Below are positions 1 through 32,000 of a stretch of DNA of 32,000 nucleotides, one piece after another. The stretch is from Delftia acidovorans NBRC 14950 (GTDB lineage Bacteria; Pseudomonadota; Gammaproteobacteria; Burkholderiales; Burkholderiaceae_C). The stretch spans positions 1 through 32,000 of the forward strand of contig NZ_BCZP01000039.1 in assembly GCF_001598795.1 (NCBI RefSeq), given 5' to 3'. The notes under the pieces are model-generated. The model searched no databases. It was not told the origin of the DNA and worked only from the letters and a program-made list of their open reading frames with translations. Numbering within the stretch: the stretch's first letter is position 1; each line of letters begins with the position of its first letter. Position numbers and translations under genes: made by a program.

Positions 1-1
1 C

Positions 2-1342
2 CTTGGCGAAGACGGCCTGGTCGGCGGCCTGCTGGGCGGCCTGGTTCCGGGCGGCGGCACAGGCAGCGGCGACGGCCTTGTCACCACAGTGCAGGACACC
101 GTTGGCGACCTGCTCGGCGGCACGGCCGGCGCCCCTGTGGGCCAGGTGCTGGACGCGCTGATCAACCCCGACACCGGCGCACTGTCCGTGGTCACGAGCC
201 TGGTGGAAGGCGTGACCCAGGTCAACGGTGGTCCGCTGGGTGTGGTGACGGACCTGGCCAACGGCCTGACGCAGGTCCCGGGCCAGGCACTGCAGCCGGT
301 GATCGGCACCGTCAACGGCGTGCTGGCCGGCCTGACGGGCGGCGATGGCTTGCTGGGTGGCGTGGTCGGCGGTGACGGCGGCCTGCTGGGTGGCCTCACG
401 GGCGGACTGACGGGCGGCCTTGGTGGCGGCTCCGGCCTGGTCGGCGGCCTGCTCGATACGGTGGTCGGCGACAACGGCATCGTTGGCGGACTGCTGGGCG
501 GCGACGGCGGCCTGCTGGGCGGCCTCACTGGCGGACTGACGGGCGGCTCCGGCCTGGTCGGCGGCCTGCTCGACACGGTGGTGGGCGACAACGGCATCGT
601 TGGCGGACTGCTGGGCGGTGACGGCGGCCTGCTGGGTGGCCTCACGGGCGGACTCACTGGGGGCCTCACTGGCGGATCGGGCCTGGTCGGTGGCCTGCTG
701 AACACCGTGACGGGCGACAACGGCATCGTCGGCGGGGTGCTCAACACCGTGGCCGGTGACAACGGCGTCGTCAGCGGCGTGCTGGACACGGTGGCAGGCA
801 ACAACGGCATCGTCAGCGGCGTGCTCGACACCGTGGCCGGTGGCAGCGGCATCGTCAGCGGCGTGGTCGACACCGTGGCGGGTGACAACGGTGTCGTCAG
901 CGGGCTGGTGAACACCGTGGCCGGCGACAACGGTGTCGTCAGCGGACTGGTCAATACCTTGGCCGGCGACAACGGAATCGTCAGCGGCGTGGTCAACACC
1001 TTGGCCGGCGACAACGGAATCGTCAGCGGCGTGGTCAACACCGTGGCCGGCGACAACGGAATCGTCAGCGGCGTGGTCAACACGGTGGCCGGCAACAACG
1101 GCATCGTCAGCGGCCTGCTGGGTGGCGGCAGCAGCGGCGGCGGCCTGCTGGGCGGGCTGCTGGGGGGATCGTCCGGCGGCGGGCTGCTCGGTGGCCTGCT
1201 GGGTGGCACATCGCACGCGGCAGCGGCCTCGGTCGCCGAGCTGGATCCGATTGCCACCTCCATCAGCAGCCATGCCAGCAGCACGGCCGATGCAGCAGCC
1301 AGCGTGCTGACGCAGCAACTGCACCACAACACCCTGCTCTGA
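2..1342 (+). CDS. Gly-rich tandem-repeat protein, 5'-truncated by the window edge (possible secreted or surface fibre; candidate T1SS cargo)
   Basis: The frame of ORF 89..1342 stays open back to nt 2 and keeps the same Gly-rich composition (LGEDGLVGGLLGGLVPGGG...), so the GTG at 89 is probably internal. It has 39-aa and 14-aa repeat blocks. The last ~50 aa lack Gly and are rich in A/S/T (HAAAASVAELDPIATSISSHASSTADAAASVLTQQLHHNTLL). Confidence 0.7.
   Translation, partial: LGEDGLVGGLLGGLVPGGGTGSGDGLVTTVQDTVGDLLGGTAGAPVGQVLDALINPDTGALSVVTSLVEGVTQVNGGPLGVVTDLANGLTQVPGQALQPVIGTVNGVLAGLTGGDGLLGGVVGGDGGLLGGLTGGLTGGLGGGSGLVGGLLDTVVGDNGIVGGLLGGDGGLLGGLTGGLTGGSGLVGGLLDTVVGDNGIVGGLLGGDGGLLGGLTGGLTGGLTGGSGLVGGLLNTVTGDNGIVGGVLNTVAGDNGVVSGVLDTVAGNNGIVSGVLDTVAGGSGIVSGVVDTVAGDNGVVSGLVNTVAGDNGVVSGLVNTLAGDNGIVSGVVNTLAGDNGIVSGVVNTVAGDNGIVSGVVNTVAGNNGIVSGLLGGGSSGGGLLGGLLGGSSGGGLLGGLLGGTSHAAAASVAELDPIATSISSHASSTADAAASVLTQQLHHNTLL
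428..1117 (+). repeat. In-frame tandem repeats inside the Gly-rich CDS: about 2.5 x 117 bp (GSGLVGGLLDTVVGDNGIVGGLLGGDGGLLGGLTGGLTG), then 10 x 42 bp (V/L-N/D-T-V/L-A-G-D/N-N-G-I/V-V-S-G-V/L)
   Basis: Direct reading. The 42-bp units run from 698 to 1117. The three units at 950-1075 differ by only 1-2 nt from each other. Confidence 0.9.
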
Positions 1343-1348
1343 GCGGCC

Positions 1349-1368
1349 GCGGCGCCTGCGGGCGCCGC
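1349..1368 (+). terminator. GC-rich hairpin just after the repeat-protein stop codon (possible terminator or mRNA stabiliser, no U-tract)
   Basis: GCGGCGCC-tgcg-GGCGCCGC forms a perfect 8-bp stem 7 nt after the TGA at 1340-1342. It is followed by atccatcccc, so there is no T-run. Confidence 0.35.
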
Positions 1369-1424
1369 ATCCATCCCCTGCGCCGCCGCCCCACGGTGGC
1401 GGCGCACGTCCCAGGAGATCCTCC

Positions 1425-1949
1425 ATGTCACACACTTTCAGGCTGTGCACCATCGTGCTGCTGGCCGCAGGGCTGGCCGCCTGCGGATCCACCGCCACCA
1501 CCAGCACGCAGCGTTCCGAGCACCACTACGCCTTCGGCAAGGCCCCGGCACCAGCGCCGGCAAGCTCCGGCGTCGCGCCCGTGGTGGCCACCACGCAGGC
1601 CGACCAGCGCGGGCCCGCCAACGTCGCCCACATCGTCTACTTCGACTTCGACGCATACACCATCCGCAACAGCGACCGGGCCATCGTGGAAAGCCATGCT
1701 CAGTGGCTGCGCAGCAATCCCGGCCGCTCGGTGATGCTGCGCGGACATACGGACAGGCGCGGCGGCATCGAATACAACCTGGCGCTCGGCCAAAAACGTG
1801 CCGACGCGGTGCGCAACAGCCTGCAGCTGCTGGGCGTGAACCCGGCCCGCGTGGAGTCCGTCAGCTACGGCAAGGAGCGGCTGGCCGACGAAGGCGCGAG
1901 CGAAGAAGCCCACCAGCGCAACCGGCGCGTGGAATTCGACTACCGCTGA
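1425..1949 (+). CDS. Peptidoglycan-associated lipoprotein (Pal)-like OmpA-domain lipoprotein
   Basis: SD aggag lies 7 nt upstream of the ATG. Lipobox LAAC|G is in the signal peptide (MSHTFRLCTIVLLAAGLAACGS). The OmpA_C/Pal core is VYFDFDAYTIRNSD...GHTDRRGGIEYNLALGQKRADAV...SYGKERL...NRRVEF, closely parallel to E. coli Pal as I remember it. Confidence 0.9.
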   Translation: MSHTFRLCTIVLLAAGLAACGSTATTSTQRSEHHYAFGKAPAPAPASSGVAPVVATTQADQRGPANVAHIVYFDFDAYTIRNSDRAIVESHAQWLRSNPGRSVMLRGHTDRRGGIEYNLALGQKRADAVRNSLQLLGVNPARVESVSYGKERLADEGASEEAHQRNRRVEFDYR

Positions 1950-1986
1950 GCCGCCGCGCTCCGCATCCGCCTGCCGCCGGGCCGCC

Positions 1987-4900
1987 ATGAAGGAACAGAT
2001 CCGCACGCGGTCGGTGCACCGCAGCCCGGCGTCCCGTCCCCACGGGAAGAGCAGCCTCCCAATGACCCTGACCGAGGCCGAGAGCATGTTGTCGCAGCAA
2101 TTGGCAAATGGCCTGGAGTACCTGGCACGGCACATGGTGCTGCTGCCCGAACCCTACCCCGGCTGCATTCTTTTCTTCACGGTGTCGGCCGAGAACAAGG
2201 TTGCCTCCGTCTTCCACGTGCGCGCCACCACGCTGGAGGCTGCCTGGCGCGAGGGTGCGACACGCGTGCGCCAATGGGCCTGGGCCCGCAAGCGTGACGA
2301 GGTCGATCTGCGCATCGACTGGGCGCAGGACATCACGCCCCTGAAGGCGGACAGTCCGCTGCCGGACTGCAGCGCCTGGACCCAGGCGCCCATGCGCTCC
2401 CTGGCCCTGGCTGATGCCAGCCTGGAGCGTACGCAGCTGCTGCAGCCCCTGCTGCCAGATCCGCACCCGCTGGGCAGTGAAACAGGCAGCGCCCAACGGC
2501 CCCTGCACCCGCCCTGCCTGCTGCTGCACCTGCGCGGCATCTATATCAGCGGGGAGCAGCCCGCCCTGGCCGTGCCGCGCACCGACCCGCCCGAGCAGCG
2601 CCTTTGGCCCCACCTCGTGCCCGTGCACGCTGCGCTGCAGCAACTGCTGGCGCAGCAGGGCAAGGACGGAAGCTGGCCCGGTTGCGGGGATGTCTGCGAC
2701 CACCTGGGCGTGACCTACGCCCTGCTGCAGGCCCAGCGCCATGCGGGCAGCGCCGCGCTGGCGCAGGCCATTGCGCTGGCCGTGGACCATGTGGAGCAAC
2801 GGCTGCAGCCATTGCCCGGCGACTGTCTGCCCAGCGCGCTGGCCATGCTGGTGCTGGCCCGCCACCTGCGCAACAGCTTTGTCCTGGGGCCGGGAGCCGA
2901 CAGCCAGGCCCGCGCCCACATTCCGGCGCTGATGGACCCGCTGGCGGAAAGCCTGCTGTCCATGGCTGCCGCTTCGGCCAGCACCACCAAGGCTGCCGCC
3001 GCTGCCGCCAATGCCGCTGAAGCCGGCACACCCCGCTCCGGCCAGCCCATGCTGACCTGGGCCGAGCTGGCCATGCATGTCTATGCAAGCTCGCGCCCCC
3101 CCACCAGCGACAGCCCCACGCTGCGCGCGGCGCGCAGCGCCCTGCCCGACACGGCGGCCCTGCCTGCCGCCTTCCTGCAGGCCGCGCTGCCGCAGCTGCT
3201 GGGCATGGATGGCGGCAATGACGGCAATGGCGGCAATGGCGACGATGGCGACGATGGCGAAAGTATCGAGAAGGCAGGCGCCCTTTGTGCACGCTGGATA
3301 GGCATTGCCCTGGTCGAGAGCCTGCAGCTCGACGCAGGCCTGGAGCCGCAGCCCACCGACCTGCTGCGCCAATGGCAGATCAGCCTGCAGCGCCATCTGC
3401 AAGGCATGGCCCAGCGCGCCATCTGGCCTGAGCAGGCGCTGTACCTGCCGCCCGCCCGGCGCCGCCATGCAGCCTTTACCGATGGCAGCCTGCGCCAGGT
3501 ACTGCAGTCCCCGCGCGAAATCGCCTGGCTGCTGGCATCCAGCCTGGCAGGCCTGGAACTGCTGGACGCTCTGACCCAGGCACTGCGCGCGGCCACCAGC
3601 CATGCCGCTGCCGAATCCGGGGAAGACGCGCTGCCTGCGCAGGCAGGCCATGGCTTGAGCGCGGGTGCCAGCCCTGCCAAAGCTTCCCCGCCCTCGCCAT
3701 CACTCTCCCTCGCGTCGCGGGCCGATGAGACTGCGGGCCAGCCGGCTTTTCGGCCCACAGCGGGCTCCATGTACCCGCCCATGTCCTGGGACAGAGCTTC
3801 CCTGGCCGAACTGATGAACGGGTGCTGGCTGGATGCAACGACAGAGCCCGGCACAGATCCCAGCTCCGATAGCGGCACCGGCTGCGCGGGATTGGACGCC
3901 AGCCGCCTGCACCACCAGCCCGGCGCCGCCGTGCTGGTGCGGCGTGCGGGCATGGCCCTGGGCGTGCAGGCTGCGGCCCTGCCCACGCTGCGCGCCTCGG
4001 CGCTGATCAGCAGCAGCCCGCAGGGCCTGCTGGACCACGGCGTGCCGGTGCTGCATGTGCCTGATATGGAAGAGGGCCTGCGCAATCTGGCGCAGGCGGC
4101 CCGCCGCCGCATCCAGTCGCCCGTGGTCGCCGTCAGCGGCTGCGTGGGCAAGACCTCCACCCTGGGCATGATGCGCCAGTGCCTGCAGGACGGGGGAGAC
4201 GCGCGTGGCGATGCCCTGCTGTCCCAGGGCACGGCGCTGCAGATGATCAATTGGAGCGAGGCCTCGCCCTGCGCCCTGCTGGAGCTGCCATTGCAGGCAC
4301 TGCGTGCCGACCTGCCGCTGATTGACCCAGATATTCTGGTTATTACTAATCTTTCAATAAATAACACCCCCTATTCAGGGGAGTCCGAGCCCTCCGGACA
4401 GGCCGGTCTGTCCGGTGAAAGAAAATACGAAGCATTGCAGGAAGTGCTTGAAGCCATGCAGCTCATGCACAAAGGCAGTGCGCTGGTCACCGATCAGGAC
4501 ATAGGTGAAAACCCCAGTGTTATTGAGCATGCCAAACGCATGGGACTGCGCCTGATCACGTTTGGCCCCCATTGCAATGCACAGGTCCGTGAAATGGGGT
4601 TTCACAATGGAAATCTGCAAATAGGCATGGGCAGCCTGCGCCTGGGCATTTCCCTGCAATCCGACGGCCACCACATGGCACTCAATGCGCAGGCGGCCCT
4701 GGCGGCCCTGCATGCATTGGGCTATGCGCCCGCACAGGTGCAGGCCTCCCTGGCCCATTGGCAGCCCATGATCGGAGCCGGGCAGCCGCAGCTCCTGCCC
4801 AGTGGAATCTGCCTGCTGGACCACAGCCTGAGCAACCACTTACTGTCCATGACGGCTGCATTTTCCCAGCTGCAGTCGGTCGCTCCCCATGTGAGCAGAA

Positions 4901-5277
4901 GGCTGATCGTGCTGGCGGGCATACAGCCCGGCCACGCCAGCATCGACGCTGCGCAGCTGGCCCTGGAGCCGCTCGTGCGGGATGCCCAGGCCCGGCGCGT
5001 GCTGCTGTATGGGGAGCCGCTCAGGCCGCTGGCGGCAGCCTTGGGCGATCTTTTGCACGTCAATTGGTATGACGATCTGAATCAGCTGATTTGCTCGCTG
5101 CTGAGAACAACCCATAAAGGCGATACGGTTTTGTTGGCCGGCCGCGCCACAACCAATCTTGCCCTGGCGGCCGACGCCATACGGGATAGTTTCAGTGGCC
5201 ACGGGGGCCATTTAATAGCGTCTATTCAGGCTCCCTGCTTTGATCCACATCAAAAACAAATGAACATGCATTCTTGA
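1987..5277 (+). CDS. Large fusion protein: unknown ~630-aa N-terminal region plus a divergent MurF-like (Mur ligase family) C-terminal module
   Basis: A single open frame of 1096 aa with good high-GC codon usage in its first two thirds. The C-terminal part is colinear with MurF: GLDASRLHHQPGAAVLV, VPVLHVPDMEEGLRNLAQAARRR, P-loop VVAVSGCVGKTST, GHHMALNAQAALAALHALG and LLDHSLSNHLLSMTAAF. The start is uncertain (ATG 1987 or ATG 2062). Confidence 0.7.
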   Translation: MKEQIRTRSVHRSPASRPHGKSSLPMTLTEAESMLSQQLANGLEYLARHMVLLPEPYPGCILFFTVSAENKVASVFHVRATTLEAAWREGATRVRQWAWARKRDEVDLRIDWAQDITPLKADSPLPDCSAWTQAPMRSLALADASLERTQLLQPLLPDPHPLGSETGSAQRPLHPPCLLLHLRGIYISGEQPALAVPRTDPPEQRLWPHLVPVHAALQQLLAQQGKDGSWPGCGDVCDHLGVTYALLQAQRHAGSAALAQAIALAVDHVEQRLQPLPGDCLPSALAMLVLARHLRNSFVLGPGADSQARAHIPALMDPLAESLLSMAAASASTTKAAAAAANAAEAGTPRSGQPMLTWAELAMHVYASSRPPTSDSPTLRAARSALPDTAALPAAFLQAALPQLLGMDGGNDGNGGNGDDGDDGESIEKAGALCARWIGIALVESLQLDAGLEPQPTDLLRQWQISLQRHLQGMAQRAIWPEQALYLPPARRRHAAFTDGSLRQVLQSPREIAWLLASSLAGLELLDALTQALRAATSHAAAESGEDALPAQAGHGLSAGASPAKASPPSPSLSLASRADETAGQPAFRPTAGSMYPPMSWDRASLAELMNGCWLDATTEPGTDPSSDSGTGCAGLDASRLHHQPGAAVLVRRAGMALGVQAAALPTLRASALISSSPQGLLDHGVPVLHVPDMEEGLRNLAQAARRRIQSPVVAVSGCVGKTSTLGMMRQCLQDGGDARGDALLSQGTALQMINWSEASPCALLELPLQALRADLPLIDPDILVITNLSINNTPYSGESEPSGQAGLSGERKYEALQEVLEAMQLMHKGSALVTDQDIGENPSVIEHAKRMGLRLITFGPHCNAQVREMGFHNGNLQIGMGSLRLGISLQSDGHHMALNAQAALAALHALGYAPAQVQASLAHWQPMIGAGQPQLLPSGICLLDHSLSNHLLSMTAAFSQLQSVAPHVSRRLIVLAGIQPGHASIDAAQLALEPLVRDAQARRVLLYGEPLRPLAAALGDLLHVNWYDDLNQLICSLLRTTHKGDTVLLAGRATTNLALAADAIRDSFSGHGGHLIASIQAPCFDPHQKQMNMHS

Positions 5278-5376
5278 TTGAATAAAACTTATAGAGGGCT
5301 GTATATAACTCGCTACAGTGTTTGTGAAACGAGTACCTTTACATTTTGTAAAGATGCTTACTAAGCCCATCAGAAC
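5278..5376 (+). promoter_or_regulatory. AT-rich intergenic region, likely promoter region for the T1SS operon
   Basis: It is about 35% GC in a ~68% GC background. A possible -35 TTGAAT (5278-5283) sits 18 nt from TATATA (5302-5307). No strong SD precedes the ATG at 5377. The hexamer assignment is tentative. Confidence 0.35.
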
Positions 5377-7239
5377 ATGATCCGATACCTTCTTCCCCGT
5401 CAGTTGGCCAAGGCCACGGCGATGCCGTCGGGAACGGAGACGGTGGGGGCTTTTGCATCTGCCATCGCCGAGTCCTTCGACCGGGCTGCGCACCAGTTGC
5501 GCCGGGCTGGCTGGCTGTCGCTGCCCATCAGTCTGCTGGGCCTGCTGCCGTCCATCTTCCTGCTGCAGGTCTACAACCGCGTCATTGCGCGTGGCGGCAC
5601 CGCCACCCTCACGGCCATGGTGGCGGGCGTGCTGTTCTTCCTGGGCGTGGAATGGTGGCTGCGGCGCAGGCGCGCCCGCGCCCTGCGCGAAGCCGGCGCC
5701 ATGATCGACCGCGATGTGTCCCAGGCGCTGATGCACTCCATGCTGCGCCACCCGCTGGCCGCGCTGGAGCAGCGCTCCTCCAGCCAGTGGCTGCAGCTGT
5801 TCCGCGACGTGAGCGCCATGCGCTCGGGCATGTCCGGGGGCCTGGCGACCTCGCTGCTGGACCTGCCCATGGCCCTGCTGGCACTGGTCGTCATCGGCAT
5901 CATTGCCTGGCCCGTGCTGCCGGTGATTCTGGTGGCCATGCTCATCATGGGCGTGCTGGCCTGGTGGTGGGCCGACGAGGTGCGCAGCGGCCGCGTGGAG
6001 GAAATCGCCCAGGCCCGCATGCTGGACCGGGGCACGGCCGAGATCTGCAACGCCCGCGCCACGCTCAAGGTGCTGGGCTACGACGCCGCCGCACGCCAGA
6101 ACTGGCAAAGCGGCTATGACCGCTGGCTGGCCGAGAGCTTTGGCAAGAACGGCGAGATGGAAAACGCACGCGAGGCCAGCACCGTGCTGCTGACGCTGTT
6201 CTCCATTGCCGTGATCACCGTGGGCGCCATTGCCATCAATGCGCAGTGGATGAGCATCGGCAGCCTGATGGCCGTGAACCTGCTGTCGGGCAAGGCGCTG
6301 GGCCCCATCTCGCAACTGGCCAGCAACTGGCGCTCGCTGGCCCATGCCAACGAGGCCGCACGCCGCCTGCAGGCCGTGCTGGAGGAACCCGTCGAGGCCA
6401 TGACCGACACCGTGGACCTGCCCCGGCCCCAGGGCCGGCTGCGCCTGGACCAGGCAAGCTTCCACTACCCGGGCGGCCATGTGGCGCTGGAGCAGGCATC
6501 GCTGGAGATCGGCCCCGGCGGGCTGCACGCCATCGTGGGGCGCAACGGCGCCGGCAAGTCCACCCTGGCCAAGCTGCTGGCCGGCCTCTACCAGCCCACA
6601 CAGGGGCGCATCTTCATCGATGAATACGACATGGCCCAGTTCCCGCGCGCCGAACTGGGCCGCTGGATAGGCTGCCTGGCCCAGCAGGTGTACTGGTTCA
6701 GCGGCCCCATCGTGGACGGGCTGCGCATGGTCAACCCCGATGCCGACGACCACAAGATCGTCACCGCCTGCCAGATCTCGGGCGCGCACGGCTTCATCAG
6801 CCGCCTGCCCCAGGGCTACCAGACGGTGCTGGGCGAAGGCGGCGCGGGCCTGTCGGCCGGCGAGCTGCGCAAGCTGGCCCTGGCCCAGCTGTTCCTGCGC
6901 AACCCCTCGGTGCTGATCCTGGACGAGCCCAGCAACGACCTGGACTTCGAGAGCGAAACCACGCTGCTGCAGACGCTGCGGCAGATTGCGCTCAAGCACA
7001 CGGTCATCGTCGTCACGCACTCGCTGCGCGTGGCCTCCATGGCGCAGCATCTCTACCATGTGCGCGGCGACGGCGGCATCGAGCATGGCTCGCCCCAGTT
7101 GCTGCTGCCCCAGCTGTTCGGCTCGGCGCGCGAGCCTGCGGCTCCCGCAGCACCCGCTGCGTCCACAGCCCCCGCAACGCCGGCCGACCCGGCCCCGCAT
7201 GCCGATCACCCCGCCGTGGCGCAGGAGCTTGCCTCATGA
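5377..7239 (+). CDS. Type I secretion system permease/ATPase (PrtD/AprD-like ABC exporter, no N-terminal C39 or C39-like domain)
   Basis: A short cytoplasmic N-terminus leads into LLPSIFLLQVYNRVI (T1SS ABC hallmark LQVYDRVL-like). Walker A is GRNGAGKST, the signature is LSAGELRKLALAQ and Walker B is VLILDEPSNDLD. There is a Pro/Ala-rich C-terminal tail. Confidence 0.93.
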   Translation: MIRYLLPRQLAKATAMPSGTETVGAFASAIAESFDRAAHQLRRAGWLSLPISLLGLLPSIFLLQVYNRVIARGGTATLTAMVAGVLFFLGVEWWLRRRRARALREAGAMIDRDVSQALMHSMLRHPLAALEQRSSSQWLQLFRDVSAMRSGMSGGLATSLLDLPMALLALVVIGIIAWPVLPVILVAMLIMGVLAWWWADEVRSGRVEEIAQARMLDRGTAEICNARATLKVLGYDAAARQNWQSGYDRWLAESFGKNGEMENAREASTVLLTLFSIAVITVGAIAINAQWMSIGSLMAVNLLSGKALGPISQLASNWRSLAHANEAARRLQAVLEEPVEAMTDTVDLPRPQGRLRLDQASFHYPGGHVALEQASLEIGPGGLHAIVGRNGAGKSTLAKLLAGLYQPTQGRIFIDEYDMAQFPRAELGRWIGCLAQQVYWFSGPIVDGLRMVNPDADDHKIVTACQISGAHGFISRLPQGYQTVLGEGGAGLSAGELRKLALAQLFLRNPSVLILDEPSNDLDFESETTLLQTLRQIALKHTVIVVTHSLRVASMAQHLYHVRGDGGIEHGSPQLLLPQLFGSAREPAAPAAPAASTAPATPADPAPHADHPAVAQELAS

Positions 7240-8612
7240 GGGCCGGGCGCTACGACGACCTCCCCCTGGTGCTTCGCCAGTCAAGCGAAGCGCAGGCAGC
7301 CGTGCACGGCCAGCCGCCTGCGGACGCGTCCGGCGCAACGCCCCCCACCCCTGGCCGAACCGCCCTGGCGCGGGGCAAGTGGCTGCTCGTCATTCCCGTC
7401 GCCGCCCTGGTGGTCACCGGCCTGTTCTATCCGGTGGAGAACGTGGTGGTCGCCAGCGGCCAGGTCATCCCTTCCGACCGTGTGCAGACCGTGCAGCATC
7501 TGGAAGGCGGCATCGTCACCGCCGTCCATGTGCGCGAAGGCCAGGCCGTGACCCAGGGCCAGCCGCTGCTGGAAATCGACCTGGGCAGCAACAGCCTCAA
7601 CCTCGAACAGCTCACCGCCCGCATGGCCACGGCCCAGGCCGTCAAGGCGCGTCTGGGTGCGGAAAGCCAGGGCCGGCCGCTGCAGCGCACCGCCTTCCCC
7701 GCCGACCTGGACGCACAGGTGGTCCAGGCCGAACTGGGCGCCTTCTCGGCGCGCGCGCTGGAGCACCAGGGCAGCCTTGCCGCAGCCCAGGCCCAGCTGC
7801 AGCAGGCGCGCGGCGACGTGGCCCAGGTGCAGGCGCGCATCGAGGGGCTGGAGACCAATCTGCGCCTGCACCAGCAGGAGGCCTCCATTGCCGGCCAGCT
7901 CGCCTCCGAGCAGCTGATAGGCCAGCTTGAAGTGCTGGACAAGCAGCGGGCGCTGGAGCAGGTGCGGGCCGAGCTGGCTGCCTCGCGCCAGACGCTTTTC
8001 AGCAACCGCGCCAAGATCGAACAGGCCCAGGCCAAGCTGCAGGAGACCCAGGGCGCCTTCCGCCGCCGCGCCTCCGACGAGCTGGCCCAGACCGAACGCG
8101 AGCTGGCCAGCCTCAACGAAGACCTGGTCCGCGCCCGCACCCAGCGCACGCGCACGGCCGTGCTGGCGCCCACCAGCGGCTTCGTCAAGGGCCTGCGCAG
8201 CTCGGGCGCCGGTTGGGTGGTCAAGCCCGGCGAGCCCATCCTCGAAATCGTTCCGGACAAGGACGAAGTCATCGTCGAGGCGCGCCTGAGCCCCGCCGAC
8301 CGTGGCTATGTGCGCCCCGGCCAGGCCACCCGGGTGAAGATCTCGGCCTACGACTTCCTGCGCTACGGCTCGGTGCCCGGCCAGGTCACCCTGGTGGCGG
8401 CCGATGCCGACCGCGATCCCAACCTGGCCGACTCGCCCTCGTACTTCCGCATCCAGGCCAGCCTGGAGCAGCCCTGGGTGGGCCGCACCGACAACCGCAT
8501 CACCACCGGCATGCAGGCCGAACTCGACCTGCTGCTGGGCCACGAACCCTTTATCTGGTATTTGCTGCGGCCCGTGCTGCGCATCCAGAGCGAAGCCTTC
8601 CGGGAGCCCTGA
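7236..8612 (+). CDS. HlyD-family type I secretion membrane fusion (periplasmic adaptor) protein
   Basis: ATGA start/stop overlap with the ABC gene. It has a single N-terminal TM helix, the motif VQHLEGGIV...V.EGQ.V..GQPLLEID, a long coiled-coil middle region, and C-terminal APTSGFV...ARLSPADRGYVRPGQATRVKISAYDF. Confidence 0.93.
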   Translation: MRAGRYDDLPLVLRQSSEAQAAVHGQPPADASGATPPTPGRTALARGKWLLVIPVAALVVTGLFYPVENVVVASGQVIPSDRVQTVQHLEGGIVTAVHVREGQAVTQGQPLLEIDLGSNSLNLEQLTARMATAQAVKARLGAESQGRPLQRTAFPADLDAQVVQAELGAFSARALEHQGSLAAAQAQLQQARGDVAQVQARIEGLETNLRLHQQEASIAGQLASEQLIGQLEVLDKQRALEQVRAELAASRQTLFSNRAKIEQAQAKLQETQGAFRRRASDELAQTERELASLNEDLVRARTQRTRTAVLAPTSGFVKGLRSSGAGWVVKPGEPILEIVPDKDEVIVEARLSPADRGYVRPGQATRVKISAYDFLRYGSVPGQVTLVAADADRDPNLADSPSYFRIQASLEQPWVGRTDNRITTGMQAELDLLLGHEPFIWYLLRPVLRIQSEAFREP

Positions 8613-10348
8613 TGCCAGGCCGCCCGACCTCCCCTTCCATGGGCTGGCACGCCCGCTGCCACGCCCGGCTGCGCCAGCTGCTGGCCGCTGCCTGCTGCCT
8701 GTCCGCACTGCAGGCGCTGCAGGCCGCTGCCGCGCCTGTGGCTGCGGCGGACAGGGACCTTGATACGGACATCGGCATGGTTGCCGCAGCCGCACCCGCA
8801 CCCGCATCCACATCCGCAAACACGGCCGCAGCCGCACCGGCCCCTGTGGTCCTGCGCCTGGCCCAGCACCTCACGCCCGGCACCCTGGCCAGCGACGGCG
8901 GGCAGCGCCGCCTGCTCGATGCCCTCTACGCCCTGATCGACGAATACCCCGACGTGCGCAAGGCGCGCGCCGCGCTGGAATCGGCCGGGCATGACGTGAA
9001 CACCGCGCGCGGCGCGCGCTGGCCCACCTTCAAGGTGGGTACCAACACGGGCGATGCCAAGCTGCGCCGGGGCCGCGAGTCCTACACCGCCGTCAACGCC
9101 GAAGTGCGCATGGCCCTGCTGGACGGCGGCGCCATCGGCGCGGGCATACGCTCGGCCGAATCGCAGGAGGCGGCCCAGGGCAGCGTGCTCTACGGCACGC
9201 GCCAGAACGTGCTGCTGGAGGCGCTGACCGCCCTGCTGGAGCTGCACCGCTTCGAGGACAAGGCCCGCGTGGCGGCCGAGTCGGCGCGCATCATCGGCCA
9301 GCTCGCGCGCATCGAGGAGCGCCGCGCCGAACTGGGCGCCGTGGGCCGCAACGACCTGCGCCAGGCCGCCTCGCGCCAGGCCGGCGCCCTGGCCCAGCAG
9401 CATGCGCTGGAGTCGCAGCGCATGGATGCGCAGGCCCGCTTCACGCGCTACTTCGGCTTCACGCCCCAGCCCGGCTGGCTGCCCCAGCTCAACGTGCCCG
9501 TGCAATGGATGCCGGCCAACGAGGACTCGGCCCTGCAGGCCTCCGAAACCGTCAGCCCCGAGCTGCAGGAGATGGAGCAGCAGATCGAGAAGGCCCGCGC
9601 CGAAGTGGACCGCAGCAAGTCCCAGCGCTTTCCCACGCTGGCCGCCGTGGTGGCCCACACGCGCGACCCCAGCGGTGTGCTCTATGCCGAGGGCACGCGC
9701 TACGGCGTGGAGCTGAGCTGGAACTTCGGCAACGGCTTCGAGCTGCGCGACCGCATCCTCAAGGCCATCAACGAACTGCAGGCCCAGGAAGCGCAGCAGG
9801 AAACCGTGCGCCGCCAGGTGCGCGAAACCGCCTCCGCCGCCTGGGGACGCACCCAGTCCGGCCGCCAGCGCGAAAGCCAGCTGGCCGACGCCGTGCGCGA
9901 GGCGCGCGCCGCCTTCGAGGGGCGCCGCCGCCTGCTCGAAGTCGGGCGCGGCAGCCTGGCCCAGGTGCTGGACGCCCAGCTGGACATGCAGCGCCTGCTG
10001 CTGGACGAGGCCGACGCCATCTACGACCAGCGCATCAACGAACTGCGCCTGGCACGCACCACCGGCCGCCTCCTGCCGCAGGACCCGCCCGATCAATGGC
10101 TGAACGCGCTGTTCACCCCGCAAAAACCGATTCCGGCAGGTGGTGGTGCGCCAGGCACTGCCCCCATGGACGAGCCCGGGAACGCGCCCGGCCCTGCGCC
10201 CTCGCGCAGCCGCCCCGAACCCCAGGACGCTGCCGTGGCCACCCTGTCCGCCAGCGCCATGCCCCAACGAATACAGCTGCGCCTTGAGCAGCAGTTGCGC
10301 CCCGTTTCAGACGCTTTTCCAACCACCGCCTTGCGACAGCAGTGGTGA
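8612..10348 (+). CDS. TolC-family outer membrane factor of the T1SS
   Basis: TGATG overlap with the HlyD gene. It has a signal-like N-terminus and two OEP-type repeats (…ARAALESAGHDVNTARGARWPTF… and …ARAEVDRSKSQRFPTLAAVV…). A Pro/Ala-rich C-terminal extension of about 90 aa follows. Confidence 0.88.
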   Translation: MPGRPTSPSMGWHARCHARLRQLLAAACCLSALQALQAAAAPVAAADRDLDTDIGMVAAAAPAPASTSANTAAAAPAPVVLRLAQHLTPGTLASDGGQRRLLDALYALIDEYPDVRKARAALESAGHDVNTARGARWPTFKVGTNTGDAKLRRGRESYTAVNAEVRMALLDGGAIGAGIRSAESQEAAQGSVLYGTRQNVLLEALTALLELHRFEDKARVAAESARIIGQLARIEERRAELGAVGRNDLRQAASRQAGALAQQHALESQRMDAQARFTRYFGFTPQPGWLPQLNVPVQWMPANEDSALQASETVSPELQEMEQQIEKARAEVDRSKSQRFPTLAAVVAHTRDPSGVLYAEGTRYGVELSWNFGNGFELRDRILKAINELQAQEAQQETVRRQVRETASAAWGRTQSGRQRESQLADAVREARAAFEGRRRLLEVGRGSLAQVLDAQLDMQRLLLDEADAIYDQRINELRLARTTGRLLPQDPPDQWLNALFTPQKPIPAGGGAPGTAPMDEPGNAPGPAPSRSRPEPQDAAVATLSASAMPQRIQLRLEQQLRPVSDAFPTTALRQQW

Positions 10349-10453
10349 AGTGAGAAGCGGCAAGTGAGGTTTCCCGTGCAGCGGCCGGCTTCTGCCCATC
10401 GCCAGCCGCCGCCATCGAAAACGATGGGCTTTTGCAACCGAAAGGACGATGCC

Positions 10454-10630
10454 ATGACCGACATCATCAAGAACTTCTGGAAAGACGAAGAAGGCGCCAC
10501 CGCCATCGAGTACGGCTTGATCGCCGGCCTCATCGCCGTGGGGATCGTGGTGGGCGCCACCGCGCTCGGCACCAACCTGAATGGGCTGTTCACCCGGATC
10601 GCCACCAAGCTCACCGGCTTCGTTCCCTGA
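10454..10630 (+). CDS. flp: Flp-family type IVb pilin (copy 1)
   Basis: 58 aa: MTDIIKNFWKDEEG|ATAIEYGLIAGLIAVGIVV... This is the canonical Flp motif with a G|ATAIEYGLIA cleavage site. SD aaagga lies upstream. I chose an internal ATG within the longer track ORF 10364..10630. Confidence 0.9.
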   Translation: MTDIIKNFWKDEEGATAIEYGLIAGLIAVGIVVGATALGTNLNGLFTRIATKLTGFVP

Positions 10631-10721
10631 GCGCCGGCTGCGGCGCGATCTGGCCGGGCTCGGGCGGGGCTTGCCTCCGCCCCCGGCGCCAAGGCATTTT
10701 GCAAACCGAAAGGACCATGCC

Positions 10722-10898
10722 ATGACCGAAATGATCAAGAACTTCTGGAAAGACGAGGAAGGCGCCACCGCCATCGAATACGGGCTGATCGCCGGCCTGA
10801 TTGCCGTGGGCATCGTCGTGGGCGCCACCGCGCTGGGTACCGATCTGAACGGATTGTTCAGCCGGCTTGCCACCAAGCTCAACGGACTTGCCCCCTGA
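10722..10898 (+). CDS. flp: Flp-family type IVb pilin (copy 2)
   Basis: 58 aa: MTEMIKNFWKDEEG|ATAIEYGLIAGLIAVGIVV... It differs from copy 1 at 8 of 58 positions, in the leader and the C-terminal third. The leader DNA is the same as upstream of copy 1. Confidence 0.9.
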   Translation: MTEMIKNFWKDEEGATAIEYGLIAGLIAVGIVVGATALGTDLNGLFSRLATKLNGLAP

Positions 10899-10900
10899 AG

Positions 10901-11470
10901 ATGGAGTGGACCTCGCTATGGCTGTGCGTCTGCATCACATGGCTCGCAACGATTGCGGTCATGGATCTGCGCATCCGGCGCGTGCGCAACTGGATGGTGC
11001 TGCTCGGCCTGGCCACAGGCGCGGCGGCACTGGCCAGTGGGGCGCAGCCGTTCCAGGTCTCGGCCTGGAACGCGCTGGCCGGACTGCTGGCGGGGTTTGT
11101 CGTGCTGCTTCCTTTCTATGCACTGCGCTGGATGGGAGCGGGCGACGTCAAGTTCGGCGCGGTCGCAGGGCTGTGGTTCGGGCTGAGCTTCGACCTGCTG
11201 CTGATCTGGACCGGCGGCAGCCTGCTGGCCGGCCTGCACGGCCTTCTGGTGCTGTCATTGCGCCACCTGAGCCACAGCCCCACCGGCCTGTGGCTGCAGG
11301 CCCGGCTGCCCCTGGCCTGGGCGGCCCGCCTGGCACCCCTGGGCGCGGCGTCTCAGCCCGCAGGCGCCACCGATGGACCGCGCCAGCCCCAGCGCTCCAT
11401 TCCCTATGCCGGCTACATGGCCATTGCGGCCATCGCCCTGGCCTGGCGCCACAGCCAGCCGCTTGCCTGA
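10901..11470 (+). CDS. cpaA: Prepilin peptidase CpaA/TadV (A24 aspartic peptidase)
   Basis: A polytopic membrane protein with the two catalytic-Asp contexts VMDLRIRRVRN and MGAGDVKF. It lies immediately after the flp genes. Confidence 0.88.
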   Translation: MEWTSLWLCVCITWLATIAVMDLRIRRVRNWMVLLGLATGAAALASGAQPFQVSAWNALAGLLAGFVVLLPFYALRWMGAGDVKFGAVAGLWFGLSFDLLLIWTGGSLLAGLHGLLVLSLRHLSHSPTGLWLQARLPLAWAARLAPLGAASQPAGATDGPRQPQRSIPYAGYMAIAAIALAWRHSQPLA

Positions 11471-11558
11471 ACGGGAGATGCCCATGCAGATCGCTTTCCC
11501 CTCGCCACGCACCACACGGCCCGGCCCCGCCGCAAGCCGCCGCTGTGCGCTATCCGGA

Positions 11559-11603
11559 CGCTTTCCTGCCCTGGCGGACCCTCTGCGCCATGGCAGGAAA
11601 GCG
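11559..11603 (+). other. Strong intercistronic stem-loop between cpaA and cpaB
   Basis: CGCTTTCCTGCC (11559-11570) pairs perfectly with GGCAGGAAAGCG (11592-11603). After one C/T mismatch, TGGCG/CGCCA adds 5 bp around a 9-nt loop. A competing pairing is GCCCTGGCG (11568-11576) with CGCCAGGGC (11602-11610). There is no U-tract. Confidence 0.6.
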
Positions 11604-11662
11604 CCAGGGCAGCCCCCATGCCTGAACACCGTCGCCACCCACTTGCACCAGGAGCCCCAGCC

Positions 11663-12709
11663 ATGAACCTCACCAAGATTCTTGCCGGACTGTTGGTTGG
11701 GCTGGCCATCGTGCTCGCAGGCCTTGCCTGGCTGCTGGGCAGCCAGCCCGCACGCCCCGTGGCCCAGCCCTCACCGACCGCCTCGGCGCAGCCGGCCCCA
11801 GAGCCCGTGCCGCAGCATGCCGTCGTGGTCGTGGCCCAGGCCATTGCCGCAGGCCAGCGCATCGGCAGCGAGGATGTGAAGCTGGCCCAGCTGCCCGCCC
11901 CCGTACCCGGCAGCTTTGCCGCGACCGATGACGTGCTGGGCCGCACCACGCTGATGGCGCTCACCCCGGGCACTCCGCTTTTCGAGCAGCAACTGCTCAG
12001 CGGCCTGGCCCTGCAGCTGGAGCCGGGACAGCGCGCCCTGGCGATTGCCATCCGGGAGCAGATGGCCGCGGGCCACCATGTGCGCCCCGGCGACTTCGTG
12101 GATGTCTACTTCACGCTGGACGGCAAGTCCGACCAGGCACCCGTGGACGCGCAGACCCGGCTGCTGCTGGCGCGCAGCCGCGTGCTGGCCTACGGCTCCG
12201 GCAGCGTGGAACGCCCACCCATGCCGGCCGTCCAGCGCCAGGCGCAGCAGGACAAGGAATCGGCCGGCTCGTCGCTGCGCCGCGCCAGCGCTGCGGATCA
12301 GACCGGCCAGCGCCCTGAGAACGTGCAATCGGCCGTGCTGGCCGTGCCGCTGGACGATGTGGAGCGCCTCACCCTGGCCGAGAAATTCGGCCAGCTCACC
12401 TTGGCGCTGCGCAACCCGGACGACCTGTCCGTGCCCGATCCCAAGCTCTTCGCCGCCCTGCCCAGCGCACTGCAGCCGGTGGCGGGCCGCCTCCGGAAAG
12501 ACCAGGCACTGGAGGGTGCAGACCGCGCCTTCGCCGGCCTTCGCATGCAGGACCTGGCCACCGGCGCCGACGCCAAGAACATCCGCAAGCCTGCCGCCCA
12601 GCCCATGACGGCCTTCGCACCCGCCGTGCGGCCGCCGCCGCAGCGGGCCCCGCGCGAACGCACCGTGGAGCTGCATAACGGAGCCGCGGTGCAGATGGTG
12701 AACTACTGA
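11663..12709 (+). CDS. cpaB: Flp pilus assembly protein CpaB/RcpC
   Basis: SD aggag lies 8 nt upstream of ATG 11663. It has an N-terminal TM anchor (MNLTKILAGLLVGLAIVLAGLAWLL), a SAF-like segment (VVVVAQAIAAGQRIGSEDVKLAQLP) and a position upstream of the secretin. Confidence 0.85.
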   Translation: MNLTKILAGLLVGLAIVLAGLAWLLGSQPARPVAQPSPTASAQPAPEPVPQHAVVVVAQAIAAGQRIGSEDVKLAQLPAPVPGSFAATDDVLGRTTLMALTPGTPLFEQQLLSGLALQLEPGQRALAIAIREQMAAGHHVRPGDFVDVYFTLDGKSDQAPVDAQTRLLLARSRVLAYGSGSVERPPMPAVQRQAQQDKESAGSSLRRASAADQTGQRPENVQSAVLAVPLDDVERLTLAEKFGQLTLALRNPDDLSVPDPKLFAALPSALQPVAGRLRKDQALEGADRAFAGLRMQDLATGADAKNIRKPAAQPMTAFAPAVRPPPQRAPRERTVELHNGAAVQMVNY

Positions 12710-12734
12710 AAACACACAACAAGAGGGAGATGCC

Positions 12735-14249
12735 ATGAAGTGCAAGAACATCTCGACGGCCGGAGCAACCCCGCTGCAGCGCGCGGTCTGGACACTGTGC
12801 GGCAGCATGGCCTTGCTGGCATTGCCGCCAGCGGTGTCGGCGCCTGCGGACACCGCTGCCGTCCAAGGCATGCACAACCCCGGCGCCGGGGACATGCCCT
12901 TTGGCGACTCCCTGCAGCTGGTGGCCGGACGCCAGCACCTGATGCCGCTGGCCAGTACTCCGGGCCGCATCGCCGTGGGCGACCCCAATGTGCTGGACGT
13001 GAAACTGCTGCGCGCCACGCCGGGCTCCGGCGCCAGTGCCGGCTCCGGCTCCGGCTCCGGCGGAACCGAGCTGCTGCTCACGCCCAAGGCCCAGGGCAGC
13101 ACCACGTTGGTGGTGTGGCCCCAGAAAGGTGGCGCACCCCAGCGCTGGGAGGTCCAGGTCCGCGGCCAGCACCTGCTGCTGGAAAAGCGCCTGACCTCGG
13201 TTCCAGAACATGCCCAGGCCGTGGCCGAACTGCGCCAGTACGCGCCCGCCCAGACGCTGCTGGTGGACAACGCGCAGATCGACGTCAAGAGCAACACCGT
13301 CCAGGTGGACGTGCAGGTGGTGGAGTTCAAGAAATCCGCGATGAAGCGCATCGGCGTCAACATCTACAGCGGCGGGCGCAACAACCAGGGCTTCAGCTTC
13401 GGCAGCTTCAGCCCCGGCGTGGTGGGCAGCATCAGCACCAATACCAACGGCACGGGGACAGGGACGGGAACGGGCAATACCGGCTCGGGCGGCACGGGAG
13501 GCACGGGAGGCTCGGGCTCTGGCGGCGTGTCCAACAACACCTCGTCGGCCATTGCCAGCGCCATGAGCCTGGTGATGACCTTCGGCAAGGCCTTCAGCGG
13601 CGCCGGCATCGTCACGCAGCTGAGCATCCTCGAAGGCAACGGCATGGCGCGCGTGTTGGCCCGGCCTACCCTGCTGGCCCAGACCGGCCAGAACGCAAGC
13701 TTCCTGGCCGGCGGCGAGCTGCCGATCCCCGTGCCCGCGCGCGACGGCAACATCGCCATCCAGTACAAGGAATTCGGCATCAAGCTACAGCTGACGCCCA
13801 CCATCCTTTCGGACGATCGCATCGCCCTGAAGGTCTCGCCCGAGGCCAGCGACCTGGACTTCAACAGCGGCGTGACCATCAGCGGCGTCACCGTGCCCGC
13901 CATCCGCACGCGCCGCGCCGACACCTCGGTGGAGCTGGCCGATGGCGAGAGCTTCGTCATCGGCGGGCTGGTCAGCCGCGCCACCACCTCCAACGTCAGC
14001 AAGGTGCCGGTGCTGGGCGATCTGCCCATCCTGGGCACCTTCTTCAAGAACCTCAACTACACGCAGGAAGAGTCCGAGCTGGTGATCATCGTCACCCCGC
14101 GCCTGGTCCACCCGCTTCCCGCCAGCACCAATCTCGAAGCCCTGCTGCCCGGTGCGCAATCCGAGCAGCGCAACGCCGGCAAGGTCTGGCTGCCCTACCT
14201 CGCCGGCGGAATGAGCACCCAGACCGCCGTACCCGGTTTCTCGTACTGA
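12735..14249 (+). CDS. cpaC: Tad secretin CpaC/RcpA
   Basis: Signal peptide, BON/N-domain and a secretin core: ARVLARPTLLAQTGQNASFLAGGELPIP...VPVLGDLPILGTFFKN...ELVIIVTPRLV. Confidence 0.93.
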   Translation: MKCKNISTAGATPLQRAVWTLCGSMALLALPPAVSAPADTAAVQGMHNPGAGDMPFGDSLQLVAGRQHLMPLASTPGRIAVGDPNVLDVKLLRATPGSGASAGSGSGSGGTELLLTPKAQGSTTLVVWPQKGGAPQRWEVQVRGQHLLLEKRLTSVPEHAQAVAELRQYAPAQTLLVDNAQIDVKSNTVQVDVQVVEFKKSAMKRIGVNIYSGGRNNQGFSFGSFSPGVVGSISTNTNGTGTGTGTGNTGSGGTGGTGGSGSGGVSNNTSSAIASAMSLVMTFGKAFSGAGIVTQLSILEGNGMARVLARPTLLAQTGQNASFLAGGELPIPVPARDGNIAIQYKEFGIKLQLTPTILSDDRIALKVSPEASDLDFNSGVTISGVTVPAIRTRRADTSVELADGESFVIGGLVSRATTSNVSKVPVLGDLPILGTFFKNLNYTQEESELVIIVTPRLVHPLPASTNLEALLPGAQSEQRNAGKVWLPYLAGGMSTQTAVPGFSY

Positions 14250-14253
14250 CGAC

Positions 14254-15801
14254 ATGACAAGCAAGCCCACCGCAACCGATTCGCCTGTGGACGCCACAGG
14301 CTCGCCGGCCATCGGCTCACCCACCTCGCTGGAGACCCTGCTGGGGCTGCGTTCCTCGGCCTCGCTGGCCGGCAAGCCGCAGCCCGGCACCGATGCGCTC
14401 GCGCAGGACAAGTCACCGCTTGCGCAGGACAAGTCACCGCTTGCGCAGGACAGATCACCGCTTGCACAGGACAAATCACCACTGGACAGGATGACCGCGC
14501 CCGCCGCGCCCCGCCCGACGCCGCAGCCGCTCGACAACGACCTGCAGGTGGAGCTGCTCTTCATCCACGCAGGCACCCCCGAAAGCTCGCTGGCCCAGGC
14601 CTGGCTGCAGCACATGCTGGACGGCGCACGGCTGCATGTGGCGCGGTTCCAGGACAACGTCACCGATCAGGTGCAGCGCTACATGCCGCATGCCGTGCTC
14701 GTGCATTTCGACCCGCTGTCCACCGACGAGGCGGCCCACCTGGCCTCCCAGCTGCACATCTCCCACCCCCACCTGCCCTGCCTGGCCGTGGGCCGCACCA
14801 AGTACCCGCAGTGCATGCTGGCCGCGCTGCGCGCCGGGGTGCAGGACTTCCTCGACGTGGACGGCCCCGTGCAGGCCGCGCACCAGACGGTGATCGATCT
14901 GATCAAGCGCGTGCCCCCGTCGGCCTCGGGCATGCCCAACGCGCCGCTGACCGCCATCATGTCGGCCCGCGCCGGCCTGGGCAGCAGCCTCATGGCATCG
15001 CACCTGGCCTGGTACCTGCAAAAGCGCCTGCATGGCACGACGGCCGTGCCGGGCAAGGACGCCACGCCCCGCGAGATCAGCAACGAGACGCTGGACGGCC
15101 TGCTCATCGACCTGGGCTTTCCCAGCGGCGACTGCGGGCTGTACCTGGGCACGCTGGGAGACTTCGACTTCATCGAAGCCGTCAACAACCTGCGCCGCTT
15201 TGACCGGCGCCTGGCATCGACGGGACTGGCCCGCCATGAAAGCGGCCTGCGCCTGCTCACGCTGCCGCGCCAGCCCGCCCGCCTGCGCGACGTCTCCTAT
15301 GCCGATGCCGACGCGCTGCTGCTGCGCCTGCGCCAGTACTTCCGCCACATCGTGGCCGACCTGGGGGCCGTCGTGCCCACGCAGCTGGCCATGCGCGTGG
15401 CGCTGCGCGCCAGCCAGATCTGGGTGGTCTGCGACCAGAGCGTGGCCAGCGTGGTCTCCACCACCGAGCTGCTGCGCCAGCTCGACGAGCAAAAGGTCGA
15501 TCGCGAGCGCGTGCAGCTCATCGTCAGCCGGCACGACAGCCAGCTGGAGCTGGAGGCCCCGCAGATCGCCAGGCAACTGCAGCTGCCGCTGCTGGCCACC
15601 ATTCCCGAGCGCCGGCGCGAACTGGTCCAGGCCGTCAACCAGGGCCAGCTGCTGCCCAGCCGGCTGCAGCGCGAGCCCTATGTGCAGGCCGTGGACAAGC
15701 TCGCCACCTTGCTGATCACCACCCACCACCAGGCCCATGCGGGCGATCAGGCCGCGCCCGCCCGGGGCCTGAACCGTTTCTTCCACCGAACAAGAAGCTG
15801 A
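14254..15801 (+). CDS. tadZ: TadZ/CpaE-like pilus localisation protein (receiver-like domain plus degenerate ParA/MinD-type ATPase domain)
   Basis: The position and architecture fit TadZ. The REC-like segment is VELLFIHAGT...AVLVHFDP...LRAGVQDFL. The P-loop position reads IMSARAGLGSS rather than KGGxGK[ST]. The start is uncertain: ATG 14491 is an alternative that would exclude the low-complexity N-terminus. Confidence 0.78.
   Translation: MTSKPTATDSPVDATGSPAIGSPTSLETLLGLRSSASLAGKPQPGTDALAQDKSPLAQDKSPLAQDRSPLAQDKSPLDRMTAPAAPRPTPQPLDNDLQVELLFIHAGTPESSLAQAWLQHMLDGARLHVARFQDNVTDQVQRYMPHAVLVHFDPLSTDEAAHLASQLHISHPHLPCLAVGRTKYPQCMLAALRAGVQDFLDVDGPVQAAHQTVIDLIKRVPPSASGMPNAPLTAIMSARAGLGSSLMASHLAWYLQKRLHGTTAVPGKDATPREISNETLDGLLIDLGFPSGDCGLYLGTLGDFDFIEAVNNLRRFDRRLASTGLARHESGLRLLTLPRQPARLRDVSYADADALLLRLRQYFRHIVADLGAVVPTQLAMRVALRASQIWVVCDQSVASVVSTTELLRQLDEQKVDRERVQLIVSRHDSQLELEAPQIARQLQLPLLATIPERRRELVQAVNQGQLLPSRLQREPYVQAVDKLATLLITTHHQAHAGDQAAPARGLNRFFHRTRS
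14401..14484 (+). repeat. 4 x 21-bp tandem repeat encoding (AQDKSPL)4 in the tadZ N-terminal region
   Basis: gcgcaggacaagtcaccgctt occurs twice exactly. A third copy has 1 substitution and a fourth copy is more diverged. Confidence 0.95.
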
Positions 15802-15808
15802 ACGCACC

Positions 15809-17127
<1,319 letters not shown>

Positions 17128-17131
<4 letters not shown>

Positions 17132-18090
17132 CAGGCCTGGCACCCGCCGTCCTCATCCTCGGCGCGCTGGCCTGCCTGCTGCTGGCACTGGCGCTGTGGG
17201 TGATCATGCGCGGGCGCCGCAAGGAGCATGAGCAGTCGATCAACCTGCACATGAAGCGCAGCGTGGACGGCCACCGGGAGGTGATCTCGCCCTCCCCGCC
17301 CATGGCCGAGCCCGCCTTCCGCGCCCCCGCGGCGCAGCCCGCGCCCTCACCCGCTGCCGTGCAGTGGCTGGCCCAGCGGCTGGGCGTCCAGTCCTGGGGA
17401 ATCTCGTCCAACACCCTGGCCCTGTTCGCCATCACCGGCCTGGTGCTGGCCTTGCTGGCGACCAGCCAGGCAGGTGCTGCCGCGGGGCTGGTGGTGGCCG
17501 TGTTGTATGCCGTGGTGCTGGCCTTCGGCATCTGGCGGCGGCAGGCCAAGCGCCGCGAAAGACTGCTGCAGCAACTGCCCGGCTTCCTGGACAACATGGT
17601 CCGCCTGATCTCCATCGGCAACTCGCCCCATGCGGCCTTCCAGATGGCGCTGAACAACGTCCCCGATCCGCTGGGCGACGCGCTGCAGCAGGCGGCGGCC
17701 ATGCTCAGCGCATCGCCCGACCTGGGGCAGGCCATGGGCCAGCTGGAGCGCAACTGGCGCCTGCCCGAATTCGGCCTGCTGGCCGCCGTGTTCCGCATGA
17801 GCGTGCGCTACGGCGGGCGCGCCGACCTGGTGCTGGAGCGTGTCTCGGCCTACATCCGCGACCGCCAGTCCGCCGAGCGCGAGCTGCATGCGCTGTCCTC
17901 CGAGATCCGCATGTCGGCCTGGGTGCTGGCCCTGCTGCCCCTGGTGGTGGGGACGCTGATCATGGTGATCAACCGCGGCTACTTCATGCGCATGTGGAAC
18001 GACGACAGCGGCCAGACCATGGTCCTGGTCGCCGCCGCCCTGGAGGCCCTGGGCGCCTTTCTTCTCTACCGGCTGGCCAAGCTGAGGTGA
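17128..18090 (+). CDS. tadB: Tad pilus inner-membrane platform protein TadB
   Basis: ATGA overlap with the cpaF stop codon. It has an N-terminal TM helix and a T2SS-F-like domain (LPGFLDNMVRLISIGNSPHAAFQMAL...). The track ORF start at 17041 lies inside cpaF and was rejected. Confidence 0.85.
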
Positions 18091-18144
18091 ACCCATGACA
18101 GCACAGGCACAGGCCCACCCATCCGTCTGCGCAAGGAGCCACGC

Positions 18145-19149
18145 ATGACCACGCAGCAACTGTGGATCGCCAGCATCAGCCTGGGCGCGCTGGGACTGGT
18201 GCTGTGGGCCTGCGCCCTGGTGTGGAAGCTGTGGCGCTCGGCCCGTGCCTCCAGCCAGGTCGCCAAGATATTGCAGGCGCGCGATACCGCATCGACCCCG
18301 AAGGCCGCCACGAAGAGCGCCCTGCAGGCCAACGACGCGCAGCTGCTCAACCCGCTGTCCATCAACGTGCGCTCCTCCGATTCGCCACAGGCGGTGGCCG
18401 CCAACCTCCCGCCCCCGGCCTGGCTGCAATGGGGCGTGGCCAAGGCCTTGCTGGCCGATGAGGACCGCAAGCTGCTGGACCAGGCCGGCGTGGGTACGCG
18501 CAACGGCAGCATGGCCTATGTGGCCAGCCGCATGGTGCTGTGCGTGGTCCTGCCCCTGCTGGCGCTGGGTGTGCTGCGCCCCGGCGAAAACGCGGCCCTG
18601 ATCTACGGCTTTCTCGGGGTGAGCCTGGGGCTCATGCTTCCCAAATGGTTTCTGCGCTCGCGGGCCAAGGGCCGGCGCGAGCAGGTGGTCGAGGAACTGC
18701 CGCTGTTCGTCGACCTGCTGCGGCTGCTGCAGGGCGTGGGCCTGAGCGTGGACCAGAGCCTGCAGATCCTGGCCTCGGAATTCAAGAGCGTGCTGCGCGT
18801 CATCAGCGGCGAGCTGGCCCTGGCCAACCAGCTCTACAACAGCGGGCGCACGCGCGAGCAATCCTTCCAGCGCATGGTCAACATGAGCGCCGACGACGAC
18901 ATGAGCGCCATCGTCAACCTGCTGGTGCAGGTGGACAAGCATGGGGGCGCCGTGCAGGAGCCGCTGCGGGAATTCAGCATCCGGCTGCGCGAAAAGCGCC
19001 AGGCCAGCTTCAAGGAAAAGATAGGTTCCATCACCGTCAAGATGACGGGCGTCATGGTCCTCACGCTGCTGCCCGCCCTGCTCGTCATCACGGCGGGCCC
19101 CGGCTTCCTGGCCGTGATCAGGGCATTGACCACCATGGGAGGACGCTAG
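18145..19149 (+). CDS. tadC: Tad pilus inner-membrane platform protein TadC
   Basis: SD aaggag lies upstream. It has a T2SS-F-like domain (ELPLFVDLLRLLQGVGLSVDQSLQIL...) and C-terminal TM helices. Confidence 0.85.
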   Translation: MTTQQLWIASISLGALGLVLWACALVWKLWRSARASSQVAKILQARDTASTPKAATKSALQANDAQLLNPLSINVRSSDSPQAVAANLPPPAWLQWGVAKALLADEDRKLLDQAGVGTRNGSMAYVASRMVLCVVLPLLALGVLRPGENAALIYGFLGVSLGLMLPKWFLRSRAKGRREQVVEELPLFVDLLRLLQGVGLSVDQSLQILASEFKSVLRVISGELALANQLYNSGRTREQSFQRMVNMSADDDMSAIVNLLVQVDKHGGAVQEPLREFSIRLREKRQASFKEKIGSITVKMTGVMVLTLLPALLVITAGPGFLAVIRALTTMGGR

Positions 19150-19151
19150 GC

Positions 19152-20189
19152 ATGCGACACCAGGAAAACACCCACGCAGGGCGGACGCCAGCGCCGGCAC
19201 CCCTTGCAACCCTGGCAGCCCTGGCGACCCTGGCCTTGGCCCTGGCCGGCTGCGCCAGCAAGGGGCCGCAGGGCTACGGCGCCCCTTCCGCGCAGCAGGA
19301 AACCGCCGCCCAGGCCCAGCAGCAATTGCAGAACGCCCAGCAGGCCACCCAGGTGGACAACGCCCAGACCTATCTGGACCTGATCACGCAGATGCAGCAG
19401 GCGGGCCAGTGGTATGCCTCGCTGGCGCACACCGAAGCCTTCGAGCAGCAGTACGGCGTGAACCCGGAGTCGCGCCTGATGCGGGCCGACGCGCTGCGCA
19501 ACACCGGCCAGGTCGAGCAGGCCCGGCAGGCCTACCTGGCGCTGCTGCAGGGCGCCACCACGGCGCGGGCGCGGCGCGGCCTGGGCCTGCTGTACGCAAG
19601 CCAGGGCCAGTATGGCCAGGCCGTGGAGCAGCTGGACAAGGCGCGCCAGCTCAACCCCATCGACGCCAACGTGCTCAGTGACCTGGCCTACGCCCACATG
19701 CTCGACGGCCGGCTGGCCGCCGCGCAGATGCCCATCATGCAGGCCTCGCAACTCGCCCCGGCCAACGCACGGGTGCAGCTGAACATGGCGCTGTTCTGGC
19801 TGGCCAGCGGCAACCAGGCCCAGGCGTCGCAGCTGCTGCGCCAGCTGGCCCAGCCCCAGGCCAAGGGCGCCCTGCCCATGATCGACCAGACCTCGCTGCA
19901 GACCCTGCAGGCACAGCTGGCCAGCGTGCGCGATGCCGTGCGCCTGCGCGGCGACAGCCTGCCCGCAGAGGCCAGTGCCGGTGCCGGTGCCGGTGCCGCT
20001 GTGTCCAGCGCCCCTGTGCTGCCTTCTGTGCTGCCCCCTGCACTACCCCCTGTGCCGACCCTGGGCACCCGCCCCGAAGCACGCGCCACCGAGGCCCTGC
20101 CCGAGACCCTGCCGGCCGGCATCACCCGGCGCATTCTTCTTTCCGAGCCGCCCGGCGCCGCAGGCGCAGCACCGGCCTCGCCACTTTGA
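19152..20189 (+). CDS. tadD: TPR-repeat lipoprotein, TadD-like
   Basis: Lipobox LALAGC|AS. TPR-like helices span aa ~60-250 (YLALLQG..., GLGLLYASQGQYGQAVEQLDKARQLNP, DLAYAHMLDGRL...). There is a Pro/Ala-rich tail. Its position after tadC fits TadD. Confidence 0.72.
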   Translation: MRHQENTHAGRTPAPAPLATLAALATLALALAGCASKGPQGYGAPSAQQETAAQAQQQLQNAQQATQVDNAQTYLDLITQMQQAGQWYASLAHTEAFEQQYGVNPESRLMRADALRNTGQVEQARQAYLALLQGATTARARRGLGLLYASQGQYGQAVEQLDKARQLNPIDANVLSDLAYAHMLDGRLAAAQMPIMQASQLAPANARVQLNMALFWLASGNQAQASQLLRQLAQPQAKGALPMIDQTSLQTLQAQLASVRDAVRLRGDSLPAEASAGAGAGAAVSSAPVLPSVLPPALPPVPTLGTRPEARATEALPETLPAGITRRILLSEPPGAAGAAPASPL

Positions 20190-20199
20190 GGAGCACGAC

Positions 20200-20640
20200 A
20201 TGCCAGACACATACCGCATGGACCCACCGCGCCGCACTGCAGTCGCCAACGCTCTGGCCCCCTGGCTGCTGGCCGCCGGCCTGGCCCTGCTTCCCACGGC
20301 CGCGCTGCATGCCCAGGCCTTTGGCGAAGTGCAGAGCCCGCCCGAGCAGGTGGACGCACGGCCCCATGTGTTCGCCGAGCCCTCCACCGACTCCATCCTG
20401 GTCGGCTACACGCTCTACACCAACCCCGATGGAACCGTGATGTACCTGCCCCGGCGCGAGATCGACATCGGCGGGGGCACCCTGCGGCTGCTGGAAATGC
20501 AGCACAGCCAGCCGGGCCAGCGTGCGCGCCCCATCGCGGGCGAGCAGGCGCGGCGCAGCTATGCGCGCTACCTCAAGAGCTTCGAGACGGAAATCCCCGC
20601 CCTGTACAAGACCGGCGTCGAAGCCGGCGGCAAGAACTGA
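20200..20640 (+). CDS. Small secreted protein of unknown function (DUF3613-like tad-locus accessory protein)
   Basis: SD gaggag precedes ATG 20200. The signal peptide is ...LLAAGLALLPTAALHAQA. The segment ARRSYARYLKSFETEIPALY resembles my memory of the DUF3613 motif seen in Burkholderiales tad loci. That assignment is unverified. Confidence 0.5.
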   Translation: MPDTYRMDPPRRTAVANALAPWLLAAGLALLPTAALHAQAFGEVQSPPEQVDARPHVFAEPSTDSILVGYTLYTNPDGTVMYLPRREIDIGGGTLRLLEMQHSQPGQRARPIAGEQARRSYARYLKSFETEIPALYKTGVEAGGKN

Positions 20641-20673
20641 GGCCGGCCCCGGCCACGGCTTGCAGGAACGACC

Positions 20674-21189
20674 ATGACCCGGCTCCAACCCCGCGCTCAC
20701 CGCTCCCACCGACCTGCCAGCCTGCGGCAGCGGGGGGTGTATGCGCTGGAGTGGGCCATCATCTTCCCGGTGTTCTTTGCCCTGCTGTATGCCTGCATCA
20801 GCTACGGGCTGGCGTTCCTGGTGCGCGAATCCATGCAGGCCGCCGCCGAAGACGCCGCGCGGGCCACGCTGCGCTACCAGACCAGCCGCACCGCCCGCCT
20901 GGACGCGGCCCGCAGCCTGGTGCAACAGCGGCTCGACTGGCTGCCCGCCGACCTTCGGCCCACGGCTGGCAGCATCGACGTGCGCATCTGCAGGCTGCAG
21001 AACAGCGAACTGTGCTCGGCCACGCTGACCTGCGGCGTGCTGGTGGCCGAACGCTGCATGGTGCGCGTGGGCTTCACCATCCCTTATGGAACCAGCCCGA
21101 TAGCGCCCGCCCTGCCGGGCTTCGGCCTGGTCATGCCCACCACGTTGACGGCCAGCGCCAACATCATGGTGGACAGGGGGGGGCTATGA
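20674..21189 (+). CDS. tadE: TadE-like pseudopilin
   Basis: The N-terminus RGVYALEWAIIFPVFFALLYACISYGLAF matches the TadE/TadG N-terminal hydrophobic motif (G..A.E.A...P). Confidence 0.8.
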   Translation: MTRLQPRAHRSHRPASLRQRGVYALEWAIIFPVFFALLYACISYGLAFLVRESMQAAAEDAARATLRYQTSRTARLDAARSLVQQRLDWLPADLRPTAGSIDVRICRLQNSELCSATLTCGVLVAERCMVRVGFTIPYGTSPIAPALPGFGLVMPTTLTASANIMVDRGGL

Positions 21190-21338
21190 GATACCCCCTG
21201 AGCGGCTGCGCCGCTTCCCCCTTGAAGGGGGACGACACCCTCGCTGCGGGGCGGCGCGGCCGGCTTAGGCCCTTGCTCGGGGTCCCTGGGTTGGGGCATG
21301 CCATGCGTGGGGCACGCCCTGCTGCATCGGCCGAGTTC

Positions 21339-21821
21339 ATGCAGGACACCGGCGATACCTTCGCGGCAGGGCTGCACAGGCGGCAGCGCGGCGTGGCGGC
21401 GGTGGAGTTCGCGTTGATCGCCGGGGTGATGGTGATGCTGCTGATGGGCATGTTCGTGTACTGGCGCGTGCTGCAGGCCCAGCAGTCGCTGGCGCGTGCC
21501 ACGGGCGATGGTGCGCGCATGGTCCAGCATCTGGCGTTTGGCGGGATGGCGGGCTACAACCCGGCCAAGCCGGCCGAACGCGCCAACATCCTGCAGGCCA
21601 CCAGCGATGTGGTGAACCAGAGCCTGGCGGCCAGCGGCATTCCAGCGGGCACGGCGCCCACCCAGATACAGATCAACTGGGGCACTTCCCAGGCCACGCT
21701 GAGCGTGGTCTACATGCTTCCCCCCGTGCTGGGCCAGGGCCTGCAGGTGGGCAGCCAGACCTTGGGCGAACCCACGCGCCTGGAGTCCCGCAGCCTGATC
21801 AGGCTTGCGCCCGGCAGCTAG
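21339..21821 (+). CDS. Second TadE/TadF-like pseudopilin
   Basis: RGVAAVEFALIAGVMVMLLMGMFVYW is a TadE-type N-terminus. The start is ambiguous between ATG 21339, ATG 21303 and ATG 21186 (ATGA overlap with the previous gene, preceded by aggggggg). The stretch 21186-21338 has poorer codon usage (aga, agg, ttg x3, ggg x6), so I favour 21339. Confidence 0.68.
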   Translation: MQDTGDTFAAGLHRRQRGVAAVEFALIAGVMVMLLMGMFVYWRVLQAQQSLARATGDGARMVQHLAFGGMAGYNPAKPAERANILQATSDVVNQSLAASGIPAGTAPTQIQINWGTSQATLSVVYMLPPVLGQGLQVGSQTLGEPTRLESRSLIRLAPGS

Positions 21822-21837
21822 ACAGGAGGACCAGAGC

Positions 21838-24114
21838 ATGCTCACCCACCTCCCCGCATCCGCACACCGCCCCCGAACGCGCCGGCAAGGGCGCCGACAA
21901 GGGCGCCGGCAAGGCGGCAGCCTGCTCGTGCAGTTCGCCCTGCTGGGCTCGGTGCTGTTCCTGTTGCTCGGCGTCGTGGACCTGGGCTACATGTACTACG
22001 CCAAGCGCGACCTGCAGCGCATTGCCGATCTGGCGGCCACCCAGGCGGCCCAGACCATCAATGCCGAGCGCAGCAACCGCGCCGCCTGCGTGACGGCGGG
22101 CGAGGATAGCATCACGGCCAACTGGCCGGTTCCGCTGACCCGCAACAGCACCCAGACCGTGGTCAGCTGCGGCAACTGGAACCCGGCGGACCCGGCCAGG
22201 CAGTCCAGCGGCGGCCGCTTCTTCGACGCCAGCTCCGGCCCGCTCAACGCGGCGCGCGTGACGGTGGGCGGCACCTCGCCCACCATCTTCCCCGGCCCCT
22301 GGAGCCGTGCCGTGGTGGCCGAGGCCATTGCCATGCGCAACGACTCGGTGGCGTCCTTCCAGGTGGGCTCGCAGCTGCTGCGCTTCAACAAGGACACGCC
22401 GCTGGGCGGGCTGCTGGGCCTGGTGGGGCTGGACGTGGGCATGCTGACCCTGCTGGACTCCAAGGGCCTGGCCGATGCCAAGATCAGCCCGGCCGGCCTG
22501 CTCAAGGCCCTGGGCGTGAACCTGGGCATAGAGCAGCTGCGCGCGCTGTCGCCCGAGGGCCTGGCCAACATCGCCAGCGTCACCCTGCTGAACGTGATCG
22601 ACGCCTCCATCAGCGCCATCACCGACAACGCGCTGGCCGTGCAGCTCAATGCGCTCAAGACCCAGATCATCAACGCGGGCCTGAGCACCATCAAGATCCC
22701 GCTGGGCAGCCTGGACGACCAGAAGGGCCTGTTCGCCTTCCTGGGCGCCGGCCGCACCGATCCGCTGAACGCGGCCATGGACGTGCAGCTGGGCATTGGC
22801 GACCTCTTGAAGACGGCCATTGCCATCGGCGCCAACGGCCACGCGCTGCAGGCCAACCAGCTGGATGTGGCCGGGCTCATCAAGGGCCAGCTGACCATCG
22901 TGCAGCCGCCCACCATTGCCGTGGGCCCCGTCGGCACGCAGGGCTACAGCGCGCAGATCCGCCTGAACCTGAACGTGGACACGGACCAGCTGCTGGGCGG
23001 CGCACTCAAATGGCTGGTCAAGGACATCCTGGGCACCCAGGTCAAGCTGCCCATTGCCGTGGACATCACCAACGCCACGGGCACGCTGACGGCGCTGCAA
23101 TGCAGCGCCAGCCCGCAGACCATGGACCTGTCGGTCAAGTCCTCCATCCTCAACGCCTGCGTGGGCAAGATGGACCCGGCCAACAAGCAAAGCTGCGAGA
23201 AGGGCCTGCAAAATGAGCAGCTCATCACCCTGCTGCACCTGCCCGTGCTGAACGGCAAGCTGTGGGTGCCGGCCCTGGAGTACACGGACTCCACCACGGG
23301 CCTGGGCATGGAGCCGGGCTACGAAGATCCGGCCGACCCCAACTGGTCCAAGACCAACCGTTCCACGCAGGTGAACCAGCTGGCGCTGGGCGACACGGTC
23401 AACAACATCGTCACGGGACTGCTCAACCTGCTCAGCGGCCTGCTGCAGCCACCGAACAGCACGCCCACCGACATCACCACGCGCCTGCTGGGCTCCTACC
23501 TGGACGCCTCCATGGTGAACGGGCTCTACAACGTGACCAGCCTCACCAACCTGCTGCTCAGCGGGCGCGGCGTGGCCGGCGACAAGGACTACATGCCGCC
23601 GCTGCTCACGTCCAACTTCACGTTCAACAACGCCATCGCCAAGTCCTGCCTGCTGGTGGCCTGCCCGTCCTCCACCTGGCCCAGCGGCACGTTCTCGGCC
23701 GCCCTCAACTCCTACACCAGCGTGCCCGGCGGCCTGCTGGATGTGCTGGGCATCTCCACCTACGACAACGGCTACCAGAGCTGCGCGGGCCTGCTCAGCT
23801 CGCTGCTCAACTGGAATGGCTGCGTCAAGAACAACGTGACCAAGCTGCTGACCTCGCACCCGCAGTACCTGTACACGATCAACCCGAACAGCCCCGAGAT
23901 CCAGTCCCTGCTCAACCGCGACAACAACCTCACCTGCACCGGCGCCCTGTGCACCCTGCTCAAGCCGCTGGTCACCACCGTGCTCAAGCCCATCCTCAAC
24001 GGCGTGGGCACGCTGCTGACCAGCGTGCTCAAGGACACGCTGGGGCTGGAGGTGGGCCGCACCGACATCAAGGCCCTGTCCATCGGCTGCGACACGGCGC
24101 AACTGGTTTTCTGA
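21838..24114 (+). CDS. tadG: TadG-like large pseudopilin or tip-associated protein
   Basis: SD aggagga precedes ATG 21838. The N-terminus [42 protein letters not shown] matches the TadE/G-like 'Tad' N-domain. The remaining ~700 aa are rich in L/N/T/G and I cannot name a domain in them. Confidence 0.75.
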
Positions 24115-24164
24115 ACGGCAGGCAAGGCCATCCAATCCATGAATCGACAACGAGGGAATGCAAC

Positions 24165-25559
24165 GTGAATCTGGACGAGCTCGTCATCTATGTCTGGGAA
24201 GGCCAGGCCGATATCGCCGAGCGGGTGGAGCGCTGCGTGCTCAACCTGGGCGTGGACGTGGTGCGCGCCGACGGGCTGACCCTGCCCGCCGACACCAGCG
24301 AGCTGGGCAATGCGATTGCCGTGGTCAGCGTCTCGGTGCTGGAGGGCGCGCGCTTCACGCGCCAGGGCGTGGAGGGCACCTTCGGCATGCCCGTGCTGTG
24401 GGTCAGCGCCAAGCAGCGCGACGCCAACGCCGGCACCTATGCCATGGAGTACTCGCATGTGCTGCCCTTCGACTTCACGGGGGCCGAGCTGCGCGCCATG
24501 CTGGTGCGCATCCTGCGGCGCATGCAGAGCAACCAGCGCCAGGTGCAGCGCTCGGAGGACATCATCGCCGTGGCCGACTGCATGCAGCGCCTGCTCCGCG
24601 ACGTGGATACCTTTGCCGACTGCGAGCACAGCGTGCTCATCATCGGCGAGACCGGCGTGGGCAAGGAGCGCATTGCCGAGCGGCTGCACGAGCGCAACAA
24701 CCGCTACGGCCAGGGCCCCTTCGTGGTGGTCAACTGCGGCGCCATCCCGGACGGGCTGTTCGAGTCCCTGTTCTTCGGCCATGCCAAGGGCTCGTTCACG
24801 GGCGCGGTGAATGCCCACAAGGGCTATCTGGAGCAGGCCAACGGCGGCACGCTGTTCCTGGACGAGATCGCGGACCTGCCGCTGTACCAGCAGGTCAAGC
24901 TGCTGCGCGTGCTGGAAGAGCGCGCCATCACGCGGCTGGGGTCGGCCGCCGCCGTGCGGCTGGACTTCCGGCTGGTGGCGGCCACCAACAAGCCGCTGCG
25001 CGGGCTGGTGCGCGAGGGGCGCTTCCGGGCCGACCTGTTCTTCCGCCTGGCCGTGATCGAGCTGCAGATCCCCAGCCTGGAGGAGCGCGGCGAGGCCGAC
25101 AAGCTGGCCATCTTCCACGCCATCCTGCGCAAGGTGGTGGGCGAGGCCACGATGAAGGAGCTGGGCGAGGCGCCCTTCTTCATCCTCGACGCCGTGGCCC
25201 AGATGTACTTCCCCGGCAATGTGCGCGAGCTGCGCAACCTGGCCGAGCGCATCGGCGTGGCCGCCCGCCAGACGCGCGACTGGAACGCCGACGGCGCCAC
25301 GCAGCGCATCCTGCAGCACGCCCAGGCCCTGTCGGCCACCACCCTCCCGCCGGACGCCGGCGCCGCCGAGCCCCTGCTGGCCGACCGCAGCAACTGGGAC
25401 ATGGACGAGCGCAACCGCATCATCGCGGCGCTCAACACCAAGGACTGGAAGCGCCAGAACACGGCCCAGCACCTGGGCATCAGCCGCAAGGTGCTCTGGG
25501 AAAAGATGCGCAAGTACCAGATCAGCGACGGCGAGCCCGAAGTGCCCGTGCCGGGCTGA
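24165..25559 (+). CDS. Sigma-54-dependent transcriptional activator (bEBP) with an atypical N-terminal domain
   Basis: GTG 24165 is preceded by gaggga. The AAA+ core is [35 protein letters not shown] (GAFTGA-type loop) and [13 protein letters not shown]. The C-terminal Fis-type HTH is [20 protein letters not shown]. The N-terminal ~125 aa lack the DD...D...K receiver signature. Confidence 0.88.
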
Positions 25560-25594
25560 GCACGCCCTCCGACACATCCCCATCCCCCCACGCC

Positions 25595-26869
25595 ATGGAG
25601 ACTTCCACGAACATGCAGGACAAGCCGGTCATCATCTTCGTCAGCGCCGTCTACCCCAGCCAGTACAGCCTGCTGTGCAGCCACCTTCGCGCCAGCGGCG
25701 CGGCCGACAGCTGGTTCATGACCATGCCCGGCCATGCCGAGAACTACGCGAGCCAGTGCGACCACCTGCTGTCGTTCCGGCCCGATGGCGACATCGTCGG
25801 CCCGCAAAGCTACTACTACTCCAGCAAGGTGGAGCGCTCGGCACGCATAGGCCGCGGCCTGCTGCAGGGCCTGCAGGCCTTCGAGAAGGAAAAGGGAAAA
25901 CGCATCGACGTGGTGGTCGCCCACTCGCTGTGGGCTGCGCCCAACCTGCTGTACGGCGAGATCGATGCCGCCATCGTCAGCTACATCGAATTCCCCAGCT
26001 ACCGCGTGCACGGCAACGAGCCCGACTACCCGCCCGACCTGTCCCAGCGCCTGGCCGACCGCAACATGGAAATGCTGCACTACCACCAGGTGCTGTGCAG
26101 CGACCTGACCATCACGCCCAGCGCCCATGCGCGCTCGCTGTTCCCGCCGCTGCTGCAGGAGCGCGTGGCCGTGCAGTTCGAGGGCTTCGACATCCAGGCT
26201 CCCGACGAGCAGGCCGAGCCGCCGCCGCGCCAGGACACGCGCTTCACCGTGGCCTTCTCATCGCGCGACCTGTCCAGCTCCAAGGGCTTCGAGACCTTCA
26301 TGCGCCTGGTCGATCGACTGGTGCGCGAGGGCGATGGCCAGCAGATGCGCTTCATCGCCCTGGGCGACCCCACGGCCGTGACCTACGGTTACGAACAGCA
26401 GTGGGTGGAGCGCCGCTACCAGGGCAAGGTGGCCAGTTTCCGCGACCATCTTCTGCAGATCCACCCGGCCGCCCAGGTGGTGGAGTTCCCGGGCAAGCTG
26501 CCGTATGACGAGTTCGCGCGCACGCTGGCCTCGGTGGACCTGTTCCTCTATCCGCTGCGCTACGGCGTGGCCAACTGGGGATTGATGGAGATCCTGGCGC
26601 GCGGCGGCTGCGTGATCGGATCGAACTGGGGCTTTGTGCCGGAGCTGGTGCAAAACGATGTCAACGGCCTGCTGCTGCCCGACAGCGACGACGCCTGGAT
26701 AGGCGCCATCCGCCAGCTGCGCGACGACCCGGCCCGGCGCCAGCGCTACGGCCGGGCCGCGCGCGAGACGGGCAAGCGCTTTCACATCTCCAACGTGGCC
26801 CCGCGCTTCATGGACCTGTTCCGCCTGGCCATGGCGCGGCGCAAGGCCGCCCCGCTGATGCTGGAGTGA
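25595..26869 (+). CDS. GT-B fold glycosyltransferase (GT4/GT1-like)
   Basis: The C-terminal half is FPGKLPYDEFARTLASVDLFLYPL...WGLMEILARGGCVIGSNWGFVPELVQNDVNGLLLP, which matches the pattern of retaining GT4 enzymes. The alternative start ATG 25613 is 6 codons downstream. Confidence 0.78.
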   Translation: METSTNMQDKPVIIFVSAVYPSQYSLLCSHLRASGAADSWFMTMPGHAENYASQCDHLLSFRPDGDIVGPQSYYYSSKVERSARIGRGLLQGLQAFEKEKGKRIDVVVAHSLWAAPNLLYGEIDAAIVSYIEFPSYRVHGNEPDYPPDLSQRLADRNMEMLHYHQVLCSDLTITPSAHARSLFPPLLQERVAVQFEGFDIQAPDEQAEPPPRQDTRFTVAFSSRDLSSSKGFETFMRLVDRLVREGDGQQMRFIALGDPTAVTYGYEQQWVERRYQGKVASFRDHLLQIHPAAQVVEFPGKLPYDEFARTLASVDLFLYPLRYGVANWGLMEILARGGCVIGSNWGFVPELVQNDVNGLLLPDSDDAWIGAIRQLRDDPARRQRYGRAARETGKRFHISNVAPRFMDLFRLAMARRKAAPLMLE

Positions 26870-26945
26870 GGTGCAGCACCGGCCCGGGCCAGGCACGGGC
26901 CAGGGGCGGCCCAAGCGCGGCCCAGGGCCGGGATCGGTCCAGGCC

Positions 26946-28385
26946 TCAGGCCCGCGCCCGCAGGAAAAATCCCGTGCCCATGCCGGTCTCGGCGGCCGAC
27001 ACCTCGGCTCCACCAGACACGGTGGAGGCCGCCACAAGAGCAGACATGCGCTCCATGCCGCTCCAGCTCAGGGCCATGTCCAGCTCGTCGCCGTCCTGCA
27101 CCTCGGTCGCCTCCAGCACCTCCAGCACGTCTTCCACGCGCACCACCTGGTCCAGCAGGCCATGCAGCGAGGGCCGGGCGATGAAGAAGCCCTGCGCGCC
27201 ATGGGCTCCCGCCAGCGCCACGGCCTCCAGGCCCTGGGCGGACTCGATGCCTTCCACGATCACGCAGGCGCCCCGGTCGGCGCACAGGCTGACCAGGCCC
27301 TGCATCATCCGGGCCGAAGGCCGGGCCTGCAGGCTCTGGTCCAGCACGGACTTGTCGATCTTGACGATGTTGGCGCGCAGCTTGCCCAGAATGTCCAGGC
27401 CGCAGCGCCGGGGCACGATGTCGTCCAGCGCCACGCGCACGCCCAGGATCTGCAGGTGCCGCACCAGGCCCAGCGCGGCCTTCTCGCAGGGGAAGGCGCC
27501 GGTCTCGGTGATCTCCAGCACCAGGCGCTGGGCGATCTCGGGCCGGTCCTCCAGGTAGTCGAACACGCCATCCCACCAGGCGTCGTCGCAGAACGAGGCG
27601 GCCGACAGATTGCAGCCCAGGCTGTGGCCGGTCTTCATCTCCAGCGCGCCTATCATCGACCACAGCACGCTGCGGTCCAGCCGCGCGGCCAGGCCCAGGC
27701 GCTCCAGCGCCTCGATGGCATGGGGCACGGCATAGTTGTCGTAGGCAGAGAACACGCTGCGGCGCAGCAGGCACTCGTGGTAGAGCGTGCGGCCCGCGCC
27801 GGCCCCACTGCCTCCACCTGCCATGCCTGCGGGCTCCAGCAGCGTCACGGGCTGGAATGCCAGCGCCAGGTGGCCCAGCCGCAGATCGTCCAGCAGGCGG
27901 CCCGCCAACTGCATGTCGGCCTGGTAGGCCTTGATCAGCCTGGGGTGCATCCTGCGCACCGCCATGTCCTGGACGCCCGCCGTGGCGTGGCCCTTGCCGC
28001 GTATCTCATGCAGGCCCGTCAGGGAGACGCAGCCCAGCGCCTGCACCTCGGCGCGCAGATAGGCCTGGCGCGCGCCGTCCACCACCGGGTCGCGCACCAG
28101 GGCGGACTCCAGCGCATGCATCCAGCCATGCCGGGCCTGATTGCCGGGCAGCACCGTGTCAGCCATCGTGCGGGGATCGAACCCCCGAACCAGCACCGTG
28201 TCGCCCGCACGCTCCAACGATTCGGCATCGATGCCCAGGCCCGTGAGCCGCTCCACGCAGACCCGCATGGCCTCCTCGCAGAAGCCGTTGCCGTAGACGC
28301 TGCGCCAGGTCTGCAGGGGCGACAGCCAGATGGCCAGGTCCACGGGGGTGTCGCCGGGCGGAGCTTCGATGATGTCGTCGTGCAT
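26946..28385 (-). CDS. EAL-domain c-di-GMP phosphodiesterase with an unknown ~190-aa N-terminal domain
   Basis: The EAL catalytic set is recognisable: YHECLLR (E-x-L-x-R), CNLS, LEITE, ALDD, KIDKS, VEGIES, AQGFF. I prefer the ATG at 28385, which has a perfect aaggag SD 6 nt upstream, over the ATG at 28400. Confidence 0.88.
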   Translation of the reverse strand: MHDDIIEAPPGDTPVDLAIWLSPLQTWRSVYGNGFCEEAMRVCVERLTGLGIDAESLERAGDTVLVRGFDPRTMADTVLPGNQARHGWMHALESALVRDPVVDGARQAYLRAEVQALGCVSLTGLHEIRGKGHATAGVQDMAVRRMHPRLIKAYQADMQLAGRLLDDLRLGHLALAFQPVTLLEPAGMAGGGSGAGAGRTLYHECLLRRSVFSAYDNYAVPHAIEALERLGLAARLDRSVLWSMIGALEMKTGHSLGCNLSAASFCDDAWWDGVFDYLEDRPEIAQRLVLEITETGAFPCEKAALGLVRHLQILGVRVALDDIVPRRCGLDILGKLRANIVKIDKSVLDQSLQARPSARMMQGLVSLCADRGACVIVEGIESAQGLEAVALAGAHGAQGFFIARPSLHGLLDQVVRVEDVLEVLEATEVQDGDELDMALSWSGMERMSALVAASTVSGGAEVSAAETGMGTGFFLRARA

Positions 28386-28400
28386 GGTGTGCTCCTTCAT

Positions 28401-28946
28401 TCAACGGCCTGCAATGGGTTGTGAATAGCAGTGAAATCCGATCGCCCTGCGCCCCCGGCCCGTGGGCCCGCCGCCGAGCACGCCGGCATCCACGGCCGAC
28501 AGCGCCAGGTCCACATGGCCGGCCACCAGGTCAAAGACCACCGAACAGGCATCCGCCTTGCGGCTGAAATACGCCAGCGTGGCGTCCGTGCCACCAGCGA
28601 AGCTGCCCAGCAGCGCCTGCCCGTCCTGCTCCTGGAACACGGCCTGCGCGCCCCCCTGCTGGGGCACGATGACGCGGTCGCCCTGCTGCAGCACGGCGCC
28701 GGCCTGGGCCGCGATCACGTCATTGCGCCGCACGATGCGCACGCCCTCGCTCACGCGCGTGAGCAGCGCCACCGGCGCCGTCTGCGCATGAAGGCTTCCG
28801 TCGCCCGCCTCCCGCGCAGGGGTGCGCGGCACGGCGGCAGACGCAAACGAGGCGGGCACGTTCAACGGCTTGCTGCGCGCCCTGTCAGGGCTGGTGCGCA
28901 GTCGCGACAGGGCCACGCCTGCAAGCGACAACGAGAGAGCGGCCAT
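28401..28946 (-). CDS. FecR-domain-like protein (putative signal peptide), first gene of the sigma-54-dependent operon
   Basis: I chose the ATG at 28946, which is preceded by ggaggag. The longer track ORF (start 29084) would contain the sigma-54 promoter. The pattern GVRIVRRNDVIAAQAGAVLQQGDRVIVPQQGGAQAVFQEQDGQALLG resembles the FecR domain consensus. The family call is tentative. Confidence 0.55.
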   Translation of the reverse strand: MAALSLSLAGVALSRLRTSPDRARSKPLNVPASFASAAVPRTPAREAGDGSLHAQTAPVALLTRVSEGVRIVRRNDVIAAQAGAVLQQGDRVIVPQQGGAQAVFQEQDGQALLGSFAGGTDATLAYFSRKADACSVVFDLVAGHVDLALSAVDAGVLGGGPTGRGRRAIGFHCYSQPIAGR

Positions 28947-29034
28947 GGTTTCTCCTCCGAAAGACTGCGATCGATGGGGCGGGTGGCGCAGCGCCCGGTT
29001 TTCCAGACACTGCGACAAGCTTTTTGCATCCTGT

Positions 29035-29050
29035 TGCAACAAGCGTGCCA
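29035..29050 (-). promoter_or_regulatory. Sigma-54 (RpoN) -24/-12 promoter
   Basis: The minus strand reads caTGGCACGCTTGTTGCAac, an exact match to TGGCACG-N4-TTGCW with canonical GG/GC spacing. It lies about 90 nt upstream of the ATG at 28946. Confidence 0.78.
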
Positions 29051-29087
29051 TGGGCCTGGACGTCTTCATCCAACGCAAAGCCATCTG

Positions 29088-29100
29088 TAACCTATTGATT
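29088..29100 (-). promoter_or_regulatory. IHF-consensus site between the putative UAS and the sigma-54 promoter
   Basis: The minus strand reads AATCAATAGGTTA, which fits WATCAANNNNTTR at every constrained position. It is preceded by the A/T tract CCAAATAA and lies about 40 nt upstream of the -24 element. Confidence 0.5.
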
Positions 29101-29128
29101 TATTTGGACACCCAAGCACAGCTGCCAC

Positions 29129-29187
29129 CATGTCACCCCACGGCGTTACGGGCGATGTCACGTAACGCCTGCGCGCCACGGCGTTAC
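29129..29187. promoter_or_regulatory. Repeat/palindrome cluster, candidate bEBP upstream activating sequence in the divergent intergenic region
   Basis: CCACGGCGTTAC occurs twice (29138-29149 and 29176-29187). GGCGTTAC (29142-29149) is inverted as GTAACGCC (29162-29169). ATGTCAC occurs twice (29130-29136 and 29155-29161). The cluster lies 80-150 bp upstream of the sigma-54 promoter. Confidence 0.45.
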
Positions 29188-29246
29188 TTTCGCAGCGGCC
29201 GCGCAGGACGACGCGGCCCTGGCTGCCAGGCGCGGCCCCCCTTTCG

Positions 29247-30643
29247 GTGTATGTTCCAGCGCATCACTTTCAGGAGCCGGCCCTGTCCCCGCAAAAGTCC
29301 ATCCAACGGGATCTGGTGATCCTCTGGCTCACCATCTCGGCCGTCGCCCTGGTGCTGGCGTGGCTGCTGCTGCTGCTGAGCCGGCAGGGCACCGACCAGC
29401 AGGTTTCCCGCGCCCGCGACGCCGCAGGCGTCAGCTGCAGCGCACTGCAGGCCGGGGCCGCGCGCATGGGGCTGGCGGGGCTGATGGCGGACACGCCCAG
29501 CGCACAGGCCCGGTCCGCCGCGCAGGCCGTGCTGGACCTGGCGCTGCGCGAGCGCCCCGGCATGGAGGGCGGCTTCTGGCGCGAGGGCCCCGGCGTGGTG
29601 GCCTATGCGTTTCCCACCTATGACGGCTCGGGCATCAAGCGCGATGCGCCCAGTGCGGAGATGGAGCGCATCACCTCCACCGCCCAGCGCGCGCGGGACA
29701 GCGCAGGCCTGGTGACCGACCTGCGCCCCGGCCTGCGCGAGGCGGTGGTCTTTGCCGCCTGCCCGGCCCAGGCGGACGCACCCGGGCTGGTGGCCTGGAC
29801 ACTGATGCGCGTTCCCCTGATCAGCGCCGACGTGGTCAACCCCCTCATCCTTGCCGTCAGCCTGCTGCTGGGCATGGTCCTGGTCTCGGGCCTGTGGCTG
29901 GGCAGAATGCTCCGGCGCTGGCAGCGGCAGTCGGCACAGATGGAGCAGCAACTGCTCAGCGCCGAACGGCTGGCCACCCTGGGCAGGCTGTCCGCAGGCC
30001 TGGCGCACGAGATCCGCAATCCGCTGGGCACCATGCGCATGAAGGCCGAGACCGCGCTGGCAGCGCCCGCGCCACTGCGCGAAGCGCGCAGCCTGGGCGC
30101 CCTGGAGGCCGTGCTGGCCCAGACCGCGCGCCTGGAAGACCTGGTATCGAGCCTGCTGGCATTGACCCAGCCCTTCCGGGTGCAACCGGAGCCGGTGGAC
30201 CTGCAGCAGTTGCTGGACGAAAGGCTGCAGGCACATGCCGAGCTGGCCCAGGCCAGGGGTGTGCAACTGGCAACGGCAGTGTCCGCCGGCCTTGCCCGGG
30301 ACCTGCAGGATGGGCGCCGCCCGCTGCTGGACACCGTGCAGATGGCCAGGGCGCTGGACAACCTGCTGCTCAACGCACTGGCGCACACGGCGGCCGGCGG
30401 CCGGGTGGAACTGGGCGCAGATCGCGGCGCCCACCGCAACAGCCCGCTGCAACTGTGGGTGGCAGATGACGGCACGGGCATTGCGCCCGAGCTGCGCGAC
30501 ACGCTGTTCGAGCCCTTCACCACCGCGCGCCCCGGCGGCACCGGGCTGGGATTGGCGCTGGTGCGCGAAATCGTGCTGGCCCATGGCGGCCGCATCGCGC
30601 TGGGCAAGACAACACAAGGCACACGCATAGAAATGGAATTTCC

Positions 30644-30659
<16 letters not shown>
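29247..30659 (+). CDS. Sensor histidine kinase (two TM helices, periplasmic loop, HisKA + HATPase_c)
   Basis: TM1 is ILWLTISAVALVLAWLLLLL and TM2 is LILAVSLLLGMVLVSGLWLG. The H-box is LSAGLAHEIRNPLG, the N-box LLLNALAHT, G1 DDGTGI and G2 GGTGLGLALV. The start is uncertain (ATG 29247 or GTG 29316). Confidence 0.9.
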
Positions 30660-31990
<1,331 letters not shown>

Positions 31991-32000
31991 GGCAGCAATG

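What the first reader, a model, noticed from the sequence alone, without database searches (positions are those of the whole stretch)
2..10348. Unusual T1SS neighbourhood: Gly-rich repeat protein, Pal paralogue, MurF-like fusion, then ABC/MFP/OMF, as a candidate undescribed envelope or surface-fibre module
Six same-strand genes form a compact block. The three T1SS genes are translationally coupled (ATGA and TGATG overlaps). The ABC protein is of the PrtD type (no C39 domain), which normally exports proteins bearing an uncleaved C-terminal signal that are usually encoded next door. The only plausible cargo in the window is the upstream Gly-rich repeat protein, whose last ~50 aa switch abruptly to a Gly-free A/S/T/L-rich tail. 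Two peptidoglycan-themed proteins are inserted between the putative cargo and the transporter: a Pal-like PG-binding lipoprotein and a MurF-like ligase fusion. Such proteins are not standard T1SS accessories, which are typically acyltransferases, inhibitors, or LapG/LapD-type retention factors. One hypothesis is a secreted Gly-rich fibre that is anchored to or modified on the cell wall. This is inference from gene order only.
Basis: inference. Interest (0 to 1): 0.72.

Follow-up and report, generated by a model that had tools for sequence, protein, structure and literature searches.

The report
Tad-linked type I secretion adhesin module
A conserved gene block in Delftia and related soil and water bacteria pairs a dedicated type I secretion pump with a giant glycine-rich surface protein, a cell-wall-binding lipoprotein and a degenerate MurF-like helper, next to the genes for Tad adhesive pili; it is an undescribed variant of the known secreted-adhesin systems, not a cell-wall-modifying machine.

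Summary
Six same-strand genes occupy window 2-10348, with ATGA and TGATG overlaps in the T1SS. The window is a Delftia chromosome. The truncated first gene encodes a 1638-aa protein with no Sec signal.

The block is strongly co-conserved. The order cargo, Pal paralogue, accessory, ABC, MFP, OMF recurs in Delftia, Comamonas, Acidovorax, Corticibacter, Lampropedia and Variovorax, and in 27 metagenome loci. A Tad/Flp pilus locus lies next to it wherever the flank was read.

All cargos share four elements:
- an unclassified N-terminal domain;
- an invariant hydrophobic Gly-zipper helix;
- Gly/Leu/Asp repeats;
- a conserved Gly-free C-terminal tail.

A sigma-54 promoter is conserved upstream of the cargo gene in four genera.

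The cell-wall-modification idea is not supported. Each lineage has lost a different subset of the MurF catalytic motifs, and the MurF domain is missing in several lineages. Only the accessory's N-terminal alpha/beta plus helical part is constant. PG-binding OmpA-like accessories already have precedent in T1SS adhesin operons (bpfA, SiiA).

Best reading: a sigma-54-controlled, Tad-linked T1SS adhesin or fibre module with a new cargo family and a new pseudo-ligase accessory. It is a new variant of a known kind. Export, anchoring and accessory function remain untested.

The parts
2..1342 (+). C-terminal 446 aa of the 1638-aa Gly-rich cargo protein. The full gene is L002:5002-9918, and window position 1 equals L002 position 8577.
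   Evidence: Full-length architecture: N-domain, hydrophobic helix, PTN linker, 118-aa modules, 11-aa GGDGGLLGGVL repeats, 14-aa repeats, Gly-free tail. The only Pfam hits at E <= 0.1 are LbR_Ice_bind and a sub-threshold CheW match; there is no RTX or HemolysinCabind hit.
701..1114 (+). About ten 14-residue repeats (VNTVAGDNGIVSGV), predicted to form a beta-roll or beta-solenoid just before the C-terminal tail.
   Evidence: TRF reports period 42 nt, 9.9 copies, 87% matches. Pfam PF21300 LbR_Ice_bind E = 8.4e-15, 55 bits against a cut-off of 30.
1208..1339 (+). Gly-free C-terminal tail of 44 aa, the candidate uncleaved T1SS secretion signal.
   Evidence: The tail is conserved across genera while the repeats vary. 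Two types occur..SVLTQQLHHNTLL (Delftia, Comamonas, Acidovorax) and ..SVLTPVTNILHGLLG (Variovorax type).
1343..1424 (+). Cargo-pal intergenic region with two perfect GC hairpins (8 bp and 12 bp), followed by an AGGAGA ribosome-binding site. Probably an attenuator or mRNA-stabilising element.
   Evidence: MFE -52.6 kcal/mol, z = -3.5. A strong hairpin of different sequence (stems of 8 to 14 bp) sits at the same place in seven lineages. There is no U-tract, so any termination function is inferred.
1425..1949 (+). Pal paralogue: an outer-membrane lipoprotein with an OmpA-like peptidoglycan-binding domain.
   Evidence: Lipobox LAAC|G. Pfam OmpA E = 3.5e-23. TIGR02802 122.6 bits against a cut-off of 125.35. 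The PG-contact motif GHTDRRGGIEYNLALGQKRADAV is intact. It follows the cargo gene in every module locus.
1987..5277 (+). Cytoplasmic accessory protein of 1096 aa (the start could also be 2062 or 2086). It has an N-terminal alpha/beta domain, a helical domain that resembles an alpha/alpha toroid, and a degenerate MurF-like three-domain module.
   Evidence: The family is very narrow: 43 representatives among 1.84 billion proteins.
2062..3621 (+). Conserved core of the accessory: an alpha/beta domain (LPEPYPGCILFF...RQWAWA...LRIDW) plus a helical domain.
   Evidence: AF2 mean pLDDT 79.5, pTM 0.81. Foldseek matches are weak: GH76, AprG and epimerase toroids at E = 0.06-0.7, TM about 0.46. No Pfam or NCBIfam hit at E <= 10. 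This is the only part kept in the short forms.
3760..5277 (+). MurF-like domain. The P-loop is kept (GCVGKTS) but the other catalytic motifs are degenerate.
   Evidence: Foldseek to PaMurF and EcMurF E = 1e-15. phmmer to 4cvk E = 3e-9 with a residue alignment. Motif table against PaMurF.
5377..7239 (+). T1SS ABC exporter with no N-terminal C39 or CLD domain.
   Evidence: Pfam ABC_membrane and ABC_tran. TIGR03375 LssB 363 bits, aligned from model position 147. TIGR01842 PrtD 318 bits.
7236..8612 (+). T1SS membrane-fusion protein (HlyD family). Its start overlaps the ABC stop in ATGA.
   Evidence: TIGR01843 327.8 bits, above the cut-off of 208.65. Sequence.
8612..10348 (+). TolC-like outer-membrane factor of 578 aa, with TGATG overlap and N- and C-terminal extensions.
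   Evidence: Pfam OEP E = 1e-50. TIGR01844 129.8 bits, below the cut-off of 225. Sequence. The conserved C-terminal extension (..LQLRLEQQL..W) is seen in the other genera.
10454..10898 (+). Two tandem Flp pilin genes (10454-10630 and 10722-10898).
   Evidence: Pfam Flp_Fap E = 4e-20 and 1e-18. Gene calls in L002.
10901..24114 (+). Tad pilus machinery: CpaA/TadV, CpaB/RcpC, secretin, a CpaE-like protein, the CpaF ATPase, TadB, TadC, a TPR protein (TadD-like), DUF3613, two TadE-like proteins and TadG.
24150..25559 (+). Sigma-54 enhancer-binding protein with no recognised receiver domain (start approximate). It is the candidate activator of the cargo promoter.
   Evidence: Pfam Sigma54_activat E = 2e-60 plus HTH_8. 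An equivalent gene lies next to tadG in Variovorax L018. Its role at the cargo promoter is inferred.
26946..28400 (-). EAL-domain protein, a c-di-GMP phosphodiesterase or receptor. It directly abuts the upstream paralogue gene.
   Evidence: Pfam EAL E = 2.3e-35. The DDFGTG loop is replaced by DDIVPR, read from the translation.
28401..28946 (-). Stand-alone paralogue of the cargo N-terminal domain, about 181 aa, lacking the hydrophobic helix.
   Evidence: BLASTP 49% identity over 90 aa, E = 7e-25. Alignment A5. The gene order RR-HK / paralogue-EAL / GT4-EBP-TadG recurs in Delftia-type metagenome loci L040-L051.
29035..29050 (-). Perfect sigma-54 -24/-12 promoter (TGGCACGCTTGTTGCA) upstream of the paralogue-EAL pair.
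   Evidence: It is the only zero-mismatch match in the window. It is the same type as the sites upstream of the cargo genes.
29247..31990 (+). Histidine kinase (29247-30659) and sigma-54-dependent response regulator (30644-31990).
   Evidence: Pfam HisKA and HATPase_c; Response_reg, Sigma54_activat and HTH_8.

Best explanation
Window 2-10348 is the 5' arm of a surface-attachment supercluster that is conserved in Comamonadaceae.

**Proposed mechanism**
1. A sigma-54 promoter drives the gene for a giant non-RTX Gly/Leu/Asp-repeat protein, 1638 aa in this Delftia.
2. A conserved GC hairpin follows that gene.
3. Next come a Pal-paralogue lipoprotein, a cytoplasmic accessory protein and a dedicated three-part type I secretion system (ABC, MFP, OMF).
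4. The T1SS recognises the cargo's conserved Gly-free C-terminal tail and exports the protein C-terminus first.
5. The Gly/Asp-rich 11- and 14-residue repeats fold outside the cell into beta-solenoid fibre segments.
6. The conserved N-terminal domain and the invariant hydrophobic Gly-zipper helix stay behind and hold the protein on the cell. The long low-complexity linker (PTN repeats here, DA repeats in Variovorax) acts as a spacer through or beyond the export channel.
7. The Pal paralogue ties the loaded export site to peptidoglycan. This parallels SiiA and the OmpA-like gene of bpfA operons.
8. The accessory acts in the cytoplasm through its conserved N-terminal alpha/beta plus helical part, as a chaperone, docking or gating factor. 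Its MurF-like module is a degenerating pseudo-ligase, at most a ligand-binding domain.
9. The module is physically linked to Tad/Flp pili and probably shares regulators with them. Pili and adhesin would then serve one surface-behaviour programme.

**Shown here:** gene content, co-conservation, the common cargo architecture, decay and loss of the MurF motifs, and the conserved sigma-54 sites.

**Inferred:** export by this T1SS, surface retention, the role of each accessory, and which activator acts on the promoter.
For: **Co-conservation**
- The order cargo, Pal, accessory, ABC, MFP, OMF occurs in Delftia, three named Comamonas species plus MAGs, Lampropedia, Corticibacter and Acidovorax. CpaA, CpaB and CpaC follow directly wherever the locus extends that far.
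- Variovorax paradoxus has the same block with ABC at 57% identity and a convergent Tad locus.
- A cargo N-domain profile found 27 metagenome loci where the cargo is followed by Pal, the accessory and ABC, with MFP and OMF as far as each contig extends.
- The only exceptions are five orphan cargo copies. One shares a contig with a complete module.

**Cargo features**
- There is no Sec signal: no K/R in the first 25 aa and no h-region.
- Twenty-nine distinct cargos of 800-1740 aa share the N-domain and the helix AGGSxLxDFLLAGLxGAG; the complete ones also share a Gly-free tail containing SVL(T)...LH..LL.
- The helix has Kyte-Doolittle hydropathy of 1.92 in Delftia and 1.56 in Variovorax.

**T1SS**
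- The MFP passes the TIGR01843 cut-off. The three genes are translationally coupled.

**Accessory**
- Motif decay and domain loss are documented. The conserved core is shown.

**Regulation**
- Sigma-54 sites with at least 9 or 10 of 11 consensus matches lie about 35-95 nt upstream of the cargo ATG in Delftia, C. composti, C. testosteroni and Variovorax.
- The background frequency is 2.4e-5 per nt, which gives a joint chance of about 3e-10.
- Sigma-54 activators are encoded beside tadG in both Delftia and Variovorax.

**Precedents**
- PMC3672883: an OmpA-like gene in the bpfA T1SS operon.
- 10.1101/641415: SiiA binds PG.
- 10.1101/639112: PprAB co-regulates Flp pili and the BapA T1SS adhesin.
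Against: - There is no experimental evidence for export, surface location or adhesion.
- The cargo has no RTX nonapeptides. Its N-domain matches no retention-module, FecR or other model at E <= 10.
- The ABC lacks the CLD that is typical of exporters for giant adhesins.
- A hydrophobic helix about 165 aa from the N-terminus is unusual for a T1SS substrate. It could instead be a Sec/YidC signal-anchor.
- No sigma-54 site precedes the flp genes, so co-regulation with the pili is not shown.
- In V. paradoxus EPS the tad locus supports swarming and is down-regulated in biofilm (PMC7494200). 'Adhesin' may therefore be the wrong functional label.
- The fold assignment for the accessory's helical domain is weak (Foldseek E = 0.06).
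Confidence: 0.6

Rival explanations
1. The MurF-like protein is an active amide ligase. It modifies the secreted Gly-rich fibre or couples it to peptidoglycan or its precursors, and the Pal paralogue completes a cell-wall-anchoring pathway.
For: - The fold is a true three-domain MurF.
- The P-loop GxxGK(T/S) is invariant in the Delftia/Comamonas type, and several family-specific residues are also invariant (Q933, P934, H946).
- The neighbourhood has a peptidoglycan theme: the Pal paralogue, plus a divergent YkuD L,D-transpeptidase-domain gene upstream in the Delftia-Comamonas clade.
Against: - The Delftia type lacks the metal-binding His, the GR arginine, and the DDSYNANP and GDMxELG motifs.
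- The Variovorax type lacks the P-loop lysine and the TN..H motif.
- The MurF domain is absent in L014, L015-L017, L034-L038, L060 and L097, while the rest of the module is intact wherever the contig covers it.
- The protein has no signal peptide or membrane segment, so it cannot act on the wall directly.
- The YkuD pair is not conserved in Variovorax.
Confidence: 0.08
2. The T1SS exports the Gly-rich protein, but the protein is released rather than anchored. It would act as an extracellular matrix, hydrogel or lubricant that supports Tad-dependent surface motility or aggregation.
For: - The evidence linking cargo to T1SS is the same as for the best explanation.
- The composition is highly acidic, Gly-rich and low in complexity.
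- In V. paradoxus EPS the tad locus is required for swarming and is repressed in biofilms (PMC7494200).
- No LapG/LapD-type release system is needed if the protein is never retained.
Against: The N-domain and the hydrophobic helix are the most conserved parts of the cargo. That is hard to explain for a freely released polymer. The Pal paralogue fits a load-bearing anchor better.
Confidence: 0.17
3. The Gly-rich protein is not a T1SS substrate. Its hydrophobic helix is a signal-anchor, so it would be an inner-membrane protein with a giant periplasmic or envelope-spanning domain. The T1SS would export something else, or would act as an efflux or assembly device for the Tad system.
For: - The predicted membrane segment has Kyte-Doolittle hydropathy of 1.92, with acidic residues after it, which suggests an N-in topology.
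- The ABC lacks a CLD.
- There are no RTX repeats.
Against: - The extreme C-terminal tail is conserved in all cargos, including orphan copies.
- Cargo and T1SS are strictly adjacent over a wide divergence.
- No alternative substrate gene is conserved in the block. The 64-aa ORF in Variovorax is absent from Delftia.
- More than 1400 aa of Gly/Asp beta-solenoid repeats has no periplasmic precedent that I know of (own knowledge).
Confidence: 0.1
4. The adjacency is fortuitous. The genes are unrelated neighbours that happen to share a strand.
For: None beyond the lack of experiments.
Against: The same order is kept in at least six genera and 27 metagenome loci, with protein identities down to 36-57%. 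It survives inversion of the neighbouring Tad locus.
Confidence: 0.01

Closest known systems
LapA / LapBCE / LapD-LapG system of Pseudomonas fluorescens and related RTX adhesin systems (MapA, BrtA, FrhA, DvhA)
   Same: Both have a giant repetitive surface protein encoded beside a dedicated ABC-MFP-OMF T1SS. Both cargos have a conserved N-terminal element followed by a Gly/Ala-rich segment and a C-terminal signal region. Both have a link to c-di-GMP; here that link is an EAL protein coupled to a paralogue of the cargo N-domain. The ABC is closest to the LssB/LapB subfamily. The Lap mechanism is summarised in PMC10197612.
   Different: The cargo has no RTX nonapeptides and no BIg-type repeats. 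There is no match to the retention-module model. No LapG protease or LapD receptor is encoded in the window or in L002. The ABC lacks the CLD. The cargo has a hydrophobic helix and a very long low-complexity linker. There is an extra cytoplasmic accessory with a pseudo-MurF domain. Transcription depends on sigma-54.
Salmonella SPI-4 SiiE adhesin with SiiCDF T1SS and SiiAB accessory (10.1101/641415)
   Same: Both are T1SS adhesin operons that include a non-canonical, peptidoglycan-binding subunit with an OmpA/MotB-like domain.
   Different: SiiA is an inner-membrane MotB-like protein that pairs with the proton channel SiiB. Here the PG binder is a Pal-type outer-membrane lipoprotein, and there is no MotA-like partner.
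Shewanella bpfA operon (PMC3672883)
   Same: The order is adhesin gene first, then T1SS genes, with an OmpA-like gene in the same operon. Control is linked to c-di-GMP.
   Different: bpfA encodes an RTX/Bap adhesin with LapG/LapD-like partners. It has no MurF-like accessory and no Tad linkage.
Pseudomonas aeruginosa PprAB regulon (Flp/Tad pili, BapA T1SS adhesin, CupE fimbriae; 10.1101/639112, PMC3510237)
   Same: Tad/Flp pili and a T1SS-secreted giant adhesin are deployed together under a two-component system.
   Different: In P. aeruginosa the loci are separate (own knowledge). Here the adhesin/T1SS block and the Tad locus are contiguous, and the cargo promoter is of the sigma-54 type.
MurF (UDP-MurNAc-tripeptide:D-Ala-D-Ala ligase)
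   Same: The accessory's C-terminal part has the three-domain Mur ligase fold, and MurF is its best structural match. The P-loop is retained in the Delftia type.
   Different: It scores far below the family cut-offs. Catalytic motifs are lost in lineage-specific patterns. It is fused to a 600-aa unrelated N-terminal region. It is dispensable in several lineages. It lies in a T1SS block, not in the dcw cluster.

Membership tests
Type I secretion system (ABC-MFP-OMF) | ABC exporter with a membrane domain and a nucleotide-binding domain | tested here: met
   Pfam ABC_membrane E = 1e-18 and ABC_tran E = 6e-26. T1SS subfamily models score 363 bits (LssB) and 318 bits (PrtD), both below their equivalog cut-offs.
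Type I secretion system (ABC-MFP-OMF) | HlyD-family T1SS adaptor | tested here: met
   TIGR01843 scores 327.8 bits, above the cut-off of 208.65.
Type I secretion system (ABC-MFP-OMF) | TolC-like outer-membrane factor | tested here: met
   Pfam OEP has two repeats, E = 1e-50. TIGR01844 scores 129.8 bits, below the cut-off of 225.
Type I secretion system (ABC-MFP-OMF) | A substrate with an uncleaved C-terminal secretion signal, exported in a T1SS-dependent way | not testable with these tools
   Only indirect evidence exists: a conserved Gly-free tail and strict synteny.
RTX / LapA-like adhesins | GGxGxDxUx nonapeptide (HemolysinCabind) repeats near the C-terminus | tested here: not met
   The full-length cargo has no HemolysinCabind hit at E <= 0.1. 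Its repeats have periods of 11 aa and 14 aa.
RTX / LapA-like adhesins | N-terminal retention module recognised by the family model | tested here: not met
   The N-domain gives no NCBIfam or Pfam hit at E <= 10. A conserved N-domain does exist, but homology to the retention module is unproven.
RTX / LapA-like adhesins | LapG-type protease and LapD-type receptor in the locus | tested here: not met
   Neither was found in the Pfam scans of the window genes or of the three genes upstream of the cargo in L002. An EAL protein and an N-domain paralogue are present instead.
RTX / LapA-like adhesins | ABC exporter with an N-terminal C39-like domain | tested here: not met
   The alignment starts at LssB model position 147, and only about 36 aa precede the membrane domain.
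Pal of the Tol-Pal system | Lipoprotein with an OmpA-like PG-binding domain | tested here: met
   Lipobox LAAC. Pfam OmpA E = 3.5e-23.
Pal of the Tol-Pal system | Passes the Pal equivalog model and lies in a tol-pal cluster | tested here: not met
   TIGR02802 scores 122.6 bits against 125.35. NF008067 scores 105 bits against 261. The neighbours are a T1SS and its cargo, not tolQRAB or ybgF.
MurF / Mur ligases | Three-domain Mur ligase fold | tested here: met
   Foldseek to 4cvm and 1gg4 gives E about 1e-15, TM to target 0.5-0.65.
MurF / Mur ligases | Complete catalytic motif set: P-loop GxxGKT/S, TN..(A/D)H, GR, DDSYNANP, GDMxELG | tested here: not met
   Only the P-loop is kept in Delftia. 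The Variovorax type shows the complementary losses.
MurF / Mur ligases | Scores above the family cut-off | tested here: not met
   TIGR01143 scores 74.3 bits against 288.6. Pfam Mur_ligase_C scores 25.1 bits against 28.4.
Sigma-54-dependent promoter | -24 GG and -12 GC elements with TGGCAC-N5-TTGC spacing upstream of the gene | tested here: met
   L002 4908-4923 reads TGGCATGCATGTTGCA. Equivalent sites occur in C. composti, C. testosteroni and Variovorax. Dependence on RpoN was not tested.
Tad/Flp pilus locus | Flp pilin, prepilin peptidase, RcpC/CpaB, secretin, TadZ/A/B/C and pseudopilins | tested here: met

The most novel reading that the evidence does not exclude
The cargo is never fully released from its T1SS. 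Its N-terminal domain stays in the cytoplasm and its Gly-zipper helix stays in or at the inner-membrane ABC/MFP complex. The 170-260-aa low-complexity linker threads the whole MFP-TolC tunnel. The result would be an adhesin tethered to the inner membrane through a permanently occupied T1SS, braced to peptidoglycan by the Pal paralogue.

In this reading the cytoplasmic accessory holds or gates the cargo N-domain. Its alpha/beta plus toroid core does the holding. Its pseudo-MurF module acts as a sensor for a nucleotide or a PG precursor.

In Delftia, a sigma-54-induced stand-alone copy of the N-domain, translationally coupled to an EAL protein, would act as a c-di-GMP-linked decoy that competes for that partner. 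This would be a retention and release logic different from LapD/LapG.
Probability: 0.1. Interest if true: 0.85.

Novelty: new variant of a known kind. Interest (0 to 1): 0.6.

Why it matters
Dedicated T1SS adhesin systems are central to biofilm formation, but the well-studied ones are RTX or Bap-type proteins controlled by LapD/LapG. This module shows a second design, widespread in Comamonadaceae (Delftia, Comamonas, Acidovorax, Variovorax). These are common rhizosphere, wastewater and opportunistic-pathogen genera.

The design differs in five ways:
- a non-RTX Gly-rich cargo family with its own N-terminal anchor-like element;
- an ABC that lacks a CLD;
- a Pal-type brace to peptidoglycan;
- a cytoplasmic accessory built on a decaying MurF scaffold;
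- sigma-54 control and physical fusion to a Tad pilus locus.

It offers a tractable case of a housekeeping cell-wall enzyme fold being recruited and then degraded into a pseudo-enzyme. It also gives a testable link between pilus-mediated and adhesin-mediated surface behaviour. Finally, it supplies concrete targets for studying aggregation in Delftia and swarming in Variovorax.

Tried and rejected
- **Cargo family search.** I looked for RTX, retention-module, FecR and BapA-prefix models in the cargo and its N-domain. Nothing appeared at E <= 10. Homology to LapA-type retention modules is therefore a resemblance from memory only.
- **Homologue search with the cargo N-terminus.** It returned only fragments of the same protein. 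The word-index method fails on this repetitive protein.
- **More distant ABC relatives.** Hydrogenophaga crassostreae (47% identity) and a Rhodospirillaceae MAG (38%) lack the cargo, Pal and accessory genes. These set the outer limit of the module among the ABC relatives examined.
- **Small ORFs as alternative substrates.** The 64-aa ORF before the Variovorax ABC is a small hydrophobic protein that is absent from Delftia. I rejected it as a conserved substrate.
- **Regulatory RNA.** Rfam found no riboswitch or other RNA family in the window or L002.
- **Promoter scans.** The sigma-70 scan found nothing useful in this 70% GC DNA. No sigma-54 site precedes the flp genes.
- **An error of mine.** My Flp queries were out of frame, so those rows should be ignored.
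- **Distant accessory relative.** The context of P0058 (N-domain, toroid, PGA_cap, GT4) was a 6-kb contig with no informative neighbours.
- **Ice-binding reading.** I considered whether the LbR_Ice_bind hit means ice binding. I rejected this as a repeat-geometry match (NxVxG heptads) in a mesophile.

Full report
**What is there.** The window is high-GC (about 70%). Positions 1-600 are 100% identical to locus L002, from assembly GCA_000741825.1, contig KN046795.1. Close homologues are named Delftia acidovorans or D. tsuruhatensis.

- Gly-rich protein, C-terminal part: 2-1342.
- Pal-like lipoprotein: 1425-1949.
- A 1096-aa protein with a MurF-like C-terminus: 1987-5277.
- ABC: 5377-7239.
- MFP: 7236-8612.
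- OMF: 8612-10348.

The overlaps are ATGA and TGATG. The ABC has no C39 or CLD domain. By sequence it is nearer to LssB/LapB (363 bits) than to PrtD (318 bits).

The block is not free-standing. It runs straight into two flp genes and a complete Tad pilus locus: cpaA, cpaB, secretin, a CpaE-like gene, cpaF, tadB, tadC, a TPR gene, DUF3613, two tadE-like genes and tadG. After these come a sigma-54 activator, a GT4 glycosyltransferase, and a histidine kinase with a sigma-54 response regulator.

**The cargo.** L002 supplies the missing N-terminus, giving 1638 aa. There is no Sec-type signal: no K/R in the first 25 residues and no h-region.

The architecture, from N to C, is:
1. a conserved domain of about 110 aa (GVQIVRNGETL...GDKIIVP...ALF...GGTQATL);
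2. an invariant hydrophobic Gly-zipper segment, AGGSVLSDFLLAGLIGAGGVGLIAA (Kyte-Doolittle 1.92);
3. about 240 aa of PTNPTNPTD repeats;
4. several copies of a 118-aa module;
5. 11-aa GGDGGLLGGVL repeats;
6. about ten 14-aa VNTVAGDNGIVSGV repeats, which match the Pfam beta-roll family LbR_Ice_bind at E = 8e-15;
7. a 44-aa Gly-free tail ending QQLHHNTLL.

There are no RTX nonapeptides. No family model matches the N-domain.

**Co-conservation.** I searched one genome per species with a profile of the MurF-like protein. This gave 11 loci, all in Comamonadaceae. The order cargo, Pal, accessory, ABC, MFP, OMF, then cpaA, cpaB, cpaC is kept in Delftia, Comamonas terrae, C. composti, C. testosteroni, Lampropedia, Corticibacter and Acidovorax.

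ABC homologues at 55-60% identity lead to Variovorax. In V. paradoxus the same six-gene block lies convergent to the Tad locus. ABCs at 47% (Hydrogenophaga crassostreae) and 38% (a Rhodospirillaceae MAG) lack the block.

A metagenome scan with a cargo N-domain profile gave 80 loci. In all 27 with enough downstream sequence and a module, the cargo is followed by Pal, accessory and ABC, with MFP and OMF as far as each contig extends. Five other loci carry orphan cargo copies with the same N-domain and tail. One of these (L068) lies on the same contig as a complete module (L084).

Across 29 distinct cargos of 800-1740 aa, the N-domain, the helix and the Gly-rich repeat body persist. The linker composition changes completely, from PTN repeats to DA/DS repeats. 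The tails fall into two related types..SVLTQQLHHNTLL and ..SVLTPVTNILHGLLG. This is the pattern expected for a substrate family recognised by a cognate T1SS through its C-terminus. It is indirect evidence only.

**The MurF-like accessory.** The family is very small: 22 clusters in the 5.8-billion-protein index and 43 representatives among 1.84 billion proteins.

AlphaFold models show three parts:
- an N-terminal alpha/beta domain;
- a helical domain whose best but weak structural matches are alpha/alpha toroids such as GH76, AprG and cellobiose epimerase (E = 0.06-0.7);
- a true three-domain MurF fold (E = 9e-16 to PaMurF).

A residue-level comparison with PaMurF is decisive:

| Motif | Delftia/Comamonas type | Variovorax type |
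|---|---|---|
| P-loop lysine | kept (GCVGKTS) | lost (GSGTAGAT, GSGAGSST) |
| ITNxxxAH Asn / His | Asn kept, His lost | both lost |
| GR arginine | lost | kept |
| DDSYNANP | lost | kept (DETYDANP) |
| GDMxELG | lost | kept (LGDMQELG) |

The whole MurF domain is absent in short forms of both subfamilies: L014, L015-L017, L034-L038, L060 and L097. The rest of the module remains wherever the contig covers it.

Complementary motif loss plus repeated domain loss marks a pseudo-enzyme on its way out, not a conserved catalytic step. The conserved part is the N-terminal alpha/beta plus helical region, whose function is unknown. The protein has no signal peptide or membrane segment, so it acts in the cytoplasm. 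More distant relatives carry the same N-terminal alpha/beta domain, followed by a helical domain, fused to PGA_cap and GT4 domains. That hints at a glycan or nucleotide-sugar context but proves nothing.

**The Pal paralogue.** It has a lipobox and an intact OmpA-type PG-binding motif. It narrowly misses the Pal equivalog cut-off and is not in a tol-pal cluster.

PG-binding accessories in T1SS adhesin operons have precedent. The bpfA operon of Shewanella includes an OmpA-like gene (PMC3672883). SiiA of the Salmonella SiiE system is a PG-binding T1SS subunit (10.1101/641415).

**Regulation.** About 80 nt upstream of the cargo ATG lies TGGCATGCATGTTGCA, a near-consensus sigma-54 -24/-12 element. 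Equivalent sites occur in:
- C. composti: TGGCACGCAAGTTGCG;
- C. testosteroni: TGGCACGCTTGTTGCT;
- Variovorax: CGGCACGCTAGTTGCC.

Such sites occur at 2.4e-5 per nt in these loci, so four in the right place by chance has a probability of about 3e-10. A sigma-54 activator without a receiver domain sits beside tadG in both Delftia and Variovorax. No such site precedes the flp genes.

A strong GC hairpin follows the cargo stop codon in seven lineages, although its sequence differs. This is consistent with attenuation or mRNA stabilisation that favours the cargo over the machinery. From my own knowledge, it resembles the hlyA-hlyB arrangement.

**An unexpected second copy of the anchor domain.** On the minus strand of the window, a perfect sigma-54 promoter (29050-29035) precedes a 181-aa protein (28946-28401). 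Its core is 49% identical to the cargo N-domain (E = 7e-25), but it lacks the hydrophobic helix. It abuts an EAL-domain gene (28400-26946; Pfam E = 2e-35).

The plus-strand ORFs first listed there are shadow ORFs. The pair recurs in Delftia-type metagenome loci in the same position, but the scan did not find it in other genera. It ties the module to c-di-GMP signalling. It also suggests that the N-domain is an interaction module with a cytoplasmic partner.

**Most likely mechanism.** I read the block as a dedicated T1SS for a new family of Gly-rich surface proteins. The system is sigma-54-controlled and functionally coupled to Tad pili.
- The tail is the secretion signal.
- The repeats fold outside the cell.
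- The N-domain and helix retain the protein on the cell.
- The Pal paralogue braces the site to peptidoglycan.
- The accessory works in the cytoplasm through its N-terminal core.

I give this 0.6 overall. The T1SS-cargo link is the strongest element. Retention and the accessory's role are inferred.

Where the N-terminus ends up is open: a periplasmic plug as in LapA, or a cytoplasmic/inner-membrane tether with the linker threading the tunnel. The second option, combined with the paralogue-EAL pair acting as a decoy, is the most novel reading (probability about 0.1).

**Rival readings.**
- *Released matrix or lubricant protein (0.17).* This fits the finding that the Variovorax tad locus serves swarming and is repressed in biofilms (PMC7494200).
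- *Sec-inserted inner-membrane protein unrelated to the T1SS (0.10).*
- *Chance adjacency.* This is excluded by the synteny.

**Novelty.** The closest systems are Lap, SiiE, BpfA, and the PprAB regulon that co-regulates Flp pili with the BapA T1SS adhesin (10.1101/639112). This module fails the defining tests for RTX/LapA membership: it has no RTX repeats, no recognised retention module, no LapG/LapD and no CLD. It still probably works along similar lines.

It is therefore a new variant of a known kind. It has a new cargo family, a new accessory family and a new locus organisation. None of these is described in the searchable literature.

Noticed in passing
window 26946-29050, minus strand: A stand-alone paralogue of the cargo N-terminal domain (28401-28946; 49% identity, E = 7e-25; no hydrophobic helix) directly abuts an EAL-domain gene (26946-28400). 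A perfect sigma-54 promoter (29050-29035) lies upstream. The plus-strand ORFs 26871-28424 and 28431-29090 are shadow ORFs.
   Followed up: partly
L002 4908-4923 (about 3.6 kb upstream of window position 1); also L011, L012, L018: A sigma-54 -24/-12 promoter is conserved about 35-95 nt upstream of the cargo start codon in Delftia, C. composti, C. testosteroni and Variovorax. The joint chance is about 3e-10.
   Followed up: yes
window 1343-1424: Two perfect GC hairpins lie between the cargo and pal genes (-52.6 kcal/mol, z = -3.5). A strong hairpin of unrelated sequence (stems of 8 to 14 bp) sits at the same position in seven lineages. There is no U-tract.
   Followed up: partly
window 24150-26869: The 903-aa ORF 24158-26869 is a composite. 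Its first half is an out-of-frame read of a sigma-54 activator gene (true frame within 23262-25559). Only 25640-26869 is a GT4 glycosyltransferase. The same receiver-less activator sits next to tadG in Variovorax.
   Followed up: partly
L002 1690-4589, minus strand (upstream of the window): A divergent gene pair lies upstream of the cargo. One gene encodes a YkuD L,D-transpeptidase-domain protein with an NTF2-like (Cds6_C) C-terminus. The other encodes a TPR plus NTF2-like protein. The pair is conserved next to the cargo in Delftia, C. composti, C. testosteroni and lineage L034-L038, but not in Variovorax.
   Followed up: partly
window 10100-10348: The OMF has an 80-aa C-terminal extension beyond the TolC core. 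It ends in a motif (..LQLRLEQQL...W) that recurs in the orthologues of other genera. Its function is unknown.
   Followed up: no
L052, L053, L055, L057, L068: Orphan cargo paralogues of 1031-1413 aa have the same N-domain, helix and C-tail but no adjacent Pal, accessory or T1SS genes. L068 is on the same contig as a complete module (L084). L055 and L057 lie about 4 kb downstream of a sigma-54 activator homologue.
   Followed up: partly
L034-L038, about 6700-7530: This lineage carries a second copy of the accessory's N-terminal part. It lies between two TPR/NTF2 paralogues upstream of the cargo, in addition to the short accessory downstream of pal.
   Followed up: no
window 10395-10445: A short hairpin (CCATCG-AAAA-CGATGG) followed by GCTTTTGC lies between the OMF stop and flp1. 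It may be a weak terminator that separates the T1SS and flp transcription units.
   Followed up: no
L018 9726-9920: In Variovorax, a 64-aa ORF with one hydrophobic segment is called between the accessory and the ABC genes. Delftia has no counterpart.
   Followed up: partly
L002 5593-6195 versus L018 about 3440-3950: The cargo linker after the hydrophobic helix changes from about 80 PTN/PTD triplets (Delftia, L034 lineage) to a long run of DA/DS dipeptides (Variovorax type). Length and disorder, not sequence, seem to be selected. The Thr-rich version could be a glycosylation target for the GT4 in the locus, but this is untested.
   Followed up: no

What the first reader, a model, noticed from the sequence alone, without database searches (positions are those of the whole stretch)
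1987..5277. MurF paralogue with eroded ligase motifs fused to a ~630-aa unassignable N-terminal region
The last ~450 aa are colinear with MurF (UDP-MurNAc-tripeptide--D-Ala-D-Ala ligase), and several landmarks survive:
- the substrate N-domain (GLDASRLHHQPGAAVLV; VPVLHVPDMEEGLRNLAQAARRR)
- the P-loop (VVAVSGCVGKTST)
- GHHMALNAQAALAALHALG, compare G-x-H-N-x-x-N-x-x-AA
- LLDHSLSNHLLSMTAAF, compare L-x-DDSYNANP-x-SM

Other conserved positions, as I remember them, are replaced:
- TN(I/L)xxAHLE reads ITNLSINNTPYSG
- DDSYNAN reads DHSLSNH
- the terminal KGSR reads AGRA

The N-terminal ~630 aa match nothing I can name, apart from one QQGKDGSWPG segment that recalls alpha/alpha-toroid (terpene cyclase or prenyltransferase type) repeats. 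The region also carries a (GN/DD) acidic 9-bp repeat at 3211-3261. The gene is not in a dcw/mur context. It sits between a Pal-like peptidoglycan-binding lipoprotein and a T1SS. The possibilities are a Mur-ligase scaffold repurposed as a peptide or amide ligase with new specificity, or a non-catalytic nucleotide-sugar or peptide-binding module attached to a new domain. I do not recognise this architecture.
Basis: partly seen in the sequence, partly recalled or inferred. Interest (0 to 1): 0.8.

Follow-up and report, generated by a model that had tools for sequence, protein, structure and literature searches.

The report
Eroded MurF-like adhesin-operon accessory protein
This Delftia gene fuses a decayed copy of the cell-wall ligase MurF to a decayed helical-barrel domain, and it belongs to a widespread, unstudied protein family that sits next to genes for giant surface adhesins, which hints at an unknown adhesin-modifying system.

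Summary
ORF 1987-5277 is one real, conserved gene (likely start 2062 or 2089) under purifying selection. Its C-terminal 470 aa have a MurF fold. They keep the P-loop Lys, the Mg-binding Glu, one Asn and one Asp. They have lost the catalytic His, the carbamyl-Lys, the Arg, DDSYNAN and KGS.

The "unassignable" N-terminus can be assigned. It is an alpha/beta domain plus an alpha/alpha six-hairpin barrel, homologous (hhalign 99.5%) to an unannotated ~550-aa module with more than 1,000 members.

That module occurs alone or fused to intact Mur ligases, ATP-grasp ligases, CapA-like domains or glycosyltransferases. In Alpha-, Beta- and Gammaproteobacteria, Staphylococcus and Listeria it lies beside giant adhesins, mostly type I secretion system (T1SS) BapA-type. 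In 13 of 17 canonical loci these carry long (Asp-Ala)n or (Asp-Ser)n spacers.

The Comamonadaceae clade is the degenerate branch. Only 18 of 134 module invariants survive, the ligase motifs are eroded, the ligase half is deleted in four loci, and the adhesin spacer is (Pro-Thr-Asn/Asp)n instead.

Best reading: a cytoplasmic, probably nucleotide-binding but non-ligating accessory of the adhesin/T1SS/Tad island. It is not housekeeping MurF and not an artefact. I found no paper describing the family.

The parts
2..1342 (+). 3' part of the giant adhesin gene, the likely T1SS cargo; it runs off the left edge of the window
   Evidence: The frame is open from base 2. It has 14-aa Gly-rich repeats, and Pfam LbR_Ice_bind matches at E 6.5e-15. 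The full-length orthologue in D. acidovorans MMO-42 (L010 4406-9259) has an N-terminal domain, a hydrophobic segment, a (PTN/PTD)n spacer and then repeats.
1425..1949 (+). Pal/OmpA-family peptidoglycan-binding lipoprotein
   Evidence: Pfam OmpA matches at E 3.5e-23 and NCBIfam Pal_lipo at 122.6 bits. It is conserved in every Comamonadaceae locus.
1987..5277 (+). The fusion ORF (1096 aa as listed; the probable true start is 2062 or 2089)
   Evidence: dN/dS against strain MMO-42 is 0.24. There is no signal peptide or TM segment; the maximum 19-aa hydropathy is 1.46.
2089..2601 (+). N-module domain A (aa 35-205), alpha/beta, containing the RQWAWAR and LRIDW motifs
   Evidence: AF2 models. hhalign to the canonical N-module gives 99.5% probability. 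This is the part found in all distant fusions.
2602..3621 (+). N-module helical domain (aa 206-545), a degenerate alpha/alpha six-hairpin barrel
   Evidence: The AF2 model has pTM 0.80. Foldseek finds GH76, epimerase and C4 thioester-domain (TED) barrels at probability 0.9-0.98 but E about 0.05. Only 18 of 134 canonical invariant positions are kept.
2653..2682 (+). QQGKDGSWPG, a QxxxGxW-type toroid motif (Q224, G228 and W230 are invariant)
   Evidence: It aligns to Q..G.F.YG of the canonical module.
3209..3259 (+). 9-bp tandem repeat encoding a Gly/Asn/Asp loop; its length varies between strains
   Evidence: TRF gives 5.7 copies. The loop is disordered. P0001 is one unit shorter, and other homologues differ.
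3622..3780 (+). Disordered Ala/Pro/Ser-rich linker (aa 546-598)
   Evidence: pLDDT is below 50. The segment is unalignable among homologues.
3781..5190 (+). MurF-like three-domain module (aa 599-1068)
   Evidence: dN/dS is 0.18. It is closer to adhesin-associated Mur ligases (113 bits) than to the MurF fragments taken from the alignments (288 and 344 aa; 31-43 bits).
4132..4161 (+). Retained P-loop (G718, G721 and K722 are invariant)
4282..4284 (+). Retained Glu766, the Mg-site Glu of Mur ligases
   Evidence: It is invariant and aligns to the IELG / LE(I/L)A position.
4342..4422 (+). Degenerate TNxxxAHL region. The His is replaced, the following carbamyl-Lys position is lost, and the loop is variable, disordered and of low GC.
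   Evidence: GC is 0.53 in 4300-4599.
4666..4686 (+). GHHMALN, the subfamily signature; H896 and N900 are kept
4774..4788 (+). GAGQP in place of PGR(G)E; the Arg is lost
4813..4827 (+). LLDHS in place of (I/L)DD(S/A)YNAN; the first Asp is kept and the rest is lost
5131..5148 (+). LLAGRA in place of (V/F)KGS(R/H)
5377..7239 (+). T1SS ABC exporter without an N-terminal C39/CLD domain
   Evidence: NCBIfam LssB-type, E 2e-108, matching model positions 147-671.
7236..8612 (+). HlyD-family T1SS adaptor
   Evidence: TIGR01843 at 327.8 bits, above its cutoff.
8612..10348 (+). TolC-family outer-membrane component; the true start is probably 8612 or 8639, not the listed TTG at 8213
   Evidence: Orthologues are 533-582 aa and start at the end of the HlyD gene.
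10454..10898 (+). Two tandem Flp pilin genes (10454-10630 and 10722-10898), followed by the Tad pilus locus

Best explanation
**What the protein is.** It is a cytoplasmic accessory protein of a T1SS giant-adhesin / Tad-pilus adhesion island. It descends from a two-part enzyme:
- an N-module (alpha/beta domain plus alpha/alpha six-hairpin barrel);
- a MurF-type ATP-dependent carboxylate-amine ligase.

In many bacteria this pair is encoded next to giant adhesins whose spacers are (Asp-Ala)n or (Asp-Ser)n.

**What happened in Comamonadaceae.** In this lineage, which includes this Delftia, both halves have degenerated.
- The N-module keeps its fold but few of its invariant residues.
- The MurF-like half keeps the nucleotide-binding residues: the P-loop Lys722, Glu766, His896/Asn900 and Asp945.
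- The MurF-like half has lost the residues needed to form and resolve the acyl-phosphate: His, carbamyl-Lys, Arg, DDxYNAN and KGS.

**How it most likely works.** It binds, and perhaps hydrolyses, a nucleotide, and it no longer ligates anything. It is retained under purifying selection as a docking or holding factor for the adhesin's low-complexity spacer, or for the T1SS, before export.

**Shown.** Gene reality, fold, motif status, homology of both halves, synteny and selection.

**Inferred.** Loss of ligase activity, nucleotide binding and the docking role.
For: **Gene and architecture.**
- The architecture is conserved in 22 clusters from Delftia, Comamonas and Corticibacter.
- Gene order is identical in all full loci: adhesin, OmpA, fusion, ABC, HlyD, TolC, Flp, Tad.

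**Fold.**
- MurF structures are the best structural match.
- The N-terminal half matches six-hairpin barrels.

**Homology of the N-module.**
- An N-terminal profile finds it at the head of proteins carrying Mur ligase, ATP-grasp, PGA_cap and glycosyltransferase (GT) domains.
- hhalign gives 99.5% probability, E 4e-22.
- The family has more than 1,046 members.

**Recurrent adhesin and T1SS neighbourhood.**
- Alcaligenes and metagenome contig L009.
- Kluyvera, next to LapG and LapD.
- Nitratireductor and Agrobacterium.
- Staphylococcus and Acinetobacter.
- Sulfitobacter and K. aerogenes.
- Listeria.
- Asp-X repeat proteins lie beside 13 of 17 canonical loci.

**Degeneracy.**
- Intact relatives keep all Mur motifs and pass the Pfam gathering thresholds, whereas this clade does not.
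- Only 18 of 134 N-module invariants are kept.
- The MurF-like half is absent in Acidovorax, in two Comamonas metagenome-assembled genomes (MAGs) and in one unassigned metagenome contig (L007), with the rest of the island intact.
- The clade's adhesins have (PTN/PTD)n or (TDN)n spacers instead of (DA)n.

**Still constrained.**
- dN/dS is 0.18-0.28, against 0.06-0.11 for the T1SS genes.
- Clade-specific motifs are invariant: LQMINWS, GxGQP, LLDHS.

**Location and transcription.**
- The protein is cytoplasmic.
- There is no intergenic terminator-like site between the OmpA gene, the fusion and the ABC gene.
Against: - No experiment bears on activity. Loss of ligation is inferred from the residue roles established for MurC and MurD, which I recall from the published mutagenesis and structural work and did not re-read here.
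- New invariant residues (M897, Q933, H946) could in principle form an altered active site.
- Purifying selection is strongest on the MurF-like half, which shows that it does something.
- The docking or holding role has no direct evidence. It rests on synteny alone.
- The AF2 models are of moderate confidence (pLDDT 71 and 77). The N-module fold matches are weak (E about 0.05).
Confidence: 0.55

Rival explanations
1. It is still an active ATP-dependent amide ligase with a remodelled active site and a new substrate. For example, it might add an amine to Asp or Asn-derived carboxylates, or to the C-terminus, of the (PTN/PTD)n adhesin.
For: - The P-loop, Glu766, H896/N900 and D945 are invariant, and new invariant residues have appeared (M897, Q933, H946).
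- The MurF-like half has the lowest dN/dS of the gene, 0.18.
- Its nearest relatives look like active ligases encoded beside adhesins.
Against: - The His and the carbamyl-Lys positions fall in a variable, disordered, low-GC loop.
- The Arg, DDxYNAN and KGS motifs are all replaced.
- The whole half is dispensable in four sister loci.
- The partner N-module is also degenerate.
Confidence: 0.2
2. It is a functionless relic on its way to being lost. It is carried along because it lies inside an operon.
For: - The MurF-like half has been deleted in Acidovorax, in two Comamonas MAGs and in one unassigned metagenome contig.
- The gene evolves 3-4 times faster than its neighbours (31-61% identity against 64-84%).
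- There are internal low-GC patches.
Against: - dN/dS is 0.18-0.28, not near 1.
- The 3.2-kb frame stays open across genera down to 38% identity, with dozens of invariant residues.
Confidence: 0.12
3. It is a sensor. The MurF-like half still binds UDP-MurNAc-peptide or ATP, and it couples adhesin export or Tad expression to the supply of cell-wall precursors.
For: - The MurF N-domain and the nucleotide-site residues are retained.
- It neighbours a peptidoglycan-binding OmpA lipoprotein.
- A Mur-fold protein serving as a non-enzymatic subunit has precedent: a subunit of the plastid RNA polymerase appears among the fold hits (8r6s_Q). That this subunit is the MurE-like PAP11 is my recollection.
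Against: There is no regulatory output domain. No evidence exists for ligand binding. The clade members that lack this half keep the same island.
Confidence: 0.1
4. It is the housekeeping murF, or an assembly artefact that joins two genes.
For: Some databases name homologues 'UDP-N-acetylmuramoyl-tripeptide--D-alanyl-D-alanine ligase'.
Against: - The score is 74 bits against the equivalog/subfamily cutoff of 288.6.
- Catalytic residues are missing.
- The context is a T1SS, not dcw.
- The same fusion appears in many independent assemblies and genera.
Confidence: 0.01

Closest known systems
MurF (UDP-MurNAc-tripeptide--D-Ala-D-Ala ligase; TIGR01143; PDB 4cvm, 1gg4, 4qf5)
   Same: It has the same three-domain fold and is colinear over about 470 aa. 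It has the P-loop, the Mg-site Glu, GxH..N and the first Asp of the DD motif.
   Different: - It scores far below the family cutoff.
- It lacks His, carbamyl-Lys, Arg, DSYNAN and KGS.
- It carries a 560-aa N-terminal module.
- It sits in a T1SS adhesin operon rather than the dcw cluster.
Unnamed adhesin-associated 'Mur ligase family proteins' (e.g. Agrobacterium pAt WP_272448214.1, Sulfitobacter WP_243263253.1; split pairs in Nitratireductor and Kluyvera)
   Same: - Same two-part architecture: N-module plus MurF-like.
- Same GxHMALN signature.
- Same position beside T1SS adhesin genes.
- Closest by BLAST.
   Different: Those proteins keep every Mur catalytic motif, pass the Pfam thresholds, keep the canonical N-module invariants and accompany (Asp-Ala)n adhesins. 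The Delftia clade does none of these. None of them is characterised, as far as I could find.
Cyanophycin synthetase CphA1 (ATP-grasp domain plus Mur-ligase-like M domain plus polymer-holding N domain)
   Same: This is a conceptual parallel, from my own knowledge. A Mur-type ligase acts on Asp side-chain carboxylates of a polymer that is held by an accessory N domain. ATP-grasp and Mur modules are combined, as in the Alcaligenes giants.
   Different: There is no sequence relationship of the N-modules. Here the putative substrate would be a ribosomal (Asp-X)n protein. The chemistry is untested.
SdgA/SdgB glycosyltransferases acting on Ser-Asp repeats of staphylococcal adhesins
   Same: Enzymes encoded near adhesins modify their dipeptide-repeat spacers. 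N-module-glycosyltransferase fusions lie next to (Asp-Ser)n proteins. The analogy to SD-repeat adhesins is drawn in PMC5588039, and the SdgA/B paper is listed among the references of PMC4647330.
   Different: The protein families differ. The Delftia protein has a dead ligase rather than a glycosyltransferase, and its adhesin has no Asp-X dipeptide repeat.
HlyC-type cargo-modifying enzymes in T1SS operons
   Same: It is a cytoplasmic accessory gene inside a T1SS operon that would act on the cargo before export. This is an inferred parallel.
   Different: HlyC is a small acyltransferase. There is no homology, and no modification has been shown here.
PAP11 / MurE-like subunit of the plastid-encoded RNA polymerase
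   Same: It is a Mur-ligase fold retained in a non-ligase, structural role. The polymerase entry appears among the fold matches (8r6s_Q); the chain's identity as PAP11 is my recollection.
   Different: It is eukaryotic and plastid-located, with different partners and no N-module.

Membership tests
MurF (TIGR01143 / PRK14093 equivalogs) | Whole-protein score at or above the curated cutoff | tested here: not met
   74.3 bits against 288.6, and 76.3 against 544.
MurF (TIGR01143 / PRK14093 equivalogs) | Three-domain Mur ligase fold with a MurF-type N-domain | tested here: met
   Foldseek top hits are all MurF, E 8e-18, TM up to 0.72 on the target.
MurF (TIGR01143 / PRK14093 equivalogs) | The seven Mur invariant residues (MurC K130, E174, H199, N293, N296, R327, D351) plus the carbamylated Lys | tested here: not met
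   K722, E766, N900 and D945 are kept. His, carbamyl-Lys and Arg are lost. N293 is replaced by Met, a replacement shared with intact relatives. The residue list is recalled from the literature.
MurF (TIGR01143 / PRK14093 equivalogs) | Location in the dcw/mur cluster, as the sole murF of the genome | tested here: not met
   It lies between the OmpA gene and the T1SS genes in all loci. The presence of a second, canonical murF in the genome was not tested.
MurF (TIGR01143 / PRK14093 equivalogs) | ATP-dependent addition of D-Ala-D-Ala to UDP-MurNAc-tripeptide | not testable with these tools
   This needs an enzyme assay or murF(ts) complementation.
Mur ligase superfamily (Pfam Mur_ligase_M PF08245, Mur_ligase_C PF02875) | Domain scores above the gathering thresholds | tested here: not met
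   M scores 17.2 (below 24) and C scores 25.1 (below 28.4). Intact relatives score 88-99 and 57-70. Homology is nevertheless clear from fold and profile.
Adhesin-associated N-module + ligase family (unnamed, defined here) | N-terminal module homologous to the ~550-aa alpha/beta plus six-hairpin module | tested here: met
   hhalign gives 99.5% probability, E 4e-22, over 314 columns. Profile hits reach the giant fusions.
Adhesin-associated N-module + ligase family (unnamed, defined here) | MurF-like partner with the GxHMALN signature, fused or adjacent | tested here: met
   Alignment. BLAST is closer to this subfamily (113 bits) than to the MurF fragments (31-43 bits).
Adhesin-associated N-module + ligase family (unnamed, defined here) | Encoded beside a giant adhesin and its export genes | tested here: met
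   for this clade. for the wider family.
Adhesin-associated N-module + ligase family (unnamed, defined here) | Neighbouring adhesin carries a long (Asp-Ala)n or (Asp-Ser)n spacer | tested here: not met
   The Delftia and Comamonas adhesins have (PTN/PTD)n or (TDN)n. 13 of 17 canonical loci have Asp-X repeats.
Adhesin-associated N-module + ligase family (unnamed, defined here) | Intact canonical invariant residues in both halves | tested here: not met
   18 of 134 N-module invariants are kept. The ligase motifs are eroded.
Alpha/alpha six-hairpin barrels (GH76/GH88/GH127, AGE epimerases, thioester-domain type) | Alpha/alpha toroid fold | tested here: inconclusive

The most novel reading that the evidence does not exclude
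The canonical N-module is fused to, or paired with, Mur-type ligases, ATP-grasp ligases, CapA-like domains or glycosyltransferases. It may define a previously undescribed system that modifies giant adhesins after translation.

- The N-module would recognise the (Asp-Ala)n or (Asp-Ser)n spacer in the cytoplasm.
- The attached enzyme would decorate it. Ligases would form amide bonds on Asp carboxylates, in a cyanophycin-like way. Glycosyltransferases would glycosylate Ser.
- This would happen before export, by T1SS in Gram-negatives or by Sec/sortase in Gram-positives.

The Delftia protein would be a catalytically dead descendant. It would still dock on the adhesin or the T1SS after the spacer changed to (PTN/PTD)n.
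Probability: 0.35. Interest if true: 0.85.

Novelty: new variant of a known kind. Interest (0 to 1): 0.72.

Why it matters
Biofilm adhesins of the BapA/LapF type are studied in Paracoccus, Acinetobacter, Agrobacterium, Burkholderia, Pseudomonas and Salmonella. No function is known for their enormous Asp-Ala or Asp-Ser spacers. P. denitrificans BapA has 891 Asp-Ala repeats, runs anomalously on gels, and its authors could not exclude a post-translational modification (PMC5588039).

The adhesin neighbourhood recurs from Alphaproteobacteria to Staphylococcus and Listeria. The neighbour is a conserved ligase or glycosyltransferase carrying a dedicated N-module. This gives a concrete candidate enzyme set and a direct test: compare the adhesin's mass with and without the gene.

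The Delftia gene adds two things.
- It is a natural "dead" variant, which separates docking from catalysis.
- It is a bacterial example of a Mur-ligase fold kept as a probable pseudoenzyme.

There is also a practical point. Databases currently label these proteins "Mur ligase", "murF", "tagE" or "GH88/GH127". These labels are misleading for annotation and for inventories of MurF inhibitor targets.

Tried and rejected
- **Family searches on the N-terminal 500 aa.** Pfam and NCBIfam found nothing, even at E<=5. NCBIfam also found nothing on canonical stand-alone modules.
- **PDB sequence search with the canonical module profile.** The only hit was a short, borderline match to YceG/MltG (2r1f, E 0.003). 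The same region gave NCBIfam YceG at E 1e-3 in P0124. I do not build on this.
- **A second N-module in the window.** The 903-aa ORF 24158-26869 (GT4 at its C-terminus) does not hide one (hhalign probability 0.03). Its first ~486 codons are an out-of-frame artefact.
- **Does the adhesin spacer type predict presence of the MurF-like half within Comamonadaceae?** It does not. Loci with and without it both have PT(N/D) spacers.
- **Literature.** Searches for Mur ligase with T1SS, adhesin, BapA or pseudoenzyme, and for ATP-grasp with T1SS or BapA, found nothing on this family.
- **E. coli genomes.** Only three plasmid copies of a glycosyltransferase fusion were found.
- **Promoter and terminator scan.** There is no terminator between the genes and no sigma-70 match.
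- **Rejected readings.** Housekeeping MurF and an assembly artefact; see the rival explanations.

Full report
**1. The observation**

The window is about 70% G+C. Its closest relatives are Delftia acidovorans-group proteins at 96-81% identity.

Sequence models see only a weak Mur ligase.
- Pfam Mur_ligase_C scores 25.1 bits and Mur_ligase_M 17.2 bits, both below their gathering thresholds.
- NCBIfam murF gives E 9e-21 but only 74 bits against a cutoff of 288.6.
- phmmer against solved structures finds P. aeruginosa and E. coli MurF, at E 3.6e-9 and 1.7e-5.

An AF2 model (mean pLDDT 71) shows four parts: an alpha/beta domain (aa 28-200), a helical domain (207-543), a disordered linker (541-593) and a three-domain Mur-like module (600-1067). 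Foldseek of that model returns MurF structures first (4cvm at E 8e-18; 4qf5 at target TM 0.72).

The 9-bp repeat is real (3209-3259, 5.7 copies). It sits in a disordered loop whose length differs between strains.

The first 25-34 codons are unconserved, homologues begin at MTLTEAES or MLSQQL, and a GAGG lies 8 nt before ATG 2089. The start is therefore probably 2062 or 2089.

**2. A real, conserved fusion under selection**

Twenty-two protein clusters from Delftia, Comamonas and Corticibacter share the full architecture, down to 38% identity.

Against D. acidovorans MMO-42, dN/dS is:
- 0.26 for domain A;
- 0.28 for the helical domain;
- 0.18 for the MurF-like part;
- 0.06-0.11 for the neighbouring ABC, HlyD and OmpA genes.

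The gene is constrained but evolves faster than its neighbours. Across genera the fusion's parts keep 31-61% identity, while the OmpA and T1SS genes (ABC, HlyD, TolC) keep 60-84%. The protein has no signal peptide or membrane segment.

**3. Context**

Gene order is the same in the full loci of Delftia, Comamonas, Corticibacter and Acidovorax: giant repeat protein, OmpA/Pal-like lipoprotein, this gene, T1SS ABC, HlyD, TolC, Flp pilin(s), prepilin peptidase, RcpC, secretin and the rest of a Tad locus.

The upstream gene runs off the window. Its full-length orthologue has an N-terminal domain, a hydrophobic segment, a long (Pro-Thr-Asn/Asp)n spacer, Gly-rich repeats and a non-repetitive C-terminus. 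I read it as the T1SS cargo, an adhesin.

No terminator-like site separates the OmpA gene, the fusion and the ABC gene.

In Acidovorax sp. CCYZU-2555, two Comamonas MAGs and one unassigned metagenome contig (L007), the MurF-like half is absent. The N-terminal module stands alone in an otherwise identical island.

**4. The N-terminal region can be assigned**

A profile of aa 35-548 was searched against 1.8 billion representative proteins. It found 81 proteins: the full-length family, stand-alone ~500-aa versions and, more distantly, the N-termini of 900-2400-aa proteins.

Pfam shows that those giants carry PGA_cap (CapA-like), Mur_ligase_M/C, several ATP-grasp domains, acylphosphatase, an S11 peptidase, or GT1/GT2 glycosyltransferases after the shared N-module.

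An alignment of five such N-modules matches the Delftia-clade alignment at hhalign probability 99.5%, E 4e-22. It recruits more than 1,046 proteins, mostly ~554-aa stand-alone proteins of Enterobacteriaceae, Variovorax and others. Databases call them "Mur ligase", "GH88" or "GH127". No Pfam or NCBIfam model covers the module.

**5. The wider family sits beside giant adhesins**

| Organism (locus) | Arrangement |
|---|---|
| Alcaligenes (L005) | TolC, BapA/LapF-type adhesin with ~480 Asp-Ala repeats, ABC, HlyD, then a 1731-aa N-module + three ATP-grasp + acylphosphatase protein |
| A second assembly with the same flanking genes as L005 (L022; organism not given) | Same chromosomal slot holds N-module + PGA_cap + Mur ligase + ATP-grasp, next to (Asp-Ala)742 |
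| Agrobacterium pAt plasmid (L027) | TolC, BapA-family adhesin with (DA)~300, ABC, HlyD, "Mur ligase family protein" (N-module + Mur ligase) |
| Nitratireductor (L026) | Same order with split, overlapping N-module and "murF" genes, and a (DA)~230 protein |
| Sulfitobacter (L030) | The fusion next to a BapA-prefix (DA)n protein and T1SS genes |
| Kluyvera (L024) | Mur ligase gene divergent from N-module, then LapG, LapD, and (DS)n and (DA)108 proteins |
| K. aerogenes (L031) | "Clumping factor" (SD-repeat) fragments, TolC, ABC, HlyD, N-module-glycosyltransferase "tagE" |
| Metagenome locus (L008) | N-module + PGA_cap + GT1 next to a (DS)~267 protein |
| Acinetobacter (L029) | T1SS-target adhesin, N-module, CapA-like ORF |
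| Staphylococcus lugdunensis plasmid (L028) | Rib-domain LPXTG-type adhesin with a DSDSDA tail, N-module, fragmented Mur ligase |
| Listeria (L032) | (DA)~158 ORF directly upstream of the module |

In all, 13 of 17 canonical loci have a neighbouring Asp-X dipeptide-repeat protein. The exceptions are L006, L023, L025 and L033.

The literature knows the adhesins. P. denitrificans BapA has 891 Asp-Ala repeats and anomalous gel mobility, and its authors did not exclude a modification (PMC5588039). Acinetobacter "beta-BAPs" have SD or AD repeats (PMC4647330). I found nothing on the accompanying module or ligase.

**6. The Delftia clade is the degenerate branch**

The alignment compares Mur motifs between intact adhesin-associated ligases (Kluyvera, Nitratireductor, Agrobacterium) and the Delftia clade.

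| Motif in intact relatives | Delftia clade |
|---|---|
| TGSAGKTT (P-loop) | kept (K722) |
| LE(I/L)A (Mg-site Glu) | kept (E766) |
| TNxxxAHL (His) | lost; variable, disordered loop |
| TK (carbamyl-Lys position) | lost |
| GxHMALN | kept |
| PGRGE (Arg) | replaced by GxGQP |
| IDDAYNANP | only the first Asp kept (D945); now LLDHS |
| FKGS | replaced by AGR |

- The intact relatives pass the Pfam thresholds (M 88-99 bits, C 57-70 bits). The Delftia protein scores 17 and 25 bits.
- By BLAST the Delftia module is nearer this subfamily (113 bits to Kluyvera) than to the P. aeruginosa or E. coli MurF fragments taken from the alignments (288 and 344 aa; 43 and 31 bits).
- The lost His region falls in a variable, disordered loop of 53% G+C.
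- The N-module is equally reduced. Only 18 of 134 positions invariant in canonical modules are kept, and whole motif blocks are deleted: KRNYFR, YG..PCF, EI.LG.NA, IYYDGEA and RIDD.
- The clade's adhesins carry (PTN/PTD)n or (TDN)n spacers instead of Asp-X dipeptides.

**7. Mechanism**

*Shown.* The gene is a cytoplasmic, conserved, selected component of a T1SS adhesin/Tad island. Both halves are homologous to a widespread adhesin-associated module/ligase pair. The residues that Mur ligases use for the second Mg2+ and the acyl-phosphate or tetrahedral intermediate are gone, while those lining the nucleotide site remain. The residue roles come from my recollection of the MurC and MurD literature.

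*Inferred.* The protein binds nucleotide but no longer ligates. It survives as a docking or holding factor for the adhesin's low-complexity spacer or for the exporter (confidence 0.55).

*Rivals.*
- A remodelled but active ligase (0.2).
- A relic (0.12).
- A cell-wall-precursor sensor (0.1).
- Housekeeping MurF or an artefact (0.01).

**8. Novelty**

The specific gene is a new variant of a known kind: a Mur-superfamily member, probably a pseudoenzyme, in a new architecture and context.

The larger reading is that the canonical module with its ligases or glycosyltransferases is an undescribed system for decorating Asp-X spacers of giant adhesins. This reading is not excluded. It rests on synteny only (probability 0.35) and would be of high interest. 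A mass-spectrometric comparison of a (Asp-Ala)n adhesin with and without the gene would decide it.

Noticed in passing
window 2-1342; L010 4406-9259: The upstream adhesin has an N-terminal domain followed by a hydrophobic, TM-like segment (GGSVLSDFLLAGLIGAGGVGLIAAA). A ~90-unit (PTN/PTD) tripeptide spacer, ~110-aa repeats and 14-aa Gly-rich repeats follow. No Pfam or NCBIfam model recognises its N-terminus, although the layout mirrors BapA-type adhesins.
   Followed up: partly
L005 versus L022 (flanking genes have the same coordinates in both loci): In the same chromosomal slot after bapA, ABC and HlyD, one genome has N-module + YheC/D + 2 ATP-grasp + acylphosphatase (1731 aa). Another has N-module + PGA_cap + Mur ligase + ATP-grasp (2208 aa). 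This is a cassette swap of the catalytic part behind a constant N-module.
   Followed up: partly
L025 7688-11701 (Variovorax); L023 14946-16771: Canonical N-modules also occur next to an APH-type kinase plus an NTP-transferase, or next to an aminotransferase plus an NTP-transferase. From memory, these pairs resemble AmgK/MurU-type sugar-1-phosphate and nucleotide-sugar pathways. No adhesin is visible within 10 kb.
   Followed up: no
canonical N-module positions ~436-516 (P0124 aa 437-528); window aa 477-490 (WPEQALYLPP): A short FWPE.AMYF segment gives borderline matches to YceG/MltG (PDB 2r1f at E 0.003; NCBIfam PRK10270 at E 1e-3). WPE.A is one of the few motifs kept in the Delftia clade. 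Its meaning is unknown.
   Followed up: partly
window 4300-4599 and 5200-5499: G+C drops to 0.53 and 0.49 in a ~0.70 background. The first dip covers the degenerate TNxxxH loop and the sequence after it. The second covers the C-terminal tail, the intergenic gap and the start of the ABC gene.
   Followed up: no
window 3209-3259: The 9-bp repeat (a Gly/Asn/Asp loop) differs in copy number between close strains. P0001, at 96% identity, is one unit shorter, and other Delftia proteins have an unrelated loop.
   Followed up: yes
window 10454-10630 and 10722-10898: There are two tandem, nearly identical Flp pilin genes between TolC and the prepilin peptidase. Comamonas and Corticibacter loci show one.
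   Followed up: partly
window 8213-8650: The listed TolC ORF starts at a TTG 400 nt inside the HlyD gene. An ATG at 8612 (1-nt overlap with the HlyD stop, as in Comamonas) or at 8639 gives an N-terminus that looks like a signal peptide and the orthologous length.
   Followed up: partly
window 24158-26869: The 903-aa ORF is a GT4 glycosyltransferase only in its last ~415 aa (start near 25616). The Arg/Ala/Gly-rich first half is an out-of-frame overlap with another ORF (23262-25559). It is not an N-module (hhalign probability 0.03).
   Followed up: yes
window 14254-15801: A 515-aa ORF lies between the secretin and the CpaF-like ATPase. From its place in the Tad gene order I would expect a CpaE/TadZ-type protein there, yet it has no Pfam hit at E<=1e-4.
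   Followed up: no
L032 7603-11506 (Listeria monocytogenes record); L028 (Staphylococcus lugdunensis plasmid): Gram-positive copies of the N-module lie directly after an (Asp-Ala)~158 ORF in Listeria. In Staphylococcus they lie after a Rib-domain adhesin with a DSDSDA tail and an LPDTG motif, followed by a fragmented Mur ligase.
   Followed up: partly
L005 15228-17848; L022 16624-19233; L009 11306-14080: Downstream of the Alcaligenes-type giants lie a conserved ~310-aa putative HExxH metalloprotease (MXAN_6640 family, E 9e-12) and a ~560-aa protein with long hydrophobic stretches and no family hit. They may be further members of the system.
   Followed up: no

What the first reader, a model, noticed from the sequence alone, without database searches (positions are those of the whole stretch)
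28947..29246. Textbook but unannotated sigma-54 promoter architecture (UAS repeats, IHF site, -24/-12) in the divergent region between the EAL operon and the kinase/regulator pair
Three elements are arranged in the order expected for a bEBP-activated promoter on the minus strand:
- TGGCACGCTTGTTGCA (29050-29035), an exact match to the TGGCACG-N4-TTGCW consensus
- AATCAATAGGTTA (29100-29088), 40 nt further upstream, which fits the IHF consensus WATCAANNNNTTR and is preceded by an A/T tract
- a cluster 80-150 nt upstream of the promoter: a direct repeat CCACGGCGTTAC (x2), its inverted partner GTAACGCC, and a duplicated ATGTCAC

This is the geometry expected for bEBP-dependent looping. It also settles the start of the downstream gene at ATG 28946 rather than 29084. 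Two sigma-54 activators are encoded nearby, at 30644-31990 (with a cognate kinase) and at 24165-25559.
Basis: partly seen in the sequence, partly recalled or inferred. Interest (0 to 1): 0.62.

Follow-up and report, generated by a model that had tools for sequence, protein, structure and literature searches.

The report
Conserved sigma-54 promoter of adhesion island
This is a real, evolutionarily conserved sigma-54 promoter with an activator-binding array and an IHF bending site, and comparative genomics suggests it is switched on by the activator encoded in the neighbouring Tad-pilus/adhesin island, not by the two-component pair next door.

Summary
All three elements are present at the stated coordinates on the minus strand:
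- -24/-12 box, 29050-29035
- IHF site, 29100-29088
- upstream repeat cluster, 29145-29187

They are not chance. The same three-part layout precedes every homologue of the downstream gene's domain found in related genomes. Most of those homologues are the N-termini of giant secreted adhesins.

The enhancer-plus-promoter pattern occurs in exactly the 12 of 60 relatives that carry an ortholog of the orphan activator at 24165-25559. That gene always follows tadG. It is 58% identical to PDB 7VBS, which is probably Burkholderia cenocepacia GtrR.

The adjacent kinase/regulator pair is an inserted module. It carries its own promoter and a different enhancer (TGTCCG...CGGACA), and it sits elsewhere in the closest relative.

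The start codon at 28946 is supported.

Verdict: a genuine member of a textbook promoter class. The added value is a predicted binding motif and a two-promoter regulon for a GtrR-type activator. An earlier follow-up in this scan reached a similar reading on another genome.

The parts
29035..29050 (-). Sigma-54 -24/-12 element TGGCACGCTTGTTGCA. GG lies at 29049-29048 and GC at 29037-29036. The predicted transcription start is near 29024.
   Evidence: It is an exact consensus match. It is one of 8 such matches in the genome. An equivalent box lies upstream of all homologous genes in relatives.
29088..29100 (-). IHF-type site AATCAATAGGTTA, with an A/T-rich 5' flank.
   Evidence: It starts 50 nt upstream of the T of TGGCAC. 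An exact WATCAANNNNTTR match in the same orientation lies 50-52 nt upstream in 8 of 21 related promoters, and at 39 nt in one more. The background rate is 0.08 per kb. An IHF-alpha gene is present.
29145..29187 (-). Upstream activating sequence. Read on the minus strand it is GTAAC (29187-29183), N16, near-palindrome GTTACGTGAC (29166-29157), N7, GTAAC (29149-29145).
   Evidence: The palindrome starts 116 nt upstream of TGGCAC. The array is conserved in 21 promoters. It is the second-best genome-wide hit of a matrix trained on other genomes. It co-occurs exactly with orthologs of the orphan activator.
28952..28958 (-). Ribosome-binding site GGAGGAG, 5 nt before ATG 28946.
   Evidence: Read directly from the sequence.
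28401..28946 (-). First gene of the operon. It encodes a 181-aa protein with a disordered N-terminus and an all-beta core (residues 59-151). The core is homologous to the N-terminal domain of giant secreted adhesins.
   Evidence: It has no Pfam or NCBIfam hit. The best fold match is 5IX9, 'cell surface anchoring domain', and that match is weak.
26946..28400 (-). Second gene, directly abutting the first. It encodes a 484-aa protein with an unassigned N-terminal domain of about 165 aa followed by an EAL domain.
   Evidence: Pfam EAL, E 2.3e-35. Orthologs were found only in G005 and G028 among 60 relatives.
24165..25559 (+). Proposed cognate activator. It is an orphan sigma-54 enhancer-binding protein (GSFTGA loop, Fis-type HTH, receiver-like N-terminus without an acceptor Asp) encoded directly after tadG.
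29247..31990 (+). Histidine kinase (29247-30659) and response-regulator activator (30644-31990). This is an inserted module with its own downstream promoter, and it is probably not the activator of this promoter.

Best explanation
**What it is.** The region is a genuine sigma-54 promoter. It transcribes a two-gene operon on the minus strand: a small protein that resembles the N-terminal domain of giant adhesins, followed by an EAL-domain protein.

**How it most likely works.**
- Sigma-54 RNA polymerase sits at the -24/-12 box (29050-29035) as a closed complex.
- An activator oligomer assembles on the GTAAC / GTTACGTGAC / GTAAC array about 95-140 nt further upstream.
- IHF bends the DNA at 29100-29088, bringing the activator to the polymerase.
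- ATP hydrolysis by the activator opens the promoter. Transcription starts near 29024, giving a leader of about 78 nt.

**Which activator.** The most likely one is the orphan GtrR-type enhancer-binding protein at 24165-25559, the last regulatory gene of the Tad pilus / type I secreted adhesin island. In this genome the same protein should also drive the giant adhesin gene at the end of contig C3, giving a predicted two-promoter adhesion regulon.

**Shown versus inferred.**
- Shown: the sequence elements, their conservation, their rarity, and their co-occurrence with the activator gene.
- Inferred: binding, looping, the transcription start and the signal.
- Speculative: feedback on cyclic-di-GMP signalling through the EAL protein. 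The analogy is that B. cenocepacia GtrR is reported to work in complex with the EAL protein RpfR.
For: **1. The promoter is conserved.** Every homologue of the small protein's domain in relatives has a -24/-12 box 60-90 nt before its start codon. This holds for orthologs and for giant adhesin genes with open frames of about 820-1,900 aa. Each also has the GTTACGTAAC-centred array 92-146 nt upstream. Nine of 21 promoters have an IHF consensus at a fixed position, and the others are A/T-rich there.

**2. The enhancer tracks the orphan activator.**
- The composite pattern GTTACGKRAC-N85-150-TGGCAY-N5-TTGC occurs in 12 of 60 relatives. The reversed control pattern has 0 hits.
- Those 12 genomes are exactly the 12 that have a >=79%-identical ortholog of the orphan activator.
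- Wherever both lie on one contig, the activator gene is within 3-40 kb of the target.

**3. The association extends beyond the genus.**
- G177, with an 82%-identical activator, has the same kind of array and promoter before an adhesin-domain gene.
- In a Paraburkholderia genome the 60%-identical ortholog also follows tadG. A GTTAC / GTAAC / GTTACGTTAC array plus TGGCATGGCTTGTGCA lies beside the tad cluster.

**4. Genome-wide specificity.** A matrix trained on other genomes finds only two strong sites in this genome: this one and the giant-adhesin promoter.

**5. The basal machinery is present.** The genome has two rpoN genes and an IHF-alpha gene. No sigma-70-like promoter is detected in the region.

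**6. The neighbouring two-component pair has a different target.**
- Its orthologs occur in only 6 genomes, and 4 of those lack the enhancer.
- In G005 it lies on another contig, while the operon keeps its promoter.
- It carries its own TGTCCG-N27-CGGACA enhancer and promoter immediately downstream of the regulator gene. This is seen in 4 of its 6 host genomes and nowhere else.
Against: - There is no transcript, binding or mutant evidence.
- The co-occurrence is partly expected, because the activator and its proposed targets lie in one island. It shows linkage, not binding.
- Only two candidate activators were compared. The genome holds many other enhancer-binding proteins.
- G010 has a homologue of the small protein but neither the activator nor the enhancer pattern.
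- The exact composite pattern was not found in five more distant genomes that carry 50-82%-identical activators. A looser look recovered one of them.
- The flp pilin genes of the island show no -24/-12 box.
- The identification of PDB 7VBS as GtrR rests on length, termini and locus, not on a cited paper.
Confidence: 0.7

Rival explanations
1. The divergently encoded kinase/response-regulator pair (29247-31990) is the activator. The intergenic region would then be a classic divergent two-component-system target, as with zraP-zraSR.
For: - The enhancer lies only about 60 nt from the kinase gene start.
- The regulator is a complete sigma-54 activator with a receiver domain.
- An earlier first-reader note read the module as bracketed by two outward-facing promoters.
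Against: - Orthologs of the regulator are missing from 10 of the 12 genomes that carry the enhancer-plus-promoter pattern.
- In G005 the pair is on another contig. The operon's divergent neighbour there is an endonuclease gene, the same gene that follows the inserted module here.
- The pair carries a different, conserved enhancer (TGTCCG...CGGACA) and promoter downstream of the regulator gene.
Confidence: 0.1
2. Both activators, or a further unlinked one, act on this promoter. For example, the inserted two-component module may have been recruited secondarily in this lineage.
For: - The insertion placed the kinase gene right beside the enhancer.
- The core here is GTTACGTGAC, one mismatch from the palindrome, and the same is true in G005, which also has the pair.
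Against: - No TGTCCG/CGGACA-type element is visible in 28947-29246.
- In G005 the pair is unlinked to the operon.
Confidence: 0.12
3. The motifs are chance matches or non-functional relics. The operon would then be transcribed from an unrecognised sigma-70 promoter.
For: No expression data are available. Simple consensus scans can miss promoters in high-GC genomes.
Against: - All three elements are conserved in order and position across orthologs and paralogs in 14 genomes.
- They are rare genome-wide.
- Reversed-pattern controls give 0 hits.
- No sigma-70-like site is present.
Confidence: 0.03

Closest known systems
IHF-assisted, enhancer-dependent sigma-54 promoters (for example glnHp2, nifH, Pu of the TOL plasmid, norV with its three NorR sites)
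   Same: - A -24/-12 box with exact spacing.
- An IHF site about 40-50 nt upstream of the box.
- An array of several activator half-sites about 100-150 nt upstream.
- The activator belongs to the NtrC/AAA+ family and has a Fis-type HTH.
   Different: - The half-site sequence (GTAAC/GTTAC pentamers around a 10-bp palindrome) did not appear as a bacterial enhancer in the searched literature.
- The target genes are adhesion and cyclic-di-GMP genes.
GtrR (BCAL1536) of Burkholderia cenocepacia, the enhancer-binding-type regulator that works with the PAS-GGDEF-EAL protein RpfR (PMC12838280, PMC8174753; Yang et al. 2017 PNAS, not held)
   Same: - The proposed activator is 58% identical over its full length to PDB 7VBS.
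- 7VBS is about 80-83% identical to the 463-aa Burkholderia-clade proteins encoded after tadG.
- GtrR is 463 aa, lies in the Flp locus BCAL1520-1537, and its cloning primers encode matching termini.
- An EAL protein is functionally tied to the regulator in both cases.
   Different: - Here the EAL protein is a target gene product with an unrelated N-terminal domain. It has not been shown to be a partner.
- I found no published GtrR recognition motif or sigma-54 target promoter.
- Whether this genome has RpfR was not tested.
c-di-GMP-responsive enhancer-binding proteins that control matrix or adhesin genes (FleQ of Pseudomonas; BerB of B. cenocepacia, PMC5552954)
   Same: - An activator without a phosphorylatable receiver controls surface-adhesion genes.
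- There is a link to cyclic-di-GMP signalling.
   Different: - Nothing here shows that the activator binds c-di-GMP.
- FleQ matches only across the AAA+ core.
- BerB sits by the bep polysaccharide genes, not the tad locus.
LapA/MpIBP-type adhesin retention (cell-surface anchoring) domain
   Same: - The small protein's beta core is homologous to the N-termini of giant adhesin genes that lie in the same island as a type I secretion system.
- Its best PDB fold match is 5IX9, 'cell surface anchoring domain'.
   Different: - The fold match is weak (E 0.35, TM 0.52 on the target).
- No hit of any kind, including any retention-module model, appeared in the NCBIfam or Pfam scans.
- The protein is stand-alone and has no repeat region or secretion signal.

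Membership tests
Sigma-54 (RpoN)-dependent, enhancer-activated promoter | -24 GG and -12 GC separated by exactly 10 nt within a TGGCAC-N5-TTGCW context | tested here: met
   TGGCACGCTTGTTGCA lies at 29050-29035. It is one of 8 exact matches in the genome.
Sigma-54 (RpoN)-dependent, enhancer-activated promoter | The organism encodes sigma-54 and at least one enhancer-binding protein with the GAFTGA-type loop | tested here: met
   Two rpoN genes score above the curated cut-off. Both nearby activators match Sigma54_activat. The orphan activator has GSFTGA at residues 209-214.
Sigma-54 (RpoN)-dependent, enhancer-activated promoter | An upstream activating sequence about 80-150 nt from the promoter, conserved with the promoter | tested here: met
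   The array lies at 29145-29187, with the palindrome starting 116 nt upstream. It is conserved in 21 promoters and is specific genome-wide.
Sigma-54 (RpoN)-dependent, enhancer-activated promoter | An IHF site between enhancer and promoter (accessory feature, not universal) | tested here: met
   There is an exact WATCAANNNNTTR match 50 nt upstream. The same position and orientation are seen in 8 of 21 related promoters, with one more at 39 nt. The himA gene is present.
Sigma-54 (RpoN)-dependent, enhancer-activated promoter | A transcription start about 12 nt downstream of the GC, with expression dependent on rpoN and an activator | not testable with these tools
This needs 5'-RACE or dRNA-seq and mutants.
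GtrR-type (tad-linked) enhancer-binding protein regulon | The activator is orthologous to GtrR / PDB 7VBS and is encoded directly after tadG | tested here: met
   - It is 58% identical to 7VBS over 458 aa, E 5.6e-176.
- The same gene order is seen here and in Paraburkholderia.
- That 7VBS is GtrR itself is inferred from length, termini and locus.
GtrR-type (tad-linked) enhancer-binding protein regulon | The enhancer motif co-occurs with the activator gene across genomes | tested here: met
   The two sets of 12 genomes are identical, 0 of the other 48 have the pattern, and the reversed control gives 0 hits. G177 and a Paraburkholderia genome add support.
GtrR-type (tad-linked) enhancer-binding protein regulon | Direct binding of the activator to the GTAAC/GTTAC array, and control by an EAL-protein partner or c-di-GMP | not testable with these tools
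   This needs EMSA or footprinting and interaction assays.
Divergent two-component-system target promoter (zraP-zraSR type) of the adjacent kinase/regulator pair | Promoter and enhancer travel with the kinase/regulator genes across genomes | tested here: not met
   - Regulator orthologs occur in 6 genomes, and only 2 of these have the enhancer.
- The pair is unlinked to the operon in G005.
- The pair has its own distinct enhancer and promoter.
LapA/MpIBP-type retention module (for the small protein) | Sequence or fold match to the N-terminal anchoring domain of type I secreted adhesins | tested here: inconclusive
   - Neither NCBIfam nor Pfam gives a hit.
- It is homologous to the N-termini of giant adhesin genes.
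- The top Foldseek hit is 5IX9, but only at E 0.35, probability 0.77.

The most novel reading that the evidence does not exclude
The GTAAC-N16-GTTACGTAAC-N6/7-GTAAC array could be the previously undefined DNA recognition element of the GtrR family. These are tad-linked enhancer-binding proteins with an aspartate-less receiver domain, found across Burkholderiales.

The element would define a compact, conserved adhesion regulon made of a giant secreted adhesin plus accessory operons.

In this Delftia-like lineage the regulon has also captured an operon encoding a free copy of the adhesin's anchoring domain and an EAL protein. That would give the activator a cyclic-di-GMP feedback arm, analogous to (but wired differently from) the RpfR-GtrR complex of B. 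cenocepacia.
Probability: 0.35. Interest if true: 0.6.

Novelty: new member of a known kind. Interest (0 to 1): 0.45.

Why it matters
- **Annotation.** It fixes the gene start at 28946 and the operon structure. It also assigns a promoter and a likely regulator to two unannotated genes.
- **A testable motif for a studied regulator family.** It gives a specific DNA motif and a very small predicted regulon (two promoters in this genome). The regulator family's studied member, GtrR, is described as a global virulence and biofilm regulator in Burkholderia cenocepacia. I found no published binding motif or sigma-54 target for GtrR.
- **A link between three adhesion functions.** It places giant-adhesin expression and an EAL (cyclic-di-GMP) operon under an activator encoded in the Tad pilus island.
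- **A caution for annotators.** Assigning an enhancer to the nearest activator gene can mislead when a regulatory module has been inserted next to it.

Tried and rejected
- **Family scans.** Pfam and NCBIfam scans of the small protein, and of the giant adhesin N-termini, gave no family.
- **Literature on the motif.** A search for GTTACGTAAC returned only unrelated primers and oligonucleotides. Searches for the PDB codes 7VBS and 7VBW found no describing paper. Yang et al. 2017 (PMC5724260) and PMC8863054 are not held.
- **BerB as the ortholog.** I considered this and set it aside. BerB sits by the bep genes, whereas this family follows tadG.
- **More distant genomes.** The exact composite pattern gave no hits in five more distant genomes with 50-82%-identical activators or in the Paraburkholderia genome. 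A looser inspection found variant arrays (GTTACGTTAC) in G177 and Paraburkholderia. G091 showed nothing convincing.
- **Pilin genes.** No sigma-54 box lies in front of the flp pilin genes.
- **RNA elements.** Rfam found nothing in 28850-29300, and the 5' leader folds no better than shuffled sequences (z -1.0).
- **EAL protein as a universal partner.** This was rejected. Its orthologs occur only in G000, G005 and G028.

Full report
**1. Observation**

Read on the minus strand, the 300-bp intergenic region contains three elements:
- TGGCACGCTTGTTGCA at 29050-29035.
- AATCAATAGGTTA at 29100-29088, with an A/T-rich 5' flank.
- A repeat cluster at 29130-29187.

The genome is 6.63 Mb and 66.7% GC, and these elements are rare in it:
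- The strict -24/-12 consensus has 8 exact matches on both strands. My own base-composition estimate gives about 1.5 expected.
- GTAACGCC has 33 copies in the genome, and three of them sit in this 45-bp stretch.
- No sigma-70-like promoter is detected between 26800 and 29400.
- Rfam finds nothing in the region, and the leader has no unusual fold.

**2. Genes around the promoter**

| Coordinates | Strand | Product |
|---|---|---|
| 2-1342 | + | C-terminal end of a Gly-rich giant protein |
| 1425-5277 | + | OmpA-like and MurF-like proteins |
| 5377-10348 | + | Type I secretion ABC, MFP and OMF components |
| about 10455-10860 | + | Two flp pilin genes |
| about 10867-24114 | + | tad/rcp cluster, ending in tadG |
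| 24165-25559 | + | Orphan sigma-54 activator |
| about 25600-26869 | + | GT4 glycosyltransferase |
| 26946-28400 | - | EAL protein, 484 aa |
| 28401-28946 | - | Small protein, 181 aa |
| 29247-30659 | + | Histidine kinase |
| 30644-31990 | + | Receiver-type sigma-54 activator |

The small gene and the EAL gene abut each other on the minus strand.

ATG 28946 is the supported start of the small gene:
- GGAGGAG lies 5 nt upstream of it.
- ATG 29084 lies upstream of the -24/-12 box.
- Full-length homologues are 169-191 aa long.

**3. Conservation**

I searched 60 relatives with the small protein. Its beta-rich core was found in 13 genomes:
- as small proteins in G005, G010 and G031;
- more often at the N-terminus of open frames of about 820-1,900 aa;
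- including a paralog in this genome at the end of contig C3.

Of the 16 homologue loci, 13 carry a -24/-12 box upstream of the gene; the exceptions are the G010 small-protein locus and the two weakest matches.

Aligning these upstream regions on the box shows a common architecture:
- A palindrome, GTTACGTAAC, lies 92-146 nt upstream of the box. Here it reads GTTACGTGAC.
- The palindrome is flanked by a GTAAC-like half-site about 16 nt further upstream and by (C)GTAAC 6-7 nt downstream.
- An A/T-rich segment lies between the array and the box. In 9 of 21 promoters it holds an exact IHF consensus in the same orientation. Eight of these start 50-52 nt before the box, and one starts 39 nt before it.
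- The background rate of the IHF consensus in the same loci is 0.08 per kb.

The conserved units, however, are GTAAC/GTTAC pentamers. The distal ATGTCAC copy is not conserved.

**4. Which activator?**

*The orphan activator tracks the enhancer.*
- Orthologs at >=79% identity occur in exactly 12 of the 60 relatives. Wherever both lie on one contig, the gene is 3-40 kb from the adhesin-domain gene.
- The composite pattern GTTACGKRAC-N85-150-TGGCAY-N5-TTGC occurs in exactly the same 12 genomes. It has no hits in the other 48, and the reversed control pattern has none anywhere.

*The neighbouring response regulator does not.*
- Its orthologs at >=75% identity occur in only six genomes: G000, G005, G011, G025, G027 and G034. 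Four of these lack the enhancer.
- In G005, the closest relative with the syntenic small-protein/EAL operon, the kinase/regulator pair is on a different contig. The operon's divergent neighbour there is a non-specific endonuclease gene.
- In this genome the same endonuclease gene lies just beyond a block made of the kinase, the regulator, a secreted protein, a DMT transporter and an MFS transporter. That block therefore looks like an insertion.
- The pair has its own promoter, TGGCATGGCACTTGCA, at contig position 32128. It comes with an IHF-like site and a different inverted repeat, TGTCCGAT-N23-ATCGGACA.
- That layout is repeated downstream of the regulator gene in G005, G025 and G034, and is found in no genome that lacks the regulator.

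The two enhancer types therefore partition cleanly between the two activators.

*Genome-wide specificity.*
- A weight matrix was built from the 19 sites in other genomes and scanned across this genome.
- The adhesin promoter on C3 scores 30.7 bits and this site scores 25.0 bits. The next unrelated hit scores 15.9 bits.
- The predicted regulon in this genome is therefore two promoters.

**5. Reach beyond the genus**

- In a 200-genome sample of the family, eight genomes other than this one (seven of them in other genera) have an ortholog at 50-82% identity.
- The strict pattern missed all five of these that I tested.
- Inspection of G177 (82% identity) found GTTACGTTAC-N7-GTAAC-N7-GTAAC, then TGGCACACATGTTGCA, in front of an adhesin-domain gene.
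- Proteins about 60% identical and 463 aa long are common in Paraburkholderia, Burkholderia, Caballeronia and Trinickia.
- In one Paraburkholderia genome the gene again directly follows tadG.
- In that genome a GTTAC-N11-GTAAC-N14-GTTACGTTAC array and TGGCATGGCTTGTGCA lie beside the tad cluster. They drive a Gly/Ser-rich lipoprotein gene.

**6. Identity of the activator**

- The activator matches PDB 7VBS/7VBW ('Sigma-54 dependent transcriptional regulator', 465 residues) over its full length. The E-value is 5.6e-176, with 58% identity over 458 aa.
- 7VBS is 80-83% identical to the 463-aa Burkholderia-clade proteins.
- B. cenocepacia GtrR is BCAL1536 (PMC12838280). It lies in the Flp locus BCAL1520-1537 (PMC3417382) and is 463 aa long (PMC8174753).
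- Its cloning primers encode MRNTPA... and ...TRESE, which match the termini of the family.
- I therefore take 7VBS to be GtrR or a near-identical ortholog. This is an inference; I found no paper describing the entry.
- According to PMC12838280, GtrR forms a complex with the PAS-GGDEF-EAL protein RpfR, and c-di-GMP lowers the complex's binding to target promoters.
- The N-terminal 125 residues of the protein here have no Pfam or NCBIfam match. By my reading of the sequence, they have no aspartate where a receiver's phospho-acceptor would sit.

**7. The operon's products**

*Small protein.*
- It has a disordered N-terminal part of about 55 residues and a confidently modelled all-beta core. The core spans residues 59-151 with pLDDT about 90 or higher; the mean pLDDT of the whole model is 72.7.
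- The best PDB fold match is 5IX9, 'cell surface anchoring domain'. The match is weak: E 0.35, probability 0.77, TM 0.52 on the target.
- Together with the sequence homology to giant-adhesin N-termini, this makes a stand-alone copy of an adhesin anchoring domain a reasonable but unproven reading.

*Paralogous giant gene on C3.*
- It continues from this domain into a hydrophobic segment and PTNPTN repeats. These run off the contig end.
- Contig C39 starts inside a Gly-rich repeat protein.
- The two may be halves of one gene, as the gene order in relatives suggests. This is not shown.

*EAL protein.*
- Its orthologs occur only in G000, G005 and G028.
- The operon is therefore a lineage-specific addition to the regulon. 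The EAL protein is not a universal partner of the activator.

**8. Mechanism and confidence**

The best-supported model has four steps:
- The GtrR-type activator oligomerises on the pentamer array.
- IHF bends the intervening DNA.
- The activator remodels the sigma-54 closed complex at 29050-29035.
- Transcription starts near 29024.

Confidence by part:
- The promoter is real: about 0.9.
- The orphan activator is the cognate one: about 0.75.
- The two together: about 0.7.
- A c-di-GMP feedback role for the EAL protein is speculation by analogy with RpfR-GtrR.

**9. Novelty**

- The kind of element is textbook.
- The new points are the specific motif, the very small adhesion regulon, its attribution to a GtrR-family activator, and the correction of the 'nearest regulator' assumption.
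- An earlier follow-up in this scan, on another genome, reported a conserved palindrome of a pilus-locus activator in front of a giant adhesin gene. That agrees with this reading.

Noticed in passing
Contig C39 32039-32143 (39-143 nt beyond the window end; locus L018 540-644): A second sigma-54 promoter, TGGCATGGCACTTGCA, has its own inverted-repeat enhancer TGTCCGAT-N23-ATCGGACA and an IHF-like site (GAAATCAATAACTTG on the minus strand). It lies just downstream of the response-regulator gene and drives a secreted protein of about 226 aa, then DMT and MFS transporters. The layout is conserved with the regulator in G005, G025 and G034.
   Followed up: yes
G000 contig C3 383450-384601 (L019/L022): A paralogous promoter carries a perfect GTTACGTAAC array, an IHF site and TGGCATGCATGTTGCA. 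It drives a giant protein with an N-terminal beta domain, a hydrophobic segment and PTNPTN repeats that run off the contig end. Contig C39 starts inside a Gly-rich repeat protein, so the two may be one adhesin gene broken by the assembly.
   Followed up: partly
G000 contigs C33 11801-13381 and C20 80385-81905: The genome has two rpoN (sigma-54) genes, both above the curated cut-off. Which of them serves this promoter is unknown.
   Followed up: no
L024 (G030), L025 (G029), L026 (G008), L038 (G033): In four relatives a second promoter with the same enhancer lies about 3.2 kb upstream of the giant adhesin gene. In G030, the one locus examined, it drives an unannotated protein of about 480 aa or more with no Pfam match.
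   Followed up: partly
window about 10455-10860: Two tandem flp pilin genes have near-identical leaders (..TTTTGCAA(A)CCGAAAGGAC..ATG). Neither shows a -24/-12 box or a GTAAC array, so the pilus genes themselves do not appear to belong to the activator's direct regulon.
   Followed up: partly
L048 2610-2816 (Paraburkholderia, G259 contig C47 about 944610-944816): A GTTAC/GTAAC/GTTACGTTAC array and TGGCATGGCTTGTGCA lie next to the tad cluster. They drive a Gly/Ser-rich lipoprotein gene. This suggests the same activator-motif pairing in Burkholderiaceae.
   Followed up: partly
L003 (G010 contig C36 about 73062-73433): A 52%-identical homologue of the small protein sits in a genome where neither the orphan activator nor the enhancer pattern was found (genome 95% complete). 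Its regulation must differ, or the island is unassembled.
   Followed up: no
window 29145-29187 versus related loci: The distance from the palindrome to the -24 box falls into classes (106-107, 125-127, 130-131, 136-137, 141, 146 nt). Most classes differ by roughly whole helical turns. This hints at face-of-helix phasing, but many of the sites are orthologs and so are not independent.
   Followed up: no
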